Positions 1-64,000 of a stretch of 64,000 nucleotides of DNA are shown here, piece after piece. This DNA comes from Gnetum montanum (lineage: Eukaryota; Plantae; Gnetophyta). The notes under the pieces are model-generated. The model was given only the letters and a program-made list of their open reading frames with translations. It did no database searches and was not told the origin of the DNA. A program made the translations under genes and the position numbers. The stretch's first letter is position 1; every line of letters starts with the position of its first letter. The stretch lies in NCBI GenBank assembly GCA_015680685.1, contig MNCI01002984.1, positions 68,221-132,220 on the forward strand. The letters are read 5' to 3'.

Positions 1-2730
1 TCTGCAAAACCTTTTGGTTGGAGCATGTAAATCTCTTCTTCAAGATCTCCATGAAGAAAAGCAATTTCACATCTAGTTGTTCTAGATGTAGGTCAAACAT
101 AGCACACATTGCTAGAACTACTTCGATTGTTGTAATTCTAACCATAGGAAAAAATATTGCGTTGAAGTCAATTCCTTCTTTTTGAGCATATTCCTTTACC
201 ACCAATCTTGCACGATATCACTCCACTTGGTTGTTACTATCATGTTTGATCTTGTAGATCCATTTGTTTCCAATAGCCTTTCTTCCTTGTGGTAGTGTAA
301 CAAGATCCCATGTCTTGTTTTTGTGTAAAGCTTCAATCTCCTCCTGCATTGCTGCCATTCACAAAGATACATTTGAACTTTTAAGAGCCTCATGTAAAGT
401 TGAGGGCTCTACATCCTCCGTTAAAAGGCAGTATGTAATAATATTTTTAGTAACATAATCTAAGTGCCAAGTTGGTGATATTTTTGCTCATGATGATCGA
501 AAAACTTCATAAGCCTCAAACTTGACTAATTATTTCTCTTCATACATTGATGTTGCTTTAGAAGTAACTGGATCTTCAAATTTTTTCTTATGTTCTACCT
601 AGATTCTAGTAGTCTTTGAATTCTCCTTTGAAGTGCCATCATCTCCCTTCTCTTGCATTTTATCTTCTACAAATATCACATCTTTTCTGATGGCCACCTT
701 GTGGGTAGTGATATCCCATAGGCGATACCCCCCCACTCCATTAGCATACCCTAAGGAGATACATTTCTTTTGGATCCAACTTTGATCTTTCTTGGTCATT
801 GTACATCACGTACAGAAAACTTCCAAATCTATGGAGATGAGAATAAAAAGTCAGCTTACTAGTCCACATTTCTATTGGTGTTTTTAGATCAATCGTAGTT
901 GATGGAGACCGATTGATTAAATAGCAAGTGGTATTGACTGCTTCTGCCCAAAATGACTTAGTTAGATTTGCAACCCTCAACATTGATCTTGTTTTTTTCC
1001 AACAAGGTTTTATTCATTTGTTCTACCACTTCATTTTGTTGAGGAGTGTGTGCTACTGTGAACTACCTCTTGATGCCTTCTTGTTGACAAAATGCATCAA
1101 ATTCATCACTTGTATATTCTCCTCCATTATCTATCCTTAGAAACTTGATCCTTTATTTGGACTCAAGTTCTACCTGTGCTTTAAAAACTTTGAAGACTAA
1201 AAAAACATCCACCTTCCTTTTAATTGGATACACCCAACATCTCCTGGAGTAATTATCAATGAAAGATACAAAGTATCTTGCTCCTCCAAGGGAAGTGAGT
1301 GGTGCTTGCCAAACATCAAAGTGCATCAAGTCCAAGATGCCTCTACTCTTAGCTGTTGATGTGCTAAACTTTAATCTATGTTTCTTACTAGTAACATAAT
1401 GCTCACAAAATGGTAAACATACCGAATTGAGCCTAGGAAGTAGTCTCTATTTAGAGAGAGTCTTCAAACCTTATTCTAACAGGTGACCAATCTTTCGATG
1501 CTACAACATCGTCAATTCTTCTTTCAAACTAGTTGATGCAATAGAAGACTCTCCCACTTGATGTGTGTTCCCCAAAAGCATGTACAAATTTGCAACAATC
1601 TTTTCTACCTTCATTACCACAAGTGCACCTTTGGTAATCTTCAAGATCCCCTTTCTCTATATGCATTTTACACCCAACATCATCTAGTTGTCCTAAAGAC
1701 AATAGATTTTCTTCAAGCCTTCCATATGATGTACCTCTTTTATGATGTGAATAGTGCCATCATACATCTTTATCTTGATAGTAACACCACTAGTGATTTT
1801 CAAAGCATGATCATTTCCCATGTACACAGATCCTTCTGAGATTGGTTTGTAGTGATAAAACCATTCTCTTCGAGAGGTCATGTGCCATGTTGCTCTTGAA
1901 TCCAAGATCCAAGAATTAGTGAGCTTCTATCTGCCTTCAGCAATAGTTGCCTTACTGTATAGAACATCACCATAATATGAGGTACTTTCCACATTCCCTT
2001 AAGGATTATTTTCATTACTCTTCTTGTTCTGGCACTCCTTCTTCAAGTGTCCTCTCTTACCATAGTTGTAGCAAGTAATGTTTTTCTTTTTACTTCTTGA
2101 CTTGGATCTACCATGAATTTGGTTCCAATTGGAATCATGTTTCATGGATCTCCCTCTCATCATTGTTAAGGCCTCTACCTTGTGTTCCAACCTATCTTCC
2201 TTGTTCTTGCATTGAATTTCTTCTTCAAGAACCATAGCTACAACCTCATCGAAGACAAGATCATTCATAAGGACATTGTTATTCAAGTTGATGATGAGTT
2301 GATCATATGAATCAGGTAGACTTTGAAGTAGCATCTACTTTATAGCCCAACAATGTGAGTTGAGCAAATAAAGTATTTAGGATGTTGATATGATTAGTTA
2401 TCGATGAGGTTTTTGCCATACGAAGAGTGTAGAGTCTTCTCTTCAAGAAGATTTTGTTGTGGAGTGATTTAGCCTTGTACAACATCTTCAAAGTATCCCA
2501 TATTTCCTTCGTTGTCTTCTTTTCTACAATACTTGAAAGAACCCCATCTACTAGTGCCAATTGTAAATTGGAAATAACATTACCATCCATTTCATTCCAC
2601 TTGTCATCATTCGTGACCTCTTGCGGCCTTTCTCCAAGAGCCGTTAGGCAATTATCTTTACGCAAAATTGCCTGTATATTCATTTTCCACAATGTGAAGT
2701 TGCTTCCATTGAACTTCTATTTCATAATTT
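1..2730 (-). pseudogene. copia gag-pol, disrupted by stops and frameshifts
   Basis: ORF fragments 2312-2692, 1999-2334, 1693-1905, 1153-1335, 741-983, 599-799 in copia domain order. Confidence 0.92.
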
Positions 2731-2790
2731 CCAGTCATTTTGTAAAATTTGTATGCATGATCTACAACACTTCCATGGACTATGAATGTG

Positions 2791-2802
2791 GATCTAATAC
2801 CA
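2791..2802 (-). promoter_or_regulatory. primer-binding site (degenerate tRNA-iMet type)
   Basis: Reverse complement TGGTATTAGATC versus canonical TGGTATCAGAGC, just upstream of gag. Confidence 0.7.
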
Positions 2803-2803
2803 C

Positions 2804-3226
2804 TATTAGTAGATTTGGTAGCAAAATATGAAATGAGATGAAAATAAAGAGCAATGGAACCATAGGCAAATGTAGAAGGATCTTATTATCAAAAATGGAA
2901 ATAACAAGCTTCTCTCTTCATCACAAGGAGAGAACAAGAAGAAGCCTCTCTCTCATGCAATAGGAGAAGAATGTAAGAGTGGGATGGAAAGGGCATGTAT
3001 GTGATGATGGATCTAAATTGAGGTGAGGGAGGTCCCTTTTATATTGGTGAAGTGTCCCTTAAATAATTAATGATAACCACCCACTATTTTAATATCCATA
3101 GTCAAATTTTAGCATGATAACCATGGCCTAAATTTATCATAATAACTATGGCCAACATGTTTCACCAAAAATACGTTGAACCATGAAAAACTATGTTGGC
3201 CAACATAGTTTCTGCTAGTTCCAACA
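2804..3226 (-). repeat. 5' LTR of the copia element
   Basis: Starts TGTTGG on minus at 3226, TATA-like AATATAAAAGG near 3036-3046, ends next to the PBS; partner LTR is outside the window. Confidence 0.65.
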
Positions 3227-3543
3227 TATTTTCTTTACACATCCACTACCCTCCTCCCCTATCGAAACATTCCCTCATGTGCCCCATGCACTAACATCAC
3301 CTTCCCTGTGCCTTTGCCTCTAGCCTCTGCCATGCTACATAAAACCCCCCACTACATCACCAGCACCACACTACATCGTTGTCACTAACTACATGTTACC
3401 ATGTTATCCCTTCTTCTCGAGCCACCATAACTTGGCAGTGGAAACTTTGCAATCATGAAAAACAAAAACAAAACAAAGTAAAAAATAAAAAATAAAACTC
3501 CCTTCACACACTGCATAGGCCTTGCAATACGTTGCATGGTGCC

Positions 3544-5089
3544 TGAGGAGGAAGAACTTAAAAGGGGGTTGAATAAGTTCCTCAAAAAGAAAATTGATCA
3601 ACCATAAAACCCACACTCAAATTTTATGTTGTTTTCTAACTTGGATACATTGATAGACACTCGGAGGGTAGAATCCTTGCACAAATTCAAACTTTGTTTA
3701 TTAAAAATGTGGTTTCAAGGGCATCACATCATATAAAAGAATTGATCTCCACAACACTAGAGTGTTTCATCATTGCAAAACCACTCAATCTCATAGAATC
3801 CCAACAAGCTCAATGTAGATGCATTCTCGCAAGAAGCACATCATATAAAAGAATTGATCACCACAACACTAGAGTGTTTCATCATTGCAAAACCACTCAA
3901 TCTCATAGAATCCCAACAAGCTCAATGTAGATGCATTCTCGCAAGAAGCACATCATATAAAAGAATTGATCTCCACAACACTAGAGTGTTTCATCATTGC
4001 AAAACCACTCAACCCGACAAGGTTCCAACAAGCTTAATATATGGTTACAAGGATCCCAAAACCTTTACAACATTAAGCTCTTCTCTAGAGTGGTTTGACG
4101 TTGCAAAACCACTCAACCCGACAAGGTTCCAACAAGCTTGATATGTGGTTACAAGGATCCCAAAACCTTTACAACATTAAGCTCTTCTCTAGAGTGGTTT
4201 GACGTTGCAAAACCCCTCAATCTCATAGAATCCCAACAAGCTCAATGTAGATGCATTCTCGCAAGAAGCACATCATATAAAAGAATTGATCTCCACAACA
4301 CTAGAGTGTTTCATCATTGCAAAACCACTCAATCTCATAGAATCCCAACAAGCTCAATGTAGATGCATTCTCGCAAGAAGCACATCAACAAAGTAGGTCA
4401 ACAAGAAAGGAAAAGAAATTACAATGAGAGAATGTAACTCAATTTACAAATTCCTTGTACCATGAAGTATAATCTCATAATAAATCAAACAAATGATGTG
4501 GCAATTCAAGTACATAAGTATAACAACATAATATAGACAATGATTTCTTAAATGTTGATAATGCTTGCATAATATCCAAGAGATTAAAGTCTTCTTATAG
4601 CCTTGGAGTTTCTAAAAACACCTGGAAATTCATGCAATTACTATTTAACAACTAGCATAGACATCTCTTTTGAAATTGGGATGTCTCTCTGAAATCAACT
4701 TTAATTCTAGGGAGATATCTCCTTCTTGGATGGGATGTCTCTGAGGAGACATCTTCTTTGAAATGAAGCTATCTCCTATTTTGGGAGATGTCTTCTTTTG
4801 ATAGAATTCCTCTCAACCAAGATGTCTTTTGTTCCATGGAGACATCTTATCAACTTTTAAGCTTTGGTTCCTGAGGCTTTTTCTTGTCGATTTAACTTCC
4901 TTTTAATTCTTGGAACATCTTCATTTAGCTTGTAGTCTTTGTACTTGTCCATGCTCTCATCTTGCCCATGTAGTCTTTACTTTGACATCTCTTTGTAGAT
5001 CTCATTCATGTCTTATAAAATCATCCCATTCCATAAACATTCTATGTTCTCCATTTTCCTTAAGGTTTTGACATACCAAAAGGTCAAAA
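3544..5089 (-). repeat. 3' LTR of SIRE element 1, enlarged by tandem duplications
   Basis: Aligns along its length to 9254-10326; adjacent PPT AAAAAGGAGAAGA. Confidence 0.85.
3725..4387. repeat. Near-perfect tandem array of 112-bp and 104-bp units inside the LTR
   Basis: CACATCATATAAAAG recurs at 3725, 3837, 3949 (period 112) and 4269; TTGCAAAACCACTCAACCCGACAAGG at 3997 and 4101 (period 104). Confidence 0.95.
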
Positions 5090-5492
5090 ATCTTCTCCTT
5101 TTTGGAGATGTCTAAATCTTAAAAAAATGTGTGAGTCAATAAAAAATTTAAATAATAATAATCAATAAAAATATTAAGGCATAAATTCCAATGGCAGCCA
5201 AGGTTATAATTAGGATAATGATTCTAAAGCTCAAGGCACAAGGTAGGGATCACATGAAAAATGAAACTATACTATGCAAACCTATCTTTGTAATAATGCA
5301 AAAACACATAGTCATGATTAGCATCAATTGTTCATAAGCCATTCATAAACTATCCTTACAACTAGTCATTCAAATATCCTCAACATGTACAAAACCACAT
5401 ATGTGCAAATACACAACAAAAACTACATACATCATCAAAAGTTGTCTCCCACTTTTTAGACATTATCAAAAAGGAGATAACACCCAAGGACT

Positions 5493-7116
5493 CTAATCAT
5501 TGACCTTAGTCACATCATCTAAATCTTCATTTGAAGTAGCTATAGCTTTAGCAAGTCTATAGGTCTCCTCCTCCTCATCATCATTGCTAGCACTGGTGCT
5601 AAACATGTGCTACTTGTCATCATCATCTGAAGAGGGTGATTGGATAGGAGCTCATCGTGGATGAAGCATCACTCAAAATTGAGATGAAGCTGATAGATTC
5701 AGCTCAGATGGAGCCTACTAAGAGGATGAGAAAACACCCTTCCTCTTATAGGTGATGGAATTGGTAGGCCTCCATTGGGATGAAGTCCTAAAGATGCTCT
5801 CCATGTCCTGCTACTCAAATGACCTAGGAGCATCATCTTGATGATGAAACTTGCGTCTAGGCTACATGGGATCAAAATTCTCCCCTGGACATGTGATGAT
5901 GGTGCATCAGGCTCCTTTGAATCAGACTCATTTCCTAAGTGATAGGCCCAGGAAGGTCCAAGTATTGCTAAATGTCTTAGTGGAGTAGGAAGGTCCTCCT
6001 CATTTTCTAAAATGTGAGGAGTTGTGATTTCCTCAAACTAGTGCCCATCAAGAGGAAGAGGTACTCCAACTACATCCATTCTCTTATGTAGGTACGAGAG
6101 AGTCCTACCAATCATCCCCATGGTATGAGCAAACGGCTGAAGTAGCTTCTTTAGGGAAGATCTCACCTATCCACTAACATAGTTGGACCTTCTTAATTGA
6201 GCAAAGGCTTAGGATGGTGGTGCTAATCTCTTATTCTAACACTGAGGTGGCTTGGTACTAGGTCCGGCTTCATTAGCATGGGAGGAGATCCTCTTTTCTA
6301 CATACTCACTAAAGCTCCTCTTTCCTTTGAGCAAAGGCATTTTAGAAATGGACATACCTCTTTGATGAATCAACAGATTGATAAGATGAGATGTCCAAAG
6401 ATCCTCTCTTTGGTGAACATACTTAGCATGTCACAGCAGAGAGTATAGCCCAAGTCCAATGGCTATCCTGTAAGAAGGTAGTATGGAATAAAAGCTTGGA
6501 CTGGAAGTAAATAGTTATATATTCCCCCTTTTACAATGATGTTATACAAGATAATGAGTAACAAAGTGGAAGCATCTAGAGACATCTTATTCCTATAAAT
6601 GCTCCCTATACCAAGAGATGTAGACTCCCTAGACAATGCATCATAGAATTCATCTTGAGTAGCAGTAATTACACCATTCATAAAAATATCATTCATGGAA
6701 TGAATGGTAACCAAGAAGACATCAGCACTAGAGATCCCAAGAAGTGCATTGACCACTTGAGGAGATACATCAATCATAAAACCCCCAACTAAGGTAGTAA
6801 ATGCCCCAACAATAGCATTCGCAATGACAATGTTACTATAAAACTCCCAAATGAAAACTTCATGCACACAAAAATCAACGGAAATGAAGGTAATCCAATT
6901 TAACACTAGGAAGAAATTCATTAATGCTTGTTTCCTACACTAAGGGAAGGATAGAGAATGCTCATAAATGATGGAAATGATTTGAGTTATCTCAAACTAG
7001 TGTTGGGCATTGATGGACCTAAACTAGGGGTTGTATGTGCTTAGATTGTTGGTGGATGCTCCTCTTGAACTCTTCTTTGGTAGTGCCCTTGATGTTCCAA
7101 CCTTCTTGTGGGCCAT
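5493..7116 (-). pseudogene. ORF2, Sirevirus env-like / putative plant transposon protein, degenerate
   Basis: MAHKKVGTSR..LNWITFISVDFCVHEVFIWEFYSN..GFMIDVSPQVVNALLGI..TLLLIILYNII; acidic C-terminus; lies between gag and the PPT. Confidence 0.65.
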
Positions 7117-7489
7117 GGATGCACAAATCATTGTTGATGGTAGGGCCTTGATCATCTCTCCTTGGTCTTCTCATTGAAAATGAGTCAGAAAGAAGGATTT
7201 GGATTTATATAATCATGTCAAAAAAGGGTCTTTAATGAAAGAGTAGATGTCTCCTTTGAAAGATAGACATCTTCTCTGCATCTAAATCTACAAGTAGATG
7301 TCTCTTTTGGAAAGTAGAGGTCTCTACCACATTCAAGGAAAACTCAAGTAGACATCTACTTTTGGAAGTAGATGTCTTCAAGGAGACATCTCTTCAGGAT
7401 GAGGTTCAATAAGATGGGCTTCAGGAATGGCTACCAAGGATTATGGTCTTAAGATATATACAAAATGAATCAAAGACTTACATGTACTT

Positions 7490-9198
7490 ACCTTTCTTGC
7501 TCAAGAGAATGAAGGTGCCTAGTAAGCTTGAGCATGAGATTCCTCTTTTGACGTTTCTCTTCTAACATAAACTTCTTTGATTTTGAAGGCTTGGCTTCCT
7601 TTCACAAAGTTGTTGGAGAGAGTCTTCTCATTCTCATGTTTCTTCCTTTTTATTCTTCATACTTAACTTCCTTATTCTTTCGAGTTGTCCTCCATTCCTT
7701 TTTGTCCTGCAATATTTCCTTTTTAGGTGCATTTGGAGAAGACCAAGGAGTCTTATGATACGACTAGGTGTTCATGTGATAATATCTTAAATTGCACTTC
7801 TATTTCTTATGCCCAAATTTATTACAATAATAACATCTAACCTTCCTATATTTATTAAAGTGATTAAACCTTGGAGCTGCTCTTGGTTGAAATGTAGTGC
7901 CTATTGATTCTTCATTCTTTGAAGAAGTCTTTTGTTGAGATGGAGCCTATCTAGATGCTTCTTCTTGTGCACAACATCCCAACCCACTTCCTTAATCTAC
8001 TCATAAGATTTTATTAGCTCTTTATTCTTAACCCTTAGGTCTAATACTTCTTTTTTCATATCAAAAACTATTATATTTAATAAATAGTTCCTTACACAAT
8101 AAGTCATACCTCTCTTCCTTAGTCTTATATTGATCATCATATGAGATGTCAACATCATCATCTATGAGGGCCATGAAGATGAGGTGTGAATCTTTTGCAT
8201 CGTTTTCCATCTCTTCTTTGTTCTCCATCATCCCAAATTATGAAGAAGTTGGTCTTTTTTATATCCACATAATTCCTATATTTCTATTATAATCTATCAT
8301 TACTAGGACATTCAAAGGCCACATGGCCTCTTCCACCACAAACCTAACATTATATCGAAATTAGAGTTTGATGAATACTTACTTTTGACCTTACCTTTAG
8401 AATTAGATTGATTTGGTTCTTGTTGATTGAAGTTCTTTTCTTTTATTGCAAGTAGCCATTGGATTCTTCTTGAAAGAAAAGTTATCTTCTCTATGCTACT
8501 CTCATCATGCTCAACAAGCTCCTTTTCTTTGTAGGCTAATTTTAGGGCAATGGGCTTTTTTTTATTTCTTTTTCGCTTATGAGGTTTATTTCATAATCAA
8601 TAAGAGCACTTTAAATATCTTTGAATTTTAGAACTAAAAAATCTCTAATCTCTTCCATAGCTATGACCTTAGGTTTAAATTCTAGCTATAGAGTGCTAAT
8701 CATTTTTATTATCACATCACTTCAGGCAGGTCCATGCTTGTGCCACAAATTGCCACAACTAGATTGTTTTCCCTAGAGAAATAATCTTTTAGCTTTTCAC
8801 CTTTTCTCATTCTAAGCTTATCATACTCACTTTGCAACACTAAAAGTTTAGATTGCTTAAATATTAATGTTCCCTCATAGGTAGCTTCTAAAGTTTCCCA
8901 AATATCTTTAGCAGTTTTACACCTAGCTATTCTATTAAATTCAAATTTATTCAATGCACAATATAAACATTTTTTTTGCTTTAGAATCATGCATAAACTT
9001 GTCTCTTTCTTCTTGTGTCCACTTTCTCTGGGGCTTGATGGCCTTTGTTGTACTATCAATGGGCAGTTTTTAGCCTTCAAGGATGGACTCCCACACTTCA
9101 AACTCCATAGACTCAAAGAAGCCTTGCATCCTCGCTTTCCAATAGGCAAAGTCAGATCCATTGAACATTGTTGGGTTTGTGTAGGATGTCCCCTCCAT
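7490..9198 (-). pseudogene. SIRE-type gag (UBN2 plus two zinc knuckles), degenerate
   Basis: LYCALNKFEFNRIARCKTAKDIWETLEATYEGT; homologous to 24271-24416 plus 61870-63620. Confidence 0.88.
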
Positions 9199-9253
9199 AG
9201 TTCACTTTTGAAAGTTAATGTTGAATAAAAGAGTACTAGACTCTAATATCACT

Positions 9254-10326
9254 TGAAGATTAAGACTTATAAGGGGGGGTTGAATAAGTTCCCCAAAAGG
9301 AAAATTGATCAGCCATAAAAACCACACCAAAATTTTGCATCCACACTTGAAGGGTAGAATCCTCACACACCTCTAAACTTTATTTTTCAAAAATGTAGTT
9401 TGAAGGGCACCACACACTATATAAGCATTAAGCTCTAGACTAGAGTGTTTTTTCACTACGAAACCACTCAATCTTGTAAGGTCCCAACAAGCTCAGTATG
9501 GGTTTCAAGGATTCCACAACCTTTACAAAATTGATCTCCTACAAAACCACTCAATCTCATAGGATTTCAACAAGCTCAATACAGATTCCTTCTCATAATA
9601 AGCATATCAACCTCATAGGGCAACAAGAAAAGAAAAGAAATTAATAGGAGGGAATGTAACTCAATTTACAAATTCCTTGTACAATGAAGTATAATCTCAC
9701 AAAAAATCAAAAAAATGATGTGAAAATTCAAGTACACAAGTATAACAACATAAGATAGATAATGATTGCTTAGATGTTCATAATTCTTGTATAATACCCA
9801 AGAGATTGAAGTCTTCTTATAGCCTGGAAGTTTCCAACAACATCTTGGAATTCATGCAATAGCTATCTAATGGCTTGTGTAGATGTCTCCTTCAAGATTA
9901 GGACATCTTTCTAAAATCAATTTCAATTCTAGGGAGACATCTTCTTCTTGGTTGGGATGTCTCTGAGAATATGTCTTTGGGGAGACATCTTCTTTAAAAA
10001 GAAGATGTTTCTTTTTTTTGGAAGATGTCTTCTTTTGATAGACTTCCTCTTAGCCAGGATGTATTCTATTCCTTAGAGACATCTTCTCAAATTTTGAGCT
10101 CTAGTTCTTGAGGCTTTTTCTTGTTGATTTAGCTTCCTCTCAATCCTTGGAACATCTTCATTTAGCTTGTAGTCTTTTTACTTGTCCATGCTCTCATCTT
10201 ACCCATGTAGTCTCCACTTTGACATCTCTGTGTAGATCTCATTCATGTCCTACAAAATCATCCCATCCCACAAAAATTTTATGTTCTCCATTTTCCTTAA
10301 GGTTTTAACATACCTAAAGGCCAACA
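9254..10326 (-). repeat. 5' LTR of SIRE element 1
   Basis: TGTTGG..TCTTCA termini on minus, followed by AG and PBS TGATATTAGAGT; cluster of AGACATCT/AGATGTCT motifs. Confidence 0.88.
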
Positions 10327-13299
10327 ACCACATCTTGCCACATCATTTTCACTTACTATCATCCACCTGCATCACTACAACCACAACAAAAATCTTTTCC
10401 AATCCTAAAAAATCATAGATTTACATAGGCTGCATGGTCTTGCAAAGGCAATGCCACCTTTCTTAGGGCTACATAGCCCTTCTTAGGGTCATGTTGATTT
10501 ATTACCCTACAATGCCCTTAGATGTGGTCCCACTATCCATACCCTCATGCATCATTCCATGCCCTAGTACTGCACACCCTGCTATGATCCTATTACCCTC
10601 ACATGACCACACTCTACCCTGTGGTAGTCCTACTCCTTTACTTTGCTACCATATTCCATTCCTTTTCGACTAGACTGCAACACTACCCAGCTGCCTTCTA
10701 TCAAACTGCTCATCAGAGTACTTGCCATTGCCACCATTACACTGCTCACCATAGTTGCACTACTATTCACTTGATGTTATCCTATGACCTTGCTGTGACC
10801 TTCTACCACCAATTTTTTTAAAAAAATATGCTAAAAAATAAAATGTGTTGGCCAATGTATTTTTCATGGGGCTAGCATATGTTGTTGAATATAACTTTTT
10901 AAAATCTTGTTTACTTAAAAACAATAAAAAAAGTATTATTAAATTTAATACTATTTTACCTTACTCCACCTAGTTGGCCATGTTTTAAATAGTTTAAAGT
11001 TGATTTTTACCCTACCTTTACCTTTTTTTACCAAGTCTCATCTTGCTTTTGCCTCATTGTGGCATGGCCCACTGAAATAGGTGCCTACTATTGACCCACT
11101 AAGGCTTAAAACTAGCAAGATCATGGCATGCTAAGGCCTAAAACTAGTAAAATGTGATCCTGATTGACCAATATTGACCATGTTTTATCACATGTTATCC
11201 ACCTTGACTAGTTTGAATTTGCTCCATTGTGTTTTGGCTTAATTTGACCTTGTTGTACATTGTTGACCTTTGTTGTCATATCACTTGGCATCATTTGACT
11301 TTATGTTCATCATTTTCACATTATCTAGCCTTGTTTCACCACATGTTTCTACCATTTGGCATCATTTGGACATTCATTGACTTGATTTAACATCTTTTGA
11401 TGTTATTTGACATTATTAAGGGTTTATTTGACCTTGTTTGGACACTGTTCTATGAGGTTTCAATCATCATTTAGCCTTTATTTGATCCTATCTTATATCA
11501 TTTGGCCTTGTTTCACCTTATTTGCCTTAACTTCTCTCTTATGTCCTTTGTTGACCTTATTCAACCTTGCCTAACATCATTTGATGGGGTTTGACCATCA
11601 TTTGACCTTTATTTGATCTCATTTTACATCATTTAGCCTCTTATTCCACCCTGTTACCCTAACCTACCCCTTTTAACCTCTAACGATCATGTTTTAACCT
11701 TATTTGACATCAATTTATTTTTTTCTGACTTAGCTCTACTTTATTATTAAATTATTTTACATTGTTTAAGAATTTCATTACACAGGTGTCACTTGATATG
11801 CTTATGTTGACATGTAGGATTGAGCTAAGAGGATGAGGAAGAAAATTTGAGTGGCCTTAAATCCTAACTAAGCCCCTCTTATGATGTTGTTAGACCAAGT
11901 TGACATAAAATATCCAAGCATTAAGCCTCAAGACCATTCTATCATAAAACATTAACATCCTAAAGTATCTTTATTACCATTGACCTTAAAGCCAAAAACA
12001 TCATGGAGGATTCCTTAGTCATAATTCCCATCTAAATCATGATGGTGAGGAGAAAGCACTTGAAACTAAGTTCCTCACTAGAACTTAAACCTACTCAAGA
12101 AATCATCAAACCCTTGCAATGCAACATTAAAGTCATTACATAGCATTGGTTACATCTAACACTTACATGTTTGCTTGTAGTATTATTTACCATTATTGAT
12201 AGGTTGCAAAAAATTACCAATGTTGATAACTCTGATGATCTACAACAAGCATGCCTACATGATCTCTCTTTCTTTCTATCTCTCCTTGTTTAGCACAATG
12301 AATGAGCTACGAGCTTTGTAAAATCTAATGCACATCATACATATCTCTCAATGTTGCATTGATAGTGATATATGGTGGCTTGGTTTGTTGGTTATCTCAT
12401 GTAGTCCTTTGCAATGTATTGTAACAACATGTTTTCTTTGTGTTGTTTTCTTGTTCTCTTGGAGTTGTGCTTGCAGGATGAATCTTGAAGTCATCGTGAA
12501 GGTGTAACTCATCATAGAAGTGAGTTACCATGTGACCTTGATGCATAAGATTTAGTTAGCTTGCTCTACCACACCAAGAGTGCTTGTTTCACATCACTCC
12601 TATTATCCCTCTTGAGCCACTATTCTGTAACCTAATTACAACCTTTCTTACTCTAACAACAATGATAAACTGTATTTGGCATTCATGAATCATGGTCATG
12701 TGACATCTCCTTTATCATAATTCATTGTCAAGTTCATTGGATGTAACACATCTCATTCAATGAGAAAACCAAACTGAGTTCGACCTCAATAATGAAACCT
12801 AATGAAGGTTTCATCCCACAAAGAAAAAAAAATGAAAATAAGGAAGAAAATTTCCAAGAAAGTCAAAATGTCAACAAAGCCCCAAAGATAAGATTAATGA
12901 CTCTAACCATACGAAGGGAATGAGCCTAATGGTCAAAGAAACCTTAGAGTCAACTTTTGGTTCCTTAACAATATTACTAAGTGAACAACACTTTGAAACA
13001 TGAAACATGAAGACTACATTGATTAGCCAACATGTCATTACCATACCATGACCATGATGTCGTCACATGAAACTCACTATTAACCCATGTGGTAAGTCCT
13101 TTATAATCAAATATAGCCTTTACCCTTTGTCACCTCACCATAATCTTATTTCATCATCACAAGTACTCTTTGGCATGGCTCAACAACTACAAAATCAAGC
13201 ATTGAGAGGAAATGCTAGTGATGGACTTGCAATGATGTTTTGCATTCTTTGTCAATGCCTCTCAGGTCAATCCTCAAAACATCAACAAAGAGGAGCCAA
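10327..13299 (+). mobile_element. Old, internally deleted Tat/Ogre-type gypsy remnant (internal part)
   Basis: TAAAACTAG motif at 11100-11150; pre-RT peptide DLKAKNIMEDSLVIIPI (about 11982-12030) matches DLEAGDVTKDPLVEIPV of the inner Tat element; 3' end 13240-13299 matches the reverse complement of 26753-26830; PPT AAAGAGGAGCCAA; left boundary uncertain. Confidence 0.6.
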
Positions 13300-16200
13300 T
13301 GAAACACCACTAAGAAAATTCATGTTGTAATCGCTAACCTTCACCATTAAACTTAAGGCTAGATTTTATTGTAAATGTAAGTTTTTCAGTTCAAAAGATA
13401 CAATCTTACATACTTTAACTTTTTGAGGCTAAAAAATACCTCATAAGTTATCATAGCCTCACTTCCCAAGTAGAAAATGTTATGTCATGGGTATATTTAG
13501 GCTTGGAAAGGCTAAAAATGCCTTGGGAATTACCAAATTTAGGTCTTGAATAGGTTTTATGTTAGTTAGAACAAAAGATATGCTAGAGCCAGTTGCAGCT
13601 AATGTAGCAATTATTGGACTTTAATTTCATAGCAAGGCCAACATAGTTTTCATGGAACCTAGTGTATCTTTTCAAGGCTAGCGTAGTTTTGGTGAAGGTA
13701 GCATAATTTTCAAGGCCAACTTAATTTTTATAGCACCCAACATATTTTTGATGACGCTTGTGCATCAAACTTACCATTAGTAAAAAAATACACTAAAATG
13801 GATAGCCTGCCACACCTGCAAATGACATCAATCTATCATCAATCATGGCAGAAATTTGCATCTCCAAATTAGTGACCTTATGGCTTATAAAAATCAAATT
13901 TCAACACATTGAATAGACTCTTCACTCTTCAACTTTTGGACTTTTGGCATTTCAAACTTTTGGCACTTTTGAGAATTTTTGACAAATCTACATTCGGCTG
14001 AGCATAGAGATTCTTAAAGTATTGTAGAGCATCAAAAAGTCCAACATCATAGCAACCATTTTTTAACATCCACCAAGTAGATTCAACACCAAATAAAGAG
14101 CAAGGAGTTGTTGGACCACCACTTTGGAGCATTTCAATCATGTAATTGACTATAGGACACACTCTATTAACTTCACCAAATTCCAAACATATCTCCTACA
14201 CTGCTCTTTGTGCATCTTGAGCACAAAACTTATGCTTCCTTGAACTCTTTTGTGTCTACAAATATTTATTATTTTTAATAAAATTTGCAGTTCATTTGAT
14301 TTTTGCAAGTTTATTTTCCTCTTTTTCTTGTTTAAATCTACATTTTACATTAAATTTTTTTACACCATTTTTACTATTTTAAGTCCTTGGATGATCAACA
14401 AGATCATCCAAGATGCTTGGAATCCCTTTTCTAAGTCCCATGGAATTCGAAGTTAAACTGTTTCACCTAGAATTTTTGGTTTTGTAGCATCAAATTTTTC
14501 AAGCATTATAACATCCAAGAAGAAGAACCAAATTTTGGTTTGGTTAATGAGCTTTCCTTCTCTAGGGTGAAGATAGCCTTATTAAAGATAAAAATTGGAA
14601 AAGTAGTTGGACCATATAACATTGCTATAGAAGCTTGGAAAGAATTAGGAGATATAGGAGTTTCTTAGCTGACACAATTATTTAACAAAATTTTGAAGGA
14701 TGGAGAAATACCCAATAATTGGAGGAAAAAACTTTGTTGTTCTCATTTATGAAAATAAAGGAGATGTACAAAATTGTACAAACTATAGAGAAATCAAGTT
14801 AATGAGCTATATTATGAATCTTTGGGAGAGAGTCATAGAGGATCATCTTAAACTTGAAACAATAGTATTAGAAATTTAATTTGGATTTATGCCAAGGAGA
14901 TATACTATAGGGACTATTTTTTAATATGAGAACTAATGGAGAAATTTAGAAAATATAGAAAAATGTCTACATATAATCTTCATTGATTTAGAAAAAGCAT
15001 ATGATAGAGTGCCTAGAGATATTATTTGATGGACCTTGTGGAGGAAAAACATCCCTAATAAATATAATAAAGTGATTTAAGACATGTATGAAGGAGCTAC
15101 CACTAAAATTAGAATAGCTTGTGGAATAACATTTGATATTCTAGTCATAGTATGTCTACATCAAGGGTCTACACTTATCTTATACTTATTTGTCATTATT
15201 ATGAATGAATTAATAAAGAATATACAAGATGAAATCACTTGGTGTATATTATTTGTAGATGATATTATGTTGGTGGATACAACTCATGAAAATATCATTA
15301 CTAAAATGAAGAAGTGGATACATGCTCTAGAATCCAAGGGCTTAAAAGGAAATATAAGATGAAATCCCTAGTGTATATTATTTTCAAATGATATTGCCTT
15401 GATGGATATAACTCAAGAAAATATTGCTGCTAAAATGGAGAAGTAGAGGCATGCTTTAGAATAAAAAGGCTTTAAAATAGTAGAAATAAGATAGAATATA
15501 TGAAATGCAATTTTAATACTAGCATAAATAGTGGTGAAGATGAAGTGATAATTCAAGATACAAAAATCCCTCATTGCAAATAGTTTCACTACCTAGGATT
15601 AATCCTCTAATTAGATGGTAAAATTGATAAAGAAATAAGAAATAGAATTGAGGCAATATGATAAAAATGAAGATAGACTAGTGGTGTTCTATGTAATAAA
15701 AGAATACTAATAGAATTAAAGGAAAAATTTTACACATCAATCAAGCTTGTCATCTTCTATGATGCTAAATGTTAGGTAGTACAAAAGAAGGCCTAGATAA
15801 TAAGTTAGTATGATAGAAATGAGAATGTTTAGATGGATGTTAATTATTACTAGAAAATATAAACTACATAGTAAAAACATTAGAGGAAGTCTTAAAGTGG
15901 CTTCTATTTTAGATAAGCTTAAGAATGGTCGATTAGATGGTTTAGACTTATGCAATGAAGATTAGAAAATAAGCCTATAAACAAAGGTTGCTATATTCAC
16001 TATTCTAGGAAAGCCACAGAAAGGAAGAGCAAAGAAGACATGAAAAAAAAATGATCAAAGATGATTTGAATAAACTACAAATAAATAGAGATCTAGCTCT
16101 TCATAGAGGTAAATGATGAAAAAGAATTGATGTAATTGATCCCCTTCTATTGGGATAAGGTTAGGATGATGAGGTTTTGGATATCATTCTTGCTTTAACC

Positions 16201-16560
16201 TTTATCTTTAGTGTGTTGTTTTTGTTACAAAATTTGCAAAAAATTCCATCTTTGTGTTGAAATTTTGACTTTCTTCTTCCTCTTTGGAATCCTTGTTTTC
16301 TTCTTTCATTGTTAGGCCTAAATTTTTGGGAGTTCTGATCCTATATTGCAAACTATTAAAGATAACATTACATTATGGGATCTTATTTTTGACCATTTAT
16401 TCTAAAATTTTTGGACTTTTATCTTTTAGGTATCATTATTAAGTGTACAAGTGGAAGAGAACAAGGGTTAATGTAACATTTCAATCTCAAATGTCATGAA
16501 ATAACTTAAATTTATCACACTTAACTTCAATCTAATGCACAAAAGGATAATCTTTGGTAC
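13300..16560 (+). repeat. 3' LTR of the old Tat remnant, interrupted by a LINE; right end approximate
   Basis: Begins TGAAACACC directly after the PPT, the same terminus as the other Tat LTRs in the window. Confidence 0.5.
14545..16173 (+). mobile_element. 5'-truncated RTE-clade LINE (RT region and 3' end), degenerate
   Basis: KIGKVVGP..NKGDVQNCTNYREIKLMS..WERVIE, FIDLEKAYDRVPR, LHQGSTL, LFVDDI; RTE-like tail GATCCCC..TTGGGATAAGG followed by GATGATGAG. Confidence 0.9.
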
Positions 16561-19500
16561 ATGTAAATAAGAAAAAGGATGAAACGGAATATTTATTAAT
16601 AATAAGCAATGAAAATTTTAAAAATGTAATGAAGTATGGGCCCTAATATTATCTTTATGTGGTAGTAAGTTTCCTTAAAGATAATCTAACACTTCCATCA
16701 TGGTTAGGTTTGACGACCAAAAAGGTGATTAATCTATTTTTATCTCACTTCATCTAACTCTTTTCACTCACCTTACCAACTTTGCAACTTCATGTTGGTA
16801 TAAACTCTAAGTTATTGACTCTTAAATGTGATAGGTCAAACTTCCAAAGGATACCATGATTGATTACAACTTCTTATAAAGAAGCACTCCTTCCTAACCA
16901 AATATTAATTACTTAATTAACATATTTTTATTACAACTTTACTCCTAATTAGGAATAAGATGTTACAATATATTCATCTTAGGAATCTTACTTATTTTTG
17001 AGCTAATCTTCAATGTCTTATTGATTTCCATTTTTGTTATCCATATGTTTTTCTTCTTCAACCTCCTTATCATCTATATAAAATAATATCTATTAGTATT
17101 ATATATTTATATTGTTTAATAGAGAAAATTACTTATCATTATGATCAAAGAGGTAAAGATAAGTGACGAGTAGCAGGCAATCCTAATACCCAATGATACA
17201 AATCATGAGCATATGCAAGTAACCTGATTGTAATATGTAGACTAGATTAGCATGGTGATTAGATAGCTAAACATTTGATTGCAAGTCATTGTCTTACCAA
17301 TCATACTCATGTAGCTCTTAGTATATATGGTAGATATATGATAGATAATATTGTAAGGTCATAAATAAACTACTATTAAAATATAAAAATTAAGTTTAAA
17401 TTAAGCTAATGCAAGAATAAAAACTATGATATCCTAGGTGATAAACACTGATTTCTAGTTTTCCATACACATGCTAACTCATGTAATTATTGGTGGATTA
17501 TCAAGTAGCTACTATTGGTGAACTAAGTAAGAGCACTACTGGGATTACCAAACGATACACATTATGATTGAAACCAATCATGCTTATGTTGCTATAACTA
17601 TTATGTGATGAGACATAAATAATTAACTAAGTGTATGTGAAGTAAAGGAGCAAGGAAATTAAAGTGGGATTAAAAAATCATTAAATTAATATATGTATTG
17701 CAATGGAGTTAAATCAATCTTGATCTTATTACCATTCATGAAAATGTACCTAGGTACATCATCACTTAAATAAGATTTTGGTCAATTAATTTAAGTTCAC
17801 ACTATAGGAACTTGGTGATAAACTCTAACTTCTATAGAAATAAATTGCAAAAGCTTTGCTACAACTATGATCAAATGGTGCCATAAATGCTATTATCTTG
17901 TACATTTATACAAGGATTTTTTACCTCTACTTTAACATCAATGCATTGATGTAGTTGATTCTACATCAATGTTGATGTATTGACACTACTACTGTGTTGA
18001 CATAGTCAACTTAAAAGTATTCATTATACCTCATGATTGATTGAAAAATCATCCTCAAGTTAACAAAATTGCAATAGAGTTTGTTTACAAAATGTGGAAG
18101 TGACTCTACTAATTAACTAACTAACCAACTCAAGTATCACATTACAAAATTTATTCAAGTATTTTACACTTGATAGATGATAAAATATAGACAAATTATC
18201 CCTAAAAAACTTTTATGAAGATATTTACTAAAAGACCCAAGACATATGTGGTGGTTCTTATGATGCCTTCTCATGCCTTGGCTGTAGTTACAGTTATGAT
18301 TATCTTATGGTTGTTACTACTACTACCTTTAGCTTAAATGCATTTATTAAAACCCTCATTTTTTCTTCTTTGTTTTTGGAATTATGGATAGCCCACACTA
18401 CTTTTGCTAGATTCTCTATTATGGGTACATTCCAAGAACACATTAGAGTAAAAAACATCTCATAAGCATTAACAAACAATGTAGTGAATTGTTTGTATTT
18501 GATGTTGAAAGATTTTAGTATGTCTTTTAGTTCATAGTAATTTGTCATTTTTCTACCCAAGATCTTTACTACTTCTCTTTTATCCTCATATATAGCCTTA
18601 TGAATTGTGAGCTCAATGTGGACAATTTGTAGCTTTTTTTGTATCTCATGATAGAGTTTGTGCTCATTCTTATACAATAAGTAGGAGCTTGGCCACTTAT
18701 TTCTTTCACTCTATATGAGGATGACCAATAGTTAGCATTGCTAGATTAGCATATAGTAGGTTGGTAAGCTGCATGTACTTCATCATATCTTAGATTTGTA
18801 GCTCCTTTATTTTGATTTTTAACTAATTATAGGCATTGAGATCGTTGAAGATTAGTTGTCATGTGTTACCTTAGAGTTGCTAGAGTGATTGATTGGCCTT
18901 TTCCTTAGCCAATCAGATCTCTTTCTTATTGATTTCTTTCTACCTACCTACCTACCTAGTCCTTATAATGATTTTGATTCTTTCATAGTTAAGGGCTTCA
19001 TTTTTGTAGGAAAAAATCTTAATGGTTGAGTTCTGTGAGATGGTCTTAACTTCCTTCATGAAGAGATTTCTATTTTCTATTGTCAACTTGCATACATCTA
19101 CATTTATCTTGGATAACTTCTCCAAGAGCTGCTTGAGGTATTCTTCCATTTATTCTTTTTATTTTTTAATGTTTACCAACCTCCAATTTTCCTTAGCCAC
19201 CTCCTAATTCTCTATACATATTGTCACAATGTTCATTTTTTCTTCATTTAACAATACATCTAGCATGAATGCATCTTAGATGATTTTATCCTTCTCTATC
19301 TCTACCTATTATTGTTTAGCATTTAGTTGTTTAAATGTTTCATCTTTGGTAAGTCTTAGTTAGCAGAGAGCTAAATTTGATAATTGGGCTTAGAGCTATG
19401 CAACTTCATTTGTTAATTATTTATTGATTCATTTTGCCTCATGAACTTGCATCTATATAATTATAAGTTTTTTTCTTGTCTTAATGAGTATAAAATAGGT

Positions 19501-20093
19501 TGTTATGATGTCTTCAAACATGTTAAAGACATCTAGAATAAATGGCCTAGGTCCCACTATGCTCTCCAATACATTCTTGTGTTGGGCAATACTCATATCC
19601 CTCCATCTAATTTCTATAGACATATAGATGTCTACAATTGTAAAAAAATTTAGAATTAGTACTATAGGAACTTTTAATACTTTGCTAATCCTATTGGCCA
19701 GCACCTTTACATTTGTCTCCTACTTTTTTCTATGACATGATTATCATCATGGCTCCATCCCCCTACTCCAAAATCATGGAGAAGGTTGTACTATTTCTCA
19801 AAGTTTTTGACATTTGTTCAACAAGTAGGGATACTAAAACTTCCCTTGTATTAAGGTTCACTTGGATGGTTGCTTGGATTCTTTACATAGAGAAGAGATT
19901 GGATAGCTCATCCTACTATTAGCTTACTATTTTTGTAACTTAATTTAGATGGCTCAGGGTAAGTTGGTAGTCTCCTAAGCCTTCAAAAAGTACTTGATGT
20001 GAGGCTTCTCATCCTCTAGTTCTTACTCTTGCACATGGTATCTCCTTAGCTAATCATATGTCAAATGATGAAGGTGAAATCTTCTCTTGAAGA

Positions 20094-20592
20094 TGTTGAC
20101 CTTTTGGTATGTCAAAACCTTAGAGAAAATGGAAATTATAGAAAATGTGTTTGTGATTGTAGTCTTGTAGGATCATGAAAGAACATGATGAGAAAAGACT
20201 TCAAATTGAGAATCAAGACTTAAAAAATAAGAGTTGAACTAGAATGAGAGCTATGTTGAGATGATGAAATGAAGACTAAAGTAGAAAAGATTATTGTGGT
20301 TTTTGTGATTTAGAATCTATGCATACCTCTAAAATTTGTTTCTTAAAAAATGTGATTTAAATGAAGACTTCAAAAATACTCTAGAGTGGAACTAAAATCT
20401 TGCAAAGGTTATTGTACCATTTAAATCACATTTTTTAAGAAACAAATTTTAGAGGTATCCACAGATTCTACCCTCTAGGTGTGGACATACTCAAGTTGGA
20501 GAACCACATAAACGATTGTGTTTGATTTTGGTGGATACTAAAATTTTAATTGGGGAACTTATTTAACCCTCCTTCTAAGTTCTCAATCCATA
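20094..20592 (+). mobile_element. SIRE-family solo LTR, internally deleted, with TSD GAAGA
   Basis: Start TGTTGACCTTTTGGTATGTCAAAAC as at 23010; end matches the LTR 3' end; GAAGA at 20089-20093 and 20593-20597. Confidence 0.85.
20311..20470. repeat. Inverted repeat, 53-bp arms (2 mismatches), 54-bp spacer
   Basis: 20311-20363 is the reverse complement of 20418-20470. Confidence 0.92.
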
Positions 20593-23009
20593 GAAGACTT
20601 AGTAATGGCCTCTTCTTCATTATTTCTTTCCATAACACTATTGTGGTCCTTTAGAGGTCATCATTAGAGTAATGAGTAATTCCTTCAATTTACATGGTTT
20701 CTAGATAAGGCATAGAAAGGTTAGTATCTTCTTTTTCATTTTTCTAAAATATTTCTAAATTTTTACGAAAATAAGTTGAGGGAAGTTGACTAATAATTTC
20801 TGACTATGTGTAGCAAAGGCCCTTGTAGAGAAGGATGTAACTTTTTTGGATCGTACCATGGAATTAAGATGATACAAAGTGATTTTGAAGTAGATTCTTT
20901 CTTCCTAGGTTAGTACTCCATATTTCTTCTAATTATCTTCATATCACCTTTAGTTAAATTTCCTTTTTCTTTCTATGTTAGACTAAGTTGATACATTTAG
21001 GACTTTGATTCCCACATTTGGGATTCCTAGGGTCTCAATAATGGCTTCCACTAAGAAACATATGGTGATGTCCTGAATCTCAACCATTACATTTCCTTGA
21101 AAATTATTCCAAAAAGGGATATGTCTCTCCTAAGTATTATTCTTTATTTTTTAAAATGGCGGGCCATAAAGGAGATTCTTGCAATTGTTCCAAAAGCTCT
21201 TAGGGTAAAAATTCTAAGAAGAACACAAAACTTGGTTCTTGTAGTATCAAACTTTGGATCTCCTTTGTTTAAATCTTTTTTAGGTAAGATTCAATAAAGA
21301 TCACTTTAAGAGTGAACCATTATCTTGGTATTTTCTCTTACCTAGATTACCCTATTTTAGCTATGAAAATCTATCTAACTGATTCCACTTCATATTCATC
21401 TAACAAATCTAGTTGCATGTATGACTTCCTATTCTCATGCTTACTCTTCTTCATGCCCTCATCCTTCACATGGCCTCTTTCCTCTATAATGTGATGGATC
21501 TTCCACCTTTGGGACTCTCTATGGTATCATTTACACTCATATTAATGATCAATTATTTTTTTTGAATTATTTTATAACAATTTACTTAAGTATAGAAAAT
21601 TCTAGCGTTAATGTCCTTATGTCACTATAGTAGGATGTTTTGGAGGCTCTGAGGTAGCTAGGTTATCCTAAATTTAAGTTATTTAGATCATTTTTTATAT
21701 GAAATAACTTAGATCTTTTAAAACTTGGGATTTTGAAATATTTTTTCCACAAATTAATTACCTTCATGGTGTAGAGCTTAACTCCAAGAGCTCATAGGTT
21801 TTTCAATGATGGTAATTAGAGTTTATGTCATAAGATATCATTAGTAGAAGGCTGTAGATCTTAGAAATGGAAAAAAAATCCTCTTGTATGAAGTGAAAAT
21901 GATGAGAATTTTGCTAATGATTGCTGCATATATATCGTCTCTTTATATTACATTGAACCTACTTCATCAACAAAGTTTACTAAATCAATGCTATTGAAGT
22001 TTAAAATTTTCTTTAAAAATGGATACATTTAGAGGAATTTTCTTTGGATTTTTGGGTTGAATTGAAGTTGATATAAGAAGTTATAGACCATAAAGACATC
22101 TTAGAATTTTCAAATAAGGTTAGATGATGAATTGGTAGAGATTTAAAGCTTGAAATTTAAAGGAATTGGAGTTTTTAATAGAAAATCCTAACAAAATAAG
22201 AATAAATGCACAACACTTGATGTTCAAGGCTTGTGAAGTTGGTTCATGAACTAGATTATTAAGATTTATATAAGTGGATCCTTCTGTTAGCAAGATCCTA
22301 CCTAAGATACCCTTATATAACCTTTTCACAAGGTGTTCATGGGCATATAGAAAAACAAATGGTAATTGAGTCCATGTTCTAGCATCCATATAATTATTAT
22401 CATCAGGATTCTACACTATAATACATGAAATCATTAATTACATAATTAAGCATAACAACAAGTTGGAATGAAATGAGAAAAGATTGCAGAGATTGGAATG
22501 CAAGGTTTCTTACGGTAGTCATTATGGGTTCTTCATGTTAAGTATGGTTAAAATAACATTATAATTATTTTCTTAGAGTCCACACTAGGTCCATATCATT
22601 AAGGGTGCTATCAAATTATGTGATGCTAGGTTCATCACCATGAGACCAATAAAAATCACATAAAAACATCATTACTTAAAAAAGAAGGATTGCAAAATAT
22701 GCATTAAGTACTTGAATTAATTAATTAGAGGTATGTGAGTTATGGCTCTTAGTCATTTGTTAGAGGGACATCTTTAGGCATGGCTCACATGTCTTTCCAA
22801 TGCCATAAAAAGGTAATAACATTAATACAGAAGATATTTTCCAAATACGTAAAACATTATTAATAGTATATTCAAATGGAGCATTGGGACTGATAAAGGA
22901 AATCTATAAAATCATTTAATCTCCTTAATGTTACATCTTTTCCAATTCTTCTCCATCCTTCTCCATTTCTTGAAGACATAATGATCATGGATTTATTTTT
23001 AGTTTTGAT

Positions 23010-24218
23010 TGTTAACCTTTTGGTATGTCAAAACATTAAGGAAAATGGAGAACATAGGATGGTATGTAAAGTGTGATGTTTTTGCAGTGCATGAAGAGAG
23101 CTCAAGAGATTATATCTACAAATAGATGTCAAAGTGGAGACTACAAGGACTTATTAGACATGAATGAAGACTCAAGGAATGAGAGCTACAATGAGATGTC
23201 AAAGTGAAGACTACAAGGACTTCATTAGAAAAGTTTAAGTAAGGGATGAGAAGAAGACTATAGTAAAATGAAGATGTTCCAAGAATTGGGAAGAAGAAAA
23301 ATCAATGAAAGGAAGCTTTGTAAACCAAGTTCACAAGATACGAAGACATCTCCCAAAAGTAGAAGGCATCCTGACCAAAGTGTAGAAGAATCAAAGAAGA
23401 CATCTTGCTAAAATAGTAGACATCTTATGTCTGGAGAAGATGTCTACAAGAAGACATCTCCTTTGGTGGAGAGATGTCTCCCCTGAACTAAAGTCTATGT
23501 AGTGAGATGTCTCAATCTTCAAGAAGACGTCTTCCTTAGCTATTAGATAGCTGCTACATGAATTCAAAGGTGATTTTGGAAACATCAAGACTATAAGAAG
23601 ACTTCATTCTCTTGGGCATTGTGCAAGTTCTGTGTGCAAGCAAGTGTTAACATCAAGAAATCATTGTGTACATTATTTTATTATATTTGTGTACCTCATT
23701 GTACTATCTTTTGTACTATTATAAGTGATCAATTGTGTTGTACCTCAAAGTACAAGGACTAGTAAATTAGTTGCATCCTTTCCTTGTATTTTTTTTCTCT
23801 TTCTTATTGCCACGTTGGGATTGATGTACTTCTTATGAGAAGGCATCATCCTTGAGCTTGTTTGGATCATGTTGGGATTGAGTATTGGTGTAGTGTCACA
23901 ACACATCGAAGTGGAGCTCAAGTTGTAAAGGTTATGGGATCTTGAAAATCACATTTTAAGCTTTGTCAGGACCTTGCAGGGTTGAGTGGATTCATAGAAA
24001 TAAAACACTCTAGAGTAGAGCTTAGAGCTTGTACAGGGTGTGGTATCCTTCAAATCATATTTCAACAGAAAAAAATTATAGAGGTATGTGGTGATGTACC
24101 CTCTGAGTGTGGAGTACCCAAGTTTGGGAACCATGTAAAATTGATGTGTGCTTTGTGTTGAAGAATTCTTGATTTGGGCAACTTATTCATCCCTTCCTTC
24201 TAAGTTCTATTATTCTTA
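23010..24218 (+). repeat. 5' LTR of SIRE element 2
   Basis: Homologous to the reverse complement of 9254-10326; AGACATCT cluster 23340-23530, TATA CTATAAGAAG about 23591. Confidence 0.88.
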
Positions 24219-24270
24219 AGTGATATTAGAGGCTAGTACTCTTACACTCTACAACTTCCAAGAATGAACA

Positions 24271-24416
24271 ATGGAGGGAACTTCTTATACAAAGCTAGCT
24301 ATGTTCAATGGATTCAAGTTTGCCTATTGGAAGGCAAGGATGTAGGGCTTCTTCGAATCGATGGAGTTTGAATGCTAAAAATCCATCCTTGAAGGCTACA
24401 CATCACCCATCGACAG
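24271..24416 (+). pseudogene. SIRE gag, N-terminal piece before the insertion
   Basis: MEGTSYTKLAMFNGFKFAYWKARM..GYTSPID. Confidence 0.88.
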
Positions 24417-26752
24417 TGTAGCAACCAAAAACGTTAGTGGCTGGAACATCAAGAGGTTACCGTATGTATAGTATAACCCTAGATTTGTGTAAGGGCTGTG
24501 CTGGAGGGAAATGGAAACAGGGTGCCCTGAACGGTCTGGTCGATCAGACAGGGACTTAACCGGTGTACAATAACCTTTCTTAAACAATTTTTTTAGAGAT
24601 GTTATGTGTAATTTAAGTGATAAACGTAAGCTGATAAGCAATGATGCAAAATATGATGATAGCAAAACAAAATGAAACAGGCTTGAGTGAGAGAGTGCAC
24701 CACCCCATGATCAGGGGATTTGATCTTTTTTTGGTTGAAAGTGTACAACTGAGGCATAGTGTAGATAGGCATAGCTTACAATGAAGCGGTATGGTCATAG
24801 CTCCTTGAACTGCTATCAACAGCTTGCTAATAGAAACTGGTGAGCTAATGTTATCTGGGCTAGAAGGGATTTGAAGAGTGCTGCTACTGGGATTTGCTGT
24901 TCGTCAACCCTTTGCTTGCCAGTCTCTTTGCCAAAGCTAATCACCAGAAAGCCAAAATGCCAAAATGCTAATCTTTGAAATCAACCGCAAAGAAGGTGAT
25001 TCTCAAAGCCAACAATGCCTAAAGCTAACCTTAAAAGCTAGCCATAGGAAAGATGATTCCAAAAGCCTACCCTTTGAATGTTGTTTGTTGGGGTATTTAT
25101 AGATCCAAATGTGGGAGAGAAACGTGGTTCGGATGCCATGTGTCCTAGGTCCCACAGAGTGCAAACATGACTGTGCTATGCTACTGTGTAATGCTGAATG
25201 TGAAACCTACTACGCTGTGACCATACCTTTCAAGTTGCATGTGCCAAAATCTAGGGAACTGCCATATTTGTTACAAAGAATTCCATCAATGAATGCAAAT
25301 TGGAGCCTATGCTCTAGAACTATGTCTTCCCTACTCTTGCGAGCAGGGTCAAGTGTAGGGACAACTTTGGGAGTAATCAGGGAGATGTAAAACAAAGCAA
25401 ACTTGCTAATTCTGTCTGTTGAAGAAATTTCAGGACAGGAGTAACCATTGCCAACAAGTTTTGGAGCTAACCAAAGAAATCTTAATGCTTCCATGCAAGT
25501 GTTACGTTACTTACTCTACCCAGCATATCGGCATAGCATAAACACCTGCATGCTACGCTACATTATGCTGCCTAGCGTAGGGCAGCGTAGTCACCAGTCC
25601 TGAGGGAAATTTTTCTGAAAAGCTAAAAATATCTATCTGAGGCCTAGCTAGGCAAGTAAATTCTGCAATTGACAACCCTGCCATCTATGTTGAAAGGTCC
25701 TAGAACATGCAGATTTCATCCTTGGGACATTTCCCTACTTTGTGTCTTCACTACACTGTGCTATGCTATGTAACGTAGCATAGCTTAGTAGCCAATGTGA
25801 CATGTATCCTTGCTTGATTTACAATGCTTTGTTAAGAAATTTTTCTTGGAACCCAGGGGAGAAGTGGGATAGGCAGTCTTGAAGGTTGAGGTATGCCAAG
25901 TGCAATTCCTTTGCTAGGACCACTTGACAGAGGACCTTCGTGCGTTTTGACCCTGCTACGTTGTGCTATGCTGCATAGCGTAGCATAGTGTAGCACCTAG
26001 TTTGGCTCGAATCTTATCTCATTTTACAAACATTCTGTCATGAGATCTTGATCATGTCTTAGCATTACTATAGGACAAGAATGTTTGATGGTTAAGGCAT
26101 GGGAAAATATTCTTATTCTATCAGAGCAATCTAAGTAGGAGTATTGTCATAGTACATCCCTACTACACTATGCTATGCTTCATAGCATAGCACAACGTAG
26201 CACACAAATTGAGATGGTTTTTGACAAAACTTGCCACATTTTGCTACATCATGTTGCTCATGCATAAAGGATGAAGTGGGGCAGATATCCCGGAGGGCTA
26301 AGTCATTTTCAATCTGCATCTTGGATGCCCGATCAATCTTCTCAAGCCCTGCTATGTTGTACAGCATAGCAAGCTCATACAATTAGAAAACTTGCTAAAA
26401 ACCTTCAATAGCTCCTAGCATGGTCCCTGGGTAGATCGTCAACTGGGTCAAGTGTTAAGTTGGGCAAGCTAGAGGGTGTAGCAAACCTATCAGCTCGAGA
26501 GATAGAAAATTTTCTAGACTTTACGGTCTACCACTAGTGCCTCTTTCATGCAAACTAGCCTTGTGGTTGGGTGCCATATTAATTGTGCTGTAGAGGTTGG
26601 CAAGCAAGCTTGGAAGCAACATTGCAAGCATTAGGACTTCTGGGGTGCCATATTATCTACACAGTCCAACGTGATACCATGCTTGTAGAGATCCTTGACC
26701 AAATTTCGAGACTGTGCTGAATCATCAGAGTCCTGAAATTTATGGTGTTTCA
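24417..26752 (-). repeat. 3' LTR of outer Tat element (about 2.3 kb)
   Basis: TGAAACACC..GCTACA termini on minus; colinear with 59545-61869; preceded by PPT AAAAGGGGTCAT (26753-26764). Confidence 0.96.
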
Positions 26753-28198
26753 ATGACCCCTTTTGTTGACATCTAGAGGATTTTCCCGAGAGACATCGAC
26801 AAAGAATATGAAACACCATGAAGAACAATATGGCAACACCACTCTTCAGTGCCCGCTTGGACCATGCTTCGCTACGTTTGAAATTACTGGGAGAGTGATT
26901 GTAAGGTAAGGGGGCAAGGGATGGATTTGAGGAAACAGGTTCGGGGAAGAAATGAATGTAAAATGCGATGCTTTAAAAAACTATTTCCATAGCGTGATCT
27001 CTTGTCGGAGTGCTTATAAGGGAGTCAACACACATGGGTGTCTTTCTTTGTTGGCCTTTGACCCCTCACCGGAGTTCTTAGAGATGGTCGATTTATGATC
27101 GAAGTGATTGTAAAGTAGCTGCTATGCCATTTGTTTTATGCACTTGTCTCTTTTTTGAGCTTTTTTTTAAGCTTTTTGCTCTTTTGTGCTTTTTTTTTCA
27201 TGCCCATGCTTGCATGAAGGCAACCTTGTTGTTGTTGCAGGGTAGGTGTTTCCTCCTCAGGATGAGCTATGTTACATCCATGTGAGGCTTTGACGTACCT
27301 ACAAAGGCTTCCCATGGGATGAGTTGCATTATGTCCACCATGGACTTGGTTGTTGGGCATGTGAAAGGGCTTTGTGCATTGGGAAGGCTTGTAAAGAAGA
27401 TATGGGAAACTGCAAGTATAGGGCATGGGGATTAAGTTGATTGAAAAGAAGAGTAGTGTATCCACTCTCATGTAGCTAGGCTAATCGAAGCAGGTGATTT
27501 GGAGCAATGTAGTGCCTTGCTCTCATGGTGAAATGCATCCCTGAATGATGTCATCTTGGCTTTTATCCTACAAACACAATAGAGAGAAAACCAGAAAAAA
27601 GCAACCATGAAGTGAAGTGATGGCAAAGTCTTACTTGCTCTAGACACTGCCAAAGTGGCAAGTGTTGTGTTTGATATGTGCGATGTTCAAAGAAAGAAGG
27701 CTAGCACCAGTTCTAGCAGTGGTAGGCTGAAAAGGTTAGCACTAAAGAGGCTAGGAGTGGTGGTGATGCAGGTGCTCAAGATTCCCTACCCAAGGCAAAC
27801 ATCCTGCAGTCTAGTTTCAAGGTGAGAAGCCTAACAACTGAACGCCTCTTGGACTTGGATGATGGCAAGGGCTAGAGGATGGCAACCTTGTGGCTGGGCC
27901 ACAATAGTGTTGGGACTCCAGTAGTAGGTGTTGATAGCAAGAGCTACTACTAGGATGATTGGTTGTCGTAGTGGTAGCTCTGGAAGGTCAACAAGATGTC
28001 AAACAACATCTCTGGAAGATTAGAAAGACACGATGGATGGTGATGCTACATGTTTTCCAAAGGGTTTTTTTCTTGACGATGTGAACTACATCCTGGAACT
28101 GTAACGTCCCACCCCATGTTGTCCAGGAAGATTGAAAGTGTGCATGCTTGCTTGTTCACAAGAGTCACATGTGTGTGTTGGGAAGCATTGCACCATGA

Positions 28199-28345
28199 AC
28201 CTAGTTTAAAGTCCTAGTAGACTATTAGGTGTGCTAGTTTAAGGTCCTAGCAAACTGATGTGCTAGTTTCACATCGTAGCAGATGATGGATGGCCAGTTT
28301 AAGATCGTAGCGAATCATGCTATGGGTGCCAATTTTACATCATAG
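28199..28345. repeat. Array of CTAGTTTAAGGTC-type motif downstream of integrase (outer)
   Basis: About 5 copies of (C/T)AGTTT..(G/A)TC.TAG spaced about 25-35 bp. Confidence 0.8.
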
Positions 28346-28378
28346 CCCAAGGATGTGTATCTGATGTAATCCTTTGCG

Positions 28379-31300
28379 TCAAACATAGTATGGCTTGAGG
28401 TACAAGTGGTTGATGGGATTTGTAAACTCGTTGCCATCCATATCAGCTAGTTTGAATGCCACATTCTCATAGGATTTTGTGACTATGAAAGGGCCTTCCC
28501 AGTTTGCTAAGAATTTGCTCACTGGTTCACGAACAGCCTTGAGGACTAGGTCCCCCTTCTTGATCAATTGTTGATGTAAATTGCAGTGATGTTTTTGCCG
28601 TTGTTTATCTTGGTACCATTCAATGCGACCAAGTATTTGGGCACATTCCTCCTCTATGGAGTCAAGATCAATGATCATTGACTCATTGTTTTAAGTCTCA
28701 TCCACAACATTTGAGAGGATCATCTGAAGTGATGGAACTTGCAATTCAAGAGGTAACACTGCTTTAGATCCATAAACAAGAATGTAAGGAGTCTTACCTG
28801 TAGCTATTCTGCATGTCGTACAGTAAGCCCACAACACGTAGAGGATTTGTTCATGCCATCACTTCTTGCTACTGCTAAGCATCTTTTTCAACAGGTTGAT
28901 AATGGCTTTATTTGTTGCTTCTGCCTAACCGTTCACCTATGGGTAGATGAAAAAGAGTATTAGATGCTAAGGTTTTCGCAAAAGGTTTTGGTTTCTGCGC
29001 TACTAAATTACGGCCCATTTTCAGTCACAATAGTAATGGGAAGACCAAACCTTGTCACTATGTTATCCAAAATAAAGTGGTAAACCTATTGAGATGTGGT
29101 CTTTGTCAGGGGAATAGCCTCTGCCCATGTTGTGAAGTATTCAGTTGCGGTGATAATGAAGCTATGTCCTGCAGAAGACTTACGTGTGATAGGTCCTATG
29201 ATATCTAGTCCCCAACGTTGGAATGGCCATGTAATTTGCATGGTATGTAATTCAGTTGGTGACACGTGTATGAGATTCGCATGGCGTTGACATACATCAC
29301 ATGTTCTAACCTTGGCAAGGCAATCACGTTCTATGCAAGGCTAGTAGTAACCTAAGCATATGATTTTTGCTACCATAGCCCTAGGGGCTATGTATCCTCC
29401 ACACAATCCCTCATTGACTTTGTTAACAATCTTTTGTGCTTCTTCCACACTAATGCATTCTAGTAGTATCCCATCAAAGGAGCATTTGCATAAGGTGTTA
29501 TCTCCTACGAGGACATATTGTCATGCTCGCTTTTGTATTGCATCTTTTTGGGTAGATGTCAAGTCATGTGGGGGCTCACCATGTTGGAGGTATTCTTTAA
29601 TGTTGTGATACCACTCTTGGGTTTGAGTTACACCTACAGACGTAATGTGGGAAGCATGAGTGATAGGATTGGTGCATGTCACTATCGCATGGTAGGCAAA
29701 GTAGCAAACATGTGTGATGGCATGTTTAAAGTTAATGTAGCTAGTGCATCAGCTACAGTGTTTTTGTTATGTGGAACATGTTGGATGTCTAAAGTTGTAA
29801 ACTAGTTTAGTAGACTTTTGGCTAAGTCACAATAAGGTTGCAAATGTGGAGCTTTGCAAGCATAGACTTTGGTGATTTGGTTGATAACAAGTTGTGAATC
29901 ACCCTAGATTGCTAAGTCTTGGATCTTCAACTCTTGAGTTGCTAGAAGGCCCCTAAGGAGTCCTTCATACTTGGCTACGTTGTTTGTGCAAAGAAATGTA
30001 AAATGATACACGAAGGGTCGAATTTCTCTAGACGGAAATGGTAGAACAGTAGCAGCGCTACCACTTCATGTGGTTGAAGCACTGTTGAAATGTAAACTAG
30101 CCTTAAAATCCGTTGGCATAGTACTTATGCTATTGACATGCTCATCTAAAAACTTAGGCTCTATTATTGTTTGGTCATTAACGAGTGAAGTTGTAAGCTG
30201 TGTGGCTATTTCTTGACCCTTTGTAGATGTTTGTGCCACATAATGTAGATCGAATTCCATAGTTATGGCTTTCCATCGAGCTATTTTACTGCTCTCGTAT
30301 AAGTTGGTTGTGATAGCCCGAAGCATTTTGCTTTTGCATATGATGTTAACTTTACTATGAAATAGGTAATGTCTCCATTTTTTTAGTGCAAACAATAAGG
30401 CAAGACAATTTCTCTCCACTTCATTGTACTTTGCTTTATGTGCTATTAATGCATGACTCAAGTAGTAGACTGGGATTTCAAACCCATCATCTCTCTTCTG
30501 ACATAGTAGTGTGACAATGGATGTGTCTGAGGTGGCAAGGTAGATGTAGAAAGGCTTATACCTCTGTGGAGGGTAAATAGTGGGAAGATTCAAAAGCTCT
30601 TTCTTTAGGTTATCAAAGGCTTGTTGACATTGATCTATTCACTCGAAGTTTATCCCCTTCTTGAGTAGGTGTTGCATGGGGTGTAGTTTATTTGTTAACC
30701 TCGTGATAAACCTTCTGATAAATTGTGCTCTACCTTGCAACCCACGCAACTCTTTAAGATTTGTAAGTGGTTCTAGGTTGACAATAGCCCTCACCTTATC
30801 AGGGTCCACTTGTATCCCTATTTTTGACACTACAAAACCTAGCATGCATTCGATTTTAACCCTAAAAACACATTTCCTAGGGTTGAGGCACAGGTCATAC
30901 CTATGACAATGTTGGAGAACTACATTTAGATCATTGGGATGATCAATAGCTTCCTTAGACTTAACTGTTATGTCATCAATGTAGTCGTTTAGCCTTTCTA
31001 AGAGGTTATTGCTGAAGATGTATATCATTGCTCATTGATATATTGCTCCAGCATTTTTCAGCCCAAAGATTATCATTATGTAGTAAAAAGTCCCCCAAGG
31101 GGTCATAAAGGTAGTTGCCAATTGGTGCTCTAGGTTGATGTGGATCTGGTTAGAACCTGAGAACCCATCCATGAAGGATAGTAAGGCATGACTAGCTGTA
31201 GTGTCGATAAGTTGATCAATACTTGGGAATGGGAATTCATCCTTAATCATTGCTTTGTTCAGGTCTCGAAAGTCTATACAAATTTGTATACCTCCCATTT

Positions 31301-31859
31301 TCTTAGAAACTACACAATGTTTAATACCCATTCCGAGTAATCAATGGCCCAAATGAAACCAGCTTGATAAAGCTTGGTGATTTCATCGCATATAACTAGT
31401 GCAATCTCCAGTTTGATTTTGTGAGCCTTTTGCTTGATTGCCTTGACACATGGATCTAGGATAATGTTGTGTTGTATGAGTCATGGGTCTAGGCCTGGCA
31501 TGTCATCATATGACCATGCAAACACTTTAACATTGTCATTGAGAACTTTTGAGATGTTTTGATGTACCTGTGGATGTAATAGGAAGCTAACTTTCAAGGT
31601 TTTACCTTCACCTCTAGAGGTAGTTATAGGGGTTTCAATAAGGGGATCCTTAGTTACATCCCTAGCCTCTAAGTCTAAGGCTTGAACTAGATGTTCAGGC
31701 TAGTTGAGGGGTGCTTCTAAGAATGCTACGTAAATTTCACAAGAGGATGATTCAAAGTCTACTAACTCTAGGTTCAAGTGTCTTGTAAATCTATCATGGG
31801 GACCTGTCAGGGTCAAGGGAAAATGAAGATCATCGTGCATAGCCATTTTCTAGTTGAAC
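28379..31859 (-). pseudogene. pol of outer Tat: RT, RNase H, additional (archaeal-type) RNase H, integrase; degenerate
   Basis: CIDFRDLNKA, SFMDGFSG, DYIDDI, PVYYLS..VERNCLAL, LHFNSAS (aRH), KFLANWEGPF..HLYLKPYYV. Confidence 0.95.
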
Positions 31860-31954
31860 CTACCACAATAAGCAAATAGACCAAGTCAAGTGATACCTAT
31901 TTAAGATAATAACATGTAATGAATATATGTAAATCAATGATGCGACATAAGATA

Positions 31955-32145
31955 GTTGCCAGTTTAAGGTCTTAGCGGGCCGTCACTATGCAAAATTTGT
32001 AAATTGAAGTTGCTAGTTTAAGGTCTTAGTGGATTGCCACTATGCAAAATTTGTAAATTGAAGTTGCCAGTTTAAGGTCTTAGTGGACCGTAACCATGTA
32101 ACATTGTGAGTTAAAGTTGCCAATTTAAGGTCATAGCGGACCTTC
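31955..32145. repeat. About 53-bp tandem repeat containing GTTGCCAGTTTAAGGTCTTAGCGGAC, 4 copies
   Basis: Direct repeats at about 31955, 32008, 32062, 32117. Confidence 0.88.
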
Positions 32146-32164
32146 ATTGGGTCTAAAATGTAAG

Positions 32165-32474
32165 CTTCTGAAGCTTGCTATGCTACATAGCATAGTAGGC
32201 CTCATGACTTAGAAAACTTGCCGAACTGTTTCTTGCGCATCTAGGATGCTACTGCCAATTTTGCATGTTGTTCTTGAGTAGGCTACCAACTGTTTAGGCT
32301 ACTTTGGTGGGCGAGCAGGATGGTACAGAACCTGTCCATGCTCAAAGTAGAAAATTTGCCAAACTGGTCGACCTGGACTCAGAACGTTCTTTTCCTGATG
32401 AACTGCCATCGTGCTGTGTAGACTGCAAGATCCTGGTGAGGCCAGGTTGATCTCGTATTTTTTAAGGTGTTTCA
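32165..32474 (-). repeat. Truncated 3' LTR of inner Tat element
   Basis: Aligns to 50657-50976 only; starts TGAAACACC on minus after the PPT. Confidence 0.9.
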
Positions 32475-33477
32475 TTGGCCCCTCTTTGTCGACGTCTAGA
32501 GAATGGGCTTGATGGATGTTGGCAAACAATATGAAACACCGCAGCAGGCGAAATGCTAAAGTTGTCGCTTGGTAAGTGCTGGGACGTTGCTTGGCCATGC
32601 TTGAGAGTGTTGCATTGGTTTTGTGGAGGTTAAGGCAGAGAGCAAAGATGATGTTTAGCCGAGTCCCTCGTCGAAGTGCTCTGAGGGGCTCGTTTGCATT
32701 TTCATATTTGGATGGTGCTATTCTTCAACCTCTTGTAGGCAGGTGTCCCCTCCGTAGGATGAGTTATGTTACATCCATGGAGGGTTCTGACTTGCCTATT
32801 ATAGTCTTCCACACGATGAGCTATGTTATGCGGGTGCTAAATTTGCACTCTCAAATAACCATGTTAGTCGAGGCACTCGCTTCGTGACGCTGTAGCCTTT
32901 ACTACTGTAGCGGGATGCGTCTGCGGGTACGAGGTCTTGCTAGATACTGGCATTGTTGTTATTCTTGGGCACTATTGCTGGTGTGAGATGCCCAAAGTAG
33001 GGAGGCCAGCACCAGTCCTGGCAGCGTTGATCACGGGGGAGCTGGTCCCCAAGGCACCGGGGGTGCGGATGCACTGGAATCCCCACCAAAGGAATGCATG
33101 CTCAGTTTAGCTATGAGATCAGCTACCACATAGCTGAACATTGCGTGAGCCGAAACCTTGGTGGGGAGCTGAAGAGCAACAATATTGTGGCTAGGCCATA
33201 ATACTGTCAGCACCTCAGAAGCAGGAATGAGCCCAGGAACTACCATAAGGGTGGTGGGCCGTGGCGACAGTAGGTTTGAAGGGCCTGTATGTCATCATAC
33301 AACGTCTTCGAAGGGTTAGCATGACACCTAGAGTGGTGCTGCATATGCCCTAGACCATGTTCTCCTTATGTCAATAACTACGTCCTAGAGCTACGATGTC
33401 CCACCTACACGTTGGTATCATGCCCTTTCGTTCGATGTGTATCTGGTGGTGTTGCATGTTAAGGGTGCGACGCGAAC

Positions 33478-33722
33478 CCAGTTTAAGGTCTTGGTAGACA
33501 GTGTGCTAGTTCAAGGCCCCAACGGACTGTTGTGTTGGTTTAAGGTCCCAGCAAACCGTACATGCCAGTTTTACGTCGTAGTGGACGTGAAATGCCAGTT
33601 TATAGTCATAGTGGACTAAAAGGCCAGTTTTACGTCGTGGCGGACGTTACTCGGTGCTGCTAGTTTATCATCATTGCAGACACTGCCTGGTGCAACTGCT
33701 AGTTTATCATCGTAGCGGACAG
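33478..33722. repeat. Array of about 25-37-bp units CCAGTTT..GTCGTAGCGGAC downstream of integrase (inner), about 8 copies
   Basis: Directly visible repeats; same motif family as 28199-28345. Confidence 0.85.
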
Positions 33723-33744
33723 TGCTTGTTGTTGCCATTGCACT

Positions 33745-36700
33745 TCAGACATAGTACGGCTTGAGGTACGTGTGGTTCACCAGGTTGGCGAACTCGTTGT
33801 TGTCCATGTCTTCTAGCTTAAAGGCTCCATTCCCAAAGGCTTTAGTGACCATGTAAGGACCTTCCCAGTTGGCTGAGAACTTACTTACGTGCTCATGGAT
33901 GGCCTTAAGGATGAGGTCTCCCTTCTGCACTGGCTGTTGATGTGGGTTTGCACGGTGCTTCTACTGTTGTTTGTTCTGATAATGCTCGATTCGTCTCAGC
34001 GTCTACATGCATTCCTCCTCCACCAAGTCGAGATTGATGGTACGTGATTCGTTGTTCTGACTTTGCTTACAACATCAGACAGGATCATCCGAAGTGAGGG
34101 TACCTGCAACTCAAGAGGCAATACAGCTTCAGATCCGTAAATAAGACTGTAAGGGATCTTACTCGTCATAGTTCTACAAGTCATTCGATAGGCCTAAAGG
34201 ATGTAGAGTATTTTCTCGTGCCACCGCCTCTTGCTATTGCTAAGCATCCACTTTAGTAAGTTGATGATGGACTTATTTGTAGCCTCTGCCTACCCATTCG
34301 CCTACAGATAATAAGGGGAAGAAAATGATTGTTCAATGCCTAGATTGCTACAGAAGGTTTGGGTTTCCATACTGCTGAACTATGGTCCATTGTCGATCAC
34401 AATAGTCATTGGAAGTCCAAACCTAGTTACGATGTTATCGAGGATGAAATGGCAGATTTGCTGAGACGTCGTTTTCATCAGGGGAATAACTTCCACCCAC
34501 TTAGTAAAATACTCTGTGGTAGTGATAATGAAGCTATGCCCTGTAGAGGACTTAGGCGTGATAGGCCCTATGAGGTCTAGTCCCCATCGTTGGAAGGGCC
34601 ACGTAATTTGTGTTGGGTGTAGGTCTGTAGGTGCTATGTGAATTTGCGTATCTCTGGCATATGTCACATGTCTTGACCTTCGATAGGCATTCACACTCCA
34701 TGTAGGGCCAATAGTACCCTAGGCATATGATTTTCACAGCCATAGCCCTGGGTGCTATGTGTCCACCATACAGCCCTTCATGAACCTCATTAACTACATT
34801 TTGTGCTTGCTTACTACCCATGCATGTCAACAATATCCCATCGTAGGATCGTCGGCACAGGACATCATTTCCCATGAGCACGTGTTTTCGAGCACGTTTC
34901 TAGATTGCATCTCTTTGAGCTGATGTCAATTCACTTGGGGATTCGCCATGCTGTAAATAAGCTTTAATGTTATTGTACCACTCCGGGGTGTCGGTAGCGT
35001 CGATAGAGGCCACATGTTCCACCTGAGTGATAGGCTCCGTACATTCTATGATCGTAGTTGGTAGGTTTTCCAAGGAATGCGATGGGATGTTTAATGTGAG
35101 GGTAGCTAAGGGATCTACTATGGTGTTCTCGTTGCGTGGAACGTGTTGCATATTAGTGGTCATGAATTGCTTTAGTAAGATTTTTTCTAGGTAGCAGTAG
35201 GATTGCAGGTGTGTAGCCTTGCAGGCGTAGACTTTGGTGATTTGATTCACGACTAGTTGTGAATTTTCCCAGATCACTAGGTGTTGTAAATGTAGCACAC
35301 GTGCAGTTAAGAGGGCTCTGAGTAGCCCCTTGTACTCTACCACATTGTTGGTGCAAGGGAACGCAAAATGATAGGAGGATGGGTACATTTCCCCAGAGGG
35401 GAATGTGATTGTGGCAGCAGCATTACCTCCTCGTGTGGTTGAGGAGCCGTTGAAGTGTAAGGTTGCCTCAAAATGTGACAGAATGATGGAAACATTGCTA
35501 ACGTATTTGTCTGGGAACTCGGGATCTACGATTTCATGGTCATCGACTGGAGAGGCCACAAGTTGGGTTGCTATGGCTTGGCCCTTTGTCGAAGATTAAC
35601 TTACATAACGTAGGTCGAACTCCGTGATTATTGCTTTCCATCGTGCTATCCTGCTACTTTTGTACAGGTTTTCGATGATAGCCCGGAGTATGTTACTCTT
35701 GCAAATGATGTTGGTTGTGCTATAGAATAGGTAGTGCCGCCACTTTTTTAGCGCAAAGACTAAGGCTAGACAGTTCCTCTCCACCTCATTGTATTTTTCC
35801 TCGTATGCTATCAGTGCATGGCTTAGGTAATAAATCGATATCTCAAAACTGTCATCGCGCTTTTGACATAGTGGTGTGGCTATGGATGTGTCGGAGGTGA
35901 CAAGGTATATGAAGAAAGGCTTGTCCCTTTGCAGCGGGTGCACCGTTGAGAGGTGCGAGAGCTCCTTCTTCAGGTCATCGAAGGCTTTTTGACACTAGGT
36001 TGTCCACTCAAAGTAAACCCCCTTCTTTAGATGTTGCATGAGGTGTAACTTGTCAGTGAACTTTGCTATAAACCTCCGAATGAATTGCACTCTACCCTGT
36101 AAACCACGTAACTCCTTAAGGTTTGTGGGAGGCGCTAGGTTGACAATGGCTTTGACTTTGTCTGGGTCCACCCGTATTCCAGCCTCTGATACTACAAACC
36201 CTAACATGTGTTCAGTCTTGACCCTGAAGACACACTTCTTAGGATTAAGACGTAAATCGTGCCTTTGGTAGCACTTGAAAATGAACTCTAGATCGCGTGG
36301 GTGGTGGGCCGCCTCTTTGGACTTAACCGCTATATCATCCATGTAATCGTTTAACTTTTCTAGGATGTAGTCGCTGAAAATGTACGTCATGGCTCATTGG
36401 TAGGTTGCTCCAGCATTCTTGAGCTCAAAAGGCATTATGGTATAGCAGAAGGTTCCCCATGGAGTCATGAAGTTTATCGACAGCTAGTGCTCTGGGTTGA
36501 TGCGGATTTGGTTGTATCCGGAGAAACCATCCATGAAGGATAGCAAAGCATGACTAGCTGTGGTGTCGATGAGTTGATCGATGCTTGGGAGTGGGAAGTT
36601 GTCTTTTATCATTGCCTTGTTCAAGTCTCGAAAGTCTATACAGATTCGTATCCCTCTTGTTTTCTTCGAAACCACAACGATGTTGGACACCCACTCTAAA

Positions 36701-37218
36701 TAGTCAACTGCACGAATGAAACCTGATCGGTATAACTTAGTCATTTTGTCCCTAATAGCTAGTGTGATTTCTGGCTTAATCTTACATGCCTTTTGCTTGA
36801 CTGCCCTTACGTGTGGGTCTAGAACGATGTTATGCTGAATCAGCTACGGATCTAGACTCGACATGTCATTGTATGACCATGCGAAAACATCGATGTGATC
36901 CTGAAAAGTTTTAACTATGCCCTCGTGTATTTGTATGCCTAGGAGGGAGCTAAGTATTAATGTCTTTACCTCCCTTCTTGACATGGTTACAGGTATCTCG
37001 ACAAGAGGATCCTTGGTTACATCCCCAGCCTCTAAATCTAGGGCATGGACCAGGTGTCTGGGCTAATCTGGAGGTGCTTCTAAGGTTGTTATAGTGTTAA
37101 TCATAATCGATCTCTAGTCAATCATGTCAAGGTTTAACTATCTTGTGAGCTTACCTTACGGCCCTGCTAACATTAGAGGGGTGGAAAGGGCACGACAGGT
37201 TTCCATCTCTTGGTTGAC
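33745..37218 (-). pseudogene. pol of inner Tat: RT, RNase H, aRH, integrase; degenerate
   Basis: DVFAWSY, CIDFRDLNKA, DYMDDI, LHFNGS..CTNNVVEY, HEGLYGGH, WPFQRWGLDLIGP..YFTKWVE..DNGP, KFSANWEGPY. Confidence 0.96.
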
Positions 37219-37895
37219 CTACCATCATAAGATGAAAGCCTAGGTAAGGGTCATCAGAGATTGTGTGAAACGTAAATCTACAAAGCAACACCGAGATGCG
37301 ACTTGCTAAGTAAGGTGATGTAAAGATTGAGAGTTTGCTAGTTTAAGGTCATGGTGGACCGCTAAGGCCTAAGCGTCTAGAATTGTTAAAGATATGTAAA
37401 TCATTGATGTGAAGTGCAAAGTTATGTAACCATTGATATGTGAATGTCAAACTGCTAGTTTAGTGTCATTTTGGACTGCCATATTGCGACATGCAAAATC
37501 TTGATATGCAAAATAATAAAAAGAATGAAACTACAAGTACAAAGGGTATTGAACTGCTAGTGCAGAAATGAAGACATGAAACTTCTAAAAAATATGATAC
37601 CACTTGTGTCGAGGCGTACGAGGTAACTGCTAATGTAAGGACTTAGTTAGCTTGACGTCATTGCAGACTGCGATTGTTATGAGTCGAAATTACTATTTTT
37701 GGATCCTGAGGAGCGTAATCATGCTAGGTTTGTTAGTTTAAGTTCTTTTTGGACCTTTAATAGAAAACAAACATTATTATATTAGTTTTCGAGAAGGCAA
37801 GTAATTGACTTGAAGCATGCCAAGGTTTAAATGCTAATAGTGTTGTGATGTCGTGGCGAGCATGCTACGCTGCACGCTGCACTCCACATTAATCG

Positions 37896-37950
37896 GAGAG
37901 AGAGAGAGAGAAAGTTTTCTCATTTTGCCACTACTGCCATAAATAGGGAT
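37896..37950 (+). promoter_or_regulatory. Putative promoter of the antisense gene: (GA)n tract plus TATA-like CATAAATAGGG
   Basis: GA repeat 37896-37911, TATA-like about 37938-37948, then a candidate first exon ending at donor GTGAGT (38207) and a U-rich intron. Confidence 0.5.
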
Positions 37951-38727
37951 TGAACCCTAGTAATTTCAACATTTTCACCATAAAAGCACAGAATCCTCAT
38001 CGGAGCACTCGGTGATTTCGGAGCACGGAGCAATTGTGTTAATCGATTAGCGAGGTGAATTTCTAAGGAGAAGGTCATAAATCTACAGGTAGGGCCATAG
38101 CTCCTAAAACTCAGTTGGTGCTTGCGAAGGTCGAGGAGGCAAAGAAGACCCTGAGGTGTGGGCCACAAGTGTGCGTTCCGGCATGGGAGAGCACACCGTT
38201 GACTCAGTGAGTTTTCATGTATCCTCTATCCTTTTCTCCTTGCACCTTCTGCCACTTTCTGCTTTGGTTTTGCATCTCATTTGTTTTTCTTTTGTATTTT
38301 CTATGACCGTGTTGTTTTAGCTTTTGTATTGCCATTGCCTCTTTTTCTTTTGGTTGTGGCTATTGTGCAAGGGTCTCGTTGTGATTGCATGCAAGGTTGT
38401 CGTCGCTATCGTGGTTGTCATGACTGCGGGGATGGGGCCCTTTAAGTTGCTTGACCTTGACATGCCGTGACGTAAAACCCTCGGGAGGGTTTGGTTATGT
38501 TTGACGCAGCGCCGCGGCGTGTGTTTTTGTTTGAGCATGTTGTTAGTTATTTTGCTACTACACTAACCTACTTGCGTATTCTTTCTACGCTAGGCTTTCG
38601 CATCTTTGCTACGCTATGGTGAACAAGGGGTTATGTTACGCTATATTCGTATTCTACTAAGCACTGCTATGTTGTGCATGCATTGCATTCAAATTTGATG
38701 TCAACATTTGCTATTTTCATCGTGCAG

Positions 38728-41700
38728 GGTAGGGCCAAGGTCTAGGCTAATCGTTTTGGACCTTGAAGGGGTCCTATGTCATGTGGGCAGATCTATGGAC
38801 AACGTTCCTCCTCCCCTGATACGTGTGGCAGAGTGAGCAGTTTGGTTCAGGGACGAAGCGTGAGACTTCCTACAATTCCTTCTCAACCATTTTAGTCTCA
38901 TGGTTTGGTCCTCTTTAGATAAAGAGTAGGCATCTAGCATAATAGAGGCCATACTGCCAAGGACAAATTGAAGCATTATAAGATACCTTTCCGACGATGC
39001 GACCACAAGCAAGCCAGGAATAGGATCTAACCCACACTCACTAGGGTTGAGGTGTTTAGCCTGGATCTACGATATGCCAGAATACTAGTGTTATCACCTA
39101 TACAACACACTGTATCTTGTGCGCAACATGGCGACATACTTTTAGAATCCACAGGGGACCGTTCATTGCATTGGCGAGTGAGTTTCGCATTTTTACTTTA
39201 CTTGGTTGCACAACATCAGCCATACTTGGCCGAGTGCTGATAGTATGTGCTTATCACTAGGTTCCATATTGACAATGATGGGGTTCATGACCAGCTAGGT
39301 GAGTTGGCCACAACACAACTAGCCCTACGGGAGTTTGCCTCTGCCAAGAGCCTACGGGCGAGGGTGATTGGTCATTGCGAGGAGGGATACCATTCCTACC
39401 TACGTGCGTTTGCCTCCCTCTACAATCATTGTAGGATGAAGGGTTGGCTGGACAAGGAGTGGAGAGAACCTTTCAAGCAGGTCACGCTTGAAGCGGTCCT
39501 AGCGGCTGAACTCCCGCTATTCCCCTCACCGTATAGACCTGGTGGGTTAACAGGCAGGCATCACATGCTCAAGTTTTTTCACAATTTCTCTTTTTTTTTA
39601 TTATGCTAAGTATGTTTCATGATCATTACTGCAGGAGCGAAGAAGCCTCGTGACGTGACGGTGGTAACTGCCAAGAGGCAAGGAGGAAACATTTACTCTA
39701 AATATGGTGAAGTAGTGGTGAGCCAGAGCTAGTGAGAACGAGGGGCTTCGAACCCCTTGCTCAAGAAAATCTGAATGGTTGGACTTATGGATTTGTTCAT
39801 GGCTACAAATTCGGGTGTCCCTGCTGCTGAGATGCTTTCCTTAGTCAACTCCTTCTCTGGGCAGGCGAGCTATTTTCGTACGTACGTGCGGGGTGTGCGG
39901 GTGGTCATTGACATCAATGACCAACTATTTGCAGATTTGTTTGGCATCCCTGCTAATGGTGTCAATGTGATGTCGAAGGACAAGTAGGAGTTGGCCCTTC
40001 AAAAGTAACATATCGAGGAGTGGTTGAGGCTCACCAAGGAGCGAAAGGGGTTCCCTATGGACAAGCTTAGGGAAGGTCCTGCCATGGGGATATACCCAAT
40101 CTTTTGTGCCCATGCATTCCCTCAATTGCTCATCCAAGGGAAGGTCCTGGGGCTTGAGCAGGCTTGGGTAATGCGGGAAGTCATGGAGGAGGGGGCCCAT
40201 TACAACTAGGCTAAATTCCTATGTAGTGGTTTGCAGGCTGAGATTTTGGGACTCCGTGAGCCAACGGAGTCCCACTCTAACATACACTATGCTTTCTACA
40301 TAGGCTATTTAAAGCACTTCACGGAGTTCCTAGTGGTCTAGTAGGATGGAGTCTGGTCCAAGCTAGATCGTGAACAGATTTCTAAGCCATGGATTCAACA
40401 GGTCCTTTGGACTATGCAAGCCTAGGACCCCCTGAAAATGGTGGGGGAGTCATTGTCTATAACAACTAAAGGTCTAGCAGTTCGTAGTGCTTACGACCAA
40501 GACAGTGTAGGGGAGATGTCCCCTACCATAATCGACAATGTGACACAGGGTAAACATCTCATAGCTGAGACCATGCCCATGGAGCTACGAAGAAAGTGAC
40601 CTCCATTAGCCAGGGAAAGCCTTTATGAAGAGGAGGGGCGAAGACTGCGGTTCAAGTTGTGATGAACGCAACCCCCCATTGGTGAGCGCTACATAATATT
40701 TAGTTTACTTTGCTATTACCTGCTATTTTATGCTTCGTTAGGCAGTGCATTGTAGCGTGGCATTTGTTTTGAGTTAACTTGTTTCGATTTGATGTATGTA
40801 TGTCCTTTTGTGGGCAGAAGAAGAAGAAGACAAAGAAGAAGGTGATGAGGAAGTGTCATCCCTCAGGACGAGGGCAACAAATAAAGATGCAAGGGCCCCG
40901 GCTTTGGAAGAAAGGGCCCCAATCAGGAATAATGGAGCTCCTGTCTCCAGGATAGGGACTCTTGTCATTAGGGAGCCTCTTCCTAATGAAGAGGTACCTC
41001 CCCAAAATAAAAAAGACGTCGCGCTCCTAAAAGGAAAGGCATCAGCGCATGAGGTAGGGGCTTTCATGGACTTGGCTGGGCCTTTTACCAAGCCTATGGT
41101 GATCATCTTGCATCGGCAAGAAGAAAGACTGTAGCCGGATGCTAGTGAGTTAGGCTTTGTTTGTGCCTTACCATAGTCCATTTTGGCCATTGCTAACGTG
41201 CTTAGTCATGTAACAGGTGCTACTACTGATGTCTCAGGACTTCCTCTGCCTCATACTGAGTCATGGGCTGAAGTCCTTAACAAGCTTACGTTTGTTCAGG
41301 GACTTGTCAATGACATGATCAAACGCCTTCAGCAGGCAAACCCTCGTGCAGGTAAGTAGGAGTGTTAACTGCCCTTTTGTTGTTACATTGAAATTTTTTA
41401 GTTTGTTGATTATGTTATGCTAACGTGATTACTATGCTTTCTATGCTGAATAGCCTCTTGGCTTAAGTGGGACCCGGCACAACCTATGGAGGTTAGTGTG
41501 GTACCTGCACTCTCACCTAACGTGATTGAGGTGTCTCATCATATGTTTGATGAGGCTTACAAATGTGTCTTGCACTTGGCATGCTCCCTATGGGAGTGTA
41601 GATGTACCAACAAGTACCTGTGGAAACGGGTCCAAAGGGCCGATCAAAGAGAGGCCGAATTGGTCGTCAAGGTGGAGAAGCTCAGGTCAAGAATCAATTT

Positions 41701-42485
41701 CCTCATAAACCGTAACACTGACTCTATCAATTTACAAAGGGCTATGGACGACTATGCCAAGTTTTGGACTGTCGTTCATCAAAATGTGGAGTCCACCCGT
41801 GAAAGAATCGAACAGTAGATGCAGATGAACTTGCTAGCCCAGAAGTGCCAAGATATGAAGGACATTAGCACTAAGGTCTTCGAATGGGGAAAAACCCAGA
41901 GGGATCACAAATATACATACAAGCTAGAAAACAAAACCCATCGAAGATTGTATAAAGACACTGTTGTGGAGGCATTCTCGTACAAAACGTTCATGAAGGC
42001 CATCGGTGCTTCTAAGGCCTATGCCAGGTTTAAAGAGCAAGTAAAGGTCATGGAGTCTCCTGACCTAAGGGTGAACCTTCCTACAGAAGATACTGCAACC
42101 GCCTCCCTTTCTCGAGAACCTATAAAGTGGACGACCTTGTAAAGGAAGAAGGTTGTCACTGCGAATGTTGAGCTTAGTGACAGGCATTGGATGGACATTT
42201 CTATAGAGGAGATTGGGCATCGCCTCAAGCTCGGTCTAGACCAGATACCTCTTGAGACTGACGTAGGCTCTCCTTAGGTTAGTCGCTTTAATGCTATGCT
42301 ATAGCTAGCGTTTATTTGTTACCCTAGCTAACTATAGTTTTGGAATATAGGCCCTCAATGAAGGTGTGAGGCCCATGGAGGGAGGAAATGAAGAGCCGGT
42401 AAGGGGCAACATAGGAGCGGGCGATGCACAAGTAGGTGAAGAGGGGGCAAATGGTGAAGGCGATGCGAACAGAGATAACCCATGA
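38728..42485 (+). pseudogene. Antisense multi-exon accessory gene of inner Tat (FCP1/NIF-like HAD domain, plant-transposon/PMD-like domain, acidic linker, coiled coil); premature stops
   Basis: Exons about 38728-39177, 39261-39541, 39635-40681, 40818-41144 (end uncertain), 41217-41351, 41454-42277, 42351-42485; GT-AG introns of 70-140 nt, in phase, matched in the copy at 51092-54725. Confidence 0.85.
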
Positions 42486-42806
42486 CAGCATGGGACTCCT
42501 CTCTCTCTTTTTCTTTTTTATTAAAAATTTTGAAAATTTTACAAACACTACCAATGGGAGAAAATTTTGAATGAAATGGAAAACTTTAGAAAGGAGACTG
42601 ATTTTGTATTAACTTATGCCTTATGTAAAGTTTTCACGCTCTCGTATGCTAGTTTTAGGCCATTTCGGGCCATTGCTAGTTTTGGGCCATTTTGGGTCGT
42701 TAGTGTAGCATGTTGAAAGGACGGCATATTGACAAGACAAGGAAATGATGAATATGCAAGGATAGCGACTAGGTGGGAGGTCGCAAAGCTGCTATGCTAT
42801 GCGTAG

Positions 42807-45800
42807 CTACCTCTTGACCTTTCGCGGGTTGATCAGGACATAAGGTCGAGGTGTTTCGCCTGGGCCCCTACTCATAACACTGTCCTTTGCTTGCAAGGGA
42901 AATTCACACCATGCGTTTTCGATTTGAGGGTTAGCTCGTTGGACCAATCCCTCCGTTGTATGATTAATGCATGCATGAGCAGGTGCGTCATCTTCAAAGG
43001 TTGTAACTTCTGAACCCTGTTCCATGCCTATGTTGCTAATTGCTTGTGTTACTACCTCGTCGCCATGGATTATCACCTCCTTACCCATGTATGGTAAGTG
43101 CATTTCCTGGTGTATAGGTGAGGAGACAGCCCTAAGTTGTGCTAACCACGATCTTCCCAAGATTAGGTTAAACTCGGGCATTTCTTCAACCATGACGAAT
43201 GTTGCGTCTATGGGGAACTGGTCCCTTGCTACGAAGTTTACATGAACTGTGCCCTTCACCAAGATGCATGCCCCGTTGAAGGACCACAAACACGACATCG
43301 TCGTTGGTTTAATCTGGTTGACCAATCCCAACTTATCTATAATAGGGAAGGAAATGAAATTTGTGGCAGCCCCATCATCGATGTGTATCCTTCAGATCCG
43401 GTCTTGGCTGACCCGAATTGTGATGAAGAGAGGCATTGTAGTCACTTGACCCCCTTCGGGATCTTCCTTAATGGTGTTTGAAACACCACAAAAATTTGGA
43501 CCTTGCACTTTCAGACATGAATCAACCTAAGTCATGATGCTTCCCAGCATAACCGAAATTGGCAAACTTCACAAACAGCATCGAATGGAGTCGAATCAAA
43601 CAAGTAAAAGTTCCCCAAGATCCACTAGTGACTACATCAACATCTGGAAACAAGAAGTGCAAGTTTCAAACTCAAAACACTAAGTTTTGACTAAGTATAC
43701 TTCTTGCACACAAGCCTGCATGCCCAACATGCAGCTCAACATGCAGCAACTTTGGGCCCTAAAAATGAGCCAAAACATGCTAGAATTGAGTGTTTGGACC
43801 CCCTAGAACCTTCACCAAGGTCCCCAGCAGCTCTCAGCCTCCTAAAAATCAAATTTTGGACCCTAAATGATGCATTTTCATGTGTGTATGCTGGGTACAT
43901 TTTGGTGTACGTTGACCAGCGTACGCCACCAAAAATGGCCCAAAACAGGCATCAAAGAGCAATATTTTCACCTGAAATTGACTCCTAGAGGTAAGGCAAT
44001 TGTCAAGCATCGTCCTAGGCTCCCGAAAATGAAGATTCAACCTTGAAATGATGCACTTCCATGACCTATACGCTGAGCATGCATACCCTGCACGCCCAGT
44101 GTGTACCACCAAAAGCGAGGTTGATCAGACGATTCAGCCAACCTGCACGTTGATCTGCACATCCAGCGTGCATGCTCAGTGTGCAACATAGCGTATGCCA
44201 CTTGAAGCCTTCCAAAATAGTATTAGATCAAGTCCAAATGAGTTGAAAATCTATAGGCAGCATTCTCATGATACCAAAGTTCAAATCCAAGGGCCAAGTT
44301 CAAGATTCTCTATTGTAACAGTAATGTTCATTTGTAAAGTTCAATTCTTTTGTATTGGTCAAGTCTGTATGCTGGGTTCACATGCCCAGTGTGTACACGC
44401 TAGCATAGAGCATGTTGTATAGTTGTAATATTCTTTGCACTCGAGCAATGTAGGCACATGTCATCCAACTCAAAATTTTCTCACCAATGGCCACTCATAC
44501 CACTCCAAATCCAAGTTTCACACCCTAAAACCTATAAAAATCCCAATTTCCCACCAAGTAAAGAGGGGGAGAAAACAAAGAAAAAAGGGAAAAAAGAAAG
44601 GGAGAGATAAAAAAATATCACATTTTGGAGATGATTTGGAACACCAACCCTGCATGCTGGACTTCTACCCTGCACGCTGACCATATAGCCTTCACGCTGT
44701 GCCTGCAGTCCAAACCAACATACCATCATCCCTCCACATTCACCAAGGCTCTTCGTCCTCCTTGTGTCAGATCCACAATTGTGTTCAGACCGGTGCACTG
44801 TAATCTTCATTATGCAATAAAATTGCTTCATTTCTGATCAAGATCTATTACAGTTTTCATTCATTCTTACTTACCTCTTTGTTTATATTCCTGCACATTT
44901 ACGTTTTGGTTTACGTTTATTATGTTGTTTACACATAATCCAGCATATGGCACATTAGCATACGTTTAGCGAAATCCTTGTTTGATCCACGTGCGGACCA
45001 CCCAAGGTACTCTACCTTCGTTAGTTCCAGCTCGTCCTCAAGCGAAGGTAGAGTCTTCTGTGCTTGTCTATAGATCTCCCGGTGCTTGTTCATTCTAGCC
45101 TTGTACCGACGATTTCAGACAGTACAGTGTTGCTATTTAAAGTTAATTGAGGTACTGCGGGCACTGTGGGTATAGAGGGGAGTATGACCGAGTGGATCAC
45201 TTTCTCTTTTTTTGGCATGTTTTCGTCGACCGAAATCGCCGTTAACATGTGGACTAGAGCCTCGCAATGAGGTACAGATGTCATGACCAGGTCATACAAG
45301 CTCAACGTAGCATTTTTCTACCTTAGGGCTTGCCCAACCTAGGTGAGGGTGTCTAAGAAGTTTTGGCTACCCGCCTGTTTGACACTTTCCTTCTCCTCGA
45401 TTTGTCCTAGAAGACGAATCTCTCGAGGAGAGACGGCCTCAAACCTAGTTTTGGATCTTTGTCGGCAAGGTGATGTAGGTTGTGTAATCGAGTCAACCTT
45501 CATCTTTGGTGATGAAGGTGTAAATACAAGGGGCGAAGGCGTAGGCTTGGAGATAATTTTGATAGTATTCCCCTTTGACACCTCGCCCACCAAGTAGGCT
45601 TCTCGCCTGGTGGGGCGAGGAGGTTGTTTAATGTTGTTGTACGGGATGGGGGCTATTGAAGATGTTGGTCCCCTGATGATGAATGGAGCTAGAGGTGGTG
45701 ACTGACGAGGTCACGTGGCCTCACCAACAGGTGGTGTAGAAGTAGATGCCCATGGTGGGACTTTCAAGATGAAGGGCAGCTGCGAACTTGGACCAACCAT

Positions 45801-48266
45801 TGGTGGTATTGGTGCACTACGCTGAGGCACACGAATCACAAACAGCTGGAAAGGTGGCATGGAATCATTGTCAATACCGATGGCATTGATTACGTAACCA
45901 GCATTATTGGCATTGAGGGGGTCTATGTAGACATACATAGATTGATTTTCAGGGTGTACTGGGTTACTTTCATCCAGCATCAACTTTCCTAGGTCGATTA
46001 ATCTTTGGATGTCATCCTGTAACAATAGACAATAATCCCTGGTGTGACCACATAGTTGGTGGTAGTCACAAAACCTATCTAGCCTGAAACCCCTAGGAAA
46101 CGGGGACTCATTGGGCAAGGCCAAAGAGGGATTCCTAAGGAGCTCGCAGTAGCATCAATGTCTCATGTTTGCTTCCTCTGACATTTGCTTGTGTTGGATG
46201 TATCCCACTGCCAATAGTTGCTTCATGAGTTCTGAAGGTTTGAGAGGCAATGGGGTGTATTTCGAATGATCTTTACCCTCAAAGTTGGGTTTAGTGTATG
46301 CAGATGTCTCGGGTGTAGGTGCGGCAGGTTGTGATGCTTGGCCTGATTTGGGTGTAGAGTCAGCCGTAGGAATGGATGGTTTCTTATTATTCTTTCTTCT
46401 GCTATTGCTATGTTTGGGCTTGGCCTCAGCTGCCACAGTAGCCACCATGGTTGTTGGGGCCTTACCCTTGTCCTTTTTTGCGAAACTGTTCTTGTAAGTG
46501 ATGTAGGCTAGGTCTTTGCTCGCCTCGACCGTGTCTTGTATGTTTTTCGTCTAAGCGAAAGCTTGGCTAAGTGAGCATGGAGCGAGGTAATACAGTTTGG
46601 ACTTGATGAATTCATTCACCACACCCTTAAAGATGGCTAACAAGTGAGCCTCCAGGATGGGCTCACGGATTTCGTTAAGTGTCGCGCTCCAACGTTGAAT
46701 GAATTTTTGGACTAGTTCTAATGGGTCTTGTTTCACGCCCATTAGCTGATCCAATGTGGTTTTTGGCTTCAAGTTATATTTGAAGCGTGTCACAAGCTGG
46801 GTCAAAAGTTCTTTCAAAGTCAAAATGGATGAACGTGGCAATGTGCAGTACCAATCTAGGGCTTTTTCGACTAGGGACATGGCGAAGACACGAATGATCG
46901 TATGCAGCCACTGTTGTAATAGCAAAGACTCTGACTGGAAAGTGAGGAGATGGGTATTGGGATTCCCTTCCTTGTCATACTTCGTGAAGTGCGGGAGGGA
47001 CATCCCAGGTGGCAATATTAAAGCAGGGATTGCAACGTTGACGGGGTCATCCTGATAGAAGTCCATGACTTGTACTGTATTGGACCCAATAGCTTTGAGG
47101 TGTTTTACTTTCTCAATTAGGGTCTGGATAAGCTAAAATGCTTGGTCTAGACCCAGTGACGTTGTAGATGGCTAAGGGACTGCAGAGGCAACTCCCACAT
47201 GTGGTATGGTGGTGGTGGCAATTTGACCCATCGGGGGTGCCGTTGGGACCACCCTCGCTAAAGGTGTTGTTTGCATTGTCCACCACTTGGTGGGTGGTAT
47301 TGTTGGAGTGATAATAGCGGGTTGAGTCACCAAATAGGTCGTTTGGATTACCGATGGGATAGACCATGGCCCCATGCCAAGATGTACCGTTTGCGGGGTC
47401 GGGTAGGCCTGAGGGTGAACATAGTGAGACATCTACGATGGTTGCAGAATGAACGAAGAAGCGAACGGGGTCCACCACGTGGATGGGCCTGGGCCCATCA
47501 CAGTGGATGAAACATATACATAGATAGGAATTAGTGTAGGAGTTATGTGTGGTTGCAAAGTAGGTACTGTATGGATATGCTGTAGGGTAGCCGTGATAGG
47601 CATGTTGTGCACTGTGGGAGCATGCTGATAAACGGCTTGCAGCTGCATAGTTGCTGCGGGGGCAACCGGGGAATGGGAGTGATGATGCACTGGGAATGTA
47701 GCATGGCTATCCATTGCAATTATGGTTGTAGGCTGTTGAAGCATAGGCATAATGATAAAGGGGCTAGTGATAGATAGCAGGTTGGCCCAGAAGGACTGGG
47801 TAGGCAGGATAGGAATGGGGTTGGCTTGACCTCCCTCGTCAGATTGGGAATCGAGTTCCTCTTGCCTGTCTTGAAAGACATCATCCTGGTTGGATGTTGT
47901 GTCTTATTGCTCCCTAATCCTAGTCAACTAGATTAGTTGATCTAGAAGCCTTTGGTAAGCTTACGTTAAAGGTAAAGAAATGCCCAAGGTAGGAACGAAT
48001 TCCTCCCTGTTGCAGTAAGTGAGCTCAAAGTTACATTTTTCTTCGAGTTCATGTAAATCCAAGGGCATATTAGCCTGCACCTTTGCACAAAGGAAATTGT
48101 AATGCTCGTGTTACTGGGCCAATTCCTTAGGTCCTCGATTTTGGATTCTAAGAGACCAGCATGCTTCCTGCATTGGATTCAGCTGTTGTTCAGCACTAGT
48201 AGTACCTTGGACCACAAAGGGCACCTCCGTGTTGAAGGTGTCCATAGCGGTGGTGGCGGAAGCCAT
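42807..48266 (-). pseudogene. gag-protease of inner Tat, interrupted by a solo LTR
   Basis: P/Q/T/H-rich N-terminus, KYDKEGNPNTHL..VFAMSLVEKALDWY (retrotrans gag), CDYHQLCGHTRDYC, protease IDDGAATN..FNLILGRSWL. Confidence 0.92.
43479..45126 (+). mobile_element. Solo LTR of a related Tat family in opposite orientation, TSD GTGTT
   Basis: TGAAACACC..CAGTACA termini; GTGTT at 43474-43478 and 45127-45131; host gag-PR sequence rejoins across it. Confidence 0.92.
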
Positions 48267-48344
48267 TTCTAAGCAATTGATTATGCAAAAAAATGCAAAA
48301 AGTGCAATAGAACAGAAGGATTGAAAAAAGTGATAAAAGGATGG

Positions 48345-49190
48345 TTTTGTGTCTTACCGGATTCTAGGGGAATCGTCGGGGCGACCAATCTATACCACAG
48401 AAAGCGTAAACAACCACAAAGGGTGTCATGTCTATGCCTATGCGTGATGAGGTACAGAGCACATGCAAGACTACCGTAAGGCAAGTTCAGTTGACAAACG
48501 ATCAAGAAGGCTTTATGTCCCGCAGGATCCCAAAGGGACCATTGAGGTGACTGACCTACATCACACAAGGCGTAAACAACCTCCGAGGGTGTCACATTTT
48601 CACCTACGCTGTCTAGGGTGCAGAACGTGTGCAGGACTTCTGTAAAAAGGAAAAGCAAGTTACATCACCGTCAGAAGGCTTATTGTCTCATAGGGTTCTG
48701 GAGGAACCGTCGAGGTGACCAATCTACACCATACGATGCATAAACAACCATAGATGGGTATCAAGTCTATGCTAATGCAAGCTGAGGTGTGGAAGGCATA
48801 CGAGACTACCATAAGATCCTAGAGGGACCATCGAGGTGACCGGTTTGTACCACACTAGATGGGGTACAGAATGCAGGAAAGACAACCGTAGGATGGGCAA
48901 GCTAGCTAGCAATCAGGTAGGCTTTATGTCTCACAAGATCCCAAAGGGACCGTCGAGGCGATTGATCTGTACCACACAGGATGGGGTTTAGAATGCATGC
49001 AATACAACCATAGAATGAGCTAGTTAAAATGGTGATCAGAGGCCTTGTGTTCCGTAGGGTTCCGGAGGAACTGTCGAGGCGACCGATCTGCACCACATAG
49101 AGTGCAAACAACTGTAAGAGGGTGTCACATTTATGCTTGTGTGTATTAGGGTGTAGAAGGCTCACAGAACTACCATGACATGCAGTAAAG
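48345..49190. repeat. About 6 degenerate tandem units (120-175 bp) in the 5' leader of inner Tat
   Basis: Core GG(A/G)ACCGTCGAGG(C/T)GACC.ATCT..ACCAC recurs about 48370, 48535, 48700, 48825, 48945, 49065; single copy in the outer element at about 59385-59510. Confidence 0.85.
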
Positions 49191-49199
49191 GCACCAAAA

Positions 49200-49218
49200 G
49201 GCCCTCCTTCTAGCACCA
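49200..49218 (-). promoter_or_regulatory. PBS of inner Tat element
   Basis: TGGTGCTAGAAGGAGGGC next to the LTR end; identical core at 59522-59539. Confidence 0.85.
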
Positions 49219-49224
49219 GAAAAT

Positions 49225-50976
49225 TGTAGCGACTGAAAATGTCGACCGCTGGAAGAACGCTGGGGGTCAGCGGACGCGACAGTTCCAACCCTGTATCCGT
49301 GGGAGGGCAGTGCTGGGTGTGTACGAATACAGGGTGCCCTGAACGGTCTGGTCGATTAGGTAGGGACTTATGTCGACATCAATATAGCCTTTTGCAACAT
49401 AAATAATGCGAAATGCGAGATAGTGCTTATGGGTAACTAAAGTAGGAGAGAAACTGTAAAAGTGCAACAGTAATACGAAATAATGCTTAAATATGAACAA
49501 AATAGAAAATAATGCAAAGAAACAAAACAGCAAATGGGGGATAAAGTAGAGTATAGTTAGAAACATGCATTGCTCCAAAGCTACAAACTTGTCTGGTCAG
49601 GATGGATATAATTGGCTGCACAATGTGATAGAGTGCAGAAGTCCCGAGAGCAACCAAGGCACACCAAGAAAAGAAAGAGCTATGCGCTTGGACACGGACT
49701 TCATGTACAAACAATGGGGGGCTCTACCAAGGTGGTAGAACAAAGATGGGGATCTTACACCAGCTAAAAGAGACTTTCTATTTCCAGTGTTAGACAGATA
49801 ACTTTCATTATTACAATGCCAGCCAAAGAGGAAATCTTTGTTTCATAATTTCAAAGTTCCCACTACTTGGAAGCTGTTTGCTCCTAGAAAGATGCGAAAT
49901 CTTTTGAAATTGCCAACTTTACAAATTGTTGACTTTTCTAAATTGCTGGTATTTTTTTAGTAAAACATTCTAGGCCTGTTATATGCTATTTTTCGGGATA
50001 TTTATAGGGCTGAAGGTAAGAAAAAAGGGGCAATTTTAGTGCTACGTGCCACACGCTTGTGTTATCTTACTGCTGCTACTCGAGCCATCTGTGATCGCTG
50101 GAATTACAAGACCATTGCGATGCGAACCTACCATGCAATAACTACAATCCTACCATGCCATAATTATGCCGTCAGTGTCTGGAGACGTGTGCCAATGGTC
50201 TGATTAGGTGGAGTGCATTGATGTCATGCAACCACCTCTTTACCTTGCTATGCTTTGTGACGTAGCATGCTCGGCATAGTGTAGCACCTTGTCACACGTT
50301 CTGCTGTCTGTTACATGCCTGCTACGCTATGCTACACTACGTAGCGTAGAGTAGCATAGCAACTTGCCTTAGTCGTGAGAGTTTTACCGATTTGCAAACC
50401 ATTCTCCCACGATGCAAGTTTTGTGAACTTTGTTGACTTCACCTTTCAAACTACCTTTTGTCTCTTCCATAGGATTGCTACGCCTTGCTGCACCATGTAG
50501 CTTAGCATAGCGTAGTAGTAGACATAGTTTGCCACTTCCTGACGAAAAAGGACATCACTGTAGAACTCGAAATTGGGCAAGGGGAGTGGGTAGTAAAGTC
50601 GTTGTCATGCTACGTTATGTGACATCGCGTAGTGTAGCACTTCATTTCGTCATCATCTTCTGAAGCTTGCTACGCTACATAGTGTAGCATAGTGTAGCAG
50701 GCCTCATGACTTAGAAAACTTGCTGAACTGTTTCTTGCACATCTAGGATGCTACCACCGATTCTACACGATGTTCCTGAGCAGGCTGTCGGCTATTTAGG
50801 CTACTTTGATGGGCAGGCAAGATGGTACAGAACTTGTCCATGCTCAAAGTAGAAATTTTTTTGAATTGGCAGACCTGGACTCAGAACGTTCTTCTCCCGA
50901 TGAACTTCCATTGTGCTGTGTGGACTACAAGATCCTGGTGAGGCCAGGATGACCCTACATTTTTTAGGGTGTTTCA
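49225..50976 (-). repeat. 5' LTR of inner Tat element (about 1.75 kb)
   Basis: TGAAACACC..GCTACA termini on minus; adjacent PBS; TATA CCCTATAAATA about 49999-50009. Confidence 0.92.
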
Positions 50977-51091
50977 CTGGGGACTTAACATTTTGTGCCT
51001 AAGGGAAAATTTTTAAGTGGAGGGTCACACTACACTACATCAGTAATCATCACTTGAACACAGTACTAACATTTGGTGCTTTGTCATGCAG

Positions 51092-54000
51092 GGTCATGTT
51101 GAAACCCGTCTTAATTGTGCTAGAAGTGGTAAGCATCCTATGCTACCTGAGTGAACTCGTGGCCAACATCCCTCCTCCCCATGCATAGGTGGGGCATCAG
51201 GCGATCTAGTTCCAGGAGGATGCTTGGGAGTTCCTAGAGTTCCTCCTTCGCTACTTTAGTGTGATTGTGTGGTCAGACTTGTTAGCTTAAACAACCACTG
51301 TTCTCATTGAAACATTGTTGCTCGGGGTAAACCAGGGCATCTTGAAGTTCATGGCTAACAAGTTGATTAAGGGCAAAGGGGCGAAAGGCTCAAGTCAGTG
51401 CCTGAGGGGCCTAAGATGCTTGAGTTGAATTTGGGACATGCCCGAATTCAAATTCTACCATAAATACAACATGTTATTTGTTGCCTGTCACATGGGCACC
51501 TACTTCCAGAACCCACCTAGGACTGTTTATTGTGCTGACAGGTGAGTCCTATGAAGATGTTTCAAACATGTTGTATTATTTGTCTTGCATGGTCAAAAAT
51601 GCTTAACGTACTTTGCATGTTACCAGGTTTGTGATTGACAAGGATGGTCTTCACGGTAACATGGATACATTGGTGTTGGCCCAAATAGCTTTGTAAGAGT
51701 TCTCCTCTACAGGGAATGTGCGTGGCAGTGTCATAAAACAACTTGGGCTTGATTTCAAAACCTACCCAACCAAGTATGCCAAGTTCTATTTGAAGTGTAA
51801 GGAGCTTCGCTGGTTGGATAGCGAATGGGACAACCATCGACCACTTACCATAGAAGATGTTTTGGTGGAAATTCCACCATTTCGTACACCATTCAAACCT
51901 GGTGTGTTAAGTTATGCATTTTTTTAATATGTGTTCAAGTAATTGACATTGCCTTTTCCTTCTTCTTTTTTTTTTGCTAATTTTATTGTTGATTGTTGCA
52001 GTAGCAAGCGAATCCCAAGAGGTTACAGTGATTACCTCTAGATGCGAGAAACCAACCTCTTCTTCAAGTATAGGGAGGTGGACAAGACTTAGCGTTGGCT
52101 TTGCAATGGGGTCCCAGCCATCTTTTTTCACAACATTTAGGAGGCTAGGCTCATGGATTTATTTTTGGCAATAAATCCAAGTGTCCCAGCCGCAGAAATG
52201 CTTTCCCTAGCTAATTCCTTTTCCAAAAAGGCTGACCGCTTTGGTACACAAGCTCACAATGTGCGAGTGGTGTTTGAAATTAATGACAAAATTTTTGTGG
52301 ATCTTTTGTGTTCCTTCTGATGGTCTACTTGTAAGGGAAAAGTTTAGCAAAGATGCAAACCATCAAGGGGATATCAAGGAATGGCTAGGGACAAGCAAGA
52401 ACTGAAAGGGGATTTATATTCATAAGGTCAAGCTAGTGGTGGCCCAAATGGTTTACCCCATCTTCTGGGCCCATGCCTTCCCCAAGCTACTCTTCCAAGG
52501 GAAGATCCTTGGAGTAGAGTAGGCTTGGACCATGAGGGAGGTCATGGAGAAAGGGACCCATTATAATTGGGCCAAGTACCTTTTTGAAGGCTTGCGTGCT
52601 GAAATGGTTAAGCTTCGTGAGAAGCTTAATGCATGTTTCAACGTTCACTACACCTTCTTCATAGCTTGCCTATGATGGTTTGTGAAATTCCTGGTGGTTC
52701 ATGAAAATGGCACCTGTGTACAGCAGGATCGTAACCAGATTTCCAAACCATGGATTTTCCAGGTGTTCCGCACCACCCGATCCCAAGACCCCCCCAAAAG
52801 CTATTGGGGAATCTCTTTCGATAACAATGAGGGATTGGGTGGCATAATCCTTTTGTGCCTGGGATAGCATTGGAGAGGTGCCTCCCATCAACATAGGTAA
52901 TGTGTTAAGGCAGGAATGTCTCATTGCAGAGATGGTGAAAACTAGGTTGCAACAGAAAAAATCTTGTCCAGTGGAAGAACCTCCCCATACTACTCAAGAA
53001 AGAGGGAGGAAGCTATGAATCAAGGTTCGCAAGGTGCAACCCATAGTTGGTAAGTATGCTTAACTGTTTGATTAGCGTAGCACAACGTAGCACCCATTTT
53101 GTATTGGAGTATCCTACTTATTTTGAACGTGTTTATCAGAAGAAGGAGAAGAAGAAGAGGTTTTGGCCCCTGAAGTAGGAGTGCCTACTATAGAGGAAGA
53201 AGAGGCCCCGATGGTAGAGGAGGAGGCCCCTGTCATAGAGGAAGAGGCCCCTACTACCATGATCCTTTTGCAAAGTGTGCCCCAGTACCTGAGGGGCATA
53301 TGACTATTGAGGATGCCACCATACTTTTGAGTCATCTAGAAGGAAAAGAACTACAATTCGATGTTGGTGAGTTTGATTGCTTACTTGACAATGTGTGGAT
53401 GGGTGATCCCCCTGCTATCACCCCTAAGGTTTGCTGGGTAGGAGCTTTGCACTATCATTTATATTATTTTTTAGTTTCATTTCCCTCCTCTTCCTCATTG
53501 CTAACTTGTTTTATTTTGTAGTGAACATCACTGTTGAGGCCCCTAATCCTTCTTCCTCGATCCACCTTCGACCATGGACAGGGACCCTCGATAAATTCAC
53601 CTTTATAGAGGGGGTGGTTGATGACATGATTGATCACCTAAGGCAGATCGATCCTGAGATAGGTATGTTGAGATCACTACATTAGGCTCTCTAAGTTGTT
53701 GCATTTTTTTTCTATGGTACTATGACTAATGCTCTCCCACGTGTGATTGAAAGCTTCTCATCTCAAGTGGGATCCTAGGTAGGCCATCGAGGTTGACATA
53801 GTGCTTGAACTTCCTCCAAAGGTAGTCAAGGTACCTCGTCATATATACAAGGAAATGAGTAAATGTGCATTATACTCGGCATGCTCCTTGTGGGAGTGTA
53901 GGTGTGTCAATGAGGATCTTTGGAAGAGGATAAAAAAACTTGAAAAAGAGAAGGCTAATCAAGCCGCTGAGTTGGAGGACCTCCAATCCATAAATGAATT

Positions 54001-54725
54001 TTTATTGGCCCATGACACTTGCCATGGCAATTGGCATATGGTTGTGATTGACTATGCAAGATACTAGATAGTCATACGAAGTAAGAATGAGGCCACGCAT
54101 GAGATCATAAAAAATGCATGTAGATGGACCTCCTAGCCCAGAAGAATCAAGACTGGAAGGACTATAGTGCAAAGGTGTACGAATGGGGGCAGGCACAAAA
54201 GAACCATAAGCACATGTACAAAATGGAACATGTCGTCTATCATAAACAATATCGGGATGCTTCCATTGAGTTGCATACCCATAAGCTATTCCTCGATGTC
54301 ATTGGTACTTCTAGGGCCTATGAAAAGTTCATGCAACCAGTGGCAGTTAGTGAGTCTCCCAAAAGGGAAATGACCTTACCTGCCGGGGAGACCACCATCG
54401 CCACCTTTTCCCCAGGATCGCCCAGATGGATAGCTATGGAGAAAGCGAAAGTTATGGCAAACATTAATCTGGGGGAGGAAAATTGGGCCAACCTCACCGA
54501 GGAGGAGATCCTACAACATCTAGCAGTTGAGATGGATAAGATACCTTTCGAAATGGACGCTAGGCCATCTTAGGTTAGTCATTCTTTATTGTGTTACCGT
54601 TGATTTTATGAGAGCCTTATCATAGTTTTGATTTATTATTTTATTTTTTCTGTCTTGTGTAGGATCCAAATGGAGATGCAGGACCCAGTGGAATAGGAAA
54701 TGGTGATGCTGACAAATACTTATAG
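51092..54725 (+). pseudogene. Antisense multi-exon accessory gene of outer Tat (homologue of 38728-42485)
   Basis: Exons about 51092-51541, 51627-51901, 52002-53049, 53140-53437 (end uncertain), 53522-53662, 53754-54573, 54663-54725; TACTAAC branch point at 51064. Confidence 0.85.
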
Positions 54726-54889
54726 CGTGGCAGCGAAAGATTTTTATTTTTGTTTTTTGATTTAAATTTTTGCAAACATTATTGTATGGACTGAAATTTG
54801 ATGAAGAACATAATGTGAAACAATTCATTTCATTTTGGTTAATCTGTTATTATTATTTTTAATGTGTTTGGGCCCCTTGAGGGCCTCTT

Positions 54890-55105
54890 GTTTTAGTTTT
54901 AGGCCATTTTAGGCTGCGGAAATAGTTTAAGGCTATTTCGGGTCATTGCTTAATTTTTTTTAAAATTTTGTCTATTTTTGAGAAGTGGAGTTGCTATTTT
55001 TAGGCCTTAGCAGGCCACAATGGTAGTTTAAGGTCATTCCGAGCCATCGCTAGTTTTAGGTCATTTTGGATCATTGTAATAGTTTAAGGTCATTTTGGGT
55101 CAGCC
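54890..55105. repeat. TAGTTT(T/A)AGG(C/T)CATTTTGG motif array between the antisense gene and protease
   Basis: About 6 copies; 2 copies at the equivalent site 42647-42700. Confidence 0.8.
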
Positions 55106-55169
55106 GGTAGATAATTAATGCATGCACAACCCTGATGTAAACGGTGTACATAGTGTAAATAGTAGACAC

Positions 55170-55310
55170 GATGCGAATGCGAACAGTAGACATGATGCAA
55201 AAAATTACAACAATGTAAACAATGATCGTAATGTCAAAAATGAACATAATGCAAATAGTGAACATGATGCTAAAAATGAACATAATGCAAATAGTGAACA
55301 TGATGCGAAA
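55170..55310. repeat. 18/36-bp minisatellite (AATGAACATAATGCAAATAGTGAACATGATGC..)
   Basis: Near-perfect 36-bp duplication at 55239-55310 with degenerate 18-mers upstream. Confidence 0.8.
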
Positions 55311-55376
55311 ATTAAGATGGAAGGAGATAAAAAATGTTAAAACCAAGCCGTTATGGAATTGAATTAGAGGTAATCT

Positions 55377-58300
55377 CTAATTATGCAGTTGTTTCCTAAC
55401 CCATCGTGGGCTAGGAGAAGCATATGACCAAAAGGCTTTGTTGTGGTATTCTTCTATGTCGTTATCTACTGTCTGAAAAGGCAACTCAGCCCACGTAGTT
55501 TCTTTATCTGAGTCAGAATTTTTGTCCCACTTATCAGTCAAGAAAAGGGTTTCAGCATGAACAGACGCTTTGTTCTTAGAGATTACTCCATGTCAACGTT
55601 GTTTATGGCTTGGGAAGTCGCTTCATCACTGTAGATCACCACTTCCATGCCCGTGTAGGGTAGGTGGATCTCTTGATGTATTAGTGAAGAGAAAACTCTT
55701 AATTGGGCTAACCATGACCTCCCCAAGTTTAGGTTGAACTTGGGCATCTCTTCCACCACAATGAACACTGTGCTTGTGGGGAATTGGTCCCCTACCACAA
55801 AGTTAATGTGGACAGTTCCCTTTACCACCACATGCTTCCCATTGAACAATTTTAGGTAAGACGTTACCGTGGGTTTGATTTGATCGACCAAGCCCAATTT
55901 GTCCACTATGGGAAATGGAATGACATTGGTAGTAGCCCCGTCATCAACACGTACCCTTCAATTCTTGTACTGGCCTACCCAAATTGTGATGAACATGGGT
56001 GTCATTGTCACCTAACCCTTTTTAGGGTCATCCTTAATGGACTTATTATGAAATGTCAAGTGTGCTGGTTGCGATTCTTTAGCTGTAGAGGAAAGCATGA
56101 CAATGTGGATTTCTTTCTCTTTGGCTAACATGTTTTTATCAATAGGGATAGATGTTAACATGCGAACCATGGCCTCACGATGCGCCATGGAAGTCATTAT
56201 CAAGTCATATAGGCTTAAAGTTGTGTTTTTCTACTTTAGGGCTTGTTTGACTTGTGTAAGGGCATTGAGAAAGTCCTGCCTACCATCTTGTCATTTGCTA
56301 ACCCTTTCCTCCTCTATTCATCTTAAAGAAGAATCTCTTGAGGGGGAGTGATTTTGGGCTGGCTAACCAGCTTTTTTGGCTCAGCGGGCATCGATTTTGT
56401 ATGTACGTTGCCACCAATAGTTGATGAAGAAGAGGTCATAGGGACTACAGATAAGTGGGTACACTTAGGAGGACCTAGCATAGTGTGTTCCCTAGCCATC
56501 TTGTCTACTAAATGTTCTTCATGCTTTTTTGGACAAGGAGGCTGTGGTGCAATTTTTGTTGCCTGGCTTTGGGTGGTAGAGGAGCTTGGATGTTTTGGCA
56601 CCTTAATGAAAAATGGTGCTTGTTGTATTAGCGCAGGTGGCGGTGCAACTCTGAGCACAAAGGGTGAGGTGGATGTCTGACGAGGAACTTTAAAGACAAA
56701 CAAGGCTTACGATGTTGTTGTTTTTTGGCATTTCTGCATTACGAGGAGGCACATGCATCACGAATGGTTACTGTGATGGTTCTGCATTACTATCAATGCT
56801 AATAACGTTGATTGTATAACTAGCATTGTTAGCATTGAAGGGCTCTTTGTAAACTTCCAGCGATTGATTTTTAGATTGAACGGGACTACTTTCTTCCAGG
56901 ACCAACTTGCTTGGATTGATCATGCATTGAATATCATCTTTCAATGCTAAACAGTAGTTTATATCATGACCACACAGTTGGTGATAGTCATAGAAACATT
57001 CTAGCTTGAAATTCTTTGGGACTGGAGGTTCATTGGGCATAGGCAAGGAGGGGTTTCTAAGAACTTTGCAGTACCTTTGATGGCATTTGATAGCCTCCTC
57101 GAACATCCATTTGTGTTATATACACCTGGCTCCCAATAGTTGCTTCAAAAGTTTTGAAGGCTTAATGGGTAAGGGGGTATACTTGAAGTGATATTTACAC
57201 TCAAAGTTGGGCCTTGACTGCGTTGGTGCCACAGGTGTTGATGTTGAGGACTATCCTATGTTACTGGAGCCAAGTGTGGCATTAGCAGGAGTGTTGGGTG
57301 TTGTAGCAGCTTTTTTGTTATTGTTGTTATTGGGCTTGGTTTGCTTGGCCATAGTAGCCACTGTTGTTGCTATGGCCTTACCCTTCTCTTTATCTTTCTT
57401 AATGTGTGCATTTTTATAATTAACATAGGTTAGATCCCTACTGACTTCGGCTGCATCCTGAATGCTCTTGATCTAAGAAAAGGCTTGGCTGAGGGAATGT
57501 GGGGCTAGGTAGTAGATTTTAGACTTAATAAAGTCATTAACCACACCCTTAAATATGGCCAGAAAGTGGGCATCAGCAATCGGCTCACATATCTCGTTCA
57601 AGGTTGTGCTCCACTGCTGTATGAATCTATGCACAAATTCTAGCAGGTCCTACTTAACACTCATGAGCTAGTCCAATGTGACCTCTGATTTCAAGTTGTA
57701 CTTAAAACAAGTCATGAATTAACTCAACAGCTCTTCCAAGGTTGAAATGGAGGTGCGTGGAAGTGCATGGTACTAGTCCAAAGCTTTGCCCATTAGAGAC
57801 ATGACAAAGACACAAATGATGGTGTGAGGCCATGGTTGCATCAATAGGGATTCAGACCTCAAGGGCACCAAATGTGGATTGGGATCACCCTCCACATTGT
57901 ATTTTGTAAATTGGGGGAGTGGCACCCCAGGGGGCAAAGTAAGCATAAGGATAGCTAGGCTGATAGGGTCATCATGGTAAAAGTCCATGACCTGCACAGT
58001 TTTAGAACCAGTGGCTTTAAGCCATTTGAATTCTTCAGTGAGGGTCTAGATGAGTTGGAAAGCTTGATCCAGACCTAAGGACGTTGCAGACGATTTTGGG
58101 GCTGGTTGAGCAGCCATCATGGGTGATGCTGTTGGGGTGGTGGCCTATCCCATGGGAGGCACAGTCGAGGCCACTCCAGCAAGTGGTGTTGCTTAGGCAA
58201 TCCACCACCCAGTGGGTGGTGATGTTGCTACGACAGCCGTTGGTGGTGCCATGGGGTTGGCTACTTGCCTGGTTAGCAGGGCGGCCCATAGCCTTGTGTT

Positions 58301-59172
58301 TGGTTGCACCACCTGCGGAACTTGGTATGCTTAGGGTTGAACATAATGTAACATCTAAGAGGGTTGAGCAGTATGGAGAGAAGTGAATGGCACCCACCAT
58401 GCGGTTGAGAGTGGGTCTACTACTGGTGGTGGGACAGATGCAGAAAGGAAATAGGAGCAAAACTCATGTGCAGTTGTGACGTAGGCACAGTGTGTACATA
58501 TGGCAGCATAGCCATGACTAACATTGAGTACGATGCCGAAATAGATTGGGAATGGAGAGGGATTGGAAACAAAGTTGAAGGGATTGTGTGTTGATAGGTT
58601 GAAAACATGGGATGGCTACCCATCACTAAAGAGGGTGTGGGCTGTGGAAGGATTGTCACGACAACGAAGGGGGTAGAAGAAAAGAATAGGTTTGACTAGA
58701 AGATAGCGGTGGAAGGGATAGCTATGGTGTAGATCTAGCCACCACCTTTGGAGTGGAAGTCCAAGTCTTCCTACCCATCCTGAAATGCTTCATCATAGTG
58801 GAACGTTGTGTACCATTCCCTAGACCTACTCACTCACATCAGTTGGCTTAACACCCATTTATACGCTTCAGTTAGCAGGATGGTGAAATCAGGAGCAGGG
58901 ATGAACTCCTTCTTGTTCCGGTGGAGGAACTCAAATTTACATTTATCCTCAAGTTCTTGGCCGTCTAAGGGTAGATTCACTTGGAATTTTGCATAGAGGA
59001 AATCATATTTCTCTACGTCTTGCACCAAACGCTCAGGTGACAGGTGCTACAACCTAAGGGACTATCATTGTTTCAACACTGGGCTGGGTGGTCGCTCGGG
59101 ACTTGTCACATGTTGGACAAAGTAGGGGACCTCTAGGTCTGAGGTGGGAACTATAGTAGTCACAGGAATCAT
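55377..59172 (-). pseudogene. gag-protease of outer Tat, degenerate
   Basis: FTKYNVEGDPNPHL..SLMGKALD, YDYHQLCGHDINYC, VDDGATTN..FNLNLGRSWLAQL; colinear with 42807-48266. Confidence 0.92.
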
Positions 59173-59521
59173 TTTTTGTTGTAAAAGGAAAACTATAGAA
59201 AAGAGAGAGGCTAAAAAAAGGTATGTTGGGGAGTATCGGACGCTGGCTTCCTTCACTATTACGCCTACTATGCTAAGCAGGACTGGTATGCTAAGAGCTT
59301 TACTACACCACACAAGACATAGGTAGCGTAGCGTAGTCAACAAAGTGAGCATGATATAGTGAGAAATTGGAGGCTTTCGTCCTGTTAGGTTCTAGAGGAA
59401 CCGTCGTTGCGACCAGTCTACACCACTCGGTGCATAGACAACCACAAGGGTGTCATGTCTACGCTAGTAGGTAATAGGGTATAGAGAGCATGCAGGATTA
59501 CCCATGAAGCAAGGAAGGGAT

Positions 59522-59539
59522 GCCCTCCTTCTAGCACCA
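59522..59539 (-). promoter_or_regulatory. PBS of outer Tat element
   Basis: TGGTGCTAGAAGGAGGGC immediately inside the 5' LTR. Confidence 0.85.
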
Positions 59540-59544
59540 AAAGC

Positions 59545-61869
59545 TATAGTGATTGAAAATGTCGATGGTTGGAACACCGAGAGGTTACCAGGTGTACAGT
59601 CTAACCTTGGATCCGCAGGGCCTTGTTGGAGAAAAACAAAAATGGGGTGCCCTGAACGGTCTGGTCGATTAGATAGGGACTTAATCGATGTACAATAACC
59701 TTTTGTAAACAAATTTTTTAGAGATGTTATGTGTAATTTAAGCGATGAATGTAAGCTGATAAGCAATGATGCAAAATATGGTGATAGCAAAAAAAAATGA
59801 AATAGGCTTGAGTGAGAGAGTGCACTGCCCCAAGATTGATGGATTTGATCTTTGTTTGGCTAAAGGTGTATAAATAAGATGCAGTGTGGACAAGCACAAC
59901 TTACAACAAAGTGGGTATGATCACAGCTCCTTGAACTATTGTCAACAGCTTGCTAACAAGAACTAGTGAGTCGGTGTTTGCTGGGCTAGAAGGGATATGG
60001 AAAGTGTTGCTACTGGGGTTTGCTATTTGTCAACCCTATGCTTGCCAATCTCTTTGTCAAAGCTAATCGCCAGAAAGCCAAAATGCCAAAATGATGATCT
60101 TTGAGGCCAACTGCAAAGAAGGTGATTCTCAAAGCCAAAAATTCCAAAAGCCAACCTTAAAAGATAGCCATAGGAAAGATGATTTCAAAAGCCAACCCCT
60201 TGAACATTGTTCACTGGGGTATTTATAAAGCTAGATGTGGGAGAAAAACATGGTTTGGATGCCACATGTCTTGGGTCCCACAGAGTGCAAACATGACTGT
60301 GTTATGCTACTGTGTAATGTTGAATGTGAAACCTGCTATGTTGTGACCATACCATTCAAGTTGCTTGTGCCAGAATCTAGGGAACTACCATGTTTGTTAC
60401 AAAGAATGCCATCAATGAATGCAAAGTGGAGCTTGTGCTCTAGGACTACGTCTTTCCTACTCTTACAAGCAGGGTCAAGTGTAGGAACAACTTTGGGAGT
60501 AATCAGGGAGGTTGCAAAACAAAGTAAACTTAATGATTTTGTCTATTGAAGAAATGTTGGGATGAGAGTGACCATTGCCAACAAGTTCTAGAGCTAACCT
60601 GAGACATCTTGATGCTTTCATGCAAGTGTTACACTACTTACACTACCCAGCATATTGGCGTAGCATAAACACCTACACGCTACGTTGCGCTACGCTACCT
60701 AGCGCAGGGTAGCGTAGTTGCCAGTCCTAAGAGAAATTTTTTCCAAAAGCTGAAAATATCTATCTGAGGCCTAGCTAGGCAAGTAACTTCTACAATTCAT
60801 AACCTTTCCATCTATGTTGAAAGGTCCTGGGACTTGTGGAGTTCATCCTTGGGACATTTCCTTGCTTTGTGTCTCTGCTACGCTATGCTACGCTATGTAG
60901 CATAGTACAGTATAGTAGCCAATGTGACATCCATCCTTGCTTAATTTACAATGATTTGTTGAGAAATTTTGCTTGGAACCTAAGGGCGAAGTGGGACAGG
61001 TAGTCTTAAAGGTCGAGGTATGTCAAGTGCAATTCCTTTGCTAGGACCACTTGTCAGAGGACCTTCATGCATTCTGACCCTACTACGCTACATAGCATAG
61101 CATAGCATAGCACCCAGTTTGGCTCGAATCTTGTCTCATTTTGTAAACATTCTATCATGACATGTCAATCATGTCTTGGCATTGCTACAAGAAAAGCATG
61201 TTTGATGGTTAAGGCATGGGCAAATATGCTTATTCCATTAGAGCAATCTAAGTAGGAGTATTGTCATAGTACATCCCTACTACGCTACATAGTGTAGCAC
61301 AGGGTAGCACTCAGATTGAGATGATTTTTGGTAAAAATTGCCACATTTTGTTGCATCATGTTGCTCATGCATCAAGGATGAAGTGGGGCAAATATCCCAA
61401 AGGACTGAGTCATTGTCAATCTACATCTTGAGTGCCTGATCAATCTTCTCAAGGCCTACTACGCTGTGCAGCGTAGCATAGCATAGCAAGCTTCTGCGAT
61501 TAGAAAACTTGTCGAACACCTTCAACAACTCCTAGCATGGTCCTTGGGTAGACTCTCAATCAGGTCAAGTGTCAAGCTAGGTAAGCTAGAGGGCGTAGTA
61601 AACCTATTAGCCCAGGAGATAGATAATTTTCTGGACTGTATGATCTACCCCTGGTGCCTCTTTCATGTAAAATGGCCTTGTGGCTGGGTGCTACGTTGAC
61701 TATGCTACAAAGGTTGGCAGGCAAGCTTGGAAGCAACATTACAAGCATTAGGACTTCCGAGGTGCCATATTGTCTGCATAGTCCAATGTAACACCATGCT
61801 TGTAGAGATCCTTGCCCAAATTTCAAGACTGTGCTGAATCATTAGAGTCTTGAAATTTATGGTATTTCA
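59545..61869 (-). repeat. 5' LTR of outer Tat element
   Basis: Colinear with 24417-26752; followed by TSD GACAG. Confidence 0.96.
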
Positions 61870-63620
61870 GACAGCACAACAAGAGACATCAAGCCCTGAA
61901 ACAAATGGTCACAAGAAGAACGAGATAATTTCATGCATGACTCAAAAGCTAAAAATTGTTTATATTGTGCATTAAATAAATTTGAATTTAATAGAGTAGT
62001 TGGATGCAAAATGGCCAAAGAAATTTGGGAAACATTAGATGCTACATATGAGGGAACTTCAATAGTTAAATAATCTAAATTGTTAGTTTTACAAAGTGAG
62101 TATGATAAGCTTAAAAGGAGAGAAGATGAGAAAATAGAAGATTACTTCTGTAGAGTAAATGGTCACATTGTGGCCCTTAGAGGTACTAGTAAAGATTTTC
62201 TGGAAAGTGACGTTATTATAAAAATGATTAGAACTTTATAGCCAAAATTTAGACCAAAGGTAACTACAATGGAAGAAATTAGGAATTTTTCTAAACTTAA
62301 ATTTGAAGAGCTTCAAAGTGCTTTCATTGCTTATGAAATGAATCTCATAAGTGAAGGGGCAATTCAAGAAAAACTCATTGCTCTAAAAATAGCTTCAAAG
62401 GAGAAAGAACTTGTAGATGAGGATAGTGAAGAGGAGATAGCCCTTCTCTTAAGAAAGTTACAAAGACTTATAGCAAAGAGGGGTAAGAACTTCAATCAGT
62501 AGAGATCAAATCCATTCAAAGATAAAGAGAGAGGTAAAAATATTTCAAGTTCTAATTTTGGTTATTCTTCTAAAGAATGTTGGATTTATGGTGGAAAAGG
62601 CCATATGGCCTTTGAATGTCCTAGTAATGGCAGGTTACGACAAATGAATAGATCAAACGAAGAGATGAAAAAGACCAACTTCTACACATGTTGGGATGAT
62701 GGAAAGCAAAGTGAAGAAGAGGTAGAGGATGATGAGAAAAATTCACCTCATATTTGTAGGGCACTCACTAATGATGATGGTAACACCTTAGATGATAAAC
62801 TCAATGAGGAAGAAAGGTTTGATTTGTTATGTATTGAGCTATTATCATTTCAAAATCTCTATAATAAGTTTAATAAGGAAGTTAGAATAAAGGATAAATA
62901 AATCTCTTTATTGAATTCAAAAATTTCTAATCTTACCAAATAATTCTCAAACTTAAGGGTTGAGAATGAAAAACTAATCTTGTCTTATAAGTAGGCTAAA
63001 GTAGAAATTGTAAATCTCAAACTTTAGAATTAAAGGCTAGTGAAGGGAAACGAATTCCTTCGGATGGTATTAAAAAAGGAAGAAGTCCACATCATAAGAG
63101 TGGGCTGGGATGTTGTAAAAAAGATGAGTCACCTAGGTCAGTCCCATCTCAACTGAATGCTACTACAAAGAACAACACCACTACATCTTGATTAGAAGAA
63201 GCTTCCATCTGTAAAAAGGATCCTCAAAGGTTTGATCATTCCAATCATTCTTACTACAATAGGATGGTTAGATGCTATTATTGTCATAAATTTGAACATA
63301 AGCAATGGAAATGTAACTTAAAATTCTATCATTTAAATAGATAGTCATACCATATGAATCCTTGGTCTTACCAAAATGTACTAGGAAGGGAATTTATGCG
63401 GGACCAAAGGAGGAATTGGACTACTCAAAAAACCAAGGGGGTTAAGAAAGAATGGAGAGTTAAAAGGAGGGAATAAGAAAATGTGGAGACCTATAACAAA
63501 TTTATGAGAGTGAGCCAAGCCTTGGAGATAGAGGAAGTTTGTGCAAAATAAGAAACTGTGAAAGAGGAATCTCATTCTCTAGCACTATAAGCACTCCCAT
63601 TCCCTTCAACAAGAAAAGGT
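61870..63620 (+). pseudogene. SIRE gag, remainder (UBN2, two zinc knuckles, coiled coil)
   Basis: KAKNCLYCALNKFEFNRV..IWETLDATYEGT, CWIYGGKGHMAFEC, CYYCHKFEHKQWKC; no protease follows. Confidence 0.9.
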
Positions 63621-64000
63621 ATGTAGAGGTAAGTTTTCTTTTAATAATGTGTACCTTCTAAGACTATAGTCCTTGGTAGCCTTTTCAAAATCCCATCATG
63701 TTGAGCCTCATCTAGATGAAATTTCTTCCTAAAGACATCTACTAGGAGACATCTACTCTTGCTAAGAGATGTCTGCATGAAGATGTCTACTTGTCATCTC
63801 CGACAACATGGCAGAGACATCTATTGTAAAAAGAAGACATCTACCTTGATTTTTAATCATGGAGGAGATGTTTATCTTCTAGTATAAATTTCTTCTTTCT
63901 AGTTAAAAATACTTTGTTCAGTGTTGCTATAAAAGTTAAAACCCTCATTGCTTATCTTGTTCTTTGAAGATGATCTCATAGAGACAACTAGGGCTCCACC

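Follow-up and report, generated by a model that had tools for sequence, protein, structure and literature searches.

In a window of 64,000 nt from Gnetum montanum (contig MNCI01002984.1, positions 68,221–132,220 of the forward strand; all coordinates below are those of the window), the 5.75-kb gap between gag-PR and RT-RH-aRH-INT of a Tat/Ogre-like Ty3/gypsy family probably houses an accessory protein-coding gene, which runs opposite to gag-pol and lies wholly inside the gap. In one copy of the element, termed B, the gene occupies 38728–42277 of the plus strand with at least six coding exons, about 1021 codons in all, which are split by five short GT-AG introns rich in U. A homologue in a second copy, termed A, has the equal location in the element, the equal orientation and a matching exon-intron layout. 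Both elements are old, and both copies of the gene in the window are dead, i.e., pseudogenes.

Host elements and the PR-RT spacer

The features of both elements and of the gene are collected in Table 1. The LTRs of B were delimited by sequence comparison with those of A; a 340-bp repeat (32163–32495/50650–50995) was dropped as a candidate for the entire LTR of B, and B 49240–49397 was found to match the U5 end of the LTRs of A. Between A and B, gag/pol share only ~66–70% nucleotide identity. Upstream of gag, a further sense-strand region shows conservation at 32–50% aa identity between the copies, and the one piece of it that was scanned (47436–47903) gave no Pfam match.

The Pfam order in the pol of B was revealed to be RVT_1, RT_RNaseH (35599–35994), RVT_3 (34903–35595), Integrase_H2C2 and rve. 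Tat elements are recognised by a second, archaeal-type RNase H (aRH) in Pol, which lies between RH and INT in the angiosperm lineages (PMC6317226). Copy B carries such a domain, with the domain order as in angiosperm Tat, and this sequence evidence assigns the element to the Tat clade (Ogre/Retand type) of plant Ty3/gypsy. When the aRH piece was searched against proteins, no match was returned at E ≤ 1e-10; the protease ORF of B had no Pfam match at E ≤ 0.01, and metagenome scans with the protease and exon 6 alignments found no relatives.

Measured from the end of the PR ORF (42810) to the start of the RT ORF (37062), the spacer of B is 5.75 kb long; an earlier note on this DNA had given 5.6 kb. 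Candidate sense-strand donor and acceptor sites join PR to RT in frame in B, with homologous sites in A at 55400 and 31700, and the antisense gene is wholly enclosed by the candidate sense intron of B. We infer that the PR-RT spacer, as in Ogre, acts as an intron of the sense transcript.

Table 1. Coordinates of the host elements, the antisense gene of copy B and its homologue in copy A (a slash in a motif marks the splice boundary).
Feature	Position	Strand	Details
Copy A, whole element	24438–61869	−	LTRs 24438–26752 and 59566–61869, 84% identical
Copy B, whole element	32159–50976	−	Nested in the PR-RT spacer of A, ~115 nt upstream of exon 1 of A
Copy B, LTRs	5' LTR ~49240–50976; 3' LTR 32159–32489	−	3' LTR truncated
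Copy B, protease ORF (end of gag-PR)	42810–43391	−	65% aa identity to A 55586–55957; D(D/S)G motif
Copy B, RT, RNase H, second (archaeal-type) RNase H, integrase	33748–37062	−	Pfam
Copy B, candidate Ogre-type sense intron	37063–42818	−	Donor AAG/GTCAAG, acceptor TTAG/CCC, both phase 0
Copy B, candidate promoter and 5' end	37939–38727	+	TATA-like ATAAATA at 37939
Exon 1, copy B	38728–39177	+	450 nt; codon start = 2 mod 3; 6 premature stops
Intron 1	39178–39260	+	83 nt in B, 85 nt in A; donor GTGAGT; ends aligned in both
Exon 2, copy B	39261–39541	+	281 nt; fully open in B
Intron 2	39542–39634	+	93 nt in B, 100 nt in A; donor GTGGGT; CTG/GTG.GT and TGCAG/ conserved
Exon 3, copy B	39635–40681	+	1047 nt; 12 premature stops
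Intron 3	40682–40817	+	136 nt in B, 90 nt in A; donor GTGAGC; in frame in both
Exon 4, copy B	40818–41144	+	327 nt; acidic, fast-evolving linker; TAG at 41132
Intron 4 (tentative)	41145–41216	+	72 nt; GTGAGT...CTAAC...AG; in frame in B
Exon 5, copy B	41217–41351	+	135 nt; open in B
Intron 5	41352–41453	+	102 nt in B, 91 nt in A; donor GTAAGT; AG/GTA.GT and AG/ conserved
Exon 6, copy B	41454–42277	+	824 nt; helical C-terminal region; 2 premature stops; ends at TAG
Copy A homologue	51092–54573	+	Exons 51092–51541, 51627–51901, 52002–53049, 53140–~53428, ~53522–53662, 53754–54573

Exon-intron structure and comparison of the two copies

The frames across the introns of both copies were checked by coordinate arithmetic, and homology searches were run exon by exon. 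Plus-strand coding blocks separated by GT-AG introns had been reported from the spacer, and the first five introns were confirmed where they had been placed. Joining the exons of B likewise reproduced the single frame of ~1000 aa broken only by point stops, with 1021 codons, 21 premature in-frame stops and zero frameshifts; the gene of A contains stops and several frameshifts. The five introns of B have consensus-like donors and pyrimidine-rich acceptors ending in AG, several with a CTAAC-type branch motif (motif families D17, D18), and contain 36–45% T versus 19–27% T in the exons, the T-richness being seen on the plus strand only. In their GT-AG ends, their U-richness relative to the exons and their branch-point motif, they appear as plant U2-type spliceosomal introns.

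Exon 1 begins at an acceptor (CAG/G) that is conserved in B and A, and by tblastn it matches A 51084–51506; the wobble phase is unchanged over 38690–39180. Across intron 1, the shift of frame equals the intron length modulo 3 in B and in A. Exon 2 aligns with A 51619–51912 at 38% aa identity (E = 1e-20), and the frame compensation of intron 2 in A was read from a short 13-aa alignment that is followed by a frameshift in A. Exon 3 is the best-conserved part, with up to 63% aa identity to A, and is followed by an intron whose borders TTG/GT.AG. and CAG/AAGAAG are conserved in both copies. In exon 4, codon periodicity is present at 40805–41000 and weak beyond. At the tentative intron 4, the frame of B is in phase but runs through the TAG at 41132, and the counterpart in A (53429–53521) is out of frame. 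Intron 5 is in frame in both copies though its lengths differ by 11 nt.

The terminal TAG of B (42275–42277) is conserved at the aligned position in A (54571–54573). A sixth intron (42278–42350) and a last exon (42351–42485) had also been proposed; they follow this conserved in-frame stop, codon periodicity is gone past ~42290, and the segment was rejected as non-coding. On this sequence evidence, 42278–42485 on the plus strand would be 3' UTR at most, and 42278–42350 at most a 3'-UTR intron. The gene thus has six coding exons and not the seven or more that had been counted.

A/B comparison revealed plus-strand proteins that are collinear over all exons, at 35–63% aa identity with E down to 1e-29 (tblastn) and only ~50–65% nucleotide identity, a level of conservation about that of the weaker parts of gag and of the region upstream of gag. 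The comparison is one of two copies, both broken, and no further copy of the gene besides these was found in the window. GT and AG stand at aligned positions in both copies for introns 1, 2, 3 and 5, i.e., four of the five junction pairs are conserved in another copy. The lengths of these four introns differ by non-multiples of three, and the homologous frame is restored in each copy; A/B indels are concentrated in the introns and frame-compensated there. All five introns of B keep the reading frame that the A/B codon periodicity defines independently.

Identity between A and B by codon position was 61/70/44% over 629 exonic codons, in blocks that were picked from tblastn matches, which introduces some bias into these values; an unselected sliding-window analysis agrees. 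Codon periodicity was found in the exons only: in the sliding window, the wobble phase follows each exon, switches exactly at the introns and is lost after the shared stop. NG86 analysis of the two copies yielded for the inferred frame a pN of 0.32 and a pS of 0.79 (saturated). The two other frames had pN/pS values of 0.87 and 1.10 and contained 67 and 84 codon pairs with a stop, versus 9 in the inferred frame. The A/B divergence clearly bears the mark of purifying selection that acted on the plus-strand frame. Where a stop in A lies one step from the sense codon of B, the change is C>T or G>A in 5/5 cases, a pattern typical of post-insertion decay.

The view that the gene belongs to the Tat/Ogre element and is not a chance insert is supported, because a second element, ~30% diverged, carries a homologue in the same place, orientation and layout with a clear mark of purifying selection. 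It is unlikely that the gene is passive cargo, that is, an intron-containing host gene or transposon piece which was inserted backwards into the PR-RT spacer of the A/B ancestor and has been carried in slow decay without serving the element. Such cargo is suggested by the many stops in both copies, by the lack of a homologue that would put the gene among known retrotransposon proteins and by direct 33-nt motif arrays on both sides of the gene, which could be insertion scars. Capture as DNA is the likely origin in any case, because intron-bearing genes cannot arise by sense-strand transduction. Neutral decay, however, predicts pN close to pS and no periodicity, in conflict with the values above; furthermore, splice sites, intron phases and the stop codon have been kept at ~45% nucleotide divergence, the indels are mostly intronic and frame-compensated, and the stops look like late C>T decay.

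It is very improbable that the blocks are conserved as RNA, in a non-coding regulatory antisense transcript acting in dsRNA/siRNA control or as splicing enhancers of the long sense intron, with the frame being incidental. Constraint on RNA leaves no three-base periodicity in which codon position 2 changes least, and it does not account for synonymous saturation combined with moderate non-synonymous change, for frame restoration across unequal introns or for the shared stop. In favour of this reading are the regulatory roles known for retrotransposon antisense RNAs (PMC7264820, in its section on transcription of aORFs-3R) and the overlap of the gene with a probable sense intron, where some of the constraint could be sense-strand. 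That the true coding strand is the minus (sense) strand, or that chance ORFs in a GC-richer repeat have been picked up, is hardly credible: minus-strand frames also yield weak A/B protein matches in the same places, and in exon 3 of B the number of stops in one of them is about as low as in the plus frame, but for one and the same segment the plus frame reaches E = 2e-23 versus 3e-14 for the minus frame, conservation peaks at codon position 2 of the plus strand, and GT-AG sites, T-rich tracts and branch motifs are all plus-oriented, with frames restored by plus-strand splicing only.

Predicted product and 5' end

A Pfam scan of 20 exon pieces from B and A (32–149 aa) revealed nothing above noise at cut-offs of E up to 1 for the pieces of B and mostly E up to 10 for those of A, the short pieces leaving room for a distant relation; neither the plant mobile domain (PMD, PF10536) nor Transposase_28 (PF04195) was among the results. 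When a profile of exon 6 was run by hmmsearch over 1.84 billion representatives, the single match was to a repeat protein (P0001) and was judged spurious. No match was obtained in a word-based search with a 70-aa central piece or in PDB sequence searches with exon pieces, including those of exon 1/exon 2. The ESM Atlas provided one weak lead, PF20167 (plant-transposon protein domain), with a score of 0.86, and none for a second piece.

AF2 models of exon 6 show long helices at low confidence (mean pLDDT 45 and 54). The heptad pattern exceeded that of shuffled sequences in one 28-residue stretch, in B only (3/200), which weakly suggests a coiled coil. An FCP1/NIF-type HAD phosphatase was considered for exon 1 and rejected, with the DxDx(T/V) motif being absent and the aligned site reading D-L-E-G-V in B and E-V-V-S-I in A. 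Exon 1 and exon 2 pieces, searched piecewise with exon 1 broken by stops, gave no NIF match in Pfam or the PDB. We infer that the product is an orphan protein of ~1000 aa in which a linker is acidic and the C-terminus helical.

Since exon 1 starts at an acceptor in codon phase 2, the 5' end of the gene lies further upstream. A putative promoter and 5' end were read from the sequence of B, where the upstream region contains a sole ATG at 38183 and a donor TCA/GTGAGT at 38207, followed by a T-rich 521-nt intron to 38727. This candidate 5' exon is one base out of phase with exon 1, and ATG 38183 was rejected as start codon on this ground. Copy A has no counterpart of the candidate promoter and 5' exon of B; it has an in-frame ATG at 51096.

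Proposed inheritance and place among retrotransposon accessory genes

In intact copies, Pol II would read the gene from a promoter of its own, located in the spacer on the side next to RT, and the host would splice the transcript. Spliced sense RNA would give rise to a Gag-PR-Pol fusion and unspliced RNA would be the template for reverse transcription; the antisense gene would in this way be copied along with the element, from the unspliced template that keeps the spacer. Its own introns would never be removed, since in the sense RNA these stretches are not introns. The introns do lie opposite to the RNA strand of the element, which would explain their persistence through reverse transcription, as the earlier note had argued. 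By analogy with other Tat extra-ORF proteins, the protein may be a helper or regulator of the element, e.g., in the nucleus. The full scheme is about as likely as not: in an Ogre-like element, the intron between gag-PR and pol would have expanded to nearly 6 kb and would contain a complete antisense gene with several introns and with transcription of its own, encoding an orphan ~1000-aa protein that is needed by or beneficial to the element. The gene would be inherited since the sense intron is retained in the template RNA, from which the antisense introns cannot be spliced.

Ogre elements are described, in the passages of PMC6317226 and PMC4408406 that refer to Neumann 2003 and Steinbauerova 2008, as having an intron between gag-PR and RT-RH-INT; the gag-PR/RT gap averages 274 bp (PMC6317226). 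They also encode, upstream of gag, an additional sense ORF in which a plant mobile domain is often present, and the lineage is further recognised by a PBS complementary to tRNA-Arg and by its placement in the RT phylogeny. Like Ogre, the present elements are large, with a conserved and putatively coding sense-strand region ahead of gag, with gag-PR set apart from RT-RH-aRH-INT, with a second RNase H between RH and INT and with candidate GT/AG sites that join the ORFs in frame. Unlike in Ogre, the gap measures 5.75 kb, ~20x the 274-bp mean, and a six-exon gene occupies its opposite strand; splicing is predicted here.

Antisense extra ORFs of Tat/Retand elements lie between pol and the 3' LTR, namely maize Grande gene23 and those of rice RIRE2, Silene Retand (ORF4) and the TRP28 ORFs; in Grande, the antisense gene is transcribed from an internal promoter of its own, and the protein is nuclear (PMC7264820, PMC11963269). 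The gene described here resembles them in being element-borne, antisense and conserved across families, and most of them are without similarity to host proteins. They lie, however, downstream of the integrase and are described as plain ORFs, often with Transposase_28, whereas the present gene is located between PR and RT, has at least five introns and ~1000 codons, and gave no Transposase_28 or PMD match. With the PMD-CC and Tr28-CC extra-ORF proteins of Tat lineages III–VI (PMC4408406), the product shares the character of a long accessory protein, which according to the models is helical with a possibly coiled-coil C-terminus, and the language-model lead to PF20167; it differs from them in that no exon piece has a PMD or Tr28 Pfam match and in its PR-RT location, theirs being the 3' antisense or 5' sense end. 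Antisense genes are also found in complex retroviruses (HTLV-1 HBZ and HTLV-2 APH-2, as cited in a passage of PMC11963269). The likeness would be that of a regulatory protein from the minus strand of a retroelement, the transcript of which can be spliced in HBZ/APH-2; these genes are, as that passage has it, expressed from the 3' LTR, small, with one intron and from animal retroviruses, and bear no sequence relation to the present gene.

In PMC7264820, PMC4408406, PMC6317226 and PMC11963269, the extra genes of plant LTR retrotransposons lie upstream of gag or downstream of the integrase and are treated as plain ORFs. Within these four papers, to which the comparison is limited, no extra gene between PR and RT is described, in agreement with the earlier note, which knew of no such case. 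PMC7264820 explicitly calls for a search for antisense and spliced transcripts, and the origin and role of the extra genes are open questions.

If true, the finding would mean that a mobile element carries a gene nested within an intron, and it would establish a new family of accessory proteins of retrotransposons. For annotation, it matters that such genes are hidden by repeat masking and would go unseen in surveys that rely on ORFs. The finding would show that a gene of host style, rich in introns, can be maintained in such elements over many cycles of reverse transcription, and it would give the element a reason to retain unspliced genomic RNA and a giant sense intron. It would also add an orphan protein family that is a candidate for a role in retrotransposition or in the evasion of silencing.

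Two nested retrotransposons as hosts of the gene

The DNA of the window was found to be plant-like, and its minus strand carries two Ty3/gypsy retrotransposons, copy A and, nested inside it, copy B. In both elements, gag and a protease (PR) are followed by a long gap and then by RT, RNase H, a further RNase H (Pfam RVT_3) and integrase; the placement of a second RNase H between RH and INT characterises the Ogre/Retand type of Tat elements in angiosperms (PMC6317226). Over gag and pol, the copies share 66–70% nucleotide and 47–87% protein identity and were, thus, assigned to two related families. The insertion point of B in A lies about 115 nt upstream of exon 1 of A's version of the plus-strand (antisense) gene. 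The LTRs of B are unequal, the 3' LTR retaining only its first ~330 bp and the 5' LTR measuring ~1.7 kb.

Coordinates of the host elements, the antisense gene and an associated motif
Feature	Position	Strand	Remark
Copy A	about 24438-61869	minus	
Copy A LTRs	24438-26752 and 59566-61869		84% identical to each other
Copy A PR-RT gap	50977-55400 plus 31700-32158		second part beyond B insertion
Copy B	about 32159-50976	minus	inside copy A
Copy B 5' LTR	about 49240-50976		inner end matches U5 end of both A LTRs
Copy B 3' LTR	32159-32489		cut down; directly after purine-rich tract
Exon 1, copy B	38728-39177	plus	
Exon 2, copy B	39261-39541	plus	
Exon 3, copy B	39635-40681	plus	
Exon 4, copy B	40818-41144	plus	
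Exon 5, copy B	41217-41351	plus	
Exon 6, copy B	41454-42277	plus	
~33-nt motif, copy B	37333-37760, 42644-42703		
~33-nt motif, copy A	31922-32158, 55011-55081		

Upstream of gag, the minus strand (47119-48302 in B; 58041-59214 in A) shows 32–50% amino-acid identity between the elements and may represent an Ogre-like ORF1; one piece of it was scanned against Pfam and gave no match. In the leader of B (48350-49130), units of about 120–170 nt are repeated in tandem; they are related to a stretch just inside the 5' LTR of A (59388-59502). Repeat families flank copy A (7367-9057 vs 61870-63743; 3553-5090, 9052-10330, 23007-24417), one pair being inverted, about 72% identical and abutting the 5' LTR of A, and a set of direct and inverted repeat copies lies in the AT-rich region at the left of the window. 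All these repeats are probably older elements that A inserted into.

Predicted exon-intron structure of the antisense gene

In copy B, the gap between the end of the protease ORF (42810) and the start of the RT ORF (37062) measures 5.75 kb, and its plus strand contains open blocks in consistent frames, spaced by short GT...AG segments. Read through the retained exons, the frame is 1021 codons long and is interrupted by 21 premature stops but by no frameshift, all five junctions being in frame as determined by counting coordinates on the unjoined sequence. Both the GT-AG introns 1-5 and the single frame broken by point stops only, as read in the earlier note, were thereby recovered. Six coding exons were found instead of the seven or more claimed, and the last intron and exon then proposed (42278-42485) proved non-coding, because a TAG closes the frame in B (42275-42277), with a TAG at the aligned site of A (54571-54573) and no codon signal beyond. 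Introns differ from exons in base composition (31–43% GC and 36–45% T vs 46–54% GC and 19–27% T), and several carry a CTAAC-type motif 20–40 nt 5' of the acceptor.

The junctions recur in the second copy for introns 1, 2, 3 and 5, where GT and AG occupy aligned positions, as does the acceptor preceding exon 1; intron 4 keeps the frame in B but had no in-frame placement in A, and it falls where the gene is least conserved. The lengths of introns 1, 2, 3 and 5 in B/A are 83/85, 93/100, 136/90 and 102/91 nt, differences that are not multiples of three, and the homologous frame resumes beyond the intron in each copy, for intron 2 in A by a 13-residue match only, followed by a frameshift. This combination of unequal lengths and restored frame implies that frame-breaking indels were tolerated exactly at the introns of the model.

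Directly 3' of the common stop codon, both copies carry GTTAGT (42275-42283 in B and 54571-54579 in A, stop included), which may be the conserved donor of a 3'-UTR intron. At the other end, the conserved acceptor of exon 1 splits a codon and leaves one of its bases in the exon; therefore, at least one further exon is expected upstream. There, copy B shows a TATA-like ATAAATA (37939), one ATG only (38183), which is a base out of phase, and a GTGAGT donor at 38207, from which a T-rich candidate intron of 521 nt runs to 38727. Codon 2 of exon 1 in copy A is an in-frame ATG (51096), and the exon upstream of it may, therefore, not be translated. A counterpart of B 37760-38727 is absent from A, the region expected to hold the antisense promoter and first exon being missing beside the truncated 3' LTR of B. 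This suggests that one later deletion across the B/A junction removed the rest of this LTR together with the adjacent promoter region of A, a single event that would account for both.

Coding conservation, decay and predicted protein

The gap of copy A contains collinear plus-strand blocks homologous to every exon of B, with 35–63% amino-acid identity (E-values to 1e-29) at a nucleotide identity of only about 50–65%. Over 629 gapless codons, identity at codon positions 1, 2 and 3 was 61, 70 and 44%. An unselected sliding-window scan of A/B mismatches revealed the most variable site to be at coordinate 1 mod 3 in exon 1, 0 mod 3 in exons 2-3 and 1 mod 3 in exons 4-6, wobble phases that agree with the frames required by the exon model; the periodicity disappears in introns 3-5 and beyond 42290. 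For substitution rates, one of the checks named in the earlier note, Nei-Gojobori analysis in the inferred frame gave a non-synonymous proportion (pN) of 0.32 vs a saturated synonymous proportion (pS) of 0.79; pN/pS was 0.87 and 1.10 in the two alternative frames, where stop-bearing codon pairs were seven to nine times as numerous. Based on codon-position identity, periodicity and substitution rates, we conclude that the A/B conservation is of the protein-coding type, on the plus strand. Comparative evidence of this clarity is unusual for a repeat, and the predicted spliced antisense structure is regarded as real.

Both copies are pseudogenes, B with point stops only and A with stops and several frameshifts. 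Five of the nine stops in the aligned blocks of A are one step from the sense codon of B, each through a C>T or G>A change, which fits the decay of methylated repeats after insertion. Consequently, the selection signal must date from active lineages ancestral to A and B.

In exon-by-exon searches, the predicted protein is without recognisable relative: no Pfam family rose above noise in 20 pieces, no PDB sequence matched the gene pieces, a profile of exon 6 run against 1.84 billion representatives gave no true match (one repeat-protein hit only), and a word-based search with a gene piece gave none. A language-model search returned the plant-transposon domain PF20167 for one piece with a score of 0.86, under the level that counts, and no match for a second piece. 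The exon 4 product is acidic; exon 6 is predicted, with low confidence, to be helical, and a heptad pattern is confined to a single short stretch of B. A phosphatase-like motif in exon 1 (D-L-E-G-V in B, E-V-V-S-I in A) was rejected as it is not the catalytic DxDx(T/V), and the pieces gave no support for a NIF domain.

Candidate sense intron and standing among accessory genes

On the minus strand, phase-0 candidate donors lie just before the protease ORF stop (AAG/GTCAAG at 42818 in B; TGG/GTTAGG at 55400 in A) and phase-0 candidate acceptors exactly at the RT ORF start (37063 in B; 31700 in A), at homologous places in both copies, and splicing between them would place PR and RT in one continuous frame. 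A candidate sense intron between PR and RT, here read from sequence, resembles that of Ogre, where, according to work cited in PMC6317226 and PMC4408406, a short intron was shown experimentally to be spliced from part of the transcripts; the mean gap in Ogre is 274 bp, in contrast to 5.75 kb in copy B. Direct repeats of a ~33-nt motif (core TGCTAGTTTAAGGTCAT..GGACC) flank the antisense gene on either side, close to the two ends of the PR-RT spacer, and in A they are arrayed in tandem with a ~54-nt period. The motif may form a regulatory array, may help to splice the long sense intron or may be a scar left when the gene was acquired.

In the mechanism proposed, an Ogre-type sense intron would have expanded and would host the antisense gene, the polyprotein being made from spliced sense RNA and unspliced sense RNA serving as reverse-transcription template. 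Because the unspliced RNA would be reverse-transcribed, the gene would travel with the element, and its introns would survive because they are invisible on the sense RNA. Maize Grande gene23 is a precedent for expression from an internal antisense promoter (PMC7264820).

In plant elements, extra ORFs are described either 5' of gag or in the interval from pol to the 3' LTR, and they carry PMD, Transposase_28 or no domain (PMC7264820, PMC4408406, PMC6317226, PMC11963269); these four papers mention neither an extra ORF between PR and RT nor one with several exons, and the main survey of extra ORFs (Steinbauerova 2011) may already mention such a case. We class the predicted gene with the accessory genes of Tat/Ogre elements; by analogy, its product would be an accessory or regulatory factor.
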